Made by a program: the position numbers and the translations under genes. From contig OZ025710.1 of assembly GCA_964019335.1 (NCBI GenBank), forward strand, positions 248,001-312,000: 64,000 nt of DNA, in the 5' to 3' direction. Every line of letters begins with the position of its first letter. Within the stretch, counting starts at the first letter, position 1. The notes beneath the pieces are model-generated. The model ran no database searches. It was not told where the DNA came from and saw nothing but the letters and a program-made list of their open reading frames with translations. This document shows positions 1 through 64,000 of this stretch, in pieces. The stretch comes from Diplonema japonicum (Eukaryota > Protista > Euglenozoa: Diplonemea).

Positions 1-90
1 ATTTTTTTTTTTTCGTGTAAGTGTACGGAGGCAAGAGGGGTTTTTTTTGTTAAAAAAAATCTTCTTTTTTTTTTTCTCTCTTCTTTTTTT

Positions 91-323
91 TCAGGCTCCA
101 ACAACGCTTCTGATGCCGGATAGTTTTTTCTGGTTGTCAGCCCCCAGTAGTTTTGCCGCGCTGAGTTGGTCCTGTTTTTTTATTTTTTTTATATTTTTTT
201 TTTATTATTTGTTCGTACCGAAATTACTGTGTGCGCATGTGCCATCTCAGCGAACGAACCCTTCAAAGAATTTGCCCTGGCTTCAAATTCACAGGGCTTA
301 AGAACTGTATGGGATCCTGGCAT
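91..323 (-). CDS. Small 61-aa hypothetical protein, 2 exons (219-323, 91-171); not in the ORF track as a joined product
   Basis: ATG at 323. A 47-nt intron GTACGA...AAAAAACAG (172-218) joins two GC-richer islands in frame: MPGSHTVLKPCEFEARANSLKGSFAEMAHAHTVIS|DQLSAAKLLGADNQKKLSGIRSVVGA*. Confidence 0.55.
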
Positions 324-1007
324 TTTCTTTTTTTTTTTTAATAGAACCACCTCCTTTTCTCTATATTTCATCAAATAGAAGAACCATCACAAAAAAGAGG
401 GGGGGGTAAAGAAATGGCATTCTCTTTTTTTTTTGACCCACTTTATTCAAATGGAAGGGGAAAAGCAGGGAGAAAAAAAAGGGGGGGGGGGAAGTAAACG
501 CAAAAAGAAAAAGAAAATTGCCTTCTCTTTTTTTTTTAAAGCGGGGCAAGGATGGAAGGGGGATAACAAACCTAAGAATATTTTTCTTTTTCTTTTTCTT
601 TTTTTTTGAGGAAAACTTGGCTGCTCCTCGGTCATCCCAAGGGAAGGATAACTCGAATGACCACGTTCCATGTGTGTGCGAAGGTTCCCCGAATTTAAAA
701 AAAAAAAGAAGAAATAAATACAATGTCCAAAGTTTTTTTTTTTTTGGCAGCACCCACTCACCCAGCATACATCAATGACACAGAAGTTTTGCTTTTTTTT
801 TTCCCCTTCTTTTTTTTTTTCTTCTGGATTTAGTTTATCCCTTGTCCGATGAGGGAATTCACAAAAAAAAAATCTAAATTCATTTTTTTTTGTGTTTTTT
901 TGTGCTTTTTTCCCCCCCTTGTTTTGGTGTTTGTTTTGTTCTTCGCCTTACATACACTTTATTTAAAAAATAAAAATAGAACAATAAAAAAAAGAAAAAA
1001 AAATGCA

Positions 1008-1952
1008 TCAGCTGGCTTCCTTCTCTTGTTTAACCCGTTTCAACTGTGGTAGTACGTGTGTTTTCCACCCCCCCCCCCCCCCTCCCCTCATTCATACCTT
1101 TTCTTCAAAATCCCGTTTTCTCTTCTCCTTGTCGATTTTAAGCTGCGACTCGATCTGCTTGGACAGTCTATCATAATGCTGGCTTATACTCGACAGCAGC
1201 CAATTGAGGCCTTCATCAATGTTTGCATGCGATGCATGCCCAGCATCGATGGCGCAAATAGGAAGCAATTTGTGAGGAGAGGGTATGTTGGGCATGGAGA
1301 AGGCCTGGGAGATCGCATCGAGGGGAACGGGAGAAGGGGTGTCTTGTTTATTAGAAAAGAAGAGAATGGGTTTAGTAGCCGTGCGTTCGTCAGTGAGTAT
1401 CGTCTGCACCGCTTCGACTGACTCCGCCAATGATTCTTGATCAGAACCATCAACCACATATATAATTCCGTGAACGTCTGAGAAGTAATTTGGCCACACT
1501 CCTCTGATTCTAGACCCGCCCCCTAGATCATAAAGTACGAGGTCAAACTTGTCAGTTGCCATTCTCACTGGGGTGAATCCCACAGTTGGTGTTGTTTCTG
1601 TGTCAATGTCATTTCCCATTGCCGATAACAGTGTTGTTTTGCCAGCTCCAGCGATGCCGAAAACGGCGACGGTCACCTTCAGCTTCTTCCCGTTGTTGTT
1701 GTCCCCTCGGTCCTCTTGTGTTGGGTCGTACTTTGTTGGTGGTTCCTTCTCCGGTTCTTCTTCGTCTTTCTTCTCCATGTTCTCCCTCACCTTGTCTGCT
1801 TCGGGCATCGACATCAGAACCTCGATCAAAAACGGGACCAGCTCCTTCGGCTTTATCTGGAGGATGTTCCCCGCCAACCGCTCGAAGAGAAGGTGCATCT
1901 TGTGCTCTCGGATATACTCCAGGTTTTTTTGATCCTCCATTTGCTCAGACAT
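1008..1952 (-). CDS. ARL13: ARL13-like ciliary small GTPase with N-terminal dimerization/docking (DD) domain; exons 1098-1952, 1008-1043
   Basis: G1 GIAGAGKTT, G3 DLGGG (Gly in place of the usual Gln, typical of ARL13), G4 NKQD. N-terminal EYIREHKMHLLFERL...KPKELVPFL is DD-like. Intron GTATGA...CCACAG 1044-1097 gives the C-terminus LKRVKQEKEAS*. Confidence 0.85.
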
Positions 1953-2111
1953 TTTTTTTTTTTAATTCTTCCCTCCCCGCTCTCCCCCCCCCCCCCCTCT
2001 CCTTTTAAAAAAGATTTTTTTGTACTTACAAATGTAATATTGGGGGTTAGAAGAACGATTTTTCTTTTCCTTTCTTTTTTTTTTTTTAAAAAAAAACGAA
2101 TTCCAGTCCAA

Positions 2112-2972
2112 TTAAACACGTCCTCTCAGAACCATGTCCTCCACAGCGGTCCCGTGACCGGTGATGGTCACGATCCTGTCCTGTGTGGTCTTGTCGACTG
2201 TGAAGGTTGCTGTTGCAAAGGAGTTTTCTTCAACACATGAGAGCATCGCTGGCAATACAAGAAAGTGCACGCCTGCCTCTTCCAAGTAGGACCCTTCGTG
2301 ATAGTGGCCAGACAGCACTGTGTGAACTTTATTTTTATATTTTTGGATGAGAGAGAGGATATCTGCATGGTTCCAAGCACGATGCGTGTGGCCTCGATGA
2401 GGAAGGAGGACGGGATGGTGCGTTGCAATAACAACGGACTTCGCCCCTGCTGCGTTTAAATACTTCTCCAAATTGTCCAGTTGGGACTGTGTAACACCTC
2501 CATTATACGTCAGCATTTGCGGCTCGCTCCCCAAAGGATTCCGTTTAAGAAAATCTATCGTTTCTTGCGTCATGACACCTTCTTCAATAACAGACATTTT
2601 GGTGGTATCGACGGTGTAAAGTGACCACCCGTCACCGAGGGGGGTCGAACTGTCCCCGTTCCAGGAAAGTTTTTTTTCCAGGGTTTTGCGCTCCATTTTT
2701 TTCAAGCAGTGATTTCCTATTACGTGCCATGTGGTTTCCATGCCGTGGAACCGGTCTAGAACTTCGCAGAGTGCTGCCTCCGACGCGGATCTCCCTTCCT
2801 CTTCTCCTTCTATAGTGTCACCTAGGTTTAAAATTTTTGTGGTGTGGTTTTCTCGCCACGTTGTTATCGCTCGATCCAAACGATCGAGCGTTTCCTTGTA
2901 CTCGCGTGAGGGCTCTGCGGTTGGGGAGTACTGGATATCGCTGACCAACCCGATGCAAGGGTTGGATGACAT
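2112..2972 (-). CDS. Metallophosphoesterase, Mn-dependent ADP-ribose/CDP-alcohol diphosphatase-like
   Basis: Motifs SDIQY, LGDTIEG, VIGNHC, HHP, SGHYHEG. Start placed at MSSNPC (2972); the upstream part of the track ORF is homopolymer noise. Confidence 0.8.
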   Translation of the reverse strand: MSSNPCIGLVSDIQYSPTAEPSREYKETLDRLDRAITTWRENHTTKILNLGDTIEGEEEGRSASEAALCEVLDRFHGMETTWHVIGNHCLKKMERKTLEKKLSWNGDSSTPLGDGWSLYTVDTTKMSVIEEGVMTQETIDFLKRNPLGSEPQMLTYNGGVTQSQLDNLEKYLNAAGAKSVVIATHHPVLLPHRGHTHRAWNHADILSLIQKYKNKVHTVLSGHYHEGSYLEEAGVHFLVLPAMLSCVEENSFATATFTVDKTTQDRIVTITGHGTAVEDMVLRGRV

Positions 2973-3756
2973 TATTTTTTTTTGTGGAGCCTTTTTTTTT
3001 TTTTTTTTTTTCCCCGTGTGTAAGAAGGAAAAAAATAAAATAAAAAAACAACAGGGAAAGAAAGAAAAAAAAATGGAGGTCATTGTGTTCTGTTTCGTGA
3101 AAGAGAAAGGGTGGGGGGGGGGGAAGAAAAGGGGGGGGGAGAAGAACAAATAAAAGAAAAGACCCAGCATTTGGTGATGTTGGCGAAAGTGTTTTTTCTT
3201 TTCTTTTCTTTTTTTCCCCCCTCTCCTTTCAAGCCGTGTAACTGTCCCCCCCTTCTCTTTTTGTCGCAAGACACCTATAACATAGGACGAATTATTAGCC
3301 ACAGAAAGGGAAAAAAAAAAAACCACACACCGTAAAATCTCTTAATTTTGTCTGGGAAGCCTTTTTTTTTTCCTCTCCGGTATATTGTTAATCTTTCGTT
3401 GGCAAGAAAATAATTTGACGTTCCGGGAAAAGAATTAAGAGATTTACAGTAGTTGATATAAAAATCTAACTTTAAAAAAAATAGGCAAAGGTGGATGAGG
3501 GGGGTAAAACTTTCCCCCCACTCTCTCCACCCCCCCCCCCCCTCCCTCTTCGTTTATTTAAGTTTCTACTTTTTATTTCGGGTAAGATTTCCTATTTACA
3601 ACTTCTTTTTTTTTTTCGTTGCGTTGCCAAGGTTTTTTTTTTTTTTTTTCCTTCTTTTTTTCCTTTTCCTTCTTTCTCTCTCTCTCTCTCTCCTGCAAAC
3701 GCGTTCTACCCTGCAAAATAGCTTTCTAGAGGTGCTTAGAGAATAAAGGGCGAAAT

Positions 3757-3892
3757 GATTCTTTTATGACCTATGTCTTTGGTGTTCGCTCGAGTAAAAA
3801 ATTTTTTTTAAACAAAGCTTCTTTACTCGGCACAAGTTGCATAAGGTAATAAAATATCCTTTTTTTTTTTTGAAAAGAAAAAATATTCATGA

Positions 3893-3927
<35 letters not shown>

Positions 3928-4820
3928 ACAAAACAAAAAATATTTGTGAAGACGGAAATAGAATCCAAACGAAAGTACTTATGACACTTGAGGGGAAAAA
4001 ATGACTATTTATTTAGTGAATATAAGATCCTATGATTTCACGCGTGGTGGCAGTGGTTTTGACGAGTGAAGTAATGACGGTTATATCACGTGGAATCATC
4101 AATCTTATATTCACAAATACGATATTTTATTTAACGACAGCAAAATTTGAGTGGGTGGGAGGTACAGGTGGTACCAATTACAACAGGTGTCGGATATGTG
4201 CCTCGGTAGTGCACATGTTTCCTGCGAACATCAACGCTGCATAAGCGTGGCGGACGATGCCATACCTCGGTGCTAAAGAATTCTGTCATTTGCTCTTGGG
4301 TAAAGATGTTCGCCTTTTGTGTTGACTCGCCTTCTTGGAACCTCTTGAGGGGGACCTTTAGCCGGGGGTGGTCTTGCAACTGCTTGTTGTAATTTCTCCT
4401 CACAACCGAGTTTAGCCTTGTAAGCCGTCCGGACTGAACGGGCAGCAGGCCTTGCTTGTTCATGTCGTTGAAATAGAGAATAGAATCCTCTTCTTTCGGA
4501 CGGGCCCTTCTTTTCCTTCCTATAATTATGAAACACACAAAAGCGTGCCCACTCCTTTTCGTATGGCTCTTGGAAGGGGGTGAACCCTGCTGCGTCCGCC
4601 TCTTGTGCAGTCGGGTTCTTGCCTATCCCAAAAGAACCTCGGTAGGAACTTTTGGAGGGTTTTGCTTAAATTAGGCCCAGGAGTGAAATAATATTTCTTA
4701 TTTTAACGCTATCAGAATTTTTTCACTCCTGGGCCTAATTTCTTTTAGAAGCCGGAGCGTGAAAATAAAGTCAGGAGTGAAATAAAGTGAATTTTTATTT
4801 TCACTCCCACCCATGAAAAT
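3757..4820 (-). mobile_element. Degenerate Crypton-like (tyrosine recombinase) DNA transposon remnant with hairpin ends
   Basis: Minus-strand fragment ILYFNDM...LQDHPRLKVPLKRFQEGESTQKANIFTQEQMTEFF plus frameshifted IVRHAYAALMFAGNMCTTE resembles Crypton-type YR proteins. Perfect inverted repeats 4669-4688/4721-4740 and 4016-4028/4102-4114. Hairpin repeat 3757-3895 recurs at 60641-60775. Confidence 0.55.
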
Positions 4821-4835
4821 TTTGGTGGAGTTAAA

Positions 4836-4885
<50 letters not shown>

Positions 4886-5111
4886 GGGGTGGAAAAAAAT
4901 GAATGGGCAACCAAGGAAGCCCATTTTTTTTTTTTGACCCGCCCAGAATTTCTCAACATCCTGGAATAGCTAGGAGAAGAAAAATCACTATGATAGAAAA
5001 CGAAGTGGTGAGCAACGGCCCACAAAAACAAAACTAAAAAAAAAACTTTGGACTCAAGTCCAAACAGGGGGATGGGATACAGGTCCTTTACCAGGACATG
5101 GTGCACGCGCA

Positions 5112-5142
<31 letters not shown>

Positions 5143-5212
5143 TTGACAGGAGGGGATAAATTAAAAATATGGGAGGGAACGCACTTTTTTTTTTTTTTTT
5201 TTTTTTTTTTGC

Positions 5213-6004
5213 CTACTCAACAGGTTCTTTATCTAAGAATTCCTCACTCCCCCCTTGTTCAACACGAACATATCCTATGTGAAACCTATCCAGCAGGGCC
5301 TTAGCCTTGTTCGAGTGGATCTTGTAGAAATGCGTAGTGGCTGATCGGCCAGCGTACCGCTGCAAAATTCGCGGTCCACCAGGATGAGATGTTACATAAG
5401 TAGTCACGTCATAAACCTTTCTACCAATGACAATCCAAATATCTTCCAGTGTATTGTGGAGGGCAACCTCAGCAAGGGAGTAAGAAGGGGCCATGCGAAG
5501 GCATCCTCCTCTGTGTTTCTTGAGCGTGTCCATTCTCGAGGTGAGGTCGCCTCTGTTTCGAATGGTGGTCCCATCTATGTCGAGAAGAATCCATTTTGGC
5601 TGCACACCAGCCATGGATCCAGGGCTTGCTTCTTCAATTTCTCGGGCATAGACCCCAAGGTCGTTGACATCCCATTTCACACCGATTTTTTCTTCTCCCT
5701 CTCGTAGCCGTACGTGGACCATCATTTTAACCATCATGGTGGGGCGGGCTCGGTCGCTGTTGACGCTGGAGGCTTTCAGTGATTTTCTGGATTCGCCGAG
5801 CTCTTCTGTGGAATAGCTTTCTTTCTTCTCAGCGGAAGAAATTGTTTCTTTACTCGCGAAGCGTGGTGTTGGCTGCGATGATGTGTTTTTTGTTGGGGTT
5901 GCTTTGTTCCCGCTCACCGCATTTGTCTTCACCGCCCACTGAGTTTCCGGTTGACCGTTTTTCGACACCAAAGGTCGTTTCTCATGGCTGCAACAGCTTC
6001 CCAT
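5213..6004 (-). CDS. N-acylated PDZ-like + cytochrome b5 domain protein
   Basis: Starts MGSCCS (myristoyl/palmitoyl pattern) just after a U-rich tract and AG. PDZ-like IGVKW...EEASPGSMAGVQPKWILLDIDG. Cyt-b5 motif VYDVTTYVTSHPGG...FYKIHS. Confidence 0.8.
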   Translation of the reverse strand: MGSCCSHEKRPLVSKNGQPETQWAVKTNAVSGNKATPTKNTSSQPTPRFASKETISSAEKKESYSTEELGESRKSLKASSVNSDRARPTMMVKMMVHVRLREGEEKIGVKWDVNDLGVYAREIEEASPGSMAGVQPKWILLDIDGTTIRNRGDLTSRMDTLKKHRGGCLRMAPSYSLAEVALHNTLEDIWIVIGRKVYDVTTYVTSHPGGPRILQRYAGRSATTHFYKIHSNKAKALLDRFHIGYVRVEQGGSEEFLDKEPVE

Positions 6005-6119
6005 CCTCTCCTGGAAATTATAAAAAAAATATGGAAAAAAAAATAATAATAAAAAAAAAAAAAAGCCAACCGTGTAAATATTTTTTTTTTGTTTTTTTTT
6101 TTTTTCTCTTTTTTTTTTT

Positions 6120-6335
6120 TCACTTTCCTTTCGCTGCTGAAAACATGTCCTTTTGCGACAGTTCGTGTTTTCGGTATACGCGGTACATCTCGGTCCCTTT
6201 GCAGCTGCCCTTCTCCAAGTTCGGGATGTTCTTTTGCAACGCGGGGAAGTCCTTCCCGGCAGGCAGCCCCCAAAACTCCACACAGTCCCCCCGCGTGTTT
6301 GTCAGGTGGTATGTCGACCACAGTGAGTTCCCCAT
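6120..6335 (-). CDS. Small 71-aa protein with putative N-myristoylation site
   Basis: GC-richer island; ATG immediately after ...TTTTAG; begins MGNSLWS (MGxxxS-like). Confidence 0.5.
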   Translation of the reverse strand: MGNSLWSTYHLTNTRGDCVEFWGLPAGKDFPALQKNIPNLEKGSCKGTEMYRVYRKHELSQKDMFSAAKGK

Positions 6336-6467
6336 CTAAAAACTTACTTTAAAAAAAAATTTTTTTCCCCCCTCCCTCCACCCCCCTCCCGTCTCCCTCT
6401 TTTTAAAAATTCTCTCATCGATTCGCTAAGGTTTACTGCAAAAAAAAAAAAAAAAAACACACACACT

Positions 6468-7151
6468 CTACAGCGCGTCTGTCAACGATCTGAAAACAAA
6501 CCGTGTGCTGTCTCTTTTGCTCCTCTCGGCAGCGCCAAGGATGTGGTGCTGTCGCTCCGACACGAAGAACAGTGTTGTGGCCCTATTCCCCCACGGGTAG
6601 GTGTTTGGGTACAACGCTAGATGCGTAGCTGCAAGGGGTTTGAGATGCAAAGATGATGTTACCCCAGCCTGTCGAATCGCTTTAACAATTCTTTCCTGAA
6701 GAGGGCGGTCTGTGTAGTCTGTGGTAAGAACAGCAATGGCGTGCTGGGAAGTAGCAGGGTCGGCGGGGGTGGCTTGAATCCTGTCTTCTAAGAGATCATC
6801 GTAAAGGGCTGTGCAAAGAGCACCCCACACAGCCTCCATGTCGTCTCTGTCTACGAATCCGAACCACTTTCCTTCGGCAGCGCCGTGTTTTTCAAATACA
6901 GCGTGGCTCAGGCCCTCGATGGTGATAAGCTTTTTTGTCCTTTCGTCGTCTTCGTCCATGCGCTCTGGGGAGCAGTATTTTTTGAATTCTTCAACAACTT
7001 TCTTGGAGGCCTCGCCGGCTTCCCATTCTTCTCCCCCCTTGTCCACACCTATCCACTCGCACGAATCTACTGTTGTTTTTACAGGTGAGAGCCTCTCCAG
7101 AAACTGGGGCAGGGTCTCCCCAATGCGCTTGCATAATATTCGCGGCTGCAT
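6468..7151 (-). CDS. DUF1917 / C11orf68 (Bles03)-like protein
   Basis: GKWFGF...VWGAL...AIAVLTTDYTD...HLKPLAATHLALY follows the family pattern GKW...W...I.VYT.D..D...YKPD..T.L.IY. Confidence 0.7.
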   Translation of the reverse strand: MQPRILCKRIGETLPQFLERLSPVKTTVDSCEWIGVDKGGEEWEAGEASKKVVEEFKKYCSPERMDEDDERTKKLITIEGLSHAVFEKHGAAEGKWFGFVDRDDMEAVWGALCTALYDDLLEDRIQATPADPATSQHAIAVLTTDYTDRPLQERIVKAIRQAGVTSSLHLKPLAATHLALYPNTYPWGNRATTLFFVSERQHHILGAAERSKRDSTRFVFRSLTDAL

Positions 7152-7684
7152 TCTTTTTTTTTTTTTTTTTTTTTTTTTGCTGGAGATTTTTCCTTTTTTT
7201 TTTAAAAAACGGGAAAAGATTTAAAAAAAAAAAAAAAAAAAGCAAACGGAGTAAAAAGTAAAAAAAAAAATAGGGGAAAAGGAGAAAAAAAAAGAGGGAA
7301 AAAAATAATAATTGTGAGGGGAAAAAAAAAAAATGGTGGGGGTAAAGGAGAGGGGAGGGAAAGGGTGGGGTATCCTGGAACGAAGGGCGGTAAAATAAAA
7401 TGAAATAAAATAAAATAAAATAAAAAAAAAACTATTTATTAACTCTAAGTATTTTGGGTGATTTTAAAAACTCGATAAAATAAATGGAAGGGGGTGAAAT
7501 GATACATAAACGGCACAAGAAAAGAAAAGAAAAAATTACCACAGGTACAAGGGGATGAAGGGGGGAGTGTTGTTTCCCAATGCCAACAAAGACCCAAAAT
7601 CGAAAAATTTCGAAAATCAATTACCCCCCCCCCCCCTGGGCGTCTAAGGGTTAAATTCGAAATAAAAAAGGGCCCCATTCTTGT

Positions 7685-9167
7685 CTGTGTGACTTTTTTT
7701 TTTTTTTTTTTGGAGAAAAGCTTTTGTTTGTTGCAAAAGAGAAGAATCAGCAGATAGGGATGGCAAAAAAAAAAAATGTGTGCTTTTTTTATTTAAAAAA
7801 TTGATAATCAGGGATGGGAAGGGGTGGGGGTGGAAAAGCCAATATAAATATATATTTTTTTTTCTTCTTCTTTTTTTCCCCCTGTTCACCTCGAAAGGTT
7901 TTTTTTTATAGGGAGATGCGAAGGAACACAGTCGCTCGTGAGTTCAAGCGTTACACAAAAAAAATTAAGAGATTTTTTTTTCTGTTTTTTTTTTTTTCAT
8001 GATTTTCCGTTGTAATAATTGTCGGAAAAAAAAATAAAAAATATAATTATTCTACGGTCGCACACTCAAGCGAACTACCGAGAGGCTTCTGTAGCAAATA
8101 AGAAATAACAATAAAAAAATCAAAAAAATGGTATGGGATTAATGTGAATTAAAAAAAAATCTTTTTTTTAAATATTTACCAGCAAAGATGTGAAGAAGTA
8201 GCAATGGCAAAAAGCCGCACCGAAAGGGGGGAGCGGACTTTGCTTAAAAGCACAAGGAACATCTTTACCAGAGTTTGGTTTCTGCTTTTTTTCTTTTTTT
8301 TTTCCCCCTTAAATGTCGCCTTTCCCACCCCACCCCTTTCCGTCTCCTCTTAAATCAAAAAAAAAAGAGAAAAACAAACCATGGTGTGAAGCGTTAAAGG
8401 GGAAAAGATCAAGATTACCCTAAAAAGGGTATTTTTTTTTAATAAAGGTACGAGGAACACCTAGGAATTTGGTCTATTTTTTATTATTTTTTTTTCCAAA
8501 GAGGAGCGGTAAAAAAGAGGGGTGTATTCGGGAGGAGTGGGCAAAAGGGACGGTAGAAGAAAAAAAGAGAAAAAGCGGGAGGAAAAGAAAACAGAGTTTT
8601 TTTTTTTTTTTTTTTTTTTTTCTTCTTCCTTCTTCTCCTGCTCGAGTTGCATCTCTTATATATTGCTTATGTTAAAATAGGAGCAAAGATGTGGACTAAT
8701 CGATTGGGGGAAATGAAAAAAAAAATGAAAAAAAAGGAATAGGGCCAGCCAATTCCAGTTTTTTTCCCATTTTTTTTTTCCATTTGCACAAGTACGAGGA
8801 ACATCTTTACCAGCATTAAAAAAAAAAAAAGGAGAGGGTAAAAACAAATAAAAAAATTAAGAAAGCATAAAAAATAAGAGAATAAAACCGCAGGAGAAAG
8901 AATCGAAAAAAATGGAAGAAGAAGAATAATCAGATTTTTTTTTTTAAAAAAAAAGTTTTACCTGCCATAGAATGGTGAGACAAAACATAATATGTGAAGA
9001 GATTTGAAGAATAAAAGGGAGGGGAAAAAAAAAGAGAAACTTTCAGGGTAGGGGGGGCTCAGCCACCTAGAGGGGGGGAACTCACCACCCAGGGGCCTTC
9101 CTAGACCTGACAGACCTTCATTTTTTTTTCTTCCCCCCTGAAAGAGCTCGAGGAACACAGATGTTTT
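7685..9167 (-). promoter_or_regulatory. Array of five structured RNA motifs in the putative 3' UTR of the SPX-CCCH gene
   Basis: In mRNA sense: stem-UGU-UCCUYGWRC...YUYC-ACA-stem. Arm pairs are 9141-9167/8982-9000, 8792-8813/8681-8696, 8448-8465/8379-8392, 8250-8271/8179-8196 and 7919-7931/7685-7693. Stems differ in sequence but still pair. Confidence 0.6.
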
Positions 9168-10777
9168 AAAGGACAAATCTACTGGAAAAGGCAGGGCACT
9201 TTTTTTTTTTTTTTTTTTTAAACTTTCGAAAAGAGATTAGGGGGGAAAAAAAAAGAAAAAAAAAAGGATCTCAACAAGGATTTTTTTTTCTTTTTTTTTT
9301 TTTCTATAAAAAAAATAAAGCGAAGAAAAAAAAAAGAATTGAAAAAGTAGGCATCATGTGTGTTTCACATATTTCCTAGTAAAAAAACCTACCGAGTTTG
9401 AGGATGTGTGGACCCGTTGCGGTCTTGAGGTGAACTTCTTTTTTTTTTTGAATTGTCATGTGATTTCAATTTCAAAAAAAAAAAAAAAAAAATAGAAAAA
9501 AGGTTCCTCCTCATAATATTTACTCTCAATTCTTTTTTTAACATTTTCTTACAAAAATAAAAAAAAGATTTAAAAAAAAAAAATGGGTGTGATTGTGTGA
9601 AAAAAGATAAAAACAAAAAAAGGGGATGAATTTTTTTTACCGAACTTTTTTTTAATATATATATAGCGACTGTGTATAGACGTGCTTTATTCGAGAATGC
9701 AGGGGAGGATAAAAAAAAGGGGGGGGGAGGACCTTATTGCAACCCCTGGAACGATAATTTGAATCAAACATACATGGGGGGGAGGACCTGAAATGTATTT
9801 ATTTTTTTAAATTGGCTTTCTTTTTTGATAATTTTTTTTTTAAAATTTTTTTTTGAAAATTAGGGATGAGGGGGGAAGAGCAAAGAAAAAGAGAAAAAAA
9901 GAAATACGTGAGGAAATACAAAAAAAAGGAGAAAAAAAAACCGGGGGGAAATGATGAAAAGAAGAAAAAAAAGAAGAAGGGAGGTTTTTTTTTTTTTTTT
10001 TTTTTTTTTTCCTTCCCCTCTTCTTCCCCTACTCTGTCTAGAAAGTGAGCAAAGGAAGACGTACGGCAAAAAGCTTAACAGAAAGTACTTTAGCTGAAAA
10101 TTAAATACAGCAAAAAAGGAAGAAAAAAAAAAGAAAGGGGAAAGATCCTTATTGTGCCCCTTGGAACTTTTAAACGTTTTTTTTTTTAACCCCCCCGAAG
10201 AAAAGGGAGGAGGGAAAGGGATTTTTTAATTTTGTAATAATGAATTCCTATCGCTTAGTGCAAGCAACAGGTTTTTTAGTCCCTTTTATTCCCCCCTTCT
10301 ACTTATCTTTTTTTTAGATGCAAACAAAAAAGAAAACCACAAATTGCACGGGGATACATGTAAAAATTCTTTTAAGAAAAAAACACAAAAAAGTTTTTTT
10401 TTCGAGTGAAGGCAGCGGGCGGGGGAATGCATATAGAAAAAAAAAAGAAAAAAAAAAAAAAAAAAGCGAAGACGTAAGAAGAGAGAACGGGAAAGAAAAA
10501 AAAAAAGAAAATGGCAAAATTTTTCATCTTGCTCCTTTTTTTTTTTTTTTTTTCTTCTTCCTTTCCTCTTCCCTTCCCTTTTTTTTTCCTCCAGCAAGAT
10601 AGAAAAAAAAAAAAGAGAGAAAAAAAAAAAACTCAAAGTGCAGGACAAACCCCCTCTGGAGGGCCGTCCTTAAAAAAAGAACCAGGAAAAGGGAGTGTGT
10701 GGTGGGGCTAAGACGAAATCAAAGAACATCCTTTAACTTAGAATTTTTTTTTTCCCTTCTAGAAACAAAAAAAAAAA

Positions 10778-11087
10778 TCAGCACCTAGTACTGACAGGAG
10801 GTGGTAGAGGCGGGTTCATGGCATATGGCTGATGAACCGCTTCACTTGGTTTGTGCTGGACAGGGTGAACCGCTTGCTGCTGCTGATGATTTTGCTGGGG
10901 AACCCCAAGTTGCTGCGGCGAAAACGGAATAAACGAGTGGGGCTGGAAGGACTGCCCACCGTAAGGCTGCCCGTTTCCACCATAGTTGACATAGCACTGC
11001 GGGTACTGCACCGACGCAGCATTGGGAAGAATACTGTTGGCCACCTGAGCAAACGCCAGCGCAGCGGTCACATGAGTCATATCTGGT

Positions 11088-11122
<35 letters not shown>

Positions 11123-12619
11123 CGACTGCACCGCAGCTACCGGTGCAGGCCCCTCAGGCTTCGGAACAAAGCTGTGGCAGATGTGAATATTGTTGCAGTT
11201 TTCCCCATATTCGCATCTATTCTCCCTGTGCAACCTGCATATCTTCCCGTTCGCAAAACACTTATACTGCCCGGTTTTCCCCGTCCTCACAGGGAGACTG
11301 TTCAAACCCGTTGTGCTTGTGATCAACATATGCGGTACCTCAGAGAAGCAGCCTCCTTGTGTCGGCCCCCACCTCACCTTAACAGGGATCTCAACAGGAG
11401 GATGCGTAGCCCTCTCAGGGTGGTGCAACGGGCAGCAAGGGTTCCCGTACCTCAGCTTTGCGATGTAAGGCGGGTCGGCGTGGATGGAACGGCAGCTTTT
11501 CCCATGTTTACACTTCCCCTCAAGGTAGTAAAGGCAAAGTTGCGGCGGTTGTGCGGAAGGTGCGCCTCTTGCCTTTGCGTACAACGACCTCCCCATCGTA
11601 GCCTCTGTTCTGTGGTAGGGAAGCACGTACTTCGAACCGGTAGAGGGATCTACTACATCACGCAGCTCAACGACGAAGTTGGTACCTGTTGACACTGTGT
11701 ACCCTGCACCAGAGGCGGCCATCTCACGGAGGACCTTGATCGCCTCGCGAGAGACGTGCAGCTGGTTGCAAGCATGGTGTGCGTTGCAACCCCTGTGCCC
11801 GTTCTCCCCACCCTTTTGGTACAGCATGCACACAAAGGACTGCTTCTTCGTGGCGTAGTCGCGCTTTCCAACAGAGTCCTCCAACAGGATAGGGGGCACA
11901 ATGTACCTTCCTTTGTTCTGTGGGTCATAGATCAAGCATGATGTGGTGGAATGGAGCAGGGTGTTGCCCACGGTGATGCGGGTTTCTCCACTAACACACT
12001 GCGACTTGACCTGCCTGTGGAGGTAGCCAACTTGAAGCCCGCACACAGAGTGCCATTTGATAAAAGCTTGATCTTTTGTGGGAACAGCTTGGTTTGACGG
12101 GACAGGGACCGTGTTCAACATTGTTGGTGGGCCGTTGTCTTCGATATCTTGGTCATGTCCGGGGTCTGACCCGCTTTCTTCGTCGTGGTTTGATGAAGGC
12201 TTGTCCTGTGTGACTGGAGGACAGCATGCAGCAACTTCTACCTCGTTTAAGTACTGCGCGTACAGTTCATCGACCTTTTGAAGGTATGTTACCGAGAGCT
12301 TACCGCCGGTCTCCTTGTCGAACTTCTTCAGGATCTTTCTGCAGCCTTCTCTGTTCATCCCGTAGAATTTAAGCCGAGCTTGCTTCTCGGGGATTTTGCA
12401 GGGGCAGCCTGGCTGGCATTGATCCTGCTGGTCCTCTTCGAGGTTCGCCTTCAGGAAATGCTCCAGCTTCACCATCTCCCCTTCAAACAATGACGCGAAG
12501 GCCGTGGGATCGTTGTAGATAGACTCCTTCAGCTTCTCGTAGTTGAGGTACTTCTCCGTGTCTATCATGCCGCTGTAGGTCTCAGCGTGTTCGCTGAGCG
12601 AGTTGCCAAACTTCACCAT
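10778..12619 (-). CDS. SPX domain + three CCCH zinc-finger RNA-binding protein with Q/P-rich tail and HQPY motif
   Basis: SPX: MVKFG...YLNYEKLK...FEGEMVKLEHFL...YGMNREGCRKILKKFDK. CCCH fingers: CMLY...C...CNQLH, CLYYLEGKCKHGKSCRSIH, CRLHRENRCEYGENCNNIH. Poly-Q tract; HQPY at 10823-10834. Confidence 0.85.
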
Positions 12620-12860
12620 GTTGTAATAAGAGTGGGGGGTTTTTTTTTCTCTCTCTCTTTTTTTTTTTTTTTTTAATGCGTGTTTTTTTTTTTTCTTTGT
12701 TCGCCCTGTTTTTTTTTTTATATTGGGTTAAAGGTATTCGCCTCTCTTTCGTTTCCCATCACACAAAGATACAAAAAAAAAATAATAACAAACAAAACTT
12801 ACATGGAGGGGGGGGGGGGGGGGGGGGGGGGGGGCATATGGTCCTTAAAAAGGGCCACTT

Positions 12861-13242
12861 TTTGCCCTTTTTCAGGCTCTTCGCCAAGGGCATTTTGGGC
12901 CCTTAAAAAAACTGTAACCACCCAAAAGTGCCCACAAATCACCCAAACCCCCGTTTCCCGATGTTTTCCGGCCCCAGAAGTGCCCAGAATCATGTTCTAA
13001 TTTTGGGGCCCCCGTTTGGTACTTTCCCTATGTAATCCTAGGGGCCCCTATTTTATGTTCCCTAGGATTACATAGGGAAAGTACCAAACGGGGGCCCCAA
13101 AATTAGAACATGATTCTGGGCACTTCTGGGGCCGGAAAACATCGGGAAACGGGGGTTTGGGTGATTTGTGGGCACTTTTGGGTGGTTACAGTTTTTTTAA
13201 GGGCCCAAAATGCCCTTGGCGAAGAGCCTGAAAAAGGGCAAA
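12861..13242. mobile_element. Foldback/MITE-like perfect palindrome (183-bp arms, 16-bp spacer)
   Basis: 12861-13043 is the exact reverse complement of 13060-13242; flanked by a G-run on the left and a C-run on the right. Confidence 0.85.
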
Positions 13243-13268
13243 TAACGACCCCCTTATGACCCCCCCCC

Positions 13269-13453
13269 TAGGGCTATGCTGGCAGGAAACGTGGAAACGT
13301 TTCCGTTTCCGTTCCCGTTTCCGTTTCCATACTTTTCAAAATTCTTATGGAAACGGCTTCCTTCTTAAGGAAACATAAGGAAACGTTTCCGTTTCCGTTT
13401 CCCTTTTTTTCAAAAAATGCATGGAAACGCGTTTCCATGCCAGCATAGCCCTA
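13269..13453. mobile_element. hAT-like MITE (16-bp TIR TAGGGCTATGCTGGCA)
   Basis: TIRs at 13269-13284 and 13438-13453; interior built of GGAAAC/GTTTCC subterminal repeats. No direct target-site duplication visible. Confidence 0.7.
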
Positions 13454-13588
13454 GGGGGGGGGGGGGGGGGGGGGGGGAGAAGTTTAACAACTATAAAACC
13501 CTTTAACACAAATATATATAAAAAAAGAGAGATTTCTAATAAGAATAAAGAAAATACAAAATCTATTTAAAAAAAACCTCCCCCCCCC

Positions 13589-15520
13589 CTACAGCGGATT
13601 GATTCCCGGTAAATGAAGCGTACCGAGACCACCTATCATGGCTGTGAGTGGCGCTGCGGTGCTTGGGGAGATTGTAGGGCATCGATTGGACCGAGCGGGG
13701 GAGACAAGACCAGGAGAGAGAGATTGCGTCTTGCTTTCGATCATTTCGTGCAGGTTTTGAATCTCAGCGATTTTTCGCTGCAGCTCAAAGCTGGACGGGG
13801 GCGAGGCTGCTCTCGGAGCAGAATTGTACTTTTGAATATCTTGAGCCGACATCTCCAACCTATTGCTGTTCTTCACGAAGGGCGTTTCTGACCGCGAAGC
13901 TGAACTGACCACCCGACTCGACGACCAAGCACTATTCTGATTGTACATAGGTGACCCGTATTCACCATTGCCACTTCCGTTTCCACTGCCAAAACCCATA
14001 TCGTTCCTTTCATTCTCCAATTTCTCCATTTCAACCTTCAGCTTTGATTGCAAGACATCCCGCAGGTTAGCTATGTGAACTGCTTTGTTCATGACGCGGC
14101 GTTGCATTTGTTTCATCTCCTCCGAGTGCATTTCAATCCGTGTTTTAACGGAGTCAATGCTGGCTTTACGAGGTGCCTCGTCCGTGGGGTCCATCAGGGT
14201 GCATTCGTCTACAATTGGGTCTGTTTGTACTCCTGTTTCTAGTGTGATCATGCGTGCTGTTGAGAGGAGTGATGTTGATCTTTTTGGGATGATGATCGGG
14301 TCTGCCCGTGAACGTTCCTCGACAAGCTTTACCATGAGGAGGTCCTTCTCCTTTACCACTGCGTCGTAACGGGAACGTAGGGAGTTGAGCTCTGTCTTCG
14401 CATTGACGATTAAGGTGTCTTGTTCCATTGCGGTGCTTTGCATTGTAAGCATTGCGTTCATGTCTGCTTTCAGTTTGCTCTCCGCGGCGCCGGAGAGGAC
14501 TGAGAGCTGGTCTGCAAGATGTTTCCCTTCCCTGCGCAACATATCGACTTCTCTCGTTTCCTGTTTCCACTTCACAAGATCTGTTTTGTAAGTTGTGTTG
14601 ACGTCGTTGAGATCTGTTTGCAGTTTTGTTCGCAGAGTTCTTTCCTCGTTCAGGCTGTTCTCTAGCTTTCCCATCAGGGTTTCCGTGAAACGTAATTTTT
14701 CTTCCGCCATTTCCGCCGCTTGGGCGTAGTTTGCGATTGCTTCGCCCCGTTCTCGGACCATTTGTCGGAGCTCCGAGACTAATAGTGCGTCTTGCATGTG
14801 CTGTGCGATCGCTTCGTCTTTCTCTCGAAGCAGGGCTTTCAAGCCGGGTATGCTTTCAGTCTCCATACGTGCTTCAAGGAGCTTCTCCTGCAAGGATTGC
14901 TGGTCTTGTTTCATCGTCTTCATGTCGCCATACACCGTGGTTTTCAAACCCATTAATTCGGATTCCAACTGGTCGGATTTTTGTTTGTACGCGACTACCT
15001 CTGCGGTCAGTTTGCAGTTTTCTTCAACTAGCTTGTCGCCGACTTCGTTGGACCCGCTGGTGTGCTTCAACATAATTTGTCTGTACTGTTCGACCTCTGT
15101 CCGGTGAGTTCTGCGAAGTACCTCCATGTCGTCCTGGAGGGACTGGTTGCACGTTTCGAGGCTGTTTACCAGTTGTTTCGTTGACTCTAGTTCCGTGGTG
15201 AGCTTGCTGATTTCTTTTTCTTCTGGTAACGGTGCGCATGTTTCCGTTGTGGACGATCTGGTCGGCAAGGGGATGGGCACAGGTGGTAGTTCGGGCACGG
15301 GGTCTTCCTTCAACCTGCAGTACTCTTCCTTCAAATACGCGTGCTCCGTGTCCAACTTCATGAACTCCGCGGAGAGCTCTAATATTTTCTGGCTTGCAGC
15401 TCTTGCATTTCCTGCTTGTCTGTCCATGAGGCCGCTCATGATGCTGATTTGTGGGTTTTGTGGGACTGTTGATGGTGCTGGGAGCCGTGTCGGCTGGACT
15501 GGTACGGTGCTTGTAACCAT
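13589..15520 (-). CDS. Coiled-coil protein, 643 aa, function unknown
   Basis: Long uninterrupted ORF with an E/K/L/Q heptad-rich middle and S/P-rich ends. Confidence 0.75.
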   Translation of the reverse strand: MVTSTVPVQPTRLPAPSTVPQNPQISIMSGLMDRQAGNARAASQKILELSAEFMKLDTEHAYLKEEYCRLKEDPVPELPPVPIPLPTRSSTTETCAPLPEEKEISKLTTELESTKQLVNSLETCNQSLQDDMEVLRRTHRTEVEQYRQIMLKHTSGSNEVGDKLVEENCKLTAEVVAYKQKSDQLESELMGLKTTVYGDMKTMKQDQQSLQEKLLEARMETESIPGLKALLREKDEAIAQHMQDALLVSELRQMVRERGEAIANYAQAAEMAEEKLRFTETLMGKLENSLNEERTLRTKLQTDLNDVNTTYKTDLVKWKQETREVDMLRREGKHLADQLSVLSGAAESKLKADMNAMLTMQSTAMEQDTLIVNAKTELNSLRSRYDAVVKEKDLLMVKLVEERSRADPIIIPKRSTSLLSTARMITLETGVQTDPIVDECTLMDPTDEAPRKASIDSVKTRIEMHSEEMKQMQRRVMNKAVHIANLRDVLQSKLKVEMEKLENERNDMGFGSGNGSGNGEYGSPMYNQNSAWSSSRVVSSASRSETPFVKNSNRLEMSAQDIQKYNSAPRAASPPSSFELQRKIAEIQNLHEMIESKTQSLSPGLVSPARSNRCPTISPSTAAPLTAMIGGLGTLHLPGINPL

Positions 15521-15801
15521 TTGATCACCTTTCCCCCCGCCCTCCCTTTTTAAGAATGTGTTGTTTTATAACTGAGAAGATAATGCATAAATATGAGTAT
15601 ATGACTTCAAAAAAAAATGGGGGTGGTGTAAATAATGGAGTGTAGCATGTGGGACAGAGGATGGATGAGGGATGAGAGGGGATGGAATGGGGGGGGTATT
15701 TTTTTTTTGTCTTCTTTACTTTTTTTTTCTTCTTCTTCATCTTCTTGGTTTTTGTTATTTTACTCTTGTTCAAGAAGAACGAGGAGGGGGATTCAACATA
15801 T

Positions 15802-15842
<41 letters not shown>

Positions 15843-16246
15843 GCATGAGAGAGGGACAGAAGAGAGAGAGAACGAGAGGAAGATAAAAAGAAAATGGGGA
15901 TAAATAAATAGACAATGGGTAGCAGAAAGGAATAAGGATAAAAAAGAAAGAAAAAAAAAAACCAACTCTCTAGTGGTCACAATTATATACAAGTCCAACA
16001 AGAAAGTGGGAGAAAAGAAGCCAAAAATACCACTAGCAACACCCCTCTTCCGCAGAAGGGCGCCTTTCTTTTTTCCTTCCTTCTCCGGCATACCTTTTAG
16101 AGTAGAGAGATATTAGTAGGGAGCAAATATTTACTTTTTTTTTCTTGTCTTTGCTTAGAAAAATAGAAATAGTAATCTTAGGCACTTTTTTTTCCTCCGT
16201 AAGAAGGGACTTTTTTTTTTTCGTCTTCTGTCTTCTCCAATTCTTT

Positions 16247-18143
16247 CTACTCCGTGATAAGCTTCCCTCTTGTCTGCTGTGATTGGATGGACTTTGCACG
16301 TTTGAGCTCCTCGCGCTCAGCCGCGATCTTGACCTCCTCCTGCTTGGAAAGGTGTGCACGGTACTCGACCATCTTGGTGCGCCTGGTGAGGTTTGCATCC
16401 TCGAGCTCCTCTGCCGGGTGGATGAAGTCGATGCCAGCCTTGATGAGGGCGTCCTCCGACGGTGCGAAGAGGGCCAGGGCAGAGGCCATCTTGTCCTTCA
16501 GCATCTCCAGCTCCTCCTCAATCTGGTTGCGGAGTTTGTACAGCTCCTTCTTCGCATCGGAGTGCTTCTTCGCGTTCGGGTCAAAGGTCTCGATCGAGAA
16601 CTCCAACTGGATGTGTGTCGCCCTGATGTTCCTGTCGATGTCCTCCAGCTTCTTCTCCTTCTTGTAGACGAGCTGTCCCAGTGTCTTGTACAACCTCCTG
16701 AAAGCCTCCAGGTGCTCCTGGTGGATCTGCAGCCTCAGGTCTGTGAGCTCCTGGTTCGTCTTATCGTACCTGGCCTTGATGGCCGCGCACCCCTCCGCCA
16801 CCAGCTCCTCGATGATCCCAGTCGCCCTGATCGCCAGGTCGCAGTTGTACACCGTCAGCTCCAACAGCTTCTTGTGCTGCGACACCACGTCCAGGAACTG
16901 TTGGTACTCCACCTTCCTCTTCTCTTCCCTGTCGTTTTCCTCAATGCGGCGCTTCACTTCCTCAAACCTCTCAGTTCCTGTTGTGTGAGTGTGAGTGTGG
17001 GTGTGAGTGTGTATTGTTGTCACATACCAAGCTTCTGAAGCTGCCTCTCCAGGTCTTGGATCTTCCTCCAACACTCATCCTGCTTCTCAAGGTTCTCCTT
17101 CAGGAACTTTTCACTCTTGTCCTTCTGTGCTGCGAATCTCTTCATCGACTCTGCATCCTCCAAGTCCGCCTGTGGGTGGTGTGTGTGTGTGTGTGTGTTT
17201 TTTTTTCTTTTTTTTTTCTTTTTTCTTTTTCTTTTTTTGGAATTTATTTTTCTTCTTATATTGCGAGGAAGAAATCCCATACCTTTTGGATGGCATCGTG
17301 GACGTGTTTCAGGTCGTTCTCACACCTCTGCTTCAACCTCCTCTTCCCATCCTTCATGGCAGAGGTCTCTTGGAAGGCCTTCTTCTGCACCTCGTGGATC
17401 TTCGAGAACATCTTGTTCTCGTCGTCTGTCTGTCCGATGATCCTGAACTTGTCCCTCACGAGCTCCACGAGCCTCTCCAAGAGCTGTGCCTTGATGTAGA
17501 ATTGCTCCTCTGCGATCGACATCTCACCGTCCGCGAGGGCCACGTTCCTGATCTCCTTGCACTTCTCGATCGAGGCGAGCTGCTGCCGGATCTGCTCCTC
17601 GTTCCCCAGCAGAGCCGTCTGGATCACCGTCACGTTCATGCAGTCCTCCAAGTTCTTCAGGACGGACACGGGAACCTGCGCCAACTCCGTCGAGTCCAAC
17701 TGGGAGCGGCGCAGCTCCTCCTCAACCTTCTCCAGCTTCGAGAGCCCGTTGTCGATGGTCCCCGTGAAGGACACGATGCGCGTCTTGTTCCTGTGCTGCT
17801 TCATGTCCTGCAACACCCTCTTCAGCGACAGGATGTCCATGAACTGCGGCTTGTCCTCCGGCTTGTACAGCTCCCGAACGCTCATCTCCAGCCCGCACAC
17901 ACGCATCAGCTTCTGGATGTCGTAGGCCGCTGTGAGGTTCCACTTCGTCCCGGACTCCACCGAGCACAGCAGCTGGCAACCCTTCTCGTGGGCACTCGAC
18001 AGCTTCTGCTTCTGGTTCTCACTCCAGTCAGACACGTGCAGCTCCTGCACGTACTCCTCGTTCTCGAGGCATGCTGTCTTCAGCTTCAGGTTGTGGATCT
18101 TCTGCTTCCTCGCTGCCTCCAAAGTGACGTCGCTGGGCTCCAT
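16247..18143 (-). CDS. PFR2: Paraflagellar rod protein 2, copy A (exons 17283-18143, 17028-17169, 16247-16977; 577 aa)
   Basis: LEAARKQKIHNLKLKTACL, QTALLGNEEQI, GTERFEEVKRRIEENDREEKRKVEYQQFLDV match kinetoplastid PFR2. GT-AG introns 17170-17282 and 16978-17027 restore the frame. Confidence 0.95.
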
Positions 18144-18787
18144 CGTGAGGTGTGTGGTGTGAGAAGGGCGGTCTGTGAGGTGACTTTATAAATCTGAAGA
18201 AAGAACAGAGATATAGTAGACACTGCAACTTATAACTAACCTTGTCTTGTGTCTAAGGAGATAGAGAGAGAGGGAAGAAAAAAAAAGAGCTTCTTTTTCC
18301 TTTCTTGTCGGTGTAACTACTCTGGCCCAGCTTCATCCCCGCTTCCTGCTCTGGCGCACCACCAGAAGTCCATACCTGTGCGAAGTAATGCGTGTACACA
18401 CGTACGTCCTCTTACCAAATAACTACAAACTAACTATGGTACTTCTGTTCCCTGAGGTGTCATTCTCTTTTTTTAACATTTGTTTCGTGCCTCTTGACCA
18501 TCGATCGCATTTCTTTATTTGTATCCTGAATGCAGAGTGGAGTTGCTTTTAAAACGCCTAAGAAATAATGGGGGAAAGCAAAAGAAAAAAGGTGTGTAGG
18601 GTCTTTTGGGAAACAAAAGAAAAAAAGAAAATAGAAAAGAAGAAGAGAGGGTAAAAACAAATGAAAGCAGAATAAATCAACAACTTTCCCGAGCGACGTG
18701 GGGTGTCGCATGACAAAATATGTTTTATTCAAAAAAGGTTTTGTTGTTTTGAAGCCATTTAAAGGGTTATGTGTCACCACGGTGTGA

Positions 18788-18832
18788 GGACAGCACTCAT
18801 TCGGTAAAGAACCGAAGAGTTTCATAAGAAGA
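18788..18832 (-). promoter_or_regulatory. Conserved hairpin block in LPMO 3' UTRs (also 20858-20902 and 24785-24829)
   Basis: ~45-nt block identical in all three 3' UTRs; contains the hairpin ACTC(A)TTCGGT-AAAGA-ACCGAA-GAGT. Confidence 0.45.
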
Positions 18833-18995
18833 AAGAGCAACAAAAAGAAGGTACTTTCCACATAAGATATAATAGAGAGGAAATAGAACATTGAATAATA
18901 AGTATGTTTGTTTATAAATAACACAAGTTCCGCAAGGGCACATTTAAGGCAAGACAAGTTTTCTTTCTTTTAAACAATAAAAGGATGACAGAAAC

Positions 18996-20066
18996 TCAGC
19001 CAATCCTGTAACCACTCCAGCTCCTCGTCAAGCACTGTGCATACCACCTGCTCTGCTTGTAGCACCCTGCCCCGTTGGCACAGCAGCTTGGTGCCTGCAG
19101 ACAACTCCCCCACACTGGGATGGAGTACCTGCAGTTACCAGAGGAAGGAGGTGGGGTAGGAGGGCGGGTGGGAGGAGGTGTTGCAGGAGGCGGCATGTTC
19201 CCACCACCATTTCCATTTCCATTCCCGTTTCCGTTTCCGTTCCCAGGGACACACTGTGCGTACCACCTGTTCTGCACGTTGCATGTGGTCCCTGCCTCGC
19301 AGCAGTGCGTGGCACCGGTACAAGCGCCCCACACTCCAATCTTACGAGAGCACCCATTGTTCGAAGGGGGGTTGGGAACAGGTGGGTTGGGGACAGGTGG
19401 GTTGGGGACAGGTGGGTTGGGGACAGGTGGGTTGGGAACGGGTGGGTTAGGAACAGGTGGGTTGGGAACAGGTGGGTTTGGGTTGCCACCACCACCACCA
19501 CCACCACCACTGAACTCCAAGTCGATGGCGTTGTAGAAACTGGCAGCCGTGTCACCAACATCCCAGATGGCAAGGACGACATGGTAGCCTGACTTGGAGG
19601 GGAGGGTGCAGGAGTGTGTTGTCACCATCGGGGGCTGCACCATGTTGCCAGCCGCCGAACAAAAGGGTGCTCCCTCGAAGCTGCTCCTCGCAAGCGGTGC
19701 GTTCTGGTTCCACCCATCCTTCGTGATGTAGTACCTCCAGTCCAAGGTGCGGTGGTTTGCAGTGAACTGCCAAGTGAAGTCCGTCCTCCCACCAGAAGCA
19801 GCTGTCTTCGCCCACCTCGAAGAGGTCTGAGCGTTCAGCGGTGCCCAGTTGGATTTCCCTGCACCGGCCAGCTGCCCATCTGGTGGTCCGCTGGCCGGGT
19901 ACCTGTCCGGCCCCTCCACACTCTGAGGTTCATACTGCACACTCCCACAGTTGCTGTTCTGGCCTGTCTTGCACATATAAGGTCTTGAAGGCGGGCTCTT
20001 CACATAACCATGGCTCTCCACACCAACTGCTGCGAGCAGCATTGGAAATGCCAAGCGACCCAACAT
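18996..20066 (-). CDS. Secreted AA10 lytic polysaccharide monooxygenase (GbpA/CBP21-like) + Gly/Pro linker + two CBM1-like modules, copy A
   Basis: Signal peptide, then mature N-terminal His (HGYVKSP). QYEPQSVEG, FTANH (second His), WDVGDTAASFYN. NPPVP repeats. CBM1-like WG.C...CC..G..C..Q..WYAQC twice. Intronless. Confidence 0.92.
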   Translation of the reverse strand: MLGRLAFPMLLAAVGVESHGYVKSPPSRPYMCKTGQNSNCGSVQYEPQSVEGPDRYPASGPPDGQLAGAGKSNWAPLNAQTSSRWAKTAASGGRTDFTWQFTANHRTLDWRYYITKDGWNQNAPLARSSFEGAPFCSAAGNMVQPPMVTTHSCTLPSKSGYHVVLAIWDVGDTAASFYNAIDLEFSGGGGGGGGNPNPPVPNPPVPNPPVPNPPVPNPPVPNPPVPNPPVPNPPSNNGCSRKIGVWGACTGATHCCEAGTTCNVQNRWYAQCVPGNGNGNGNGNGNGGGNMPPPATPPPTRPPTPPPSSGNCRYSIPVWGSCLQAPSCCANGAGCYKQSRWYAQCLTRSWSGYRIG

Positions 20067-21084
20067 GTTAGTTGTGTAGTCAGTCAAGGGACTGCGAGGT
20101 GTGTGGTGAGGCGTGAAAAGGGAAAAGAGGAACAAGTTATCATAAATAACACAGAAGTGCGACTACTCCCTCGCAAAGCCTTTAATGATGGCCACATAAG
20201 TGACCTATGGCAATGTAATATGAAGGAATATACCACAGGCCGTCGTTTGAAGATTCACATCGCTTGAACAAATAGCGCACAGGGTTCTTCACCCCTTCAA
20301 ACTCTGGGAGTAATCTTGGTCACTTTGCCCCCCAAGGAAGCGAGAGATTAAAAAGAATACAAAGGGTCCCAAGCTGCCTTAAGATTGGGAAACCCGATGT
20401 GCCTTCCTTCAGGTATCTCGGACTCTTGACCAGAAAACAAAGCAACCCTTTTGTGTAAATAGATGCCAGCACCTCTGCGTCAGCCTTCGATGCCTCCTTA
20501 CATCTCACTTGAGTCTTTCTGACATCTTCTTCCCTTCCCTGCACTGAATGAGTTTGTGACCTTGAAAAACAGAGGCAAATAGAAAATAAAAATAAAAGGA
20601 ACAAAAGGAAGGTAGGAAAAAAAGGAAGGTAGGAAAAAAAAAATGGAAGAAAAAAATGTAACTAAATGGGGTGTAAATAAAAAGAAAAGAGGGAGGTGAA
20701 TAAAGGGATAATAAGTAATATGATTTTCTTTTTGACGTGGGTGAGTCAGAACAAGAAAATTAAAATTGTGGTCACTTATTTTCTTTTTTTTTTTACTTTT
20801 TGAAGCTAAAGGGTCATGTGTCCTCACCACAGCGAAGAAATTCAATGTGATCAACGTGGACAGCACTCATTCGGTAAAGAACCGAAGAGTTTCATAAGAA
20901 GAGCAACAAAAAAAAGTGAAAATAAGAAGAACTTCCAGATAAGAAAGGGAAATAGAACATTGGACAATAATAATTTGTTTTTTTTTTTTTTTTTTTTTTC
21001 AATAACACAAGTTCCGCAAGGCACACATATATGGGCAAGACAAAAGACAAGGTTTCATTCTTGAAAATAGTTCAAAAAAGAAAC

Positions 21085-22146
21085 TTAGCCAATCCTGTAA
21101 CCACTCCAGCTCCTCGTCAAGCACTGTGCATACCACCTGCTCTGCTTGTAGCACCCTGCCCCGTTGGCACAGCAGCTTGGTGCCTGCAGACAACTCCCCC
21201 ACACTGGGATGGAGTACCTGCAGTTACCAGAGGAAGGAGGTGGGGTAGGAGGGCGGGTGGGAGGAGGTGTTGCAGGAGGCGGCATGTTCCCACCACCATT
21301 ACCATTCCCGTTTCCGTTTCCGTTCCCAGGGACACACTGTGCGTACCACCTGTTCTGCACGTTGCATGTGGTCCCTGCCTCGCAGCAGTCGACAGAACCG
21401 AGACAAGACTGCCACACCCCAATGGTACGAGTGCACCCATTGTTCGAAGGGGGGTTGGGAACAGGTGGGTTTGGGACAGGAACGGGAGGGTTGGGAACAG
21501 GTGGGTTGGGAACGGGGGGGTTCGGGACAGGAACAGGTGGGTTAGGAACAGGTGGGTTTGGGTTGCCACCACCACCACCACCACCACCACTGAACTCCAA
21601 GTCGATGGCGTTGTAGAAACTGGCAGCCGTGTCACCAACATCCCAGATGGCAAGGACGACATGGTAGCCTGACTTGGAGGGGAGGGTGCAGGAGTGTGTT
21701 GTCACCATCGGGGGCTGCACCATGTTGCCAGCCGCCGAACAAAAGGGTGCTCCCTCGAAGCTGCTCCTCGCAAGCGGTGCGTTCTGGTTCCACCCATCCT
21801 TCGTGATGTAGTACCTCCAGTCCAAGGTGCGGTGGTTTGCAGTGAACTGCCAAGTGAAGTCCGTCCTCCCACCAGAAGCAGCTGTCTTCGCCCACCTCGA
21901 AGAGGTCTGAGCGTTCAGCGGTGCCCAGTTGGATTTCCCTGCACCGGCCAGCTGCCCATCTGGTGGTCCGCTGGCCGGGTACCTGTCCGGCCCCTCCACA
22001 CTCTGAGGTTCATACTGCACACTCCCACAGTTGCTGTTCTGGCCTGTCTTGCACATATAAGGTCTTGAAGGCGGGCTCTTCACATAACCATGGCTCTCCA
22101 CACCAACTGCTGCGAGCAGCATTGGAAATGCCAAGCGACCCAACAT
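21085..22146 (-). CDS. AA10 LPMO-2xCBM1, copy B (divergent linker and first CBM)
   Basis: Catalytic domain identical to copy A; first CBM reads CTRTIGVWQSCLGSVDCC instead of CSRKIGVWGACTGATHCC. Confidence 0.92.
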   Translation of the reverse strand: MLGRLAFPMLLAAVGVESHGYVKSPPSRPYMCKTGQNSNCGSVQYEPQSVEGPDRYPASGPPDGQLAGAGKSNWAPLNAQTSSRWAKTAASGGRTDFTWQFTANHRTLDWRYYITKDGWNQNAPLARSSFEGAPFCSAAGNMVQPPMVTTHSCTLPSKSGYHVVLAIWDVGDTAASFYNAIDLEFSGGGGGGGGNPNPPVPNPPVPVPNPPVPNPPVPNPPVPVPNPPVPNPPSNNGCTRTIGVWQSCLGSVDCCEAGTTCNVQNRWYAQCVPGNGNGNGNGNGGGNMPPPATPPPTRPPTPPPSSGNCRYSIPVWGSCLQAPSCCANGAGCYKQSRWYAQCLTRSWSGYRIG

Positions 22147-22546
22147 GTTAGTTGTGTAGTCAGTCAAGGGACTGCGAGGTGTGGTGGTTCGAATAAAGAA
22201 AAAAAATTAAAACAACTTAAAAGGAAAAGAAAATAACAAGAAGAAAAAGAGAGGAAGAGAAAAAAGACAAGAAACAGAGAGAGTATGAATAGCATAGGTT
22301 TTTTCTTTTCTTTCTTATCGACATTTGGGTTGGGTCAGACTAAGAAAAGAATGAAAATCAGCTTCTTTTTTATTACTCCACTACTCACCCACTATAAAAT
22401 CCCCTGTGCATGAGGTGAACCTGGCCTCAGCGGCCATAGGAGCAGAAGTGAGTCAGATGACAATGAGTGAAATAAAAACTATCCGCTTACCTGCTAAATG
22501 AGCCATTACTTTACTCTCTCGGCTTTCCGAATGAAAAAGAATTTAA

Positions 22547-24707
22547 CCATTAAAGGACGGGGTTTTTTGGGCAAAAAAAAGGTCACCATCGACTTTTTTA
22601 TTTTCTCAAATTAAAACATCCTCGAGCATGCAACCATAGAACGATGCTTGTGTAAAAGAAAATACATCACCCAGGAGGGACAAAAAACACCCCCAGATGC
22701 CCCTCAAAGGCCCTGGGAAGTGAATAGAATAAGGAATTGAAGTGAAATTTATTGTAAAAACCCACCCATAGGTTAGACACTTCCTTACTTTTTTCGCTTG
22801 GGCCTCGGAGTGCTAGGGGGGGTTTTGCTTTTGGCAGATGACGACCTTTTGGAGACGCTGGTACCTTAGGCATTTCTTCAGTGTGGCCAGGCCTCCAGAG
22901 GGGGTAGATTGGGGTGGGTAAACCACTGGTTCGTGATAGTCCGCAAAGCAAGCTGGGCACAGATGCACGGTACAAGCCTTGCAGATGAAAGATAGTTTGC
23001 ACCCGAACCCCAAAACACGCATGTGGTGTGTGCATTGTCTTGCTGCATCCAGTTTTTTGGACCAGTGACCGTTGGTGAAGTCGCGCCTGGCATCTTCCCT
23101 GGGCCCCTCGGTCCCCATTTCAGAACGGGTGCTTGCTGGGCGGTTGTTTCCAGACTGGCGCATGACAGTCGAAAAGCTGTTGTCGCTCATCGCGAACTCG
23201 TTTTTGGGCCTGCCTGGGCCTACTTGTTTCTTCACTGGGGCAAGATGAGGTACATTCTGGCGATTTTTTTCGGATTGTTTCCACCATTGACTGGACTTTC
23301 CTCGGATTGTTTCCACCACAAACCCGATTCCCACATCTGTTGTACAAGGGTAACGCCAGTATAGAAGTTATCGATGCCGGGGTACAAGGGGAACGCTACC
23401 GATGCCGAGCCATCCACCAGGTGGACACGAATAGTGGCATCGACAAGTCACATGGGGTGCGCTTTCAGACTGAGCACGACGTTCATTTCATGTCAAGCAA
23501 GACGCAATTGAACACCGCAGGAGATATGGGAGAACGTTGTAAGAGCTTTCATTGTCGCGCTCGAGCTGCAGGACAAGAAGCTCGAAGCAGAGCTCCGCCG
23601 CCGAGACATTCTGGTCGCCATGTTGTCCTTTTTTGGCATCACAAGCATTGGTGCTTCTGCAGTGATCACGTGGTACGCCAATCCTGTACGCGAGTCAGGG
23701 CTCCCAAACACCAGCACCCCCCTACAATGACCTCGATCCTTCACCAAATGGGAAGGTAATATGCCAAGTGCTGAGATACCTCACATCGGGGTCCACAGTG
23801 CTGTGTTTGATTGCTATTTCACGCTTTGTCAATGGTATTAGCAAGGTCTTTACAGTAGATCGATAAGTTGAACACGACCCTGTCAGAGTCTGCCCGGTGC
23901 ACTGCCTCACCTGTCCTCTTTGCAGGCTGGAATACTCTGAAGCGATGTCTACCGTGTGACTTGATCATACTCTCATCAATGATCGATTCTCCGGGGGAAT
24001 AGTGTTGCAGACAGGTAGGGGAGTAAGAATCTTATTTTTTGCAACCTGTCTGTCTCTTCACCCCTCCAAAATGCAACGACCGCTGTAAGCGCAAAAGCAG
24101 TAACGTTTCATTACACTTGCCAAAAAAAGGTGTGGCTAGGGCACAAATGGTCGGCCAGTAATTTTTTATGCCAGCATTGCGGATGATGTCCATGAGCACC
24201 CACAAGGCCAGAAACTGATAGATATCGTCCACAGTCGGGGTTGTGGTACTTGCAAACGGTGCAAGAGATTTCACAAACCCCATTGAGATGAACAGCTTGG
24301 AAATCCTTGATGCACACATGTGGGAAAAGGGTGATTTCTGCCCCCCCCCCCCCCCCCCCCTGTGCCCTGTGCCCTGTCACTTCTTACGCGTAACCTGCGT
24401 AATATCGCTCTCCCAGGGCATATTTTCACTCTTCTCGTCACCACTGGCGCTAGGTGAGGTCCCATCGTCAGTGAGAATGTCCCCTTGGGCACTCCCGAAC
24501 TCGTCTGAATCAGTACCGCTCATATGAGCTTTCGTGCCTCCAAAAACTGGTTTCGAGGGTGTTTTTAGGGGCCAAAAGTGATTTTCGATGGAAAAGAAAT
24601 CGCGGAACTAGGTCATTCTGTGCAAGGGTAAGGGTCTATGGTACTTAAAATGCCTATACAAAAATTTTAATTGATCGCTAGATATCTAGTGCTTCGTCCT
24701 TTAATGG
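22547..24707 (-). mobile_element. piggyBac transposon with a degenerate (non-autonomous) transposase
   Basis: 13-bp TIR CCATTAAAGGACG / CGTCCTTTAATGG. TTAA on both sides (22543-22546, 24708-24711). Broken transposase pieces FLALWVLM..I..YW, IDESMI, DNFYT and a C-terminal Cys-rich CKACTVHLCPACFADYH. Confidence 0.92.
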
Positions 24708-24992
24708 TTAAAAGGTTAAAAAAAAAGAATTTGAAAGGTTGAGTCAAGTGTCCTCACCACATGCGAAGAAATCACTGTGATGCAGGACAGCACTCATTCG
24801 GTAAAGAACCGAAGAGTTTCATAAGAAGAAAGAGCAACAAAAAGAAGGTACTTTCCACATAAGATATAATAGAGAGGAAATAGAACATTGAATAATAAGT
24901 ATGTTTGTTTATAAATAACACAAGTTCCGCAAGGGCACATTTAAGGCAAGACAAGTTTTCTTTCTTTTAAACAATAAAAGGATGACAGAAAC

Positions 24993-26060
24993 TCAGCCAA
25001 TCCTGTAACCACTCCAGCTGCTAGCACTCCTCAAACACTGTGCGTACCACCTGCTCTGCTTGTAGCACCCTGCCCCGTTGGCACAACAGCTTGGTGCCTG
25101 CAGACAACTCCCCCACACTGGGATGGAGTACCTACAATTACCAGAGGAAGGAGGTGGGGTAGGAGGGCGGGTGGGAGGAGGTGTTGCAGGAGGCGGCATG
25201 TTCCCACCATTTCCATTTCCATTCCCGTTTCCGTTCCCAGGGACACACTGTGCGTACCACCTGTTCTGCACGTTGCATGTGGTCCCTGCCTCGCAGCAGT
25301 GCGTGGCACCGGTACAAGCGCCCCACACTCCAATCTTACGAGAGCACCCATTGTTCGAAGGGGGGTTGGGAACAGGTGGGTTGGGGACAGGTGGGTTGGG
25401 GACAGGTGGGTTGGGGACAGGTGGGTTGGGAACGGGTGGGTTAGGAACAGGTGGGTTGGGAACAGGTGGGTTTGGGTTGCCACCACCACCACCACCACCA
25501 CCACTGAACTCCAAGTCGATGGCGTTGTAGAAACTGGCAGCCGTGTCACCAACATCCCAGATGGCAAGGACGACATGGTAGCCTGACTTGGAGGGGAGGG
25601 TGCAGGAGTGTGTTGTCACCATCGGGGGCTGCACCATGTTGCCAGCCGCCGAACAAAAGGGTGCTCCCTCGAAGCTGCTCCTCGCAAGCGGTGCGTTCTG
25701 GTTCCACCCGTCCTTCGTGATGTAGTACCTCCAGTCCAAGGTGCGGTGGTTTGCAGTGAACTGCCAAGTGAAGTCCGTCCTCCCACCAGAAGCAGCTGTC
25801 TTCGCCCACCTCGAAGAGGTCTGAGCGTTCAGCGGTGCCCAGTTGGATTTCCCTGCACCGGCCAGCTGCCCATCTGGTGGTCCGCTGGCCGGGTACCTGT
25901 CCGGCCCCTCCACACTCTGAGGTTCATACTGCACACTCCCACAGTTGCTGTTCTGGCCTGTCTTGCACATATAAGGTCTTGAAGGCGGGCTCTTCACATA
26001 ACCATGGCTCTCCACACCAACTGCTGCGAGCAGCATTGGAAATGCCAAGCGACCCAACAT
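24993..26060 (-). CDS. AA10 LPMO-2xCBM1, copy C
   Basis: Same architecture; C-terminus LRSASSWSGYRIG; 3' UTR 24785-24992 identical to that of copy A. Confidence 0.92.
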   Translation of the reverse strand: MLGRLAFPMLLAAVGVESHGYVKSPPSRPYMCKTGQNSNCGSVQYEPQSVEGPDRYPASGPPDGQLAGAGKSNWAPLNAQTSSRWAKTAASGGRTDFTWQFTANHRTLDWRYYITKDGWNQNAPLARSSFEGAPFCSAAGNMVQPPMVTTHSCTLPSKSGYHVVLAIWDVGDTAASFYNAIDLEFSGGGGGGGGNPNPPVPNPPVPNPPVPNPPVPNPPVPNPPVPNPPVPNPPSNNGCSRKIGVWGACTGATHCCEAGTTCNVQNRWYAQCVPGNGNGNGNGNGGNMPPPATPPPTRPPTPPPSSGNCRYSIPVWGSCLQAPSCCANGAGCYKQSRWYAQCLRSASSWSGYRIG

Positions 26061-26332
26061 GTTAGTTGTGTAGTCAGTCAAGGGACTGCGAGGTGTGTGG
26101 TGAGGTCGAAGAGAAGTAAAAATAATGAAGTAACGATAAAAAAGAGGAGAACGGGAAATGAAGAGGAATACAGGTATTTTTTTCGGGGGGGGGAGGGTTT
26201 CTTAAAGTACGGAAGTACGCTATGTTGAAGGGTGCAGTGGTTTAATGTTCTTATTTACTTATTTAAATTCGGCCTTTCGGCTTACGAAAATGAAAATCTT
26301 AAAAACTGTACACTTTAATACTCTTACTTACT

Positions 26333-28229
26333 TTATTCCGTGATAAGCTTCCCTCTTGTCTGCTGTGATTGGATGGACTTTGCACGTTTGAGCTCCTCGC
26401 GCTCAGCCGCGATCTTGACCTCCTCCTGCTTGGAAAGGTGTGCACGGTACTCGACCATCTTGGAGCGCCTGGTGAGGTTTGCATCCTCGAGCTCCTCTGC
26501 CGGGTGGATGAAGTCGATGCCAGCCTTGATGAGGGCGTCCTCCGACGGTGCGAAGAGGGCCAGGGCAGAGGCCATCTTGTCCTTCAGCATCTCCAGCTCC
26601 TCCTCAATCTGGTTGCGGAGTTTGTACAGCTCCTTCTTCGCATCGGAGTGCTTCTTCGCGTTCGGGTCAAAGGTCTCGATCGAGAACTCCAACTGGATGT
26701 GTGTCGCCCTGATGTTCCTGTCGATGTCCTCCAGCTTCTTCTCCTTCTTGTAGACGAGCTGTCCCAGTGTCTTGTACAACCTCCTGAAAGCCTCCAGGTG
26801 CTCCTGGTGGATCTGCAGCCTCAGGTCTGTGAGCTCCTGGTTCGTCTTATCGTACCTGGCCTTGATGGCCGCGCACCCCTCCGCCACCAGCTCCTCGATG
26901 ATCCCAGTCGCCCTGATCGCCAGGTCGCAGTTGTACACCGTCAGCTCCAACAGCTTCTTGTGCTGCGACACCACGTCCAGGAACTGTTGGTACTCCACCT
27001 TCCTCTTCTCTTCCCTGTCGTTTTCCTCAATGCGGCGCTTCACTTCCTCAAACCTCTCAGTTCCTGTTGTGTGAGTGTGAGTGTGGGTGTGAGTGTGTAT
27101 TGTTGTCACATACCAAGCTTCTGAAGCTGCCTCTCCAGGTCTTGGATCTTCCTCCAACACTCATCCTGCTTCTCAAGGTTCTCCTTCAGGAACTTTTCAC
27201 TCTTGTCCTTCTGTGCTGCGAATCTCTTCATCGACTCTGCATCCTCCAAGTCCGCCTGTGGGTGGTGTGTGTGTGTGTGTGTGTTTTTTTTTCTTTTTTT
27301 TTTCTTTTTTCTTTTTCTTTTTTTGGAATTTATTTTTCTTCTTATATTGCGAGGAAGAAATCCCATACCTTTTGGATGGCATCGTGGACGTGTTTCAGGT
27401 CGTTCTCACACCTCTGCTTCAACCTCCTCTTCCCATCCTTCATGGCAGAGGTCTCTTGGAAGGCCTTCTTCTGCACCTCGTGGATCTTCGAGAACATCTT
27501 GTTCTCGTCGTCTGTCTGTCCGATGATCCTGAACTTGTCCCTCACGAGCTCCACGAGCCTCTCCAAGAGCTGTGCCTTGATGTAGAATTGCTCCTCTGCG
27601 ATCGACATCTCACCGTCCGCGAGGGCCACGTTCCTGATCTCCTTGCACTTCTCGATCGAGGCGAGCTGCTGCCGGATCTGCTCCTCGTTCCCCAGCAGAG
27701 CCGTCTGGATCACCGTCACGTTCATGCAGTCCTCCAAGTTCTTCAGGACGGACACGGGAACCTGCGCCAACTCCGTCGAGTCCAACTGGGAGCGGCGCAG
27801 CTCCTCCTCAACCTTCTCCAGCTTCGAGAGCCCGTTGTCGATGGTCCCCGTGAAGGACACGATGCGCGTCTTGTTCCTGTGCTGCTTCATGTCCTGCAAC
27901 ACCCTCTTCAGCGACAGGATGTCCATGAACTGCGGCTTGTCCTCCGGCTTGTACAGCTCCCGAACGCTCATCTCCAGCCCGCACACACGCATCAGCTTCT
28001 GGATGTCGTAGGCCGCTGTGAGGTTCCACTTCGTCCCGGACTCCACCGAGCACAGCAGCTGGCAACCCTTCTCGTGGGCACTCGACAGCTTCTGCTTCTG
28101 GTTCTCACTCCAGTCAGACACGTGCAGCTCCTGCACGTACTCCTCGTTCTCGAGGCATGCTGTCTTCAGCTTCAGGTTGTGGATCTTCTGCTTCCTCGCT
28201 GCCTCCAAAGTGACGTCGCTGGGCTCCAT
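26333..28229 (-). CDS. PFR2: Paraflagellar rod protein 2, copy B (exons 27369-28229, 27114-27255, 26333-27063)
   Basis: Near-identical to copy A at offset +10086, introns included; differs at RRSK/RRTK and in the last codons. Confidence 0.95.
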
Positions 28230-31200
28230 CGTGAGGTGTGTGGTGTGTGGTGTGAGAATGAGAGTCCTGCAGGAGTGTTATTTCAATAGGAATGAAGAAG
28301 GAAATAAACTGTCAGAGAAAAAAAAGACAAGAATTGGGTAAGAATAGAGGGGGGGGGGGGGGGGACTTAGAAACAAAAACAAAAAACAGTTTTCTCGCTA
28401 ATTTCTTTTTCCAAGAGGGGGGGGATTTATTTTTCCCTCCCCTTTTCGTTCTCTAATTTTTCCACACAAAAAAAAATTTTTTTCTTCCATTTTCGTTCAG
28501 TTAGGATCCTTTGTTTCATTTTTCGCGAGCATCATCCGCTCTAAAAATAAAGAAAAAGAAACTTCTACATCTCGGAACTTGCGTATTGTTACATTATAAA
28601 TATAGAGTAGAAATAAAAGGGGTAGGGGGGTGAGTGGAACAACAGGGGTATGTTTTGCAGTAATCATTGGAAGACAAGCCCAAGAAAAGAGCACAAGTAT
28701 TATTCTTGCGCTCACTTTTTTTTCTTCTTATTTTTTTTTAGCTTTTTTAAAGACAGCAAACAAAAAAAAGAGCATAGTTTCACAGTGGCTTTCCCCCCCC
28801 CTTTTTTTTTCCTTGTTACAATTATATTTCCAACAAGCATAAGGCGACTGCGGTTTCGTCGGCAGAGGTATAGAGAGGGTGTGAGGGAAAAAAAAAAGAA
28901 ACAAAAGAAGAAAGTCAGAATTAACCATCTGGGAGATTCTGCCCAAGCGGATGACATAGAGGAAAAAAAAGGGGGGGGGGATGTCTAGCTTCGATAGCTC
29001 TATCGAACTTTTGTAAGTTCAGCTAAAATGCTTTCCGTACTTGCATCACAGGCCTGGTTTGCCCATGGGCTGGAAAAAAGTGGAAGGCAAGGGTCCCCCC
29101 CCCTCAAAAATAAAAGGGTACAGGCGTCTGTTGACACCCTCTCCCCGATAAATTAAAAACTAAAAAAAAAAAAAAAAAAAAAAAAAAACGAGAGAGAAAG
29201 AAGAGAGGAAAAGGTCGAGCGAACTTTCAATGAACAACGTGGCCATATCACCAGTCAAATTTCTCGAAAGCTCGGTCTGGTAGAGAGGAACAGGGGCTAA
29301 GGAGGGGAAGTCTTAGTGCTTGTTCTTCTGTCTCACAAAAGGGGGGAAATAAAATCCTCGTTTCCTCCCATCTGTATGCGATACCCCCCTCAACTTTAAA
29401 AAAAAAAGGATTTTGGTTCTGTTCTATACACGTAAAAGAGATAAAAAAAAATTTTTTTTGGTCCGCTTTGAAAAGAAGAAAAGAGCTTTGGACCACTTTT
29501 TTTTTTTTTCCTTCGGAATACTTTTCAAGCGTCTTTGTTCGTGTAGCTAAAAAGCCTGTGTCCCCTTGGGTCCGCCTAAAGGACAGCAGGAAAAAAAAAA
29601 GGAAAAAAAAAAGAAGAAAATCGCAGAAGTTGGTGTCCTCTCTACCTTTTTTTTTTCTTTTTCCTCCATTTTTTTTTTTTTTGCTGCCTTTCCCTCCCCA
29701 CATTCTTTTTTTTTTCTTTCGTCCCCCATTCTCATTCCTCTCACAATGGCCTGAGCACGAGAAAAACACAGAATAGGGGAAAACAGAAAGAGGAAAAAGG
29801 AAGAAGGAACAGAAAGGGGGCCGGGGGGGGGGGGGGTGAAGAAAGAAAAAAATAGAGAAGAAAGAGTATAAAAAAAAAGAGTTTGGTATATAAAAAAAAA
29901 GAAAAAGCAACAGTGTGAACAAAACTTAACTTATTTTTTTTTTAAAGTGTGTGTGGGAGGGATCACCCCAATTAATTTTTAAAATGGTAATTTGAAGGCT
30001 GCCGGAGAACCATTGACGGGGAGAAAAACACATAAGGCAGCATGTAGGGCAGCATAGCCTTACAACCTTCGTACAACCGCCTTATCTAGTGTTTACCCTT
30101 TTTCGACCAAAAAAAAAGAAAAATACTGTAAAAGTGAAAAAAAATATCACAATTTGGATTGACAAATTCCCGGGAGAAAAACTCCGGGATTTGTCACTTG
30201 TCAGTCTGGGTACTTTTTTTTTTTTTTTTTTTTTCCAGTTCTACAACGATACAGGTAGGAAGCTCGTTCAGTTTTGTATTAAAAAAAAAAAAAAAAAACG
30301 AAAGAAAAATGAGGAAAATAAAAAAGGGGTCACCACTTCTTTTTCCCCTCCCCGCCTTTCCCCTTTTTCGCTTTTTTTCTTTTTTTTCTTCTTCCCTCAG
30401 GAATTTTCTACTATTGTTTCCATACCAGGGTGCTTTTGGAACTGTGTGTGTGTGTGTGAGCCCAATTAAGGACAATCAAGTAAATATTTTTTTGAGGAAG
30501 GAAGAAGAAAAGAAAAAGGAGTTGCTGTGGGGTAACTCTCGTCATCTTTATGGCCCAGTTCAGTACAGGGCTAAATTATGTATTCCCAAATGTGATCTTG
30601 GTCTTTTTCGGTATTTATTTCTTGGGTTCGCCTCCACTTTCCTCCATTTATCCAGGCAGGAGGGAATGGATCCTGAAAGTTGTTGTTTTTTTTTAAAAAG
30701 ACAAAAAAAAAAAGGGAGAAAAGTATTCGGGTGTTGTTGTGGGAGGGAATTTCCTTCTCTCTCCCCCACCGCCCATTTTTTTTTTCTTTTTTTCTTTCTC
30801 GTTTTTTTCTTCATTTTTCTTTCACTTTTTTTTTGTAAAAAGCAGTGAAGAAGCAATGGAGCGGACGCATCCACGGAAGATCTAATCTGATTTTACTTTT
30901 TTTTTTTTCCTCTTCATTCTTCTTTTTTTGCTTTTTTTTTTTTTAAACACCTGAAACAAACCCGCTGCTTTAGCCAAAAAAAACTAAACAAAAAAAACTG
31001 AAACGATATAAAAAAAAAAATAAAAAAACGGCAAAGATGAATCATAGAATTTGAACACATTACTTCCACAACAAGCGCACAGGGATGGGTTTCTTTTTTT
31101 TTTTCTCCCCACATTCCTACCCTCCCCAGCAAAAAAAAAAAAGTTTAGAGTATAAAAGAAAATCACCCCTCCAACTTCGTTGCAGTTGTTCCTTTGTTTA

Positions 31201-32027
31201 AAAAAGGTGTTGTAGACCTCAGAAAACACAAAATACAAGTGTTAAGATTTTTTTTTTCAAAGGCTTCAAAAAAAATTTTTTTAAAGAATAATATTTCCAT
31301 CGAATAATTGATAGACTCCGCGCAGCCTTGTCCCTTGTTTTAAAAGGTTCTCTTTATAGTTAAAAAAAGGAGGGAGGGAGGGGGGGCTTGATGGATAAAA
31401 GAGTTAACGTAAAAAAGAAAGATTCAGACATTTAAAACCAAAAGGCATAGAACCAAAAATACACGGGGGGGGGGGGGAGTTACACCGTAGCAGCGAACAC
31501 CCTTACATTAAAAGGGCACCCAATAAACCAAGGTTCTCTCCAGTATCGTTATCTCTTTTCTTCTCTTCTTTGTTTGATAGTTTGTTCGCTTTATTTATTT
31601 TTTTTGTTGGTTGAGCCAACCAAAAAGAAGGCTAAATCCGTTGTTCCAAGATAATTCTAAAAAAAGGGGGGGGGGAGGGGGGTATAAGAAGGAGGCAGAG
31701 TCAGCAACAGACCCTTCCTTCCTTTTTTTTTTTCTTTTTTTTTTTTCAAATCAGCTTTTTTATTTATTTTAAGGCCCTATATCTCTAGCACCCGTCAATC
31801 CTGGACTTGCACGAAGAGGCATGGTATAGAGAGAATTTGAGGAAAACCGTCGTAAAAAAAAAAAACTAAAAAAAATTATATAAAAAAATCATTTTCTTTC
31901 TTTTTTTTAAGTTCAGTTTGAATCCTTACCCAGCACACGTACAGAAGTCGTGTGTGTTTTCGGCTTTTTTTTTTTAATTCTCATTTTCTTCTTTCCCCAC
32001 CCCCCCCCCGTTCAACTACAACCTTTT

Positions 32028-33485
32028 TCAAGGACATTCACAGGTTTCAGTATTGTGGCTCCCTTGTACCTCTTTGCACCAGTCGTCGGCTTGAGATGTC
32101 CGGTGCATGAACAGGAGGTGGAGGACATCGCCCGAAAGAGCAGGAGTTTCCATTACTTCGCCTGGTTGAATGGTCTTAAAGTATGAAGTGAGCGGGTAGC
32201 TGGTGGTGGTAGTGGTAGAAAAGGTAGGGGCGCAAGACGAAGCACCCCAGCCCTGTCCCGTCAGGAGGTCTGAGTACTGTGCTGCCTCACCCGCACCCTC
32301 GCACGAGGAGCACTGATGGAAGGCAACATAGATCTCACACGGTGTCTGGTCGCATGTATCAGGGCAAAAAAACGAAAACACCGTCCCCTTCTGCACAGGC
32401 TGCACCCTTGGGATGTATCCTGTAGCATTCCTCGGCACCTTTTCCAGAGTCGCGGAGTGTGCCTCGTACCCCCACCCGTGTGCACCGGACACAAGGGGTG
32501 CCGGCTCTAAAGCCTGCTTCTCAGGCATCTGAGTTGCCTCCAAGACCGAAGACCCTTCGCAAGGAGTTACCTTAAGTACATAAAGCCCCTTAGCCCCGCC
32601 TGCTACGTAGGCAGTGCCCCCCACTACCGTCACATCGTACCCGTAGCAGCCTGATCCGAAACTGCTGACGAAGGACAGTGCGCTTGTGTTGGTGATGTCC
32701 AACACCTGGAGGCCGTCCTTCCCGTTGGCGACGTACAGGGTGGACCCCGTCACAAAGGTGCTCATCACAAAGCTTGAGGACTTCCATGTGTGCAGCAGGC
32801 GCGGTGCCTCAGCACGCTTCACATCGACAATGCTGACGCCGTTGTAATAGGACGCCACGTACGCAGTGTTGCCGTACAGTGTCAGGTGACGCGTGCTGCC
32901 GCCAAGGGCGATGCTCCCCAGCACCGTGCATCTGCTGGGGTCGGCAACATCGACCGTGACAAGGCCGCCTTGCCAGGTGCCTACATAAGCGATGCTCTTG
33001 TGGACGGTGACGTGCATTGCAAAGCCGTCTGTCTTCACGGAGCCGAGATGCGTGGGGTTCCTGATGGAGGCCAATGAGTAGAGGGCCAGGCCTTTGACCT
33101 CGTTCGCGATGTACAGTGTGGGGTACACGTAGTCGATGCCGTACGCCTTGAGAGGGATCCTTGCCAGTAGAATGGGGTTCCTCACGTTGCGGACATCCAC
33201 CACGTGGACACCGCTGGTGTCGTCTGCGAAGAGCATCACGCCCTCCTCTTCGGGCACGGGCACGATGCCGGACACGGTACCATTGGTACTGTACCTGCCG
33301 ACCACCTCTGCCCGCCCCTTCCCCGAGTGCATGAAGGCAACACCGTTCGAGTCAGCAACATACACCATCCCCCCACTCGCTACTACCTTCACTGCAGATC
33401 CATTCACCGCCTGATGCGACACCACATCACTGGAATATCCCTCCACGCACGCTACCAGCGTTGCAATGACAAAAACCCAGTGCAT
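32028..33485 (-). CDS. Secreted LVIVD-repeat beta-propeller protein with Cys-rich C-terminal domain
   Basis: Signal peptide MHWVFVIATLVACVEG. Repeats such as AYVGTWQGGLVTVDVADPS and LYVANGKDGLQVLDIT. Cys-rich tail CPDTC...CEIYVAFHQCSSC...GWGASSCAPTF. Intronless. Confidence 0.8.
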   Translation of the reverse strand: MHWVFVIATLVACVEGYSSDVVSHQAVNGSAVKVVASGGMVYVADSNGVAFMHSGKGRAEVVGRYSTNGTVSGIVPVPEEEGVMLFADDTSGVHVVDVRNVRNPILLARIPLKAYGIDYVYPTLYIANEVKGLALYSLASIRNPTHLGSVKTDGFAMHVTVHKSIAYVGTWQGGLVTVDVADPSRCTVLGSIALGGSTRHLTLYGNTAYVASYYNGVSIVDVKRAEAPRLLHTWKSSSFVMSTFVTGSTLYVANGKDGLQVLDITNTSALSFVSSFGSGCYGYDVTVVGGTAYVAGGAKGLYVLKVTPCEGSSVLEATQMPEKQALEPAPLVSGAHGWGYEAHSATLEKVPRNATGYIPRVQPVQKGTVFSFFCPDTCDQTPCEIYVAFHQCSSCEGAGEAAQYSDLLTGQGWGASSCAPTFSTTTTTSYPLTSYFKTIQPGEVMETPALSGDVLHLLFMHRTSQADDWCKEVQGSHNTETCECP

Positions 33486-33667
33486 CTTACCTGGACAGCT
33501 CAGAATTATGAGGAGAAGAGGGATGATGTAATATAAAGGGGGGAGGGGGGGGTATACTGTTTTGCCAAAAAGGTAAGCGAGGGTTTTCACAGTACACTTA
33601 ATCCAATCCTCCTCCCATTTCTTTTGTAAAAGGGGGAAAAGTGTTTTTTTTGGGGGGGGGATTACTG

Positions 33668-33870
33668 TCATTGTTTCTTGCCTTTTCCTTTGGATTTCCC
33701 TTTTTTCTCCACGGACCCACCGGGAGCAGAAGACTCGGGGAGGGACGCGTTTTCAAGAAGCTTGCCTGGTTCGAGTACTGACTGGAACAAGGGCTGGTTG
33801 ATGCAAAGATTGAACCACCGCATTAAATTGGGGTAAGGGCGAACGATGTCGTGGGTTAGGATGAACTGTT

Positions 33871-33905
<35 letters not shown>

Positions 33906-34523
33906 CCCTCCCACAAAAAAGAAGAAGAAAAAAAAACCTGGAACAACGGCAGCATTGTACAAACAAGAACAATGTCCGCCACCGTCAGCCTCTCCCCAAC
34001 TATGTAGGTTCTAATCTCCAACCACGTGTCAAGACCCTGGTTTTTTTTTTTTCTTTTTCTTTTTTTTCCCACATACCGCAAAGCTATTCTTAATACATCT
34101 CATAGCCTGCTCAGATTGGGCTGCATTGAATGGTATCAAACCCGTGAGGGGTCCCACTAGCATGACCACTGCAGAGGACATCTCAGAGGATGCGAAGTCC
34201 ATCCACTGGTCCACCTGCGACGCATCATAGACAGTGCCCGAACCGTAGAGGCCCTTGCCCTCCCCGAGTCGTGCGAGGAACCGTGTTATCGCGAAGGACT
34301 CGAAAATGTACCCGTCCTTGGTCTTCAAGACGGGCACCTTGCCCAAGGGATGCGCTTGGCGGAGGAAGTGCCCTGTTTTGTTGTCGCAGCCTTCCTTGCC
34401 GAAATCGAATTCTGGTTCTTCTAATTTCACACCCGCGTACGCCGCTGTGAGTCTTATCTTCATGCATCGTGCGTTGTCTTTGTAAGTAAGTAGCTCATAT
34501 GTTTCCTCCGTGCTGCTCGACAT
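33668..34523 (-). CDS. eEF1B-gamma-type glutathione S-transferase domain protein, GST part only (247 aa; exons 34077-34523, 33938-34036, 33668-33865)
   Basis: PLGKVPVL...IFESFAITRF, VDQWMDF, TYIVGERLTVADI, YPNLMRWF...NQP. Introns 34037-34076 and 33866-33937. Confidence 0.85.
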
Positions 34524-34649
34524 TTTATTTTTCCTTTTTCTTTTCCGTCTTCCTTCCCGTCTTTTAAGATTTGAAGACAGCCTTTTTGGCGACAATAAAA
34601 AAAAACTTAAAAAAAAAAGATGTAATCGACCTTGTTAAAGGTAGGAAAT

Positions 34650-34910
34650 TCACACGTATAAGTCGCCCTTTTTGGGAGGGGGGAAGATGTACCCTAGCTG
34701 AACAGATTTGTCGAAGTCTCCCTTTATCACAGGGGTGGTTTTGTACGCCATCGCCACAAGCCCTGTCATCGGCCATAGGGTGAAGCAGCTTATCCAGAAG
34801 CAGGCAGTTACCCACGTGCATCCTTCTACTTCTTGAATTGCGCAAGGAGGGCACCAGAATTTGTAACAGTCAGAAGGTTCCAGATGCAGCAATGCAAGCT
34901 CTTCTGCCAT
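34650..34910 (-). CDS. Small 86-aa Cys-rich hydrophobic protein (weakly Pmp3/UPF0057-like)
   Basis: MAEELALL...FWCPPCAIQEVEGCTWVTACFWISCFTLWPMTGLVAMAY; coding-like island following a CAG acceptor. Confidence 0.5.
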   Translation of the reverse strand: MAEELALLHLEPSDCYKFWCPPCAIQEVEGCTWVTACFWISCFTLWPMTGLVAMAYKTTPVIKGDFDKSVQLGYIFPPPKKGDLYV

Positions 34911-35255
34911 TAACCCCCCCCCCCCCCCCCCGTCCCCGCTGTAAGTGAGTTGAATTAAAAGGGCATGTGATAAGGATTCAAAGAAATATAACACCAAGGG
35001 GAAACGGGGGAAAGAGGGGTAAAAAAAAATGGGAAATGGAAAAAAAGAAAACAGAAAAAAAGGATTTTTTCTTTGCGGCGAACTGACATGCCCCCTCTAC
35101 CCTCCTTTCAATAAAAAAAAAATTGATACCCAAAGTGACCTATTAAAAGACGAGGGAGAATTAATAAATAAATAAAAAAAAAGGGTAAAACCCTTTTTTT
35201 TTGTTTTTTTTTCTTTCTCCGTCCCCCCTGTTCCTAGTTTTTACTGGGGATAGTC

Positions 35256-35301
<46 letters not shown>

Positions 35302-35408
35302 GATTAGAAAAAAAGAAAACACACACTTTCAAAAAAAAAAAACTGATGATTTTGTCAATTCCTACCCCCCCTCCCACTTTCCGGGGAAAAAAAAAAACAA
35401 CAAAAAGC

Positions 35409-36685
35409 TCATGCGAGGAGGTCTTCCTTGTCTGCAGCGGCACCGGAAGCCTCGACGGACCCGAAGTTGAGGAAGTGCGAAGGGCGGTGTGTTTCATGGT
35501 AATAAGGCTTGGGGTTTCCAAGGACGAGTTGATATTCCATCTGAGGAGTGAAGTTTGCACTGGAGAAGTTGTAGTTCCAGCCTTCGTCAGGGACGAGGAA
35601 GTAGCCTGTGAACCGGTCGGAGAGAAGCATCTGCACTTTTTCATAGTGGGAAGGTGCATAACCCTGGGAAGTCGTTGTGAGGGAACCACCACTTTCCTTC
35701 ACCACCTTCTCCCCCCAGTCCAGCCCTGTCCTGGTCACCTTGTGACAAGACAAAGACACGCTGCCTGGTGTGAAGGCGCACGACACCATCACCGTCTTCT
35801 CACCTTCCCAGTTTTGGTTCTCCATCAACAGTTTCGTGTGCATCACGACATCCTGTGGGGGTAGCTGATTCACCTCGTTCGGTTGTGTGTGCACCCACCC
35901 CAAAGGCGTCAGGTCCTTGATGTAGTCTTCGTCAGGGATGTTCACAGCCACGTTGACCTGCTGGTGTGTGCCGTACTGCGGTGGCATCACCACACAACGC
36001 ACCTCAAACACAGAGGAGTTCCCTTCCGGATGGACTCCGTACATGAAGCCAGCAATCTGCGTACGCAGCTCTGAAATCGCAATGAACTTCTTGAGGATGT
36101 TCTTCGGGAAGACGTAAATGTATCGCGACTCTTTGATGTCGTCCGTCGACACGAAGATGTTGTTGGTTCGCAGGTGCAGGTTCGCCGCAGAGATAGCACG
36201 AACCCTCCAGTCCGTACGCGAGGAGTAGGTGCTTTGCTCGTACCCAGTCGATGTCGAGACCACGATCTCTTGACCCTCCCTGTTCGTTGTCTTTGTCACA
36301 GTGTTGGTGAGCTGTGACTGGTCGGAGGCCCTCTTTTCTATCTCGTCCATCTGCTGCTGCTGCTGGCTAGGCGCCTGGATCTCCATACCAAGGATGATGT
36401 CCCTGATCTCAGCCTGTGTCAACGACTGTGCGTCCACATTGTTTTTCTTTTCGTAGTCCGCAAGGATCAGGTTGCGCAGTGCCACCTCGACCTTCTCCCA
36501 CTCGCCGTCGGTCAGGGAAGGCCACAGGTGGTGCGTCTGTGTCACGGTGTCCTTGTCGGGCTTGAGGATAGCACGGGTCCTCTCATAGTTGAGGGAGAGC
36601 GCCCTCAAGATGAGGATCAGCCTCGAAAAGGCGGTGAATGGCGCCACAGACTGCAGCCAGTCATCGAACGCATTAAAGAGCACCT

Positions 36686-36718
<33 letters not shown>

Positions 36719-37731
36719 CCTCGTGCATACCAAGTGCGGCTCGGTCGCCTTCAAGATCACATCTCCGATCTTCTCGATGTTCAAACACGCTTTGAATGGC
36801 AGTGACAGCTCAGACCCTTTGATAACAGTGTTGGGGAAATCAAGCAAGTGAACCTGTTTATTGTTATAGTTTTATTGTGCATCGCCATACCTCCAACGGG
36901 TCCAGCAGACCCTTCCTCGTAACGATGATCTGCTTGGGCTGCTCTTCAAGGGGCAGGGATCTCATCAGTGCCACGACTTCCTCTGCAGTCTTCCACTTCG
37001 CGAGCTGACTGAGACGCTTCTGGCCTGCCCAGACGGATGTGTGGATGATCTTGAGGTAGAGCTGCCCTGTGCGCGGGTTGAAGATGAAGAGCGCCCCGTT
37101 GATGGGCTTCGTGGTAAGGTTCCCGTGCGAAGTCTTGTGGACTGTGACACGGTACACGTTGCTGTCGTCGACAAACCACACGATCTGGTTGGAGAAGATC
37201 TCTCCGTAGTTCTGAGAGCTGAGGTAGGGCTCTGTGGGCTCAGAGCTGTAGAGCTGGAGACCCTTTCGAATCCTCTCCCTGAGAACATACAGGGCGGGGT
37301 TGAACTTCATGATCTTATTCATGGCCTGGCCCACGAGGGGCTTGATCCCAGGGAACCAGCTCCCGAAAGCGGAGTGTAGGTTGTAAGCCAGGTCGACACC
37401 AATGAGGACACCGTTCGGCGAGGGGTAGAAGGACACATTGTCGGTGGTGTAGTCGAGGAACTTTGCACGCGAGTACCTCTCGATGTCGTGCGAGTCGTAG
37501 TCTCCCCACCTGAGCTGCACGTCGATCCAGTACTTGTTGGTGGTTGTCCCGTCGAACTTGTCCTGCGTGTCTGCCAGCAGAGACGGCTTCGAGACCTGCC
37601 ACTTGAAGGCAGAGAAGAGCAGAATGTCGGCGCAGCTGCTGTTCATCTTGTACGACTTCCTTGGGTGGATAGTCTCCTTCTGCACAGTTTCGATTTCCAG
37701 TGTGCTAGTGTTCTCCTGGTCCAGCACCTGG

Positions 37732-37775
<44 letters not shown>

Positions 37776-40700
37776 TGCCCTGAAGATCTGGATAAGAGAG
37801 ATCTTCAGCGTGGGCAGTTTTCCATGCATGAAGATACCCGTAAGGTCGAGCTGCACCTGGAATCCCACGTACACGTTTGCCCTGTTGATGGTAGGCGACC
37901 ACCACAGCGTGAACCTTCTGTTGGGGATCTGGTTCAGACCCAGCCTCTGCGCGTTGGTCAACTTCTTGAACTTCATGCTGTCCTCGAAACCCGAGGCCTT
38001 CTCCCAGAAAAGACCTTCCCATGTGGGGAAGTATGTGCCCTTGAATAGCGTGTGCTCGAGAATGCCCTCCACACCACCAAGCGCCTGGATCATGTCTGTC
38101 CTGTAGTTGTTGAGGTTCCACAGCTGTCCATCGTGTCGCTGGTGCGTCCACCAGAACGGCTGTGCTCTAAGCTGCTGGAATTTCTTGAAGTCCAGCCTCA
38201 CTCTCCAACCCTTGTCATATGCCAGCGTGTGTCTACCTTTTTGGAATAATGTATTCAGACGGGGGATGCCCCTGTCCCACGAATCCTCGAGATCCTCCAT
38301 CAGCAGACGACGGTTCTGCTTGTTTGCAGCCTCACGCTTCAGGAAGTACTCATGCCACACACGTTGCGAGTCTTGGAACTCCGCCTCCCACGGGAGGATG
38401 TATCTGTACAGGTTGGGGATAAGCTGGTCCTCCTCGTGGGTCATCCCGCTGCGGAAGAACTGCACACCCATCTCGGTCTGCTTAGAGTACCTGAGGTCAG
38501 AAGAAGGGATCAGTACATGCCCCATTGACAACATCCCCAGACCACCCAACTCCTTAGGAGTATAGAACACGACAGGAGGGAATCTTGAAGGCATCTTCGA
38601 GTTCAGCCCGATCTTCACCCTCGTCTGGATCTTGTTCTCGCACTTCACAAGCAGGTCGAGAAGCTCTGTAGTGTGGACGGTAGCCTCTCTGTAGTACGTC
38701 ATCAATCCGATTAGAGTCGTGTTCCACTTGTTCACAATCTTTGTGAAAGTTGTGCTTCCGGAGCTCATTAGAATCTGTCTGATCCTGTTCTCGAACTCCT
38801 TCACGTACTCATCACCGATCCTCAGGTACGCCTGTGCGGTGCGCTCCTTCGACACCTCATTCTGAAGATTCCACACCCCGTCGTCATCCTTGAGGGTGTC
38901 TGAGGACTGTCTGCACCTCGGGTGGATGCGGACCTCGAACTTGCACATCGAGAACAGCAGGTTAGGGTTGTCCTGTGGGTGTATGAAAACTTGACCTTAT
39001 TACATACCTTCGAGTACACAGACACGAATGAGTCCTCCCAGTTGATGGTTGTCACCGATCTTGGCAGCCTGTTCTTGATGTTCCAGAATGTCGCCCTGTT
39101 GTGTGTGCATTGTGTACCTCATGCAGCATACCTCCCAAGGTTCACGTCATGTCGCATCAGCCTCATCCTGGCGTCTCTCGGCCAGCACTTCTTGTTGTTG
39201 TATCCCACCACGTTTTCGTTGTTCGGGTCAGGGTGCTCTGTCAGGAACCTGTGGATCAGATCCTTTGCCTCATCACTCGTGAACTTGAACATGATATGGA
39301 TGGTGTCGACGTACCTCTGGTACAGTCTGATGGGGTGCTTCACCTGCACCTCGGGGTCCCTAAACTGGAGGAAGTCGTTGGGGGTCTTGACCGGTCCTGC
39401 GATCTCCGAGGCACGGTTCAAACCCAAAACGAGCAGATCAAGCATCAGCCCCCAGAATTGGAAGACGAACGAAGCGAACTGCAAACCCCTCACAAGCCCG
39501 TAGTGGTTGGTGTGGCTCATGTCCTTGTACGTGATGTTCACGTTGTTCTTTGCAGTGATGTAGTCTGCGATGTTGTGATCCACGATCAGTCTGAGCAGCC
39601 CGTTCAGAAGCCTCAGGTCCATCTTGTCGTAGACCTTGTGGAACTTGGTCTCCATCATCACCACACACTCACCGTTTTCTGTGTTCCAGATCTCATCTAA
39701 GTTGTTAATCCCCTGGCACCATTTGTATACCAGGAACGGGGGCGGCTCGGAGTCACCAGGCTTCACCCAGTTCGGGAACAGCTGACGTTTGTCCGCTTCG
39801 AACCACAGGAACTGCTCAAGGTAGGCGTCTGTGATCTTCTCCAGCGGGTTGATCTCCGTGACTGGGATGAGGTAGTTGAAGCAGTCGAAGAACTCAATGT
39901 GGACCTCTTTGAAGGCACGCTGCGTGAGGAGGTGTCGCTTGATTCTTGCGAGTGTCTCGTGTGCGTTGTCGTATGCCTGCTCCACGAGCCCCAGCTCCTC
40001 CCTTTGGATGGAGTTCAGCCTGCTCTTCACGTTGTAAGCATCCTTCAACCTCTCCAGCGCCAGTGTGAGAAGCTTCGTGTCGTGCTTGTAAGAGGCACCA
40101 GGGAACTGGATCGAGGGGTATTCCCTAGACTCCAGCCAATTGACCATCATGGTGTAGATGGCCACACCTTCGTCGGACGAGATGTACGGTCCATCTTTGA
40201 TGTAGTTGTATTGCCTCTCTTGCTCCGCCTTCAGCTGTAGCCTAGTCAGCCTCCCCAAGTTCTTCTTCACGACCACCTTGTCGACGGTGGCGCCCCTCCT
40301 TATTCTCTCACGGTTGTAGTGGGTCACGTTTGTCCACCAATCGGCTTTGCTCTTTACATATCTGAGGATCATGTTCTCAATGGGTGCAGGCATTGCAGGC
40401 ACTTTCCAAGGGATGTTTGCCTTCCAACACCTGAAGGCCTCCGAGAGATGCTGTAAGATGGTGCTCTTCTTGTTCGCCTTGACGCCCTCGGGCATCATGT
40501 CCACGATCTCGTTCATGACTGTGTTGCGAAGCTCTAAGTCGAAGTTCGATTCCACCCTCTGCTTCGTAATCGTCTGTCCAATACCCTTGCTCTTTCGCCC
40601 TTCGAACTGCCTGGCCAACAGGTTCCCAAGCCACCTCTCAAGCAGTGGAACAATACCACGCAAGAAAAACATCCATACCCTCCACCCCGGCGCCCAGAAC

Positions 40701-42538
40701 CCGACACCAGGACCCTTGCCCACAGGGCCCGTGTTGAACCTCCAGTAAATAACGTGCTTCAGATCCTTGCACATTCTGACCTGTCTCATCAACCTGTACT
40801 TATATCTGTACATCCCCGTGAGCTGCCCAACGTGCGCAAAAGTGTATTGCAGACCATCTGCCAGCTGGAAGGCATCGCAGTTCCCAAGCCTGTACTGCAC
40901 GCACGAGTCGACCACCAGCTTCACCAGTCGCATGATCTCTCTGCACAAGTGGAAGGCATTTCCGAACCTCGACTTCTTCCTCTCTTTTGTGGTGAGCGTC
41001 TTCACGGGCTTCAGGTTGAAATTGTAGTCAAGATGCAAGTAGTTCAGACCCTTTCGATGAATGAGCAAGTTCAGCATGTTGTGTCCTTGTCTGCAGAGCT
41101 GCAGACCCGCCTCAACCCAGTCGAGCTCGGAAGACTGGAAGAACTTCGTGGCACGGAGGATTTTAAAGAGATACTTCTTGTTCATGGCCTTGGGGGGGCG
41201 TTTGTGCAGCTCGTTCCACACCCAGCACTTTAGAAGCTTTTGGTATGAAACACGCACCTTCACCGGGTAGGTCATCGGGCAGTGTTCCTGGTACCAAGTC
41301 TTGATGAGCGGCACGTCGATCGCACGGCGCAGTTTTCCAGAACGCTGGTTGAACGGCTTTGGGGCCCAGTACACGGAAATGCCGTCTGCGGTCTGTTCTG
41401 TGTAGAGGGGCTCCTCGGAGAGGAGTGGTTCCACGTACTCCGGTAGTTCGAAGGGGTCGCTGTCCTCCTCGTCGAGGACGTCCTCGGGCTTGGGACCATC
41501 GTACTTCTCTTGCCTGTGCTGAGGGATGGGTGTGATGATAGGGTCCCAGTAGAAGGCAGGCAAGTCGGGGTCGTTAGACTTCACGTACACCACTGCAGGC
41601 GTGTGGTACACGGGGAGGACGACCTTTCTTGGTCTGGAGTTGTAGAGATACGGAAAAGCGATCTGGTACTCTGTGCGGATCTGGTGCCTGATGATGATCT
41701 TGTTGATGTCGTTGAACTCGTTCCAGTCCTCGTCGTGCACGTCCATGTCGCGGAAGAGGGGTTCGTACTTGGGCCCACCGGGGATTGCGACGTTGAGCGC
41801 TTTTGCGGTGAAGAAGGACTTGAGGTCGAACAGGTAAAAGTAATTCGGGTCGATAAGGTCCGACAGAAGGACAGAAGCAAGTCTGTACAGGTTGGCCATG
41901 ATGGGGACTGTCAGGTTCCAGTGCTTCTTCTTGATGTGCGAGAAGTCGAGCTCCGGTTTGTGATCGTAGAACCAGTCGATGATGTGGGAGTCCTCATCCT
42001 CTTCAAGCTCCATCTGGATGGCTTCCATGAGCTCCACCTCCAACAAGTTGTCACCGTAGTCAAGGGGGGGCTCTTCATCGTCGAAGGGTGGGAACCTCAT
42101 ACGGCGGAAGTGCTGCCTGTCTCTCTTCTCCCTTCGCATCATGATCCACATGGTGGCCCATTGCGCCACGTAGATGGGCTCTACCACCCTAGCTACCTCG
42201 TTAACGAAGGTAATAGCACCTGTGATGTGGTACAACACTGGGACATATCTGATCTGCTCCCACGGCATGGGGAGGTTCTCCAGCAGCTTCAGGCACGCGT
42301 GAGGAACGTATTTCAAGGCACCCAAGTACACCCTCTTGTCCTGCTTGAATTTCTTGTTCGTCATATCACCCCTTGCTTTCACTACCCCTCGCACTGCTGC
42401 GGCAGGCATGTCGTCTTTATCGTTCCCCGAGACAGCACCAAATCTGCGCTTGTCCGCGTACCTCTTTGCATTCATCTTCTTCCACCTCGCCGCGCGAGCA
42501 TCAAGCTCTTCCTCCGATGCCTGTGCCATCGACTGCAT
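35409..42538 (-). CDS. PRP8: Pre-mRNA splicing factor 8 (U5 snRNP), ~2324 aa; exons 39132-42538, 39008-39095, 36891-38972, 36731-36853, 35409-36683
   Basis: [33 protein letters not shown]-like [19 protein letters not shown], Jab1/[12 protein letters not shown]. Four 35-47 nt GTATG...CAG introns restore the frame. Confidence 0.97.
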
Positions 42539-43172
42539 CTTTTAAGAGGGAGGTCCTGTCCTCCGTGTGATCCAAGAAAGAACCCCGCCTGTGTGTGGAT
42601 GTGAACACAGTACTTTTAATATTTTGACTTACTGAAACAAGACAAACGAAGGGAAATAAGAGATACAAGGTAGGGGCGTGGGCTGAGGGGGAAAGGGGGA
42701 GTGTGCGGGAATGGCAATAAGAAAGGAGGCATAAAGATCCCTTCCCATTCGGGTTGCTGTTTTTTCTTCGGGGAGGGGGAAAAGCCAACTAGATGTTTTT
42801 TTTTTTTTCTTGGTCCGCACTTTTTTTCTTTTCTGCGCACGCATAGGTTGAAAAAAAAGAAGGTAAAAAATAAAATCTTAAACTTTAGTACAAAGAAATC
42901 CGTTTGCCTAATACCTTCACTAGGGAAGGGTTGAAGATGGGAAAGCGGATAATGAATGGCGGCATACTTTTTTTTTGAAGAGGCCAAGGTCCTCTGGTGC
43001 CCCCACTCCCATAGGTGTTCCTTACACGGTGCTACAGATCTATACACATAAACCCCAATGGGAGTAGGGAAAAATAAATAAAAAAAATACAAGAGGGGGA
43101 TAAGAGATAAAGGGAAAAGGTGTACAACTAAGCCCCAAACTTTTATTCTTAATCTTTCTTTTTTCCTCCCTC

Positions 43173-46100
43173 CTAAATCGGGGACATGTCAGGAGGGGCT
43201 ACTGTACGGGGAGACGTTACGGCTATAGAGTGGAGGGTCTCGTTCTCAGAAGACTTGACAGCCTCTTCTAAGCCTGTGGAACGCGAAGCTGCGACCTGAA
43301 GCTGGTACTCCAAGTCCTGCAACCCAGAAGCTAGCATGTTAATGTGCCCCTCCAACGTGGCTTTCTCAGTAGCTGACTGGGACCTATGGTCGATAAGGGC
43401 TTCGTTGGCCAGCTTTGCGATGTCTTGAGAATGTAGCAGGTCCGCCTTCAAGCTGCTGACAATGCCTTCCAGTTCGCCCTTGGAAGACGCGACGGTGAGG
43501 GTGCGCGACTCTATCTGCTCTATCTCGGCGGTGAACTTACCCAGCTTAGCAGTCAACTTGCCGACCTGCTTCATTGCGTTGTCACGCTCAGACTCGACGT
43601 TCACGATGTTCGCCGTCAATGCTGTGGCTCCTGATCGCACGGCCTCCAGCTCCCCCTGCAGTGACCCCTTGGCAATGGCTGCGTCCTCCAGTTTCAATCG
43701 CATGCCCTCCATCTCGTCCATGGATTTGTTCCACAGGCCCTCCAGCCTCTGGATCTCCTCTGCAGCTCGACCCTCTCTGTTCTCCAACGCCAGCGTGTAC
43801 GACGCGAACTGTTCTGTCGACTGCTCATGCAGCCTGTTCGCTGTGTCTTTCAGTTCCGCTATTTCAGCCTCTGCCATCACCAAGGCACCGCCGAGCGACC
43901 CGTTCTCCTGTCCTGCTGTGTGCAGCTTCGTGTCAAGATCAGCAATCTTACCCTCAAGCTCTCTTGTGATTTCTACAATTCTGTTCCTTGACGCTAGCGC
44001 CTGCCCCCTGGCACCATCAGCCGCAGCGACTTTCTGGGTGTACTCCTTCTGCGGTGTGTGTTTATGTTGTTTACGCTTTCTTTCAATCAATACCTCTGCT
44101 TCCCTTGCAGACAGCAGCCTGCTCTCAAGCATCCCGTACTGTGTGCTTGCGTTGCTCAGCTTCTGGTTCAAACGCTCCTTCATTGTGTTGGCAGTGCGGA
44201 GGCCTTCTTGGAGATGCACCTGCTCTGCCGCCATCTGTGGGAGGGTCGCATTTTCTTGTAATTGACAGTACCTCACTTATCTGGCCCTCCAAACGGGCTG
44301 TCTTTTCACCTTCGGACCTTAGCAAGTCCCGTGTAGCCTCCAGCGTGGACATGAGCTCGGATCTCTTGTGGTTGACGTCTTCCAGCTCAATGTTGTTCGT
44401 GGCAGCGGTTTCTTCCAGCAGTGCGGTTCGCGCCAGGGACTGGGCCACCTTTTGTGTGTGAGTCAACAGAAAAAGGAAAAAAAAACCTGTTTTTGCAAGG
44501 TTCCTTGCCTAGATAGGGCTTCCTTGTGTCTTCCTTCGAGCATGGCTGCACGTTCGATAGCTGCCTGCGCCTCTGCTGCCCTGGCATCAGCACGGACACG
44601 CATCTCCTTGAGCTGCAGTTGCAGGCTGTCGATCTGCTTCCTCTGCATCTCTTCTTTCCTCTCTAGCTCGGGTACCCGCAGCTTGGCTGCTTGGAGAGAC
44701 TTCTTCAACTCAACAACACGCATCTCAGCAAGCTTCACGTTGCCATCGTCACGCAGGCGGATGGTCTCCATCTCTTGGATGCGCTTCTTCATCCCTATGT
44801 TCTGCATCTCTTTCTCCTCGATGGCCGAGACCAACGAAGACACCTGAAGTATTAGTGTATTTGTGTTGTGCCGAGCATACTCTCTCAGCGTAGGACGCCG
44901 AGTCCAGAAGCGTCTCGTTGTGCGAATTAGTGATCTTCTGGATCGCACCAAGCTCGTTGTGCAGGACTGTGTGTGTGTCTCATGTCACTTTTTTTGTATA
45001 CCCTCTGTTTCTTTCTGCAGCTGCATCAGTTGTTCTCTAGAACCACAGTTCTCCTCCTCTGTTTCATGGTTCTTGATTTCAAGATCCCGCACGTGCTCTA
45101 GCAGTTTGCTCTCTTTCAGTTGTGCCTCTCTCAGAAGCACGGCCAGCTCTTCTGCACGAGTCTCTTGTGAGGAAGCACTCTGTATTGCCTGTAGAACCTT
45201 CTTTTCGTTTTCGCTCTTTGTCTGAGTCAATATTTTGATATGCTCTTCGGCGGCCTGATAAAAAGAATAAGTGAGGCAAGGCAACATACCGTGAGCGACG
45301 AAGTAGCTTCCGCGAGACATCCGTCGAGCATGGCAGCTCTCGCGCCAGCCTGTTGCAGCTCGACATCTCTGACGCTTGCCCGCTCCTCCAGTTCCAAGAT
45401 CCTGCTCAGGGCTTCCGCTAGTTGCTCGCTGAGATCACTTGCGTGTTTCCTAGCATCCTCCAGTGCGTCGAAGGAAGCCCCTTTCTGCATCTTTAGTGCT
45501 GTTAGCTCATCAGTGAGGGATTGGATTCTTACATCCGCTTTAATAAGCTGTGTGTCCTTCCCTTTATTTCCAGGAGTTGTAGATGCCTGCGCCAGCTGGA
45601 TCAACCTTGCTTCTGCTTGTTGCAGCTGGGCTGACTTTTTGTCCACATCCAGCTCCAGCTCTTCTGTTTTGTTGCGAAGCTCGTTCTGCAGCTCTTCACA
45701 GCGTGCTTGCGTCTCTTCGATAAGTGTGTTTGACGAGCAGATCTCCAGCTCTAGTGCTTCCACCTTCTGTTGTGCCAGATTTACCTCTCGATCGAAGTTC
45801 TTTTTCTGCGTCTCCGTGTCCTGCTCACTTCGTTGCTTATACTTCTTGAATGCTTTTTCTACGTTCCGGAGTTCTGTTTCGGCTTCCTGTCTGGCACGGC
45901 CTACCTCTTCGGCTACCCTTTTTCTATCCAGGTCTGCTCGTGCATTTGCCTGTTCCGCTTGAAATGACAGTTCGTCTTGAAGGGTTTTGATCTTGTCTTC
46001 CGCCCTCTCCCTTGTGACCTCCAGATTTTCCGTGAGGATCTCTTTTGCCGTGCGTGCCTCTTCTTCGAGGCGTAGCTTTTCGCTTTCAAAACTCCTCATG

Positions 46101-47359
46101 CGCTTCTCGACTGCAATATCGATCTCATGCTGCTGCAGCTCGAGCTTGTTCTGCAAGTCCTTGATCACGGCCTCAAGCTTCCTTAGCTGCGCATCGTGAG
46201 CCTCTCCCATCTGCTTTGTTTGCCCGATCCAATTTTGCTTCTCAAGATCAGTAGCATCCTTGATGTGTTTCCCTTGCTCTTCTTGGACGGTCGCGAGAAG
46301 ATCTTGTAGTTTTCTTATTTTGTCTTCTTTATCCCGCAGCTGTCTCTCCACCATTTTTGTCTCCTCATTAAGATGGGCTTCAGCTTCCTGTTTTACTTCC
46401 CGATGTCTTGATTCGTATGTTTGCCTCAACAACTGAAGTTCCTCCTCTGCATGTCGTGCTCGTACTTCGGCAGATGAAAGCCTTGCTTCCAAGGAGGAAG
46501 ACTCCGATTTGGCAGACTGCAGACGGTCATCGATCAACTTGTCCGCCGTTCCCTGGCATTGTGGTGTGGTGCTTTGACAGCTGCATACCTGTGTTTGCGT
46601 AATATATGTTTCGTAGTCCCGCACTCTGTCTCTTGCTTGCTTATATGATTGCACGCCGCTGTCTTGTGTGAGTGCTGTGAGCGCTTCCTCTGCAAGTGCT
46701 TTGACATCTGTCATGGTGGAGTTCTTCCAACCTGCGTTCACAAGATGTCCCTTTAGGAGCTTGTGTGTGTCGCTGAGACGCTTCATCCTGTCGCGGAGGG
46801 AGTCCTCGGCAAGGGACTTGAGGTCGTCGATGCCGCTGCGCTGTTGTTGCAGGCGCGTCTCTGCCTGGTGGAGGGCTGCTGAGTAGTTGGAGATGCGGGA
46901 CTCCAGGTCACGCACGGCTGCAGACTTACTGATGTGTGAGATTTCAATCTGTTTGAGCCGTTGGATTTCGCCATCCATCTCTTCTTTCTCGGAGTCCCAC
47001 TGGTTGGCCGATGTGGGACGGGGTTCTAAGGGAGGTGCATGGTGTAAGCGTGATGAGGGCGCTGGTGGGGGCGAAGACGGTGTCTCTTCTTTCTTAACTT
47101 TCATCACCTCCTCTCGCAGCCCTGCAAGTTCCTTGCCTATAGCAGCTTGTGCCATTGCGATCATGGTGCTATGCTCTCCGTGCGACTTTTTTCTCGTTGC
47201 TGCCTGCCTATGCGCCGCAGCTCGTGCCAGGGCAACCTCCAGCGCTCTACCATCCCCCAATGTCGGTGCAGTTTGCTCATAAAAGGGCATCACCAAAGGG
47301 CTCGACCGCCCTGGTGACACAGCCTTGGCTGTGATGTGTAATGAAGATACTGAAGACAT
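43173..47359 (-). CDS. Large coiled-coil protein (~1300 aa), 8 predicted exons
   Basis: Introns 46553-46588, 45255-45289, 44967-45001, 44844-44880, 44449-44486, 44235-44271 and 44049-44093 (all GT-AG, 35-45 nt) join the track ORFs into one heptad-rich frame. Confidence 0.75.
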
Positions 47360-47975
47360 TTCATTGACTCATAAAGTCGACCTTCTTTTGACTGCCCTTC
47401 TGTGATGGTTGGTAAATAAATGACGAGAAAGCGAAGTTAGAAGATATACATCTGAAGGCCGGTACTGCAGGTAGCGACAGGCAAGTCCAAGATCAGAGTA
47501 ACTGCCGGAACAATGAAGTACGACGAACACCCGGGCAGCATGACCACTGTAGGAAGAAAGGGGAAAAGCCAGCGGTTTTCGGTTTTCAGTTTTCGTCTTG
47601 CAACTCAGCATTTACACGTGATATCAACAAAATATAAAAGGGGAAAAGACGGAAGAAGAAAAAATGCAAGCCAGCTATGCTTCTCATCTTTTTTAGAAAA
47701 ACTTGCCTGTGCCTCTGCCTATGACACCCGTACTGAATATCATACTGCCCTTTAACAATAGGATGAGTGGATGAGTGGATGGGTCGATGGGTGGGGCTCT
47801 TGGATTCAAGCAATGGGGAAAGAAGAAAAGGGGGGGGGGGGGGAGGAAAACAACTAACCCCCCGCTTGTGTACAACTAGCCACCGGGCTGGACGGGGATG
47901 AGGTGCAACGCGGAGCCCATATAGAATGGTATTTTTCGATCTGGCTTCCGACGACATCACTATTCAGGATCGTTG

Positions 47976-49760
47976 CTACAGTTTGCTTTTCACTGCCCGG
48001 CACTCGTACACTTGCTCGAGGAAACATTTCATCTGCGCACGCAGTTCATCCCAGTTCCCTTCTGCGATCAGGTGTGTGGGCACGTCCCAACGCACATCAC
48101 ACGTCAGCACTTCGGGAAGGGACAGGTACTGCTTTGCACGTTTTATTGTAATGCCCCCAGCGGGTATCCACCTCACAGCCGGGAACATGGAGATCATCTG
48201 CTTGAGACTTTGTACCCCACCGAGTTGCTCAGCGGGGAAGAAGATCAAATCCTTTATGTTCATCTTTAAAGCTGCCGATACTTCGGTTGCAGTTGCCACG
48301 CCAGGGTACAGGGGAACCCCCATCCTCGCTGCTAGGGACACCAACTCCGGGTCGCAACAAGGCGATGTGAGGAATCTCGCGCCATGCTGAATGGCAGCCT
48401 CAGCACGCTCAGGTGTTGTGATACGTGCGCCTCCGACAACACAGTTTGGCACCGCACGCACAATCTCTGTAAGTACCTTGTCGCCATTCGGTGCCGAGAG
48501 GTCGACACTCATGGCGGTGATGCCCGCAGATACAAGAACTTCGGCAAGCTTCCCTGCAACCGTGTGGTCCTCAAGTGCTATGACAGGTACCATTGGACAG
48601 TGTTTTAAACCTGCGTCTAATTGTTTCCGGGCTGTGAGGTCGGCCTGTTATGATTGGTTTTGACATTTTCTTTCTTTCCCCTATTGCCATACCGCCATGC
48701 CGACCACCACAGTCGAGCTCTCATCACCGATCGCTTCCAGTAGCTGTGTTTTTGGTACAATGCAGAGAGGCCCTTGCTTTTCCTGCGACAATGCAGCAAG
48801 TACATCGCCCCTCCTTGCCGCCGCACGTATTTGCTTCTTTGGGGCATGTCTGCCAAACCAGTCGCGCTCCAGTGCTTCGTCAAGGAAGCCTGTCATCCAC
48901 GCATCTACACAGCGTAATTCAGAAGGGCGGTGCTGCACGGGTGTGGACTTAGTGCTAACCACATGCCCGGGGTAGGCTACCGCACTCCATTTGTATTGCC
49001 AACCGTTAAGCCCCGGCATAGGCTGCTCAAAGCAGGTAGCAACCATAGGTACTCTTAGCATACTCCGTATGGTTCCAAGTGTTTTGACCCTTGCATCAGG
49101 TTTGCTGGAGGTTTTTACACACTCGAGAAGGGCAAGAGCGGTCTGCGGTGTTAATTAGTTATTTGAGTGTGAACATACCAACGCCTGCTCAGAGATGGTG
49201 AGGAGCGTGATTTGGTGGATAATTGGCTTCACAACCTGCCAGAGAAGAGGGAAGTCGATGATTGAAGGGCTCCAGTTGAGGTTCAAGACTATAGGAATCT
49301 TGGCAACATGGGCACGTTTGATGGCATGGACCCATGCTGCACGTGCTGTTTCAGAGATGGAGGGTGTGATGGCAGAGGTGACAAAGGCTCCTGTGTTCTT
49401 TAGGATAGTTGACCAGTCATAGTCCCGGCCATCCACACGGCGACAAAATGATGAGTGCCTCCTCTGGTAGACAGACTTCTTCCCTGTGGTGAAGACCATT
49501 CCTATTTCCGCATCAGCAGCATCATCAATAACAACATGAGAGCTGTCAACACCCGTATTGTTGGCAAGCTTTATCACCGACGTTCCCAGCTGTGTACCTG
49601 GCAACACAGAGACATACCTCACCTGCCTTCCCAATGAACCCAACCCCACAGCCACTACCAGCTCAGAGCCACCAAAATCTAACCTGCTCTTAAGTTTCTT
49701 CTCATCAACATTCAAGCACATCAAGGCCTCACCGAAGCAAACCACACCTTGCCCTGTCAT
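47976..49760 (-). CDS. PfkB-family KDG kinase (KdgK)-like + KDPG aldolase (Eda)-like fusion, 566 aa, C-terminal PTS1 (SKL); exons 49179-49760, 48693-49142, 47976-48644
   Basis: VVCFGEALM, FGGSELVVAVGLGSLG and LNLNWSP are PfkB/KdgK-like. VPVI, GARFLTSP, PGVATATEV, FFPAEQLGG and IPAGGI are Eda-like. Introns 49143-49178 and 48645-48692 give one continuous frame. Confidence 0.8.
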
Positions 49761-50284
49761 GTTTGACCTCTCCCTCCTACATATTGTGTGGGGTGACAAT
49801 AAAAAGAACATAAAATTAGGTAAGAAAACACTCAAATCAACTCAGTTCCCAAGACCAGTAGACTATGGATGGGCATCTAATTTCCAAGTTCATAGTAATT
49901 CAAGGGGAAGTTAATTCAAAACGAATGGGGTTGGAAGAAGAGGGGAAAAGTAGATCAGTGCACACCTTCTGACTTGTCTAAAAGTGTCCGTTAAAGAAAA
50001 GTAAGCCATGACAGCAGTGTTGTGTCATTCCTTCAAGGGAATTTGAGGGAATCCAGGGGAACGGAGGGAAGGGAACGATTCCCTCAAGGGAATTCAGGGG
50101 AACGAAAGGGGACAGGGGAACGGAGGGAATGGGGGAACGGAGGGAACAGCCTCAGGAAAATCCATCTAGATTTTTTTTTGACATTCTATGGGGGTCCTAG
50201 CTATGGTTTCCTAATCGAAGATTTTTTTTTTTTTACTTCACCCTTGTCATTTGCTTCATGCTACTTGCCAATTTAACAAGTTAA

Positions 50285-50908
50285 CCATTAAAGGATGGGG
50301 GTTTTTGGGCAAAAAAAAGGTCACCATCGACTTTTTTATTTTCTCAAATTAAAACATCCTCGAGCATGCAACCATAGAACGATGCTTGTGTAAAAGAAAA
50401 TACATCACCCAGGAGGGACAAAAAACACCCCCAGATGCCCCTCAAAGGCCCTGGGAAGTGAATAGAATAAGGAATTGAAGTGAAATTTATTGTAAAAACC
50501 CACCCATAGGTTGGACACTTCCTTACTTTTTTCGCTTGGGCCTCAGAGTGCTAGGGGGGGTTTTGCTTTTGGGACTTGGCTCAGATGACGACCTGGGGAG
50601 AAGGGTATGTGTTTGGAGACGCTGGTACCTTAGGCATTTCTTCAGTGTGGCCAGGCCTCCAGAGGGGGTAGATTGGGGTGGGTAAACCACTGGTTCATGA
50701 AAGTCGGCAAAGCAACGGCACAGATGCATGTTACAAGCCTTGCAGATGAAGATAGTTTGCACCCAGACCCTCAAAACACGCATGTGGTGTGTGCATTGTC
50801 TTGCTGCATCCAGTTTTTTGGACCAGTGACCTTTGGTGAAGTCACACCTGGCATCTTCCCTGGGCCTCAGTCCCCATTTCAGAACGGGTGCTTGCTGGGC
50901 AGTTGTTT
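50285..50908 (-). mobile_element. piggyBac terminal fragment, same family as 22547-24707
   Basis: TTAA followed by CCATTAAAGGATG; aligns to 22547-23150 with some CpG>TpG/CpA changes. Confidence 0.9.
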
Positions 50909-53900
50909 CAGTGATGGGTGAATCCGGTCTGGTCCAGTGTACCCAATTTACCAGACTGACCAGACTGACCAGATTGGCTGGACTGACCAGACTCGAAAAT
51001 TTTCTGCAATTTTTGACACACCTGCAAACACTTTTTTTCAAATATTTTTGGACAATGATTTTATCCTTTTTTTTTTTTTTTTTTTTCTCTTCTTCTTCTT
51101 CTTTGTACCACAGACATGCACAGCTCCATCAAGCCATTTGCACCTATCTACTCCAGTGCACTGCAGCTGCAGGTATGTACAAATGTCTGGAAATGTTGTA
51201 TTTGGATGTAATACAACCTGGCTGTGGTAATCAATGTGGAACACAGAAGAAGCTACAACCCGGCCACAGTGAGAGATATATGAGTTAAAGGACCTGCACA
51301 AGACTACTTGATTACAGGGGGTACACCACAGCCGAGTTGTAGCTTCTTCTGCATTCCATGTCGTGTCCTTAATGTGTGTGGTGTTCAGCTCAACCCCAGC
51401 CAGGGCATCCTGGGTAACCAAGATTCTGCTTGTGCAGGATTGGGTTGTTCCATTCCCTTCCGCCAAACTGAAAGTCAGAACTTGGCAGAATGGCAGAACT
51501 GGAACTTGGTGGAACAGGGAATTCCTTACTTTTTTTTTGTTTTAACAATATTATTGTTGAGACTAAAAACTAGTTGATGGCAGCATAATGAGCTATTTTA
51601 TTAGGTAAAATTCCACTCGTGTGCACAAACAAATGGAGTGTCAAACTAGTTTCCCCCCCCCCCCTTTTTTTCCTCTTTGCATCATCAAGGTCAAAAGTGG
51701 TGACTATATCACCACAACACTGACAGCACAATATTCCATGTCATGTCCTTAATGTGTGCAGTGTGCAGCTCAACACCAGCCATGGCCCTGGTAACTAAGA
51801 TTCTGGGCCTGTGTAGTTTGCTGCCAGTTCATCACCCTGAGCATCTGCAATACGTTCCTCCACTCAGGCACAACCGGTGATGACCAACATGGAGGTCAAC
51901 AGCAAACAACACATCTGATGTACTTCTTATATTTCCATATTTCTGTGATCCCCACCACCAAATAACATGAAAGAGGTAAAGGAGACCAGTGACAGGGGGT
52001 GCACCTTGGCCACTTCTGCATTCTGTGTCATGTCCTTAATGCATGTGGTGTGCAGCTCAACCCCAGCTGGTGCCCTAAGTAGTTTACTCACCCTGAGCAT
52101 CTGCAATTTGTTCTTCCACCACTCAGGGTGCTACAGGTGATGACCAGCCAAGTGGATGGAGGAAATGCCTGTTCATCGTGTTGGCACTGCAGCTGAGTTG
52201 TAGCTTCTTCTGTGTTCTGTGTTGTGTTCTTAATGTGTGCTGGGGTAACCAAGATTCTGTGCTCATACAGTTTGCTGCCAATTCATCACCCTGAGCATCT
52301 GCATTATGTTCTCCACTTGTGTGCTACTGGTGATGACCAACATGGAGCACACCCAAAAAAAGTTGTCTTGATTTTAGTGGTGCCATGCAGTATGTGACAC
52401 AGTGGCCACCCTTGTGAAACTCCACTTCACTGGCACAATGCTGTGGGGAGGCTACTTGCCCTGACCTGGTGAAGCCACCTCCTTGTTCAATGTAATGGGA
52501 TAAGGGACTCTCCATTGAGGGTGATGCTAACTTGCACCATGCATAGGGTGGGCTCTCCACCACCCCCATCCAGGTTTCCCCACGTGTATGGCTTTAGAAC
52601 AAGAGTTTCCCTTTTGCTTGTGTCTCCAACCAAAGGAAAATTCCTAAAGTGATTTTTGAAAGATTTTTTTCAGTCCAAGTGGGGTCAAAACTTTCCATTG
52701 GCTGTTCAGAATTCCATTTTCAGGACCAAATTGGGTGTTTAAGAAAGAAAAAATTAGGTAAGGAATTCCCTGTTCCATCAGTTCCACCATTCTGCCAAGT
52801 TCTGACAGTTTGGTGGAAGGGAACAGAATGACCCACCCCTGCCCAGAGCTGCACACCAAATTTTTTTTTGGCCAAAAACTCCCAAAAAAGTCTGTGAGGG
52901 TGCTAATTGAGTGAGGGTCCCTAAAAATTTTGTAAAATTAAAAAAATGTCAGGGGGTTTGGAGACCTGCTTTGAAAAAAATATTAAAAAGAGGCCTTTGC
53001 AAGAAAAGAAAAAAAAGGGATAGGCAGTGTTGGCCAACCTGGTGGGGTCTGAGGGGTCTGGCCCACAAACCACCCCAAGGAGGTTGATGTGGGCCTTTCT
53101 CCCTCCCTGGCCTTGGGTAGGGGTAGGGGTGGGTGGGGCCTGGTGGGTGAAAGTGAGTCAGGGCTCCCAAACACCAGCACCCCCCTACAATGACCTCAAT
53201 CCTTCACCAAGTGGGAAGGTAATATGCCAAGTGCTGAGATACCTCTTCATTGATTGCTTTCATGCCTCACCTGTCCTCTGCAGGCTGGAATACTCTGATG
53301 CCTACCATGTGACTTGATCATACTCTCATCAATGATCAATTCTCTGGGGGAATAGTGTTGCAGACAGGTAGGGGAGCAAGAATCTTATTTTTTGCAACCT
53401 GTCTGTCTCTTCACCCCTCCAAAATGCAATGACTGCTGTAAGTGCAAAAGCAGTAACATTTCATTACACTTGGTGAGGGCACAAATGGTTGGCCAGTAAT
53501 CTTTTAATTGTAACCTGGCTGTGGTGATCAATGTGAAGAAGAAGCTACAACCTGGCCATGGTGATACTCACTCATGCAGGGGTAGGTTGTTCCATTCCCT
53601 TCTGCCAAACTGAAAAGTCAGAGCTTGGTAGAATGGTGGAACCAGTGGAACCAGAACTTGGTGGAACAGGGAATTCCTTACCCTTTTTTTTCCTATTGTC
53701 CTTAATCACCACAGTTGGGTTGTAGCTTCTTCACATTCCACATCATGTCCTTAATGTGTGCAGAGTTCAACCCCAGCCAGGGCATCCCAGGTAACCAAGA
53801 TTCTGCTCATGCAGGGGTGGGTTGTTTTGTTCCCTTCTGCCAAACTGAAAAGTTGGAACTTGGTGGAATGGCAGAACCAGAACTTGGCAGAGCACAGCTC

Positions 53901-54140
53901 AGTAGCTTCTTCTGCATTCTGCATCATGTCCTTAATCACCATGGCTGAGTTGTAGCTTCTGTGTTCCATGTCATAGAGCCTGCAGTGTTCAGCTCAACCC
54001 TAGCCAGGGTGCCCTGGGTAACCAAGATTCTGCACTCATGTGATTTGCTCAGTGATGACTGATGAGGAGGTCAACAGCAAACACATCTGATGTTTTTCTT
54101 ATATTTTCATGTTATCCCCTATGAGGATCACCCATCACTG
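50909..54140. mobile_element. Nest of degenerate hAT-like elements and repeats
   Basis: TIR-like pair CAGTGATGGGTG (50909) / CACCCATCACTG (to 54140). ~95-bp CAGGGGTGGG-type ends at 51435, 53577, 53812 and inverted at 52757-52841. Repeated unit ...TGTCCTTAATGTGTG...GCTCAACCCCAGCC...GGTAACCAAGATTCTG in about 6-7 copies. Confidence 0.6.
53155..53500 (-). mobile_element. piggyBac internal fragment, fully CpG-decayed
   Basis: Aligns with deletions to 23692-24161; contains no CpG. Confidence 0.88.
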
Positions 54141-54513
54141 GTACAGTTACAACAGGGGGCAAATACAAAGAATGAGAAAGGTAAGTCATAAAGGAGAGAA
54201 AACTGACAGATAGACCATTACTAGGCCAAGTATAGGTGCCCTTAGTCCAGACCAGACTGGACTGGACTGAACCAGACTGGACAAGATACAACCACAACAC
54301 CACATCCCCCCCTTTTTTTTTGCTGCAGAGTTCAAATGTATAAACAAGATGTCTACAAGAAAAGATGTTACACAGGTACTGAACAATGAGAAACAAAGAA
54401 AAAAAAAAATGAAATATAAGAAAAACATCAGATGTGTGGCCCTATGGAAAAATCCCAAAGAATGGCAAAATCACCCAGGACTGACCCAGGTCCCCAAAGT
54501 CTTTTTTTGGAAC

Positions 54514-54678
54514 AAGTTCTTGCCTTGCACCCCTATTCTATTATCCATTGTGCAGTTGTGTCCCTTTCCCTTTTTCCCTCCCCCTTCCCTATTCTATTAT
54601 CCATTGTGCAAGTTCTTGCCTTGCACCCCTATTCTATTATCCATTGTGCAGTTGTGTCCCTTTCCCTTTTTCCCTCCC
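54514..54678. repeat. Short direct duplication (~68-bp unit x2 plus a partial copy)
   Basis: AAGTTCTTGCCTTGCACCCCTATTCTATTATCCATTGTGCAGTTGTGTCCCTTTCCC... occurs at 54514 and 54610. Confidence 0.85.
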
Positions 54679-54787
54679 TACTAGATAGGTGTTTGTTTTG
54701 GACTTTTGGTCACAATGTCCTTCAGTGACTTCATTCTTTTTAGTATTCTTAATTGCTTCAGTACACATTTCCATCAGGAACAACCAC

Positions 54788-57217
54788 ATGACTTCTCAGC
54801 TTCATGCACATAAACTGGATGAATGGACTGGAACATGGTTGGGGGGTAAGTCAGCAAACAGTGAAGGAGATTGTGAAAGAAGTGCCCCCTCTGTATTTGG
54901 GAAGGAAAGTGTGTTTGAGATTCAAAAACCTCTTGTGATTGCAGATGTTGCAAAACTGAAGGTTGGTAGCTTTCAAAAATCGAAGAATTTAAGTAAAAAA
55001 AATAGAGGTGCCAACAAGGAATGGACCCAGAACAGAATTGATGCAATGGATAACAAAGTAGAATCCCTACTCACTATGATGGTTAAACGCAGAGAGAAAA
55101 TGGAGATCACTGACAGTGAACAGCACCTCAGTTCACTATACAGTAGTGAGCATGAAGTGGTCAGATATGTTGCTGAGTTGAAAGCAGAGAAGCAGCTCCT
55201 CCTTCAAAAACTCCCATCAAGAAAGGTATGTCTTTTTATTGAAACACTCCACTATTAGGCAGACCTTATGCCAGATGTGATGAAAGCTGCCAAAAAGTTT
55301 GTGTGGATGGTCCCTGACCACCACAGTACAAACCACCGCTATGGTGCAAAGGCCTTCGATAAGAAGATTTTCAAAACAGTGAAAGGTCTTTGGAGAAAAT
55401 GCAAATTCGAAAAACTGAGTGTGCAGTCAACAGTTGCCTTGGTGGTCCCTGAGTGTGTTCCTGGTGCAGGTAAGACCTTTGCAGCACTCACTGCACGGCG
55501 TGGATTTAGTGAACTAGATGTTCACAAAGAATACTATTTCGTGTCAGCATACTTGGGGTTTGAGGACATACTGCCCTTAAGTGATACCGAAAAAGGGTTT
55601 CTGTCCCAAGGTGGTGATGTGCAACTGGTTTTCTACCTTAGATTTCTTGTATGGCTAAAGTGCTGGAATGACACAGAGGAGTTGTCTGGAATTGATATGA
55701 ACACATGGATGCAGAAACAGCTCAAACCTCGGCTGTGGCACTGGACAACAAATGAACATGGGGTCCGGGTTGCACACCCCTTTGATTCCCTGCAGCTGGA
55801 ACACATACAGCTATCTGTCCTTAGGGCAGAGATCAGATTGACCTTGCAAAGCATTGCCAAGAGACTTGGAGGGAAAAAACTCAGTATCCTCGTCGTGATG
55901 GACGATGCAAGTGTGCTGGATGATTTGTGTGAAACGCGATCCACAAAAGGGGTGAACGCCGCTCTGTATGGCCTCCGGAAGCTACAATATGATATGCAGG
56001 GCTGTGCTGTTGTGCTGCCAATGTGTTTGGGGTGCAGGCGTTTACAACACCAACCTGAGGCAAACATAACAGTCCTCAATGAGCACGACTTTATCATGGA
56101 CATGAAGACTGACTGGTTGGCCTTTTCGCGCGAACACATCCGCTCTGTGTCAGAGCCCCAGTTCGTCTCTTATGCGATGCTTGCATGGCCTCGTGTGCGA
56201 AGTGTCCTTGAGACACACACTGTTTCGTCCCGAGGGGTTGATCTCCTTTGGCATGCAGACCATGACACACGTCTTGTCCTCAAAACGGCAGCTGATCAAC
56301 GAACCTTAGATATTACAAATATGCCTAGAAACCTTGTGACCTTTAGCGTATCGAGTACAAGGGCGCATCCCGTGGTTGATTTCAGTACACTAGGGGACTT
56401 CGCGGACAGGCTAGGTCTCGCACTCAAAGACTTCCAAATCCCACCAATAGTCACGGCAGACATGGGCATTGAGACGTGGGGTGGGTTTGTAGGTGTTGCC
56501 TTTAAGACAATAGCTATGTTCCTAAGTTTCTTCTACCACTGCACCCCTGACTGGCGCAAGTACGCCCCAAAAGCAAATCACACTGAAAGACTGCGGAATT
56601 GGCTTCCTGAAGGCAGGATGAATTTGAAACAGGTCGAATACTTAAGTGAGGGTGCTATTGCACACAATGCATTGAGCCAAGGCTTTGTCGATGTCTTACG
56701 CAAGCTAACCGACCGCAATGATGCTATCCTTGTGCACTGCGGGGGTGATGCTTCGTTGGGTATAATATTAGTAAAGAGATTATGCAACCGGAAGCTGACG
56801 TTGCGGTTCGCAAGTACGCAATACACCAGCAAGAGAACAGCTGTGGCCTCGCTGCAAGAGTTGGATGCCTCGAGGGGAAATGCTGTGAAGACATATAGAA
56901 AATTGTGTAAGTTGCTGCGCAGCAGGAACAAGTCAAGAATAGACAAGTATAACAGCAAACATATGCTGCACATCACCAACAGTCTGATGTTGGGAGAACC
57001 CCCCGTCGATGTTATGAACCCTCAGAACACCACATGGTTTCCCATGACTCATGTTCTCTTTTCAACGCCATGGTCTCCAAAGGATATACCTACCGGTCTC
57101 TTCCTTCGAAACCGCCCCATCCCCTCCCTAGCCAGGGCGCGTATGGCTCCCATCGCCATTGCCGCGTCTGTGACAAGATGGAAAGCCTCGTCTTTCTCAA
57201 TTTTGAAACTCTCTTGA
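54788..57217 (+). CDS. P-loop NTPase-containing protein (~798 aa), possibly Crinkler/RHS-type; exons 54788-55225, 55259-57217
   Basis: 33-nt intron GTATGT...TATTAG (55226-55258) joins the two ORFs. Walker A-like VPGAGKT and Walker B-like LVVMDD. Confidence 0.6.
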
Positions 57218-57315
57218 ACGTAGAGGTAATCAATTAGAAATGTATTTATTAGAACTAGATTGTAGCTCGTTGTTATTCTTTTGTTTTGCTTGCCGTTATA
57301 TCCAACAGGGTGGGA

Positions 57316-60300
57316 ATGGAGACCCGAAAGAATGACAAAAATGCTGAAGAGTTTGAGGTATGCACATCCATTGACAACAACACCCTCAGGAATTTATCGC
57401 ACTCTATGAGAGTGGTGCGAAGGACCAGGACGAGAGGGTGTTAAAGGTGTTAGATAAGTTACTGGTGACATACTCAATAGAGGAAGAAGTGACCAACCCT
57501 TGTGAGGCCGTGATGGATGCAAGTTGCCCGACACCCCCCAAAACCCCCCAAAGGAAGAGAGGGAAAGCTTTTACGGGAAAGGCTGGGCTGAAAGGGCTCC
57601 CACAGGTGATACAGCTTTGCGCGGATAAGGTTGTGGCAGGTGTTCCAGGTTATGAGGAGGTGTTGTTGGAAGTGCTTCGAAAGATAGAAGAACCGCTGAA
57701 TCTAAGCGACGTACGTGATGACAGAAGGCAGCGGCAAGCTGTGCTGCGGACACTAGACGCGACTAGCAGAGTCCTGTTCTCACCAGTTGGCACAGTGCGG
57801 GGTGCAGCTGCCAAGGTGGTGCAGCTCATGGTAAGTGACATGAAGACCAAAGGCCACGATGACATCAATCCGCCAAGGCAGTTATCCCGCAAGCGTGACA
57901 CGCGTTTCAAGTGCCTTGAAGAATCCCAAACCATCACCACACTGTGCACGGTCATCCCAAAGTTAACTGGGCCGCTCGAGTCCCTCGCATGCCTACGCGC
58001 ACTGTGTGATGCAAGCTGTTACACATCTGTTTCCAAATGTCTCCTAGAAAAGGAAGGTGTCCTAAAACCCCTGATGATGGTCCTGGCAAGTATTATGGAC
58101 ACACGAAATATTCAAGACGGTCGCATATCTGTCATCGTGGAGACCTTGTGGAACATGTTGGACCTTGTGCCCAGCTGCAGGCGGGACCTGGGGTGCGTCG
58201 AGTACCTCTCCATCCTGTATGTTCTATACAAGGAACTGCTACAGTCCGGGCACCGCCTGAAGGATAAGGAGCTGCGCAATGACGTGTTGTCAATCGCAAC
58301 TATCGTAGCAGGCGACCAAGCAACGCACGAGAACTTCCTGACGACAAACTGGACACATATCATATGGCTTGCATCCTGTGGGGGCGAGATTATCCCTTCC
58401 GACCCTGTCTATAAGGACACTATAAAGCCCTTTGCATCCACAACTTCTCAAGACGACTTCGATATGAAGAAGACGCTCTGGCACCTCATGTACCTCCTGT
58501 CATTCACCGACTCCAACCTTAAATTCCTTCTGGACAAGGGTATCATCGCGGTGCTTCTCTGCTACATCGATTCGGGTTGCGACGTGCCTGCTGTCGTCAG
58601 ATGGCCGCTTACACAACTTGTAGAACTTCAAATGCAAGCGTTGCACATCCTGAGCCAGATGTGTGTGGGGGGCAGTGGGCAGCTAGCGGAGGGCAACGCG
58701 CCAAGGATACTTTTGTCATTCTTAGGAGAATGTGTTGGGGACCAGCTGAGAAACACCACGTTAAAAGTACTTTCGAGAGTGGTGTGCACGGAAAATAAGA
58801 AGATGATGGCCGAGCAGGGTGCGGTTGGCATTATCTTGTCGTTGGCTGAAGCAGCGCCGGAGCTGGAGATCAAGAGCAACTGCGTGAGAATTCTGTCGAG
58901 CATTGTAGACGGGCAGAGGTACCTACAGAAAGAGTTTGCAAATGCCGGTGGCATAGACATCTTAATGTTGTTCTTGACACTAGACTCACCAACACGTACG
59001 CTGGAGTCCGATGAGCTTGTGTTTTCAACCGTCGACTGCATCTGGTCGTGTGTCATCGGCTGCAAAGAGAGCGAAGACTCCTTCATAGAGATGGAAGGCA
59101 TCCATGTATGCATAAGCAAAATTCTTTTATACCAACGCAACGCGCCTATAGGCACTTCTAGATGAGCTCACCGTTGCGCCCATGTGGGTGTGCGTCCCGT
59201 TGCTGTCCTGCTTAGAAGACTTCCTCGCCTCGAATAAGTATGCTATTAAAAACACTGGCAACCTACTATCTAGTAGCGCTATTGAAGAACTGCTAGAATG
59301 GAAGAGTTCTACTGGGGCTGCCCTTGCCCAGGTTCTCATAAAAATGTGGGAAACCGACTCAAATGGGAGCACCAAGAGAATCCTTCCCGAGTCCATAGAG
59401 GAACGGCCCTTCACATCTGTCTTTGGCGAGGCTGAGATCGAAAAAATTTTAAGCGGGACAAAGGCCCCTGAAGCAAAAGAAAAACCGCTGCTGGATATCT
59501 TGGACGCGTTGCAGGGCCCAACTGACAAGGAGCCACCTTCAGGGATACAGCACGATATCAAGGTGAAGATCTATTGCATATTCAGCAAGGTATTTCAGAG
59601 AGACTCTAAGGCGCTGAGGGTGCTTAGCAATGCAGAAAAAATGCAGCTACAGGTGATTTTGTCGTACGCCGCATTGAGGCGTGATAGGGTGTGGTATCAG
59701 ATAGATGAAGCTTTGAGACAAGGGGGGACTGTGCCTATTGGACAGGATAGGAAGAGGTTAGAAAAGGCAAAGGAGGCTGCGGAAAGGAGGTGGAAAGCGA
59801 TACGGGAAGAGCAGATTAAGTTGCAGGCAGCAAGTGAAGTGTATGCTGATATTGAAGAGAAGACGTTCTACAAGCTGCTTGTCAAGAAGAAGAACGACAC
59901 CCTGACGACGAAGCAGACAACCACAGGGTTGTCCATAACAGAGGCAAAGATACGGAAGGCGCAGATGCTGAAGGCATCCTTCATGTCTGCAACGTCTGCA
60001 ACAGATGCCGCCAACAAGATCCCTGACACGGTGCAGCGCAAGCCCTCCAGACGTGAGCAGGATGTGTTCACGGAAGTATTCGACTTCAAAAAGCTTGAAA
60101 GCGAGATCTCCGAGCTCATTATTTCTGCGCGGACCGACCCCACCCCCATCATCGACAAGTTGGAGACCATCCTCAAGAGCATCACAGCAGACGGGACACT
60201 CCCTGCGGGGGTGGAAGGCCCCGGTGTCCTCTCAGAAGGCAAAGCAGGTGTTATGCAGGCCATCTCCTTCCTGAAAACACTCCGAGAACTCCCACGGCTC

Positions 60301-60771
60301 ACCACAGCTCCTGGACTCATCCTCGCAGCAGCTGACCATGCAAGCAACCAGAAGGACAAGGACCACGTGGACCACGTGGGAGGGGACAACTCCACTGCAC
60401 TTTCGAGGATGAACAGGTGTGTACTTTATTTTCCCTTTGCTGGGAACCAACCGCCACTTTACTTGCAGGTACGGAATGGTTGTTGGAGCGTCTGCAGAGA
60501 GCTTCTGTCTAGGGCAAAACACGGCCATGGGCATTATTCTGGATCTTGTGATCAACGATGGGATTAGCTCAAAGGCTGACAGACTGAACCTGTTCAGCCC
60601 CGAGTTCAGGTACAGCGGAAAGAATAAAGAATAAAAAAATAATTCTTTATGACTATATGTCTTTGTTGTTCGCACGAGCAAAAAAGATTTTTAAAAAGCT
60701 GCGAAAGTTTTTTGCTCGGCACAAGTTGCATATAGTTATAAAATCATTTTTTGAAAGATAAATATTTGTAA

Positions 60772-60816
<45 letters not shown>

Positions 60817-60984
60817 AGGTACTTTGGTGTATCGTGCAATACACATAAAGTGCACAAGTACCAATGTGTTATAGACATGACAGCAGATTACCAAAACAAA
60901 CCGCGCACAGAGCAGCAAAATATCCACACCCGTTTCGAGACACTAGGCCACCAACCGTTACCGGTCGCAATACCTGTGCTCTAG
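57316..60984 (+). CDS. CFAP69: CFAP69-like ARM-repeat flagellar protein with C-terminal CAP/SCP-like domain (~1109 aa); exons 57316-57357, 57390-59105, 59152-60416, 60469-60609, 60819-60984
   Basis: DKELRNDVL, DDFDMKKTLW and WPLTQLVELQMQAL are CFAP69-like. CAP-like GLILAAADH...RMNRYG...LVINDG...NLFSPEFRYFGVSCNTH...CVID is completed only by the last exon. Confidence 0.8.
60641..60775. repeat. Dispersed hairpin repeat (copy of 3757-3895) inside the last CFAP69 intron
   Basis: Shared TTATGAC...TATGTCTTTG.TGTTCGC.CGAG.AAAAA...CTCGGCACAAGTTGCATA followed by poly(A). Confidence 0.8.
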
Positions 60985-61325
60985 AAAGGAAAGGGATTGT
61001 TGTAAGAGAAGCCCCCTTTTATTATATTTTTCTACCTTTTTTTTCCTTCAAAAAAAGGGTTTCTACCCAACATTTCCTTTGAGAATTGGAAGAGGTCTGT
61101 CTTTTCTGCTCTCTTTTTTTCTTTTTGTGCATTTTTTCCCTTTTCTTTTCCCTTACAACTTTTCGTGTCAAACCCCCCGAAAGGGCGTTGCGTTTTTTTT
61201 TTTAGTACCCTTCTGTATTCCTTCATTGATTGCATCTCAAAAAAATCGCAACATCACCCGAACAAAAAAAAATAGGGAGGGGAAGCAGGGATCCCCACGA
61301 GTGGAAGAAGAAAAAAAAAAAAACG

Positions 61326-64000
61326 ATGCAAGGTCCAGTTGAGATTGGTGACAAGGTGTTCTTCAACCACCCGGAGGAGAGTTGGATCATAGGAGTAGTG
61401 CGGGAGGTGAATGGGAGGCTAAAGGTGTGTGAGACAGAAGATGGTGTAATGTGCAAAACGGAAGAGGCACTGAAGGTGGTTGAGTCCAGTCTAGACAGCG
61501 TACACGACCTCAGAAAAATGAGCTATTTGCATGACAGCACACTCTTGTACCAGCTTCGCAAGCGGTACTGGGACAATGTTATTTACACAAACATTGGGCC
61601 CATTGTGATTGCTCTTAATCCGTACGACTACAGCTTGCCACGGTACACCGACGACAAGATGATAAATTACATCTCTGAAGGCCCTGATGTGCTCATCCAC
61701 GGCTCGCAGCAGTTCCCGCATGCCTGGTCCGTTGCACACCAAGCCTACTGCTCCATGCGGGCTAAGCAGGAAAACCAATCAATACTCGTCTCAGGTGAGA
61801 GCGGTGCCGGCAAGACAGAGGCCGTTAAAATCGTGATGAGGTACGTCGGGGAGCTCAGCACCACTGCGGCAACCCCCGACCAGCGGGACCACGCACGGTC
61901 CATCAACACAAAGGTTACCAATACCAGCCCTATCTTGGAGTCCTTCGGCAACGCCAAGACAACAAGGAACGACAACTCCAGCAGATTCGGAAAGTACATG
62001 CGCATGAAGTTCAACGGTGAAGGGGTCCTCATCGGCGCTTACATCGAGCCGTACTTGCTGGAGCGGAGCAGGGTCATCTCGCATTCCCATGGCGAACGTG
62101 GGTTCCATGCCTTCTACCAATTGATCGCAGGATCGACTCCTGAAGAGAAGCGTAGAATGAAGTTGGGGAAGCTGTCTGACTACCCCTGCCTCAACGCGGG
62201 GGGCATGGGGATAGTCAACGGCGTGGATGACGCAGAGGAGCATCGCATTACGCGAGAGGCTATGACCATCGTCGGGATATCTGAGAGCGAGCAGCGGTCT
62301 CTGTACAATGTGCTGGCAGCTGTGCTGCATTTGATGAGCGTGTCCTTCTTGGAGAAGGACTCACGCAGCTATCTAAGCGACGATGACACGCAAACAGTTG
62401 CTCTTGTTGCGGAGCTTCTTGGGATCTCTGCTGCGAATCTTCTTGAAGAACTCACGTCGACGACCCGCACTGTGGCAGGGGACACCTATACCACTGCACT
62501 GGACACCTCGTTGGCCACAGAGCAAAGAGACACCCTGTGCAAGACGCTGTATGAAAGAGTGTTTCTATGGTTGGTGCAGTCGATCAACGGTTTGATAGAC
62601 TGCCCTACTGACGACAGCGACCACTGGCTGGGGCTGCTGGACATCTTTGGGTTCGAACACTTCGAGAAGAACACCTTCGAGCAGCTCTGCATCAACCTCA
62701 CCAACGAGCAGCTGCAGCAGCATTACAACAAGTACATCTTTGCCAAGGACATGCAGGAATGCAAGGACGAAGGTATCGATGTCCAGAGCGTAATCTTCTC
62801 CGACAACCAGCCCACGCTCGACCTCATCACCTCCACTCTCGGTGTTTTGTCCCTCCTCGATGAGGAGGTACAGCTCCGTAAAGGCACTGACTCTGCTTTT
62901 GCCGCAAAACTTTCCGAAGCGCAGGGTTCACACCCTTCTTATGTCAAGCACAGAATGGACCGCCAGTCGTTTGGTGTCCGGCACTACGCAGGTACCGTGA
63001 TGTACACCGTGGACGGCTGGAAGGACAAGAACATGGATACCTTGAAGGACCAACTGAAGATGTTGGCGAGGTCGTCCAACAACACCTTCGTCGCAAATCT
63101 CGTTGAAGAACCCCCCTCGGCTGACCAGGTCCGCAGGAAGCCCACCGTGGCGAGAATATACAAAGGACAGCTGCAGGACCTCATGGCAGTCATCAACTCC
63201 TCGAACCCGCATTGGATTAGATGCATCAAACCGCACCACTGCAAGAAGCCCCGCAAGTTCCACGGGCAGGAAGTCATGACACAGCTGCGCTCTGCTGGTG
63301 TGTTGGAGACAGTGCGGATCCGGAAGATGGGGTTCTCAATCAGACTGACCTTCGAGGAGTTCGTGGCAAGGTATCATACCATATGCAATACAAGAGGCCG
63401 CGCCAAGGAGATCTGCCAAGCGGTACTGACCACCCTTGAGATCAAGACAGACATGGGGCAAGTTGGTAGAACAAAGGTGTTCCTGAAGAACGAGTCCTGG
63501 ATGGTAATCGAGGATGCAAGAGCACAGGCACTAAACTCGAGGGCATTGGTCATCCAGCGCAGTGTGTACGCAAGGCATGCTAAGGCACACCATGCTGTGC
63601 AGCTCGCTAAGAAGCGTGTAAAGATGTTGCAGGCCTACGCAAGGACCAAGCTGGCGATGAGACATGTGAAATGGGTTGAATACAAGTCACGAGAAGAGGT
63701 TCTTCTCAGTGGGGCTGCGAAGCTACAGTCCTGCATCAGAGAGGAAGAGAGAAGCAGAGTAGCGCTGATGCAAACAGAAGTCGATTATTTACATTCGTTC
63801 GGTGAGTGCAAAAAGAAACATTTAGAAGGCATTGTGGAGAAGTGGTACAAGGACAAGCCAGTGAAAGACGCATTGCAGCAATCGGACTTCAAGGTGCAGG
63901 AAGAGACGGAGCGGATGGCGATGGAGAGGAGAGAGCAAGAACAACTGTTGAAGACGCTGGACTTGCTGAAGGAGGACTTCTGTGTGATGCAGCAACGACA
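61326..64000 (+). CDS. Myosin heavy chain (motor, IQ motifs, start of coiled coil); runs off the window end
   Basis: IYTNIGPIVIALNPY, SGESGAGKTE, LESFGNAKTTRNDNSSRFGK, LLDIFGFE, FEQLCINLTNEQLQ. Absent from the ORF track because there is no stop in the window. Confidence 0.95.
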   Translation, partial: MQGPVEIGDKVFFNHPEESWIIGVVREVNGRLKVCETEDGVMCKTEEALKVVESSLDSVHDLRKMSYLHDSTLLYQLRKRYWDNVIYTNIGPIVIALNPYDYSLPRYTDDKMINYISEGPDVLIHGSQQFPHAWSVAHQAYCSMRAKQENQSILVSGESGAGKTEAVKIVMRYVGELSTTAATPDQRDHARSINTKVTNTSPILESFGNAKTTRNDNSSRFGKYMRMKFNGEGVLIGAYIEPYLLERSRVISHSHGERGFHAFYQLIAGSTPEEKRRMKLGKLSDYPCLNAGGMGIVNGVDDAEEHRITREAMTIVGISESEQRSLYNVLAAVLHLMSVSFLEKDSRSYLSDDDTQTVALVAELLGISAANLLEELTSTTRTVAGDTYTTALDTSLATEQRDTLCKTLYERVFLWLVQSINGLIDCPTDDSDHWLGLLDIFGFEHFEKNTFEQLCINLTNEQLQQHYNKYIFAKDMQECKDEGIDVQSVIFSDNQPTLDLITSTLGVLSLLDEEVQLRKGTDSAFAAKLSEAQGSHPSYVKHRMDRQSFGVRHYAGTVMYTVDGWKDKNMDTLKDQLKMLARSSNNTFVANLVEEPPSADQVRRKPTVARIYKGQLQDLMAVINSSNPHWIRCIKPHHCKKPRKFHGQEVMTQLRSAGVLETVRIRKMGFSIRLTFEEFVARYHTICNTRGRAKEICQAVLTTLEIKTDMGQVGRTKVFLKNESWMVIEDARAQALNSRALVIQRSVYARHAKAHHAVQLAKKRVKMLQAYARTKLAMRHVKWVEYKSREEVLLSGAAKLQSCIREEERSRVALMQTEVDYLHSFGECKKKHLEGIVEKWYKDKPVKDALQQSDFKVQEETERMAMERREQEQLLKTLDLLKEDFCVMQQR

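Follow-up and report, generated by a model that had tools for sequence, protein, structure and literature searches.

The cluster of five iron-responsive elements in the 3'UTR of the transferrin-receptor mRNA is composed of structured units that lie in tandem and in the same sense within one 3' region, that conserve their unpaired nucleotides while their helices vary, and that together form a multivalent protein platform for one mRNA. The array of five modules considered here, which lies between two genes of a 64-kb window (the whole stretch of 64,000 nt that was analysed) of the Diplonema japonicum genome (GCA_964019335.1 OZ025710.1:248001-312000), is likewise tandem, same-sense and structured and also combines conserved unpaired nucleotides with changing helices; the likeness at the level of a platform is proposed. 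The units themselves are distinct, in that an iron-responsive element is a hairpin of ~30 nt whose apical loop reads CAGUGN and whose stem contains a bulged C, whereas the modules have neither this loop nor this bulge (no CAGUG occurs in any of them on either strand) and carry conserved bases that flank the base of a 67-235-nt domain.

Several systems nearer to the organism, or nearer in architecture, invite comparison as well. The snoRNA clusters of trypanosomatids and Euglena, which reside in pol II polycistrons, are similarly arranged in tandem on the sense strand with a terminal helix beside the boxes, whereas the modules have no C box and no 3' AGA/ACA tail box, and their cluster is not reiterated elsewhere. 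[quoted passage not shown] These repeats share with the array a gap beside a gene and a period of ~350-400 nt; the modules, by contrast, retain only two short boxes plus the arms and resemble neither flanking gene. The non-canonical introns of euglenids and hemistasiids are variable in sequence and pair at their two ends, close to which lies a conserved complementary triplet (PMC12501133, PMC12621601), CAG/CTG as against UGU/ACA in the modules, which also differ by their non-coding location and overall signature and by a likely host whose introns are nearly all GT-AG. Finally, integron attC sites and MITE-like foldback elements also form arrays of imperfect palindromes, which vary in length and combine a short conserved core with arms peculiar to each element, whereas the boxes of the modules lie inside the arms and are not mutually complementary, and neither a recombinase, nor a target-site duplication, nor a second locus accompanies them.

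The locus and its host genome

The modules occupy the minus strand of a homopolymer-rich gap of 3.6 kb (7152-10777, GC 0.32-0.39), flanked on their 5' side by the gene for a protein with SPX and CCCH zinc-finger regions and on their 3' side by a gene of the Bles03 family (Table 1). In profile searches with the SPX-CCCH protein, zf-CCCH scored 24.6 bits, above the cut-off, and SPX 22.9 bits, below it. The stop codon of this gene lies 1.6 kb 5' of module A, such that the modules fall 1.6-3.1 kb past it, and the Bles03 ATG follows module E at a distance of 0.5 kb on its 3' side; just before this ATG stand a long pyrimidine tract and AG that are likely to constitute a spliced-leader acceptor. All neighbouring genes have the same sense as the modules: the minus strand carries every sizeable ORF from 1 to ~50 kb, and the orientation flips only near 50-54 kb. 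The strand-switch region (51500-54660) contains long local repeats, with 28-nt and 21-22-nt words ~2 kb apart and CCTATTCTATTATCCATTGTGCA in a tandem array at 54513-54650. Elsewhere in the window, gene blocks with equal ORF lengths are duplicated ~10 kb apart (16247-18191 vs 26333-28289; 18996-20135, 21085-22167 and 24993-26081).

The 3' half of a spliced leader, CAGTTTCTGTACTTTATTG, is present in 232 copies in the 62.5-Mb genome compared with 0 for the reversed control, and three of these copies carry ACCAACGATTCTAAAGCTA in front, which yields a 37-nt spliced leader two bases off the "Euglenozoa 14" leader (PMC3795323). The leader and the gene order therefore indicate a euglenozoan with a leader of kinetoplastid/diplonemid type and a polycistron-like arrangement of its genes. 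Copies of the leader are dispersed, many of them close to contig ends; in the three copies that were read, three unrelated sequences follow the 37-nt leader (one of the three starts with GT), and at least some copies therefore resemble retro-copied trans-spliced mRNAs rather than SL RNA genes. A tandem rDNA array with a unit of 6,825 bp (SSU, 5.8S and LSU by Rfam) was located at 6500-13400 of contig C119, a 33-kb contig that holds at least four units.

In D. papillatum, genes are co-transcribed and 5'UTRs measure ~70 nt, whereas 3'UTRs have a median length of ~800 nt, extend up to several kb and have been proposed to act as platforms for RNA-binding proteins (PMC10161547). The spliced leader and a gene order like that of a polycistron make it probable that the modules are transcribed, and they plausibly belong to a long 3'UTR of the SPX-CCCH mRNA; since a leader acceptor would precede Bles03, the upstream mRNA could, by kinetoplastid logic, span all five of them.

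Table 1. Features of the array and of its flanking genes, listed in the direction of the minus strand
Feature	Position	Strand	Details
SPX + CCCH zinc-finger protein gene, 613 aa	10778-12619	-	ORF; gene 5' of modules
Module A	8982-9167	-	arms AAAACAU-C-UGUGU / ACAUA-UU-AUGUUUU; interior 159 nt
Module A 5' box UGUUCCUCGAGC	9157-9146	-	
Module A inner helix CUUUCAGGG/CCCUGAAAG	inside the 159-nt interior	-	
Module A 3' box CUUCACA	8999-8993	-	
Module B	8682-8811	-	arms GGUAAAGAUGU / ACAUCUUUGCU, 11 bp, 2 G-U; interior 108 nt
Module B 5' box UGUUCCUCGUAC	8803-8792	-	
Module B 3' box GUCCACA	8696-8690	-	
Module C	8379-8465	-	arms GGUGU / ACACC, 5 bp; interior 69 nt
Module C 5' box UGUUCCUCGUAC	8459-8448	-	
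Module C 3' box CUUCACA	8391-8385	-	
Module D	8179-8271	-	arms CUGGUAAAGAUGU / ACAUCUUUGCUGG, 13 bp, 3 G-U; interior 67 nt
Module D 5' box UGUUCCUUGUGC	8261-8250	-	
Module D 3' box CUUCACA	8195-8189	-	
GGUAAAUAUU	8171-8180	-	adjoins 3' arm of D; 10-nt repeat 8815/8184
Module E, weakest	7683-7933	-	arms CUGUGU / ACACAG, 6 bp; interior 235 nt
Module E 5' box UGUUCCUUCGCAUC	7928-7915	-	one inserted U
Module E 3' box GUCACA	7693-7688	-	
Bles03-family protein gene (PF08939), 227 aa	6468-7151	-	ORF; gene 3' of modules

Five modules with a constant junction

The initial annotation had described five sites with their boxes, arms and loop sizes, all of which were confirmed in place. The modules, 87-251 nt in size, share one plan, in which arms of 5-13 bp enclose two boxes, UGUUCCUYG(N)RC on the 5' side and YYC-ACA on the 3' side, separated by an interior of 67-235 nt. 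Each box is placed directly inside its arm, the 3' box reading CUUC-ACA in modules A, C and D, GUCC-ACA in B and AGUC-ACA in E. All five closing helices are retained in minimum free energy (MFE) folds, where every interior forms a hairpin of its own followed by a pyrimidine-rich single strand; these hairpins include a long one of A-run and U-run in module B (MFE fold z -4.0), UACCC-UUUUU-GGGUA in C (z -1.8) and GCAAAG-CCGC...GCGG-CUUUUUGC in D (z -3.0). The arms of module C are followed by CC/GG beyond a 2-nt mismatch, and module E (z -0.5) has another possible 3' partner, GCACACA, 147 nt downstream of its 5' box. Next to the 3' arm of D, UGCUGGUAAA within 8171-8180 equals the start of module B, and this segment probably represents a decayed remnant of the 5' arm of a neighbour copy that was lost, a trace of tandem duplication.

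How closely are the modules related outside the elements that define them? The sequence TGTTCCTYG has four occurrences within 905 nt of a single strand, when 1.9 would be expected in the whole 128-kb two-strand window, and the box of module E, UGUUCCUUCG, is a variant of it with a one-base insertion. Over 12 nt the 5' box is identical in B and C, from which A and D each deviate at two positions; pairwise identity thus amounts to 10-12/12 for the 5' box (A-D) and to 7-8/9 for the 3' box (A, C and D), whereas the interiors and the 40-nt flanks align at 20-50%, which equals the background for such composition. The boxes are therefore sharply bounded islands, and their occurrence amid otherwise unalignable sequence argues for constraint, in keeping with the selection that had been suggested for the element at the outset. 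Among the non-low-complexity exact repeats of at least 9 nt in the 3.6-kb gap, module boxes and arms make up 9 of 14, including the longest.

The gaps around the SPX-CCCH gene hold other repeated words. A second local repeat on the minus strand of the same gap, GUUCCA(A)GGGG..CAAUAAGG.UC.U.CCCC, is found at 10167-10130 and at 9752-9715, 415 nt apart; a 10-nt word, UCGUUCCAGG, is common to 9754 and 7383; and in the gap that borders the opposite end of the SPX-CCCH gene a palindromic word, GGAAACGTTTCC(GTTTCCGT), is arrayed within ~100 nt (13293-13400).

Pairing of the arms and the likely strand

The initial annotation spoke of five covarying stems, which overstates the case. When compared with random 12-nt flanks of the same gap joined to UGU/ACA, the arm helix energies gave P values of.06 for A,.007 for B,.036 for C,.003 for D and.06 for E. 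Modules B and D have the same stem and were therefore counted as one event, and the Fisher combination for A, B, C and E is about 5e-4; as a whole the arms pair better than random flanks at a combined P of about 1e-3, and in a comparison of 120 permutations the cognate combination of arms came 4th. Next to UGU/ACA, chance often produces stems of 5-6 bp, and the stems of modules C and E, with 5 bp and 6 bp, lie close to the chance level; moreover, the 5' arm of E finds better partners in the 3' arms of other modules than in its own. Formal analysis of the B, C, D alignment detected one compensatory pair, A-U to G-C, which was equalled by 167 of 500 shuffles and hence is not significant, and the addition of A and E by eye supplied a second covarying position (U-A vs G-C). 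Compensatory change is limited to these two base-pair positions, the outer parts of the arms being element-specific and not alignable. Because covariation is so limited, the helix is supported mainly by excess pairing and not by covariation in the classical sense.

With respect to strand, the earlier statement that G-U pairs exist only on the minus, mRNA-sense strand was borne out: the arms contain four independent G-U pairs on this strand (two common to B and D, one extra in D and one in A) and no mismatch of the A-C type. Fold z-scores for the minus vs the plus strand are -4.3 vs -3.4 in B and -5.1 vs -2.7 in D; they do not discriminate between strands in A, C and E, and overall both strands are about equal. 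Taken together, the G-U pairs, the folds of B and D and the orientation of the genes favour an RNA of the sense (minus) strand. What speaks against this strand is the junction, which on the plus strand reads GAAG/AGGA, with possible tandem G-A pairs, a well-known stable motif; on the minus strand it would be a loop of pyrimidine-pyrimidine mismatches that, to our knowledge, matches no known motif. A plus-strand k-turn or tandem G-A reading is nonetheless disfavoured: modules B, C and E do not conserve the GA, and the plus strand is antisense to the polycistron.

Distribution across the genome

Is the array one member of a dispersed family or regulon? A BLAST search with 7680-9170 against the 62.5-Mb genome returned homopolymer and low-complexity matches only. 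Genome-wide, TGTTCCTYGNRC is not enriched (257 matches vs 336 for the reversed control); one two-box pattern was found 28 times vs 11 in the control, with 7 of the 28 contributed by one coding repeat, and another 77 times vs 125. By eye, the flanks of the later pattern matches are GC-rich coding sequence. The box is not enriched in the genome and so is no regulon motif. Eight loci encode relatives of the CCCH region, and for none of them did the adjoining 5.8 kb on the 3' side contain a module; a search of metagenome contigs for SPX-CCCH revealed no relative.

A first covariance model, built from C and D, recovered its own training sequences only. A second one, built from B, C and D, scored these three at 72-97 bits, did not recover module E, and returned module A, which had not been part of the training, at exactly 8982-9167 as a weak match (14.9 bits, E 0.21). 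Against the genome, it produced two 25-bit low-complexity matches without the junction among the 150 of 43,708 first-look candidates that were scored. The module family is confined to the SPX-CCCH/Bles03 gap; it is not a dispersed transposon family, the BLAST, pattern and covariance-model searches (the last with the scope just given) having found no relatives, and neither is it a regulon motif. As a family of one locus, it is not cleanly separable from the effects of local events in the recent past, duplication and gene conversion among them.

Two look-alikes within the window deserve mention. A match at 20603 (-) was dismissed as a chance resemblance. At 43006-43064 (+) there is a 59-nt hairpin, CUCCCAU/AUGGGAG, with UAGGUGUUCCUU on its 5' side, 11 nt of which are identical to module C; it lies antisense to the gene array, and as a module it is probably a product of chance.

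Comparison with known RNA and DNA classes

No gathering-level Rfam match was obtained in the window, and a scan of 6500-11500 with E values up to 10 yielded homopolymer-driven matches only, far below threshold. As regards box C/D snoRNAs, no RUGAUGA or one-mismatch form is found beside any arm on the minus strand, and the D box CUGA never stands beside the closing helix: modules B, C and D lack it, and A and E have it at internal positions only. With a 2-nt gap, the sequence of the 5' box is close to the antisense of the sarcin-ricin loop, GUACGAGAGGAAC, and there is a second, equally good LSU site for it; the best duplex with the organism's own SSU/LSU rRNA (-15.3 kcal/mol) is equalled by 36% of shuffles and by 24% of matched 12-mers from the window, so that the complementarity is at chance level and the idea of a guide snoRNA was rejected. 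Euglenozoan single-hairpin H/ACA-like RNAs are ~65-75 nt long and possess a pseudouridylation pocket and an AGA/ACA that lies beyond the lower stem, 3 nt from the 3' end; in the modules, ACA is part of the closing helix, the size is 87-251 nt and the conserved bases are at the bottom of the loop rather than at its top. Internal T-runs of 4-12 nt in every module (minus strand) exclude pol III genes of the kind that form Y RNA and vault RNA clusters, and no tRNA gene was found in the 64-kb window.

At the DNA level, the module flanks contain no direct repeats that would betray the target-site duplication of a transposon or MITE. Insertion into a palindromic target was discarded as well, the empty site AAAGATGTACATCTTT being absent from the genome, as was an origin from the ends of the flanking genes after the manner of D. 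papillatum, for which only homopolymer-driven scores were obtained. The N3-CAG//CTG-N5 code of the Euglena-type nonconventional introns was not found; the triplets are UGU/ACA, their spacing is different and there are no exons. GGUAAAG at the starts of B and D resembles a canonical 5' splice site, a candidate that was rejected with no matching CAG and a species consensus of GTATG; D. japonicum introns are reported to be 98% GT-AG with a median of 41 nt.

Discussion

How might these features be reconciled? The boxes, the pairing, the strand bias and the single-locus distribution observed here would be most readily accommodated by an array of locus-restricted RNA modules of the sense strand that serves as a multivalent protein docking platform acting in cis, a reading that we favour tentatively while holding it short of probable. 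The array would then occupy an intercistronic stretch of a diplonemid polycistron, most likely in a long SPX-CCCH 3'UTR. In this reading, each module comprises a closing helix, in which UGU/ACA and the two covarying pairs are continued by pairs peculiar to the element, then a 5' junction strand (UCCUYG(N)RC) that is conserved and rich in pyrimidines, a hairpin domain that varies, and a likewise pyrimidine-rich 3' junction strand with its YYC end. The copies may have arisen by local duplication and since then have retained nothing but the two junction boxes and arms that can pair. By juxtaposing both boxes, the helix could create a composite docking site for one sequence- and structure-specific RNA-binding protein, and five such sites in a row could provide a multivalent platform that influences the stability, translation or processing of one transcript in cis. 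In short, we infer that the modules are transcribed into a mature mRNA, bound by a protein and endowed with some regulatory effect.

The features that point to constraint have to be set against what local duplication could produce on its own. An inverted-repeat unit may have been duplicated at a start spacing of ~350 nt and then have decayed, with boxes and arms as its best-preserved or gene-converted, unselected remnants. This possible, if rather unlikely, course of events is the main rival and is consistent with start-to-start distances of 352, 348, 193 and 335 nt, with the decayed extra 5' arm after D and the identical arms of B and D, with a second local repeat family in the same gap and the like in other intergenic gaps of the window, with the gene-adjacent repeats of D. 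papillatum and with the lack of significance in the formal covariation analysis. However, uniform decay should not spare islands of 12 nt and 7-9 nt at 80-100% identity with background around them; the similarity between B and D is bounded exactly by the arms and not by a 350-nt unit; the arms of A and C are unlike those of B and D and still paired; and, unlike in D. papillatum, the modules bear no similarity to the ends of the flanking genes. Could the units instead be a new class of small stable ncRNAs cut from a polycistronic precursor, whose helix and boxes act as signals for RNP assembly or end protection? Tandem, same-sense units of 87-251 nt with a terminal helix and adjoining boxes do recall C/D, Y and vault RNAs, and the modules, like the euglenozoan snoRNA clusters, sit within a pol II polycistron, but there is no C box, no D box beside the closing helix and no Rfam match, control 12-mers complement rRNA as well as the 5' box does in 24-36% of cases, T-runs of four to twelve in every unit exclude pol III, and the single locus and widely varying sizes also speak against such a class, which we thus regard as unlikely.

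Two further readings leave the platform aside or assign it to the neighbouring gene. Elements that operate as DNA (folded DNA, recombination sites or miniature mobile elements), or else unconventional structured introns of the euglenozoan type, would explain why the units are discrete and bounded by inverted repeats; the tandem G-A pairs that the plus-strand junction could place beside the helix and, for introns, the pairing of ends around a short complementary triplet in euglenids and hemistasiids point in the same direction. Nevertheless, both appear improbable: no other copy was detected in 62.5 Mb by BLAST, pattern or covariance-model search (150 of 43,708 candidates scored in the last), neither an empty palindromic target site nor a target-site duplication exists, no recombinase gene lies nearby, the arms differ between copies, and the G-U/G-T pairs favour the strand opposite to that of the G-A reading, while an intron would have no coding frame to restore here and would depart both from the Euglena code and from the short GT-AG introns of D. 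japonicum. Kinetoplastid genes for RNA-binding proteins are commonly autoregulated through their own long 3'UTRs, and the position of the modules, downstream of the SPX-CCCH gene and on the same strand, is what suggests that they might be autoregulatory sites through which phosphate/inositol-pyrophosphate status feeds back on the mRNA of this gene. CCCH fingers, however, usually bind short single-stranded A/U-rich RNA, quite unlike helix junctions, no module lies downstream of the eight paralogues sharing the CCCH region and the box is not enriched elsewhere in the genome, all of which renders such autoregulation very doubtful. The full scheme, in which the SPX-CCCH protein would read phosphate/inositol-pyrophosphate status through multivalent, structure-dependent modules and tune the stability or translation of its own mRNA, is to be expected least of all; if true, it would represent a self-contained circuit of nutrient sensor and RNA target in a diplonemid, together with a previously undescribed RNA junction motif. 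For the ligand-responsive element that the initial annotation had offered as another option, there is no support at all.

What would the array, read as a protein docking platform, mean for diplonemids? Like kinetoplastids, they appear to regulate their genes mostly post-transcriptionally, their 3'UTRs are unusually long, and we found no defined cis-element described for them. Should the modules turn out to be debris of neutral duplication, they would show that the local repeats of homopolymer-rich gaps can mimic covarying RNA motifs. As it stands, the array of five modules, with its fixed junction and changing arms, offers a concrete candidate for such a cis-element beside a gene that possibly encodes an RNA regulator.

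What the first reader, a model, noticed from the sequence alone, without database searches (positions are those of the whole stretch)
10778..12619. SPX-CCCH fusion: candidate phosphate/inositol-pyrophosphate-sensing mRNA regulator
Seen: a compact N-terminal SPX domain that keeps the Y..Y.KLK and KILKKFDK basic clusters, three CCCH fingers, a Q/P-rich tail and a C-terminal HQPY. Established: SPX domains bind inositol pyrophosphates, signal phosphate status, and are usually joined to transporters, VTC, RING or ankyrin modules. In trypanosomes, H(N/D/E/Q)PY-type motifs in CCCH proteins recruit MKT1-PBP1 to stabilise mRNA. Inference: in a polycistronic genome without gene-specific promoters, this protein could be a post-transcriptional PHO-type regulator. 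I do not know of a characterised SPX-CCCH architecture.
Basis: partly seen in the sequence, partly recalled or inferred. Interest (0 to 1): 0.88.

Follow-up and report, generated by a model that had tools for sequence, protein, structure and literature searches.

The report
Phosphate-sensor domain fused to RNA-binding zinc fingers
A marine protist (most likely Diplonema japonicum) has one gene that joins an SPX domain, the kind that senses phosphate status, to three RNA-type zinc fingers and a tail motif that trypanosomes use to recruit an mRNA-stabilising complex. It is a real, conserved and apparently undescribed domain combination that could link phosphate status directly to mRNA control.

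Summary
Window 10778-12619 (-) is one uninterrupted 613-aa ORF.

- **SPX domain (res 1-132).** It is compact. The model has pLDDT 86, and the eight best structural matches among 48,161 PDB representatives are all SPX domains (Z 12.1-8.5). All six canonical ligand-binding residues are invariant: Y27, K31, K99 and K95, K98, K102.
- **Linker (res 133-184).** It is predicted to be disordered.
- **CCCH module.** It holds three invariant fingers.
- **Tail.** It is Q/P-rich, with a Q12 run and HQPY 14 residues before the C-terminus.

The finger module belongs to a large euglenozoan family. Its SPX-less trypanosomatid members all carry VWRHNPY, the canonical MKT1-binding motif, near the C-terminus.

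The genome also encodes two MKT1 homologues, PBP1-like LsmAD proteins, IPK-family kinases and a PPIP5K. No paper in the searched library describes an SPX-CCCH protein.

It remains an inference: ligand binding, RNA binding and MKT1 binding are untested.

I class it as a new variant of known kinds, of moderately high interest.

The parts
10778..12619 (-). Complete single-exon ORF of 613 aa (stop codon at 10778-10780) encoding the SPX-CCCH protein
   Evidence: It aligns end to end with complete transcript ORFs of D. ambulator (P0001), Lacrimia (P0004) and Hemistasia (P0005).
12224..12619 (-). Compact SPX domain, res 1-132, six helices. Phosphate-binding cluster (PBC) Y27/K31/K99; lysine surface cluster (KSC) K95/K98/K102. 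A conserved Cys (C68) sits in the alpha3-alpha4 loop.
   Evidence: Pfam SPX in 6 of 6 orthologues. AF2 model pLDDT 86.3, pTM 0.80. About the top 28 Foldseek hits are SPX, prob 0.99-1.0. The top 8 VIA-align hits are SPX, Z 12.1-8.5, rmsd 2.5-3.0 A over 102-127 residues. Invariant columns. PBC/KSC definitions from PMC9911596 and bioRxiv 2019.12.13.875393.
12068..12223 (-). Acidic, Ser/Pro-rich linker predicted to be disordered, res 133-184. Its length varies between orthologues (about 50 aa here, much longer in P0003).
   Evidence: pLDDT about 25. The alignment is gappy and unconserved here.
11750..12067 (-). Beta-rich subdomain plus the first 'DPxNK..P..G' unit and finger 1, res 185-290. Finger 1 is C264-H288 at window 11756-11830, spacing Cx13Cx5Cx3H.
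   Evidence: Strands at 187-241 in the model, pLDDT 70-83. Invariant C264, C278, C284, H288. Paralogues have Cx7-8 spacing at this finger.
11480..11536 (-). CCCH finger 2, res 362-380, spacing Cx7Cx5Cx3H
   Evidence: Pfam zf-CCCH 24.6 bits, above the 20.5 cut-off. Invariant in A1 and A3.
11423..11437 (-). Invariant CC-x2-H motif (C395, C396, H399) between fingers 2 and 3. It may be an extra metal site.
   Evidence: C395 and C396 are invariant and H399 nearly so across the 16-sequence family alignment; all three are invariant in the six orthologues. A metal-binding role is inference only.
11177..11239 (-). CCCH finger 3 plus a trailing invariant Cys, res 461-481, spacing Cx7Cx5Cx3H-x-C
   Evidence: Invariant in A1 and A3.
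10781..11152 (-). Q/P-rich low-complexity tail, res 490-613, with a Q12 run at res 500-511 (window 11087-11122)
   Evidence: pLDDT about 25-30.
10802..10834 (-). Short C-terminal linear motif HQPYAMNPPLP, res 596-606; the HQPY core is at window 10823-10834. Candidate MKT1-docking motif.
   Evidence: Motif found in Q, P0001, P0002 and P0004. Chance estimate. Published consensus H(E/D/N/Q)PY. Trypanosomatid homologues of the module carry VWRHNPY at the equivalent C-terminal place.

Best explanation
This is a genuine single-gene protein specific to diplonemids. A compact SPX receptor domain for PP-InsP or phosphate is fused, through a flexible linker, to a three-finger CCCH module of a euglenozoan RNA-binding family, followed by a poly-Q/HQPY effector tail.

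The most likely mechanism has three steps:
1. The CCCH module binds a set of mRNAs.
2. The HQPY tail (with poly-Q) recruits the MKT1-PBP1 complex, which stabilises or activates bound mRNAs as in trypanosomes.
3. Ligand occupancy of the SPX basic surface, which reports cellular phosphate status, switches RNA binding or effector recruitment on or off. The switch could work within the molecule or through a partner.

This would give a post-transcriptional phosphate response of the kind the PHO pathway provides in yeast, in an organism that transcribes genes polycistronically.

Shown here: the ORF, the domain identities, the conservation of ligand-site and zinc ligands, the conserved tail motif, the phylogenetic distribution, and the presence of the partner and ligand-synthesis genes.

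Inferred: ligand binding, RNA binding, MKT1 recruitment, the direction of regulation, and the link to phosphate.
For: - **ORF and orthologues.** One uninterrupted ORF. Full-length orthologues come from three independent diplonemid transcriptomes marked complete, and from two genome contigs.
- **SPX domain.** All six orthologues hit Pfam SPX, best 3.7e-10. The domain model has pLDDT 86 and pTM 0.80. The best structural matches are the CtVtc4 SPX-InsP6 complex, the Vtc4/Vtc3/Vtc1 complex, XPR1 SPX, fungal XPR1, OsSPX1, PHO1;H1 and Gde1 SPX, which fill the top 8 of 48,161 chains. The Y27/K31/K99 and K95/K98/K102 pattern equals ScVtc4 Y22/K26/K133 and K129/K132/K136.
- **Nearest outside SPX domains.** They belong to SPX-PHO4 phosphate transporters.
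- **Fingers.** Pfam zf-CCCH is above its cut-off, and the zinc ligands are invariant across 16 family members.
- **Module homologues.** They exist in trypanosomatids (E about 1e-43 to 1e-49), and the roughly 300-360 aa group among them (27 proteins) all carry (V/I)W(R/Q)HNPY near the C-terminus.
- **Motif.** The published MKT1 motif is H(E/D/N/Q)PY, and PUF9 is listed with HQPY plus poly-Q as a confirmed interactor.
- **Partner and ligand genes in this genome.** Two MKT1 genes, LsmAD/PBP1-like genes, IPK kinases and a PPIP5K.
- **Gene setting.** The gene sits in a same-strand gene array. Polycistronic, post-transcriptionally regulated expression is documented for Diplonema (PMC10161547).
Against: - No experiment of any kind supports it.
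- The window protein alone is below Pfam's SPX gathering score (22.9 against 27.8).
- HQPY lacks the W/Y-R prefix of the trypanosome motif. Two orthologues have HSPY, outside the published consensus, and two (P0003, P0005) have no H.PY.
- The CCCH module as a whole matches no curated family, and its fold was not searched on its own (only re-found SPX).
- Expression in this species is unverified.
- An Artemidia orthologue transcript (P0008) lacks the SPX part. It may be a truncated model, or the SPX domain may be dispensable.
Confidence: 0.5

Rival explanations
1. The SPX domain does sense the ligand and the fingers do bind RNA, but the output is not mRNA stabilisation through MKT1. The protein might instead repress or degrade its targets, control translation, or act in the nucleus on 3'-end processing or trans-splicing. 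The C-terminal H(Q/S)PY...PPLP motif would then dock a different partner.
For: HSPY in P0002 and P0004 lies outside the published H(E/D/N/Q)PY consensus, and P0003 and P0005 have no motif. The diplonemid motif has its own conserved flank (PY-A/L-x-x-PP-L/I) and lacks the W-R prefix of the trypanosome motif. In fission yeast, inositol pyrophosphates act on RNA 3' processing and termination (abstract of PMC12077094).
Against: HQPY plus poly-Q is the combination listed for T. brucei PUF9, a confirmed MKT1 interactor. The homologous trypanosomatid module family carries the canonical HNPY at the same place. MKT1 and PBP1-like genes are present.
Confidence: 0.24
2. The SPX domain is a structural relic, for example a helical dimerisation or scaffold domain, and no longer senses anything. 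The protein would then be one more constitutive member of the expanded diplonemid CCCH RNA-binding family.
For: The domain is unusually short (about 130 aa) and scores below the Pfam cut-off in this protein. An Artemidia orthologue model lacks it. At least 14 SPX-less paralogues exist in the same genome.
Against: All six ligand-contacting residues are invariant in 11 sequences down to about 33% identity, including SPX-PHO4 transporters. That pattern is hard to explain without selection on the ligand surface. The fold matches ligand-bound SPX structures best.
Confidence: 0.12
3. The CCCH module does not bind mRNA. It might bind protein, DNA or a polyanion such as polyphosphate or poly-ADP-ribose, so the fusion would regulate something other than transcripts.
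For: Only one of the three fingers passes a Pfam cut-off. The module has extra beta-rich parts and a CC-x2-H site with no curated family. No structural match was obtained for it.
Against: The spacing Cx7-8Cx5Cx3H, and homology to kinetoplastid C3H1 proteins that carry the MKT1 motif, point to mRNA-binding regulators. In trypanosomes that motif is found on RNA-binding proteins.
Confidence: 0.08
4. Artefact: a chimeric ORF created by misassembly, or two adjacent genes read as one.
For: No RNA evidence from this species could be obtained.
Against: There is one open frame without stops. The same collinear architecture is found in three independently assembled transcriptomes and two other genome assemblies. 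DNA runs from two studies labelled as one organism hold 81-92% of the sampled words of the stretch, although some of these may be the data the window was assembled from.
Confidence: 0.02

Closest known systems
Plant stand-alone SPX proteins (AtSPX1, OsSPX1/2) that inhibit PHR MYB-CC transcription factors when PP-InsP is bound
   Same: An SPX receptor with the same PBC/KSC surface controls a nucleic-acid-binding regulator of phosphate-responsive gene expression. OsSPX1 and OsSPX2 are the best sequence hits in the PDB, and OsSPX1 is among the top structural hits.
   Different: In plants the SPX protein and the regulator are separate polypeptides, and the regulator binds DNA. Here the SPX domain is covalently fused to CCCH fingers of the RNA-binding type, in an organism with little control of transcription initiation.
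Trypanosome CCCH and PUF regulators that recruit MKT1-PBP1 through H(E/D/N/Q)PY (ZC3H11, ZC3H20/21, PUF9; Singh et al. 2014, PMC3985637)
   Same: CCCH fingers combined with a C-terminal HxPY motif and poly-Q. PUF9 is listed with the identical HQPY plus (Q)n. MKT1 and PBP1-like genes are present in this genome.
   Different: None of those proteins has an SPX or any other small-molecule sensor domain ('SPX' does not occur in the Tritryp CCCH catalogue). The diplonemid motif lacks the W/Y-R prefix and is HSPY in two orthologues.
Trypanosomatid two-finger C3H1 proteins of about 300-360 aa with invariant VWRHNPY (for example T. cruzi TcG_05958, T. theileri TM35_000241150, L. panamensis LPMP_283100; annotated hypothetical)
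   Same: They share the homologous 'DP..K..P..T.G - CCCH - CCxxH - T.GL - CCCH-x-C' module (E 1e-43 to 1e-49 against the family profile) and a C-terminal HxPY.
   Different: They have two fingers, not three, and no beta-rich subdomain and no SPX. In the tree they fall in the other main branch of the family. I could not resolve their T. brucei ZC3H number.
SPX-PHO4 (PiT-type) phosphate transporters from uncultured marine eukaryotes (P0157, P0032)
   Same: These are the closest SPX domains outside the family (33-35% identity). They are the same compact type, with the conserved loop Cys and an identical K..KK..K helix.
   Different: The output there is a membrane transporter, not zinc fingers. 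This genome has no such gene.
SPX-RING E3 ligases (plant NLA)
   Same: Known case of an SPX domain fused to a soluble zinc-binding effector domain (my own knowledge, not tested here).
   Different: A RING domain is a ubiquitin-ligase module. No RING signature is present here, and the fingers are CCCH.

Membership tests
SPX domain (Pfam PF03105) | Match to the family HMM above the curated cut-off (27.8 bits) | tested here: inconclusive
   The window protein scores 22.9 bits, over res 85-116 only. All six orthologues match, best E 3.7e-10, and the precomputed Pfam column lists SPX for all five database orthologues. The nearest outside relatives pass the cut-off at 33-46 bits.
SPX domain (Pfam PF03105) | N-terminal helical hairpin plus helical-bundle fold | tested here: met
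   Model pLDDT 86.3, pTM 0.80. The top 8 VIA-align hits of 48,161 chains are SPX structures, Z 12.1-8.5, rmsd 2.5-3.0 A, 102-127 of 137 residues aligned. Foldseek ranks about 28 SPX chains first. Caveat: helical bundles can reach Z of about 13 by chance, but here every top hit is SPX, at 21-25% identity for most of them.
SPX domain (Pfam PF03105) | Phosphate-binding cluster (Tyr, Lys, Lys) and lysine surface cluster (three Lys) with spacing Y-x3-K and K-x2-KK-x2-K | tested here: met
   Y27, K31, K99 and K95, K98, K102 are invariant in 11 sequences. The spacing is identical to ScVtc4 Y22/K26/K133 and K129/K132/K136, and to AtSPX1 Y25/K29/K139 and K136/K140/K143.
SPX domain (Pfam PF03105) | Binds InsP6 or PP-InsP | not testable with these tools
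   This needs ITC or a similar assay on recombinant res 1-135. The ligand pathway is encoded in the genome: IPK kinases and a PPIP5K.
CCCH (C3H1) zinc finger, Pfam PF00642 | C-x7/8-C-x5-C-x3-H spacing and an HMM match above the cut-off | tested here: met
   Finger 2 scores 24.6 bits against a 20.5 cut-off. Fingers 2 and 3 have Cx7Cx5Cx3H. Finger 1 is Cx13Cx5Cx3H here but Cx7-8 in paralogues.
CCCH (C3H1) zinc finger, Pfam PF00642 | Binds single-stranded RNA | not testable with these tools
   Inferred only from the family type and from homology to kinetoplastid C3H1 proteins.
MKT1-recruiting RNA-binding proteins of Kinetoplastea (H(E/D/N/Q)PY class) | Presence of H(E/D/N/Q)PY | tested here: met
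   HQPY at res 596-599. Consensus from PMC3985637.
MKT1-recruiting RNA-binding proteins of Kinetoplastea (H(E/D/N/Q)PY class) | Motif conserved among orthologues | tested here: inconclusive
   HQPY in 2 orthologues, HSPY in 2 (outside the consensus), absent in 2. Probability in a shuffled tail is 1.1%.
MKT1-recruiting RNA-binding proteins of Kinetoplastea (H(E/D/N/Q)PY class) | MKT1 and PBP1 partners encoded in the same genome | tested here: met
   MKT1_N and MKT1_C in one 852-aa frame on C86, and a second locus on C8. LsmAD-domain genes are present.
MKT1-recruiting RNA-binding proteins of Kinetoplastea (H(E/D/N/Q)PY class) | Physical, PY-dependent interaction with MKT1 and activation in a tethering assay | not testable with these tools
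   Experiment needed.

The most novel reading that the evidence does not exclude
This would be the first SPX receptor wired directly to an RNA-binding output. One polypeptide would read inositol-pyrophosphate or phosphate status and set the stability or translation of a phosphate regulon through MKT1-PBP1. That would replace the transcriptional PHO/PHR logic in a eukaryote that lacks gene-specific promoters. It would also show that the HxPY-MKT1 axis predates the split between diplonemids and kinetoplastids.
Probability: 0.35. Interest if true: 0.85.

Novelty: new variant of a known kind. Interest (0 to 1): 0.68.

Why it matters
SPX domains are the general eukaryotic receptors for phosphate status. 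Their known outputs are transporters, the VTC polyphosphate polymerase, a CDK inhibitor, a ubiquitin ligase and, in trans, PHR transcription factors. An output through an RNA-binding protein has not been described.

Euglenozoa (trypanosomes, Leishmania, diplonemids) regulate genes almost entirely after transcription. How nutrient signals reach their RNA-binding proteins is largely unknown. The D. papillatum genome paper explicitly calls for the postulated RNA-binding regulators to be identified.

This protein gives a concrete, testable link from sensor to RNA regulator. Diplonemids are among the most abundant heterotrophic protists of the often phosphate-poor ocean. The finding also suggests that the HxPY motif of this CCCH family is older than the kinetoplastids.

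Tried and rejected
There is therefore no read-level evidence for the transcript, its SL site or its ends.
- **The look-up of sequencing runs** listed no run on record as RNA.
- **A word-seeded search with the SPX part alone** returned only family members.
- **hhalign of the family N-terminus against this genome's own SPX-EXS protein** was weak: probability 42% over 25 columns. That paralogue is itself divergent, so I did not count this against the SPX assignment.
- **Searching the full-length model** re-found only SPX.
- **The T. brucei ZC3H name of the VWRHNPY homologues** could not be established. A search for the motif string found no paper, no supplements are held for PMC3985637, and the paper I opened concerns the unrelated ZC3H12.
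- **Rejected: a trypanosome origin.** The orthologues are diplonemid, and a paralogue in this genome is 100% identical to a D. japonicum transcript protein.
- **Rejected: a fusion artefact** (see the rival explanations).
Full report
**Observation.** One search lists an ORF at exactly 10778..12619 on the minus strand, 613 aa, starting MVKFG.
- Y24-x-x-Y27-x-K-L-K31 and R94-KILKKFDK-102.
- Three CCCH fingers: C264-x13-C278-x5-C284-x3-H288, C362-x7-C370-x5-C376-x3-H380 and C461-x7-C469-x5-C475-x3-H479.
- A Q/P-rich tail (res 490-613) with a Q12 run.
- HQPY at res 596-599, 14 residues before the C-terminus.

The gene lies in a run of same-strand ORFs.

**Organism.** The five database relatives that cover the whole protein are diplonemid: Diplonema ambulator (68-73% identity), Lacrimia lanifica, Hemistasia phaeocysticola, and two unnamed ENA genome contigs. 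A paralogue on contig C96 of this genome encodes a 319-aa protein that is 100% identical to a Diplonema japonicum transcriptome protein. The window is therefore most likely from D. japonicum. So this is a diplonemid, not a trypanosome. For Diplonema, unidirectional gene arrays, universal SL trans-splicing and mainly post-transcriptional regulation are documented (PMC10161547).

**Is the N-terminus an SPX domain?**
- *Sequence.* The window protein alone scores 22.9 bits, below Pfam's 27.8-bit cut-off, and only over the last helix pair. All six orthologues hit SPX, the best at 3.7e-10. The best PDB sequence matches are rice SPX2 and SPX1.
- *Structure.* With an 11-sequence alignment, res 1-137 fold confidently (pLDDT 86.3, pTM 0.80, six helices). 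Foldseek ranks about 28 SPX chains first, with probability 0.99-1.0 and query TM 0.5-0.67. An independent all-against-representatives search puts eight SPX structures at ranks 1-8 of 48,161 chains: CtVtc4-InsP6, the VTC complex, XPR1, ScVtc4, fungal XPR1, OsSPX1, PHO1;H1 and CtGde1-InsP6. These have Z 12.1-8.5, rmsd 2.5-3.0 A and 16-25% identity. Unrelated helical proteins follow from Z 8.5 downward.
- *Ligand surface.* SPX ligand residues are defined as ScVtc4 Y22/K26/K133 (PBC) and K129/K132/K136 (KSC), and AtSPX1 Y25/K29/K139 and K136/K140/K143. The same spacing here gives Y27/K31/K99 and K95/K98/K102. All six are invariant in 11 sequences that go down to about 33% identity.
- *Nearest outside relatives.* These compact SPX domains belong to SPX-PHO4 phosphate transporters from environmental eukaryotes.

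I conclude that this is a bona fide, unusually short SPX domain with an intact ligand surface. The genome encodes IPK-family kinases and a PPIP5K, so the ligands can be made.

**The zinc-finger module.** A profile of the six orthologues was searched against 1.84 billion representative proteins. It gave 599 hits, 277 of them at E <= 1e-10.
- Only the diplonemid orthologues match over both the SPX part and the fingers.
- Among the best 150 listed, the others match either the finger module alone or, in four short proteins, the SPX part alone.
- The shared core is a 'DP-x-K-x3-P...T-x-G' unit, then a CCCH finger, then CC-x2-H, then a 'T-x-G-L' unit, then CCCH-x-C. Thirteen columns are invariant, ten of them Cys or His.
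- The window protein and its closest SPX-less paralogues have an extra N-terminal beta-rich part and an extra unit plus finger.
- This genome holds at least 14 paralogues.
- No Pfam family other than the generic CCCH models matches the module.
- A profile search that returns names shows homologues in trypanosomatids (Trypanosoma, Leishmania, Leptomonas, Angomonas and others) and a Tbor-labelled transcriptome protein (possibly Trypanoplasma borreli). All named ones are annotated hypothetical or C3H1-type.
- A quick maximum-likelihood tree of the module places the SPX-bearing proteins, plus one Artemidia protein without SPX, together with an SPX-less sister group in one diplonemid clade (SH-aLRT 94). 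That sister group includes the C96 paralogue. The kinetoplastid proteins fall on the other main branch.

The fusion is therefore probably a diplonemid invention that predates the split between Diplonemidae and Hemistasiidae.

**The tail motif.**
- The published MKT1-interaction consensus in T. brucei is H(E/D/N/Q)PY, with the MEME form (Y/W/T)(R/T/Q)H(N/D)PY. Poly-Q is a second motif enriched among interactors, and PUF9 is listed with 'HQPY, (Q)n' as a manually confirmed interactor.
- The window protein has exactly Q12 plus HQPY.
- The motif, with its flank, recurs in four of six orthologues: HQPYAMNPPL twice, HSPYATNPPL and HSPYLTHPPI. Two orthologues have none.
- In shuffled tails, H[NDEQ]PY appears in 1.1% of trials.
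- All 27 proteins of the roughly 300-360-aa trypanosomatid-type group (10 unnamed) carry (V/I)W(R/Q)HNPY some 15 residues before the C-terminus. Environmental members carry W-x-H(D/E)PY.

A C-terminal HxPY thus looks like an old feature of this family. The genome encodes two MKT1 homologues (MKT1_N and MKT1_C domains) and LsmAD/PBP1-like proteins.

**Mechanism.** The best-supported reading is a modular switch: a sensor (SPX), a flexible linker, an RNA-binding module (three CCCH fingers) and an effector tail (poly-Q/HQPY leading to MKT1-PBP1). How the SPX state is transmitted is unknown. It could be intramolecular masking or a ligand-dependent partner, as in SPX-PHR. The direction of regulation is also unknown. 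The domain identities and their conservation are shown. All activities are inferred.

**Known or new?**
- Full-text searches for SPX together with CCCH, kinetoplastids or diplonemids found no description of such a protein.
- The Tritryp CCCH catalogue does not mention SPX.
- The protein atlas returned only euglenozoan C3H1 clusters.
- My searches exclude homologues of this family outside diplonemids. They do not exclude independent SPX plus CCCH fusions elsewhere.

I class it as a new variant (a new architecture) built from known kinds of parts.

**Limits.**
Transcript structure in this species is therefore unverified, and nothing from those places was sent to a search tool afterwards.
- One-transcript evidence comes only from complete ORFs in three related transcriptomes.

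Noticed in passing
window 12852-13251: A 400-bp palindromic element lies 233 bp upstream of the gene's start codon. Its arms are 192 nt and 98% complementary, with a 16-nt loop, and it is flanked by long C and G runs. This genome holds at least 40 dispersed copies at about 92-99% identity, so it looks like a recently active MITE-like repeat.
   Followed up: partly
window 13260-13462: A second inverted repeat sits next to the first. It has 30-nt arms and an interior made of GGAAAC/GTTTCC repeats, again bracketed by homopolymer C/G runs.
   Followed up: no
window 12398-12415 (res 69-74) and C68: A Cys in the SPX alpha3-alpha4 loop is invariant (C68, within C-x3-C-x-C here). It is shared with the SPX-PHO4 transporter SPX domains and is not a feature of classical SPX domains that I know of. 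Its function is unknown.
   Followed up: no
P0167-P0193 (trypanosomatid and unnamed proteins, e.g. T. cruzi TcG_05958, L. panamensis LPMP_283100): An uncharacterised trypanosomatid two-finger C3H1 family of about 300-360 aa has a nearly invariant C-terminus, (V/I)W(R/Q)HNPY...SSV(I/V/L)ET. It is probably an MKT1 client. I could not establish its T. brucei ZC3H number.
   Followed up: partly
G000 C25:645282-645734 and C25:661459-661911 (L020, L019): Two identical 326-aa two-finger paralogues lie 16 kb apart on one contig, which indicates a recent segmental duplication within the CCCH family.
   Followed up: no
window 16247-18191 and 26333-28289: The same set of ORF sizes (275, 251, 394-398 and 295 aa) recurs about 10 kb apart. 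This suggests a duplicated segment, probably tied to the triplicated gene array that another note of this scan describes for 18996-26060.
   Followed up: no
G000 C79:261910-262434 (L001) and C9:487882-488145 (L003): Two of the genome's other SPX genes are interrupted by stops or frame changes between the N-terminal MKF... exon and the K-rich helix, which is consistent with introns. The SPX-CCCH gene has no intron.
   Followed up: no
P0008 (Artemidia motanka, 411 aa): In the tree this protein groups with the SPX-bearing Hemistasia orthologue, but it starts at the beta-rich subdomain and has no SPX. It is either a truncated transcript model or a natural SPX-less isoform or loss.
   Followed up: partly
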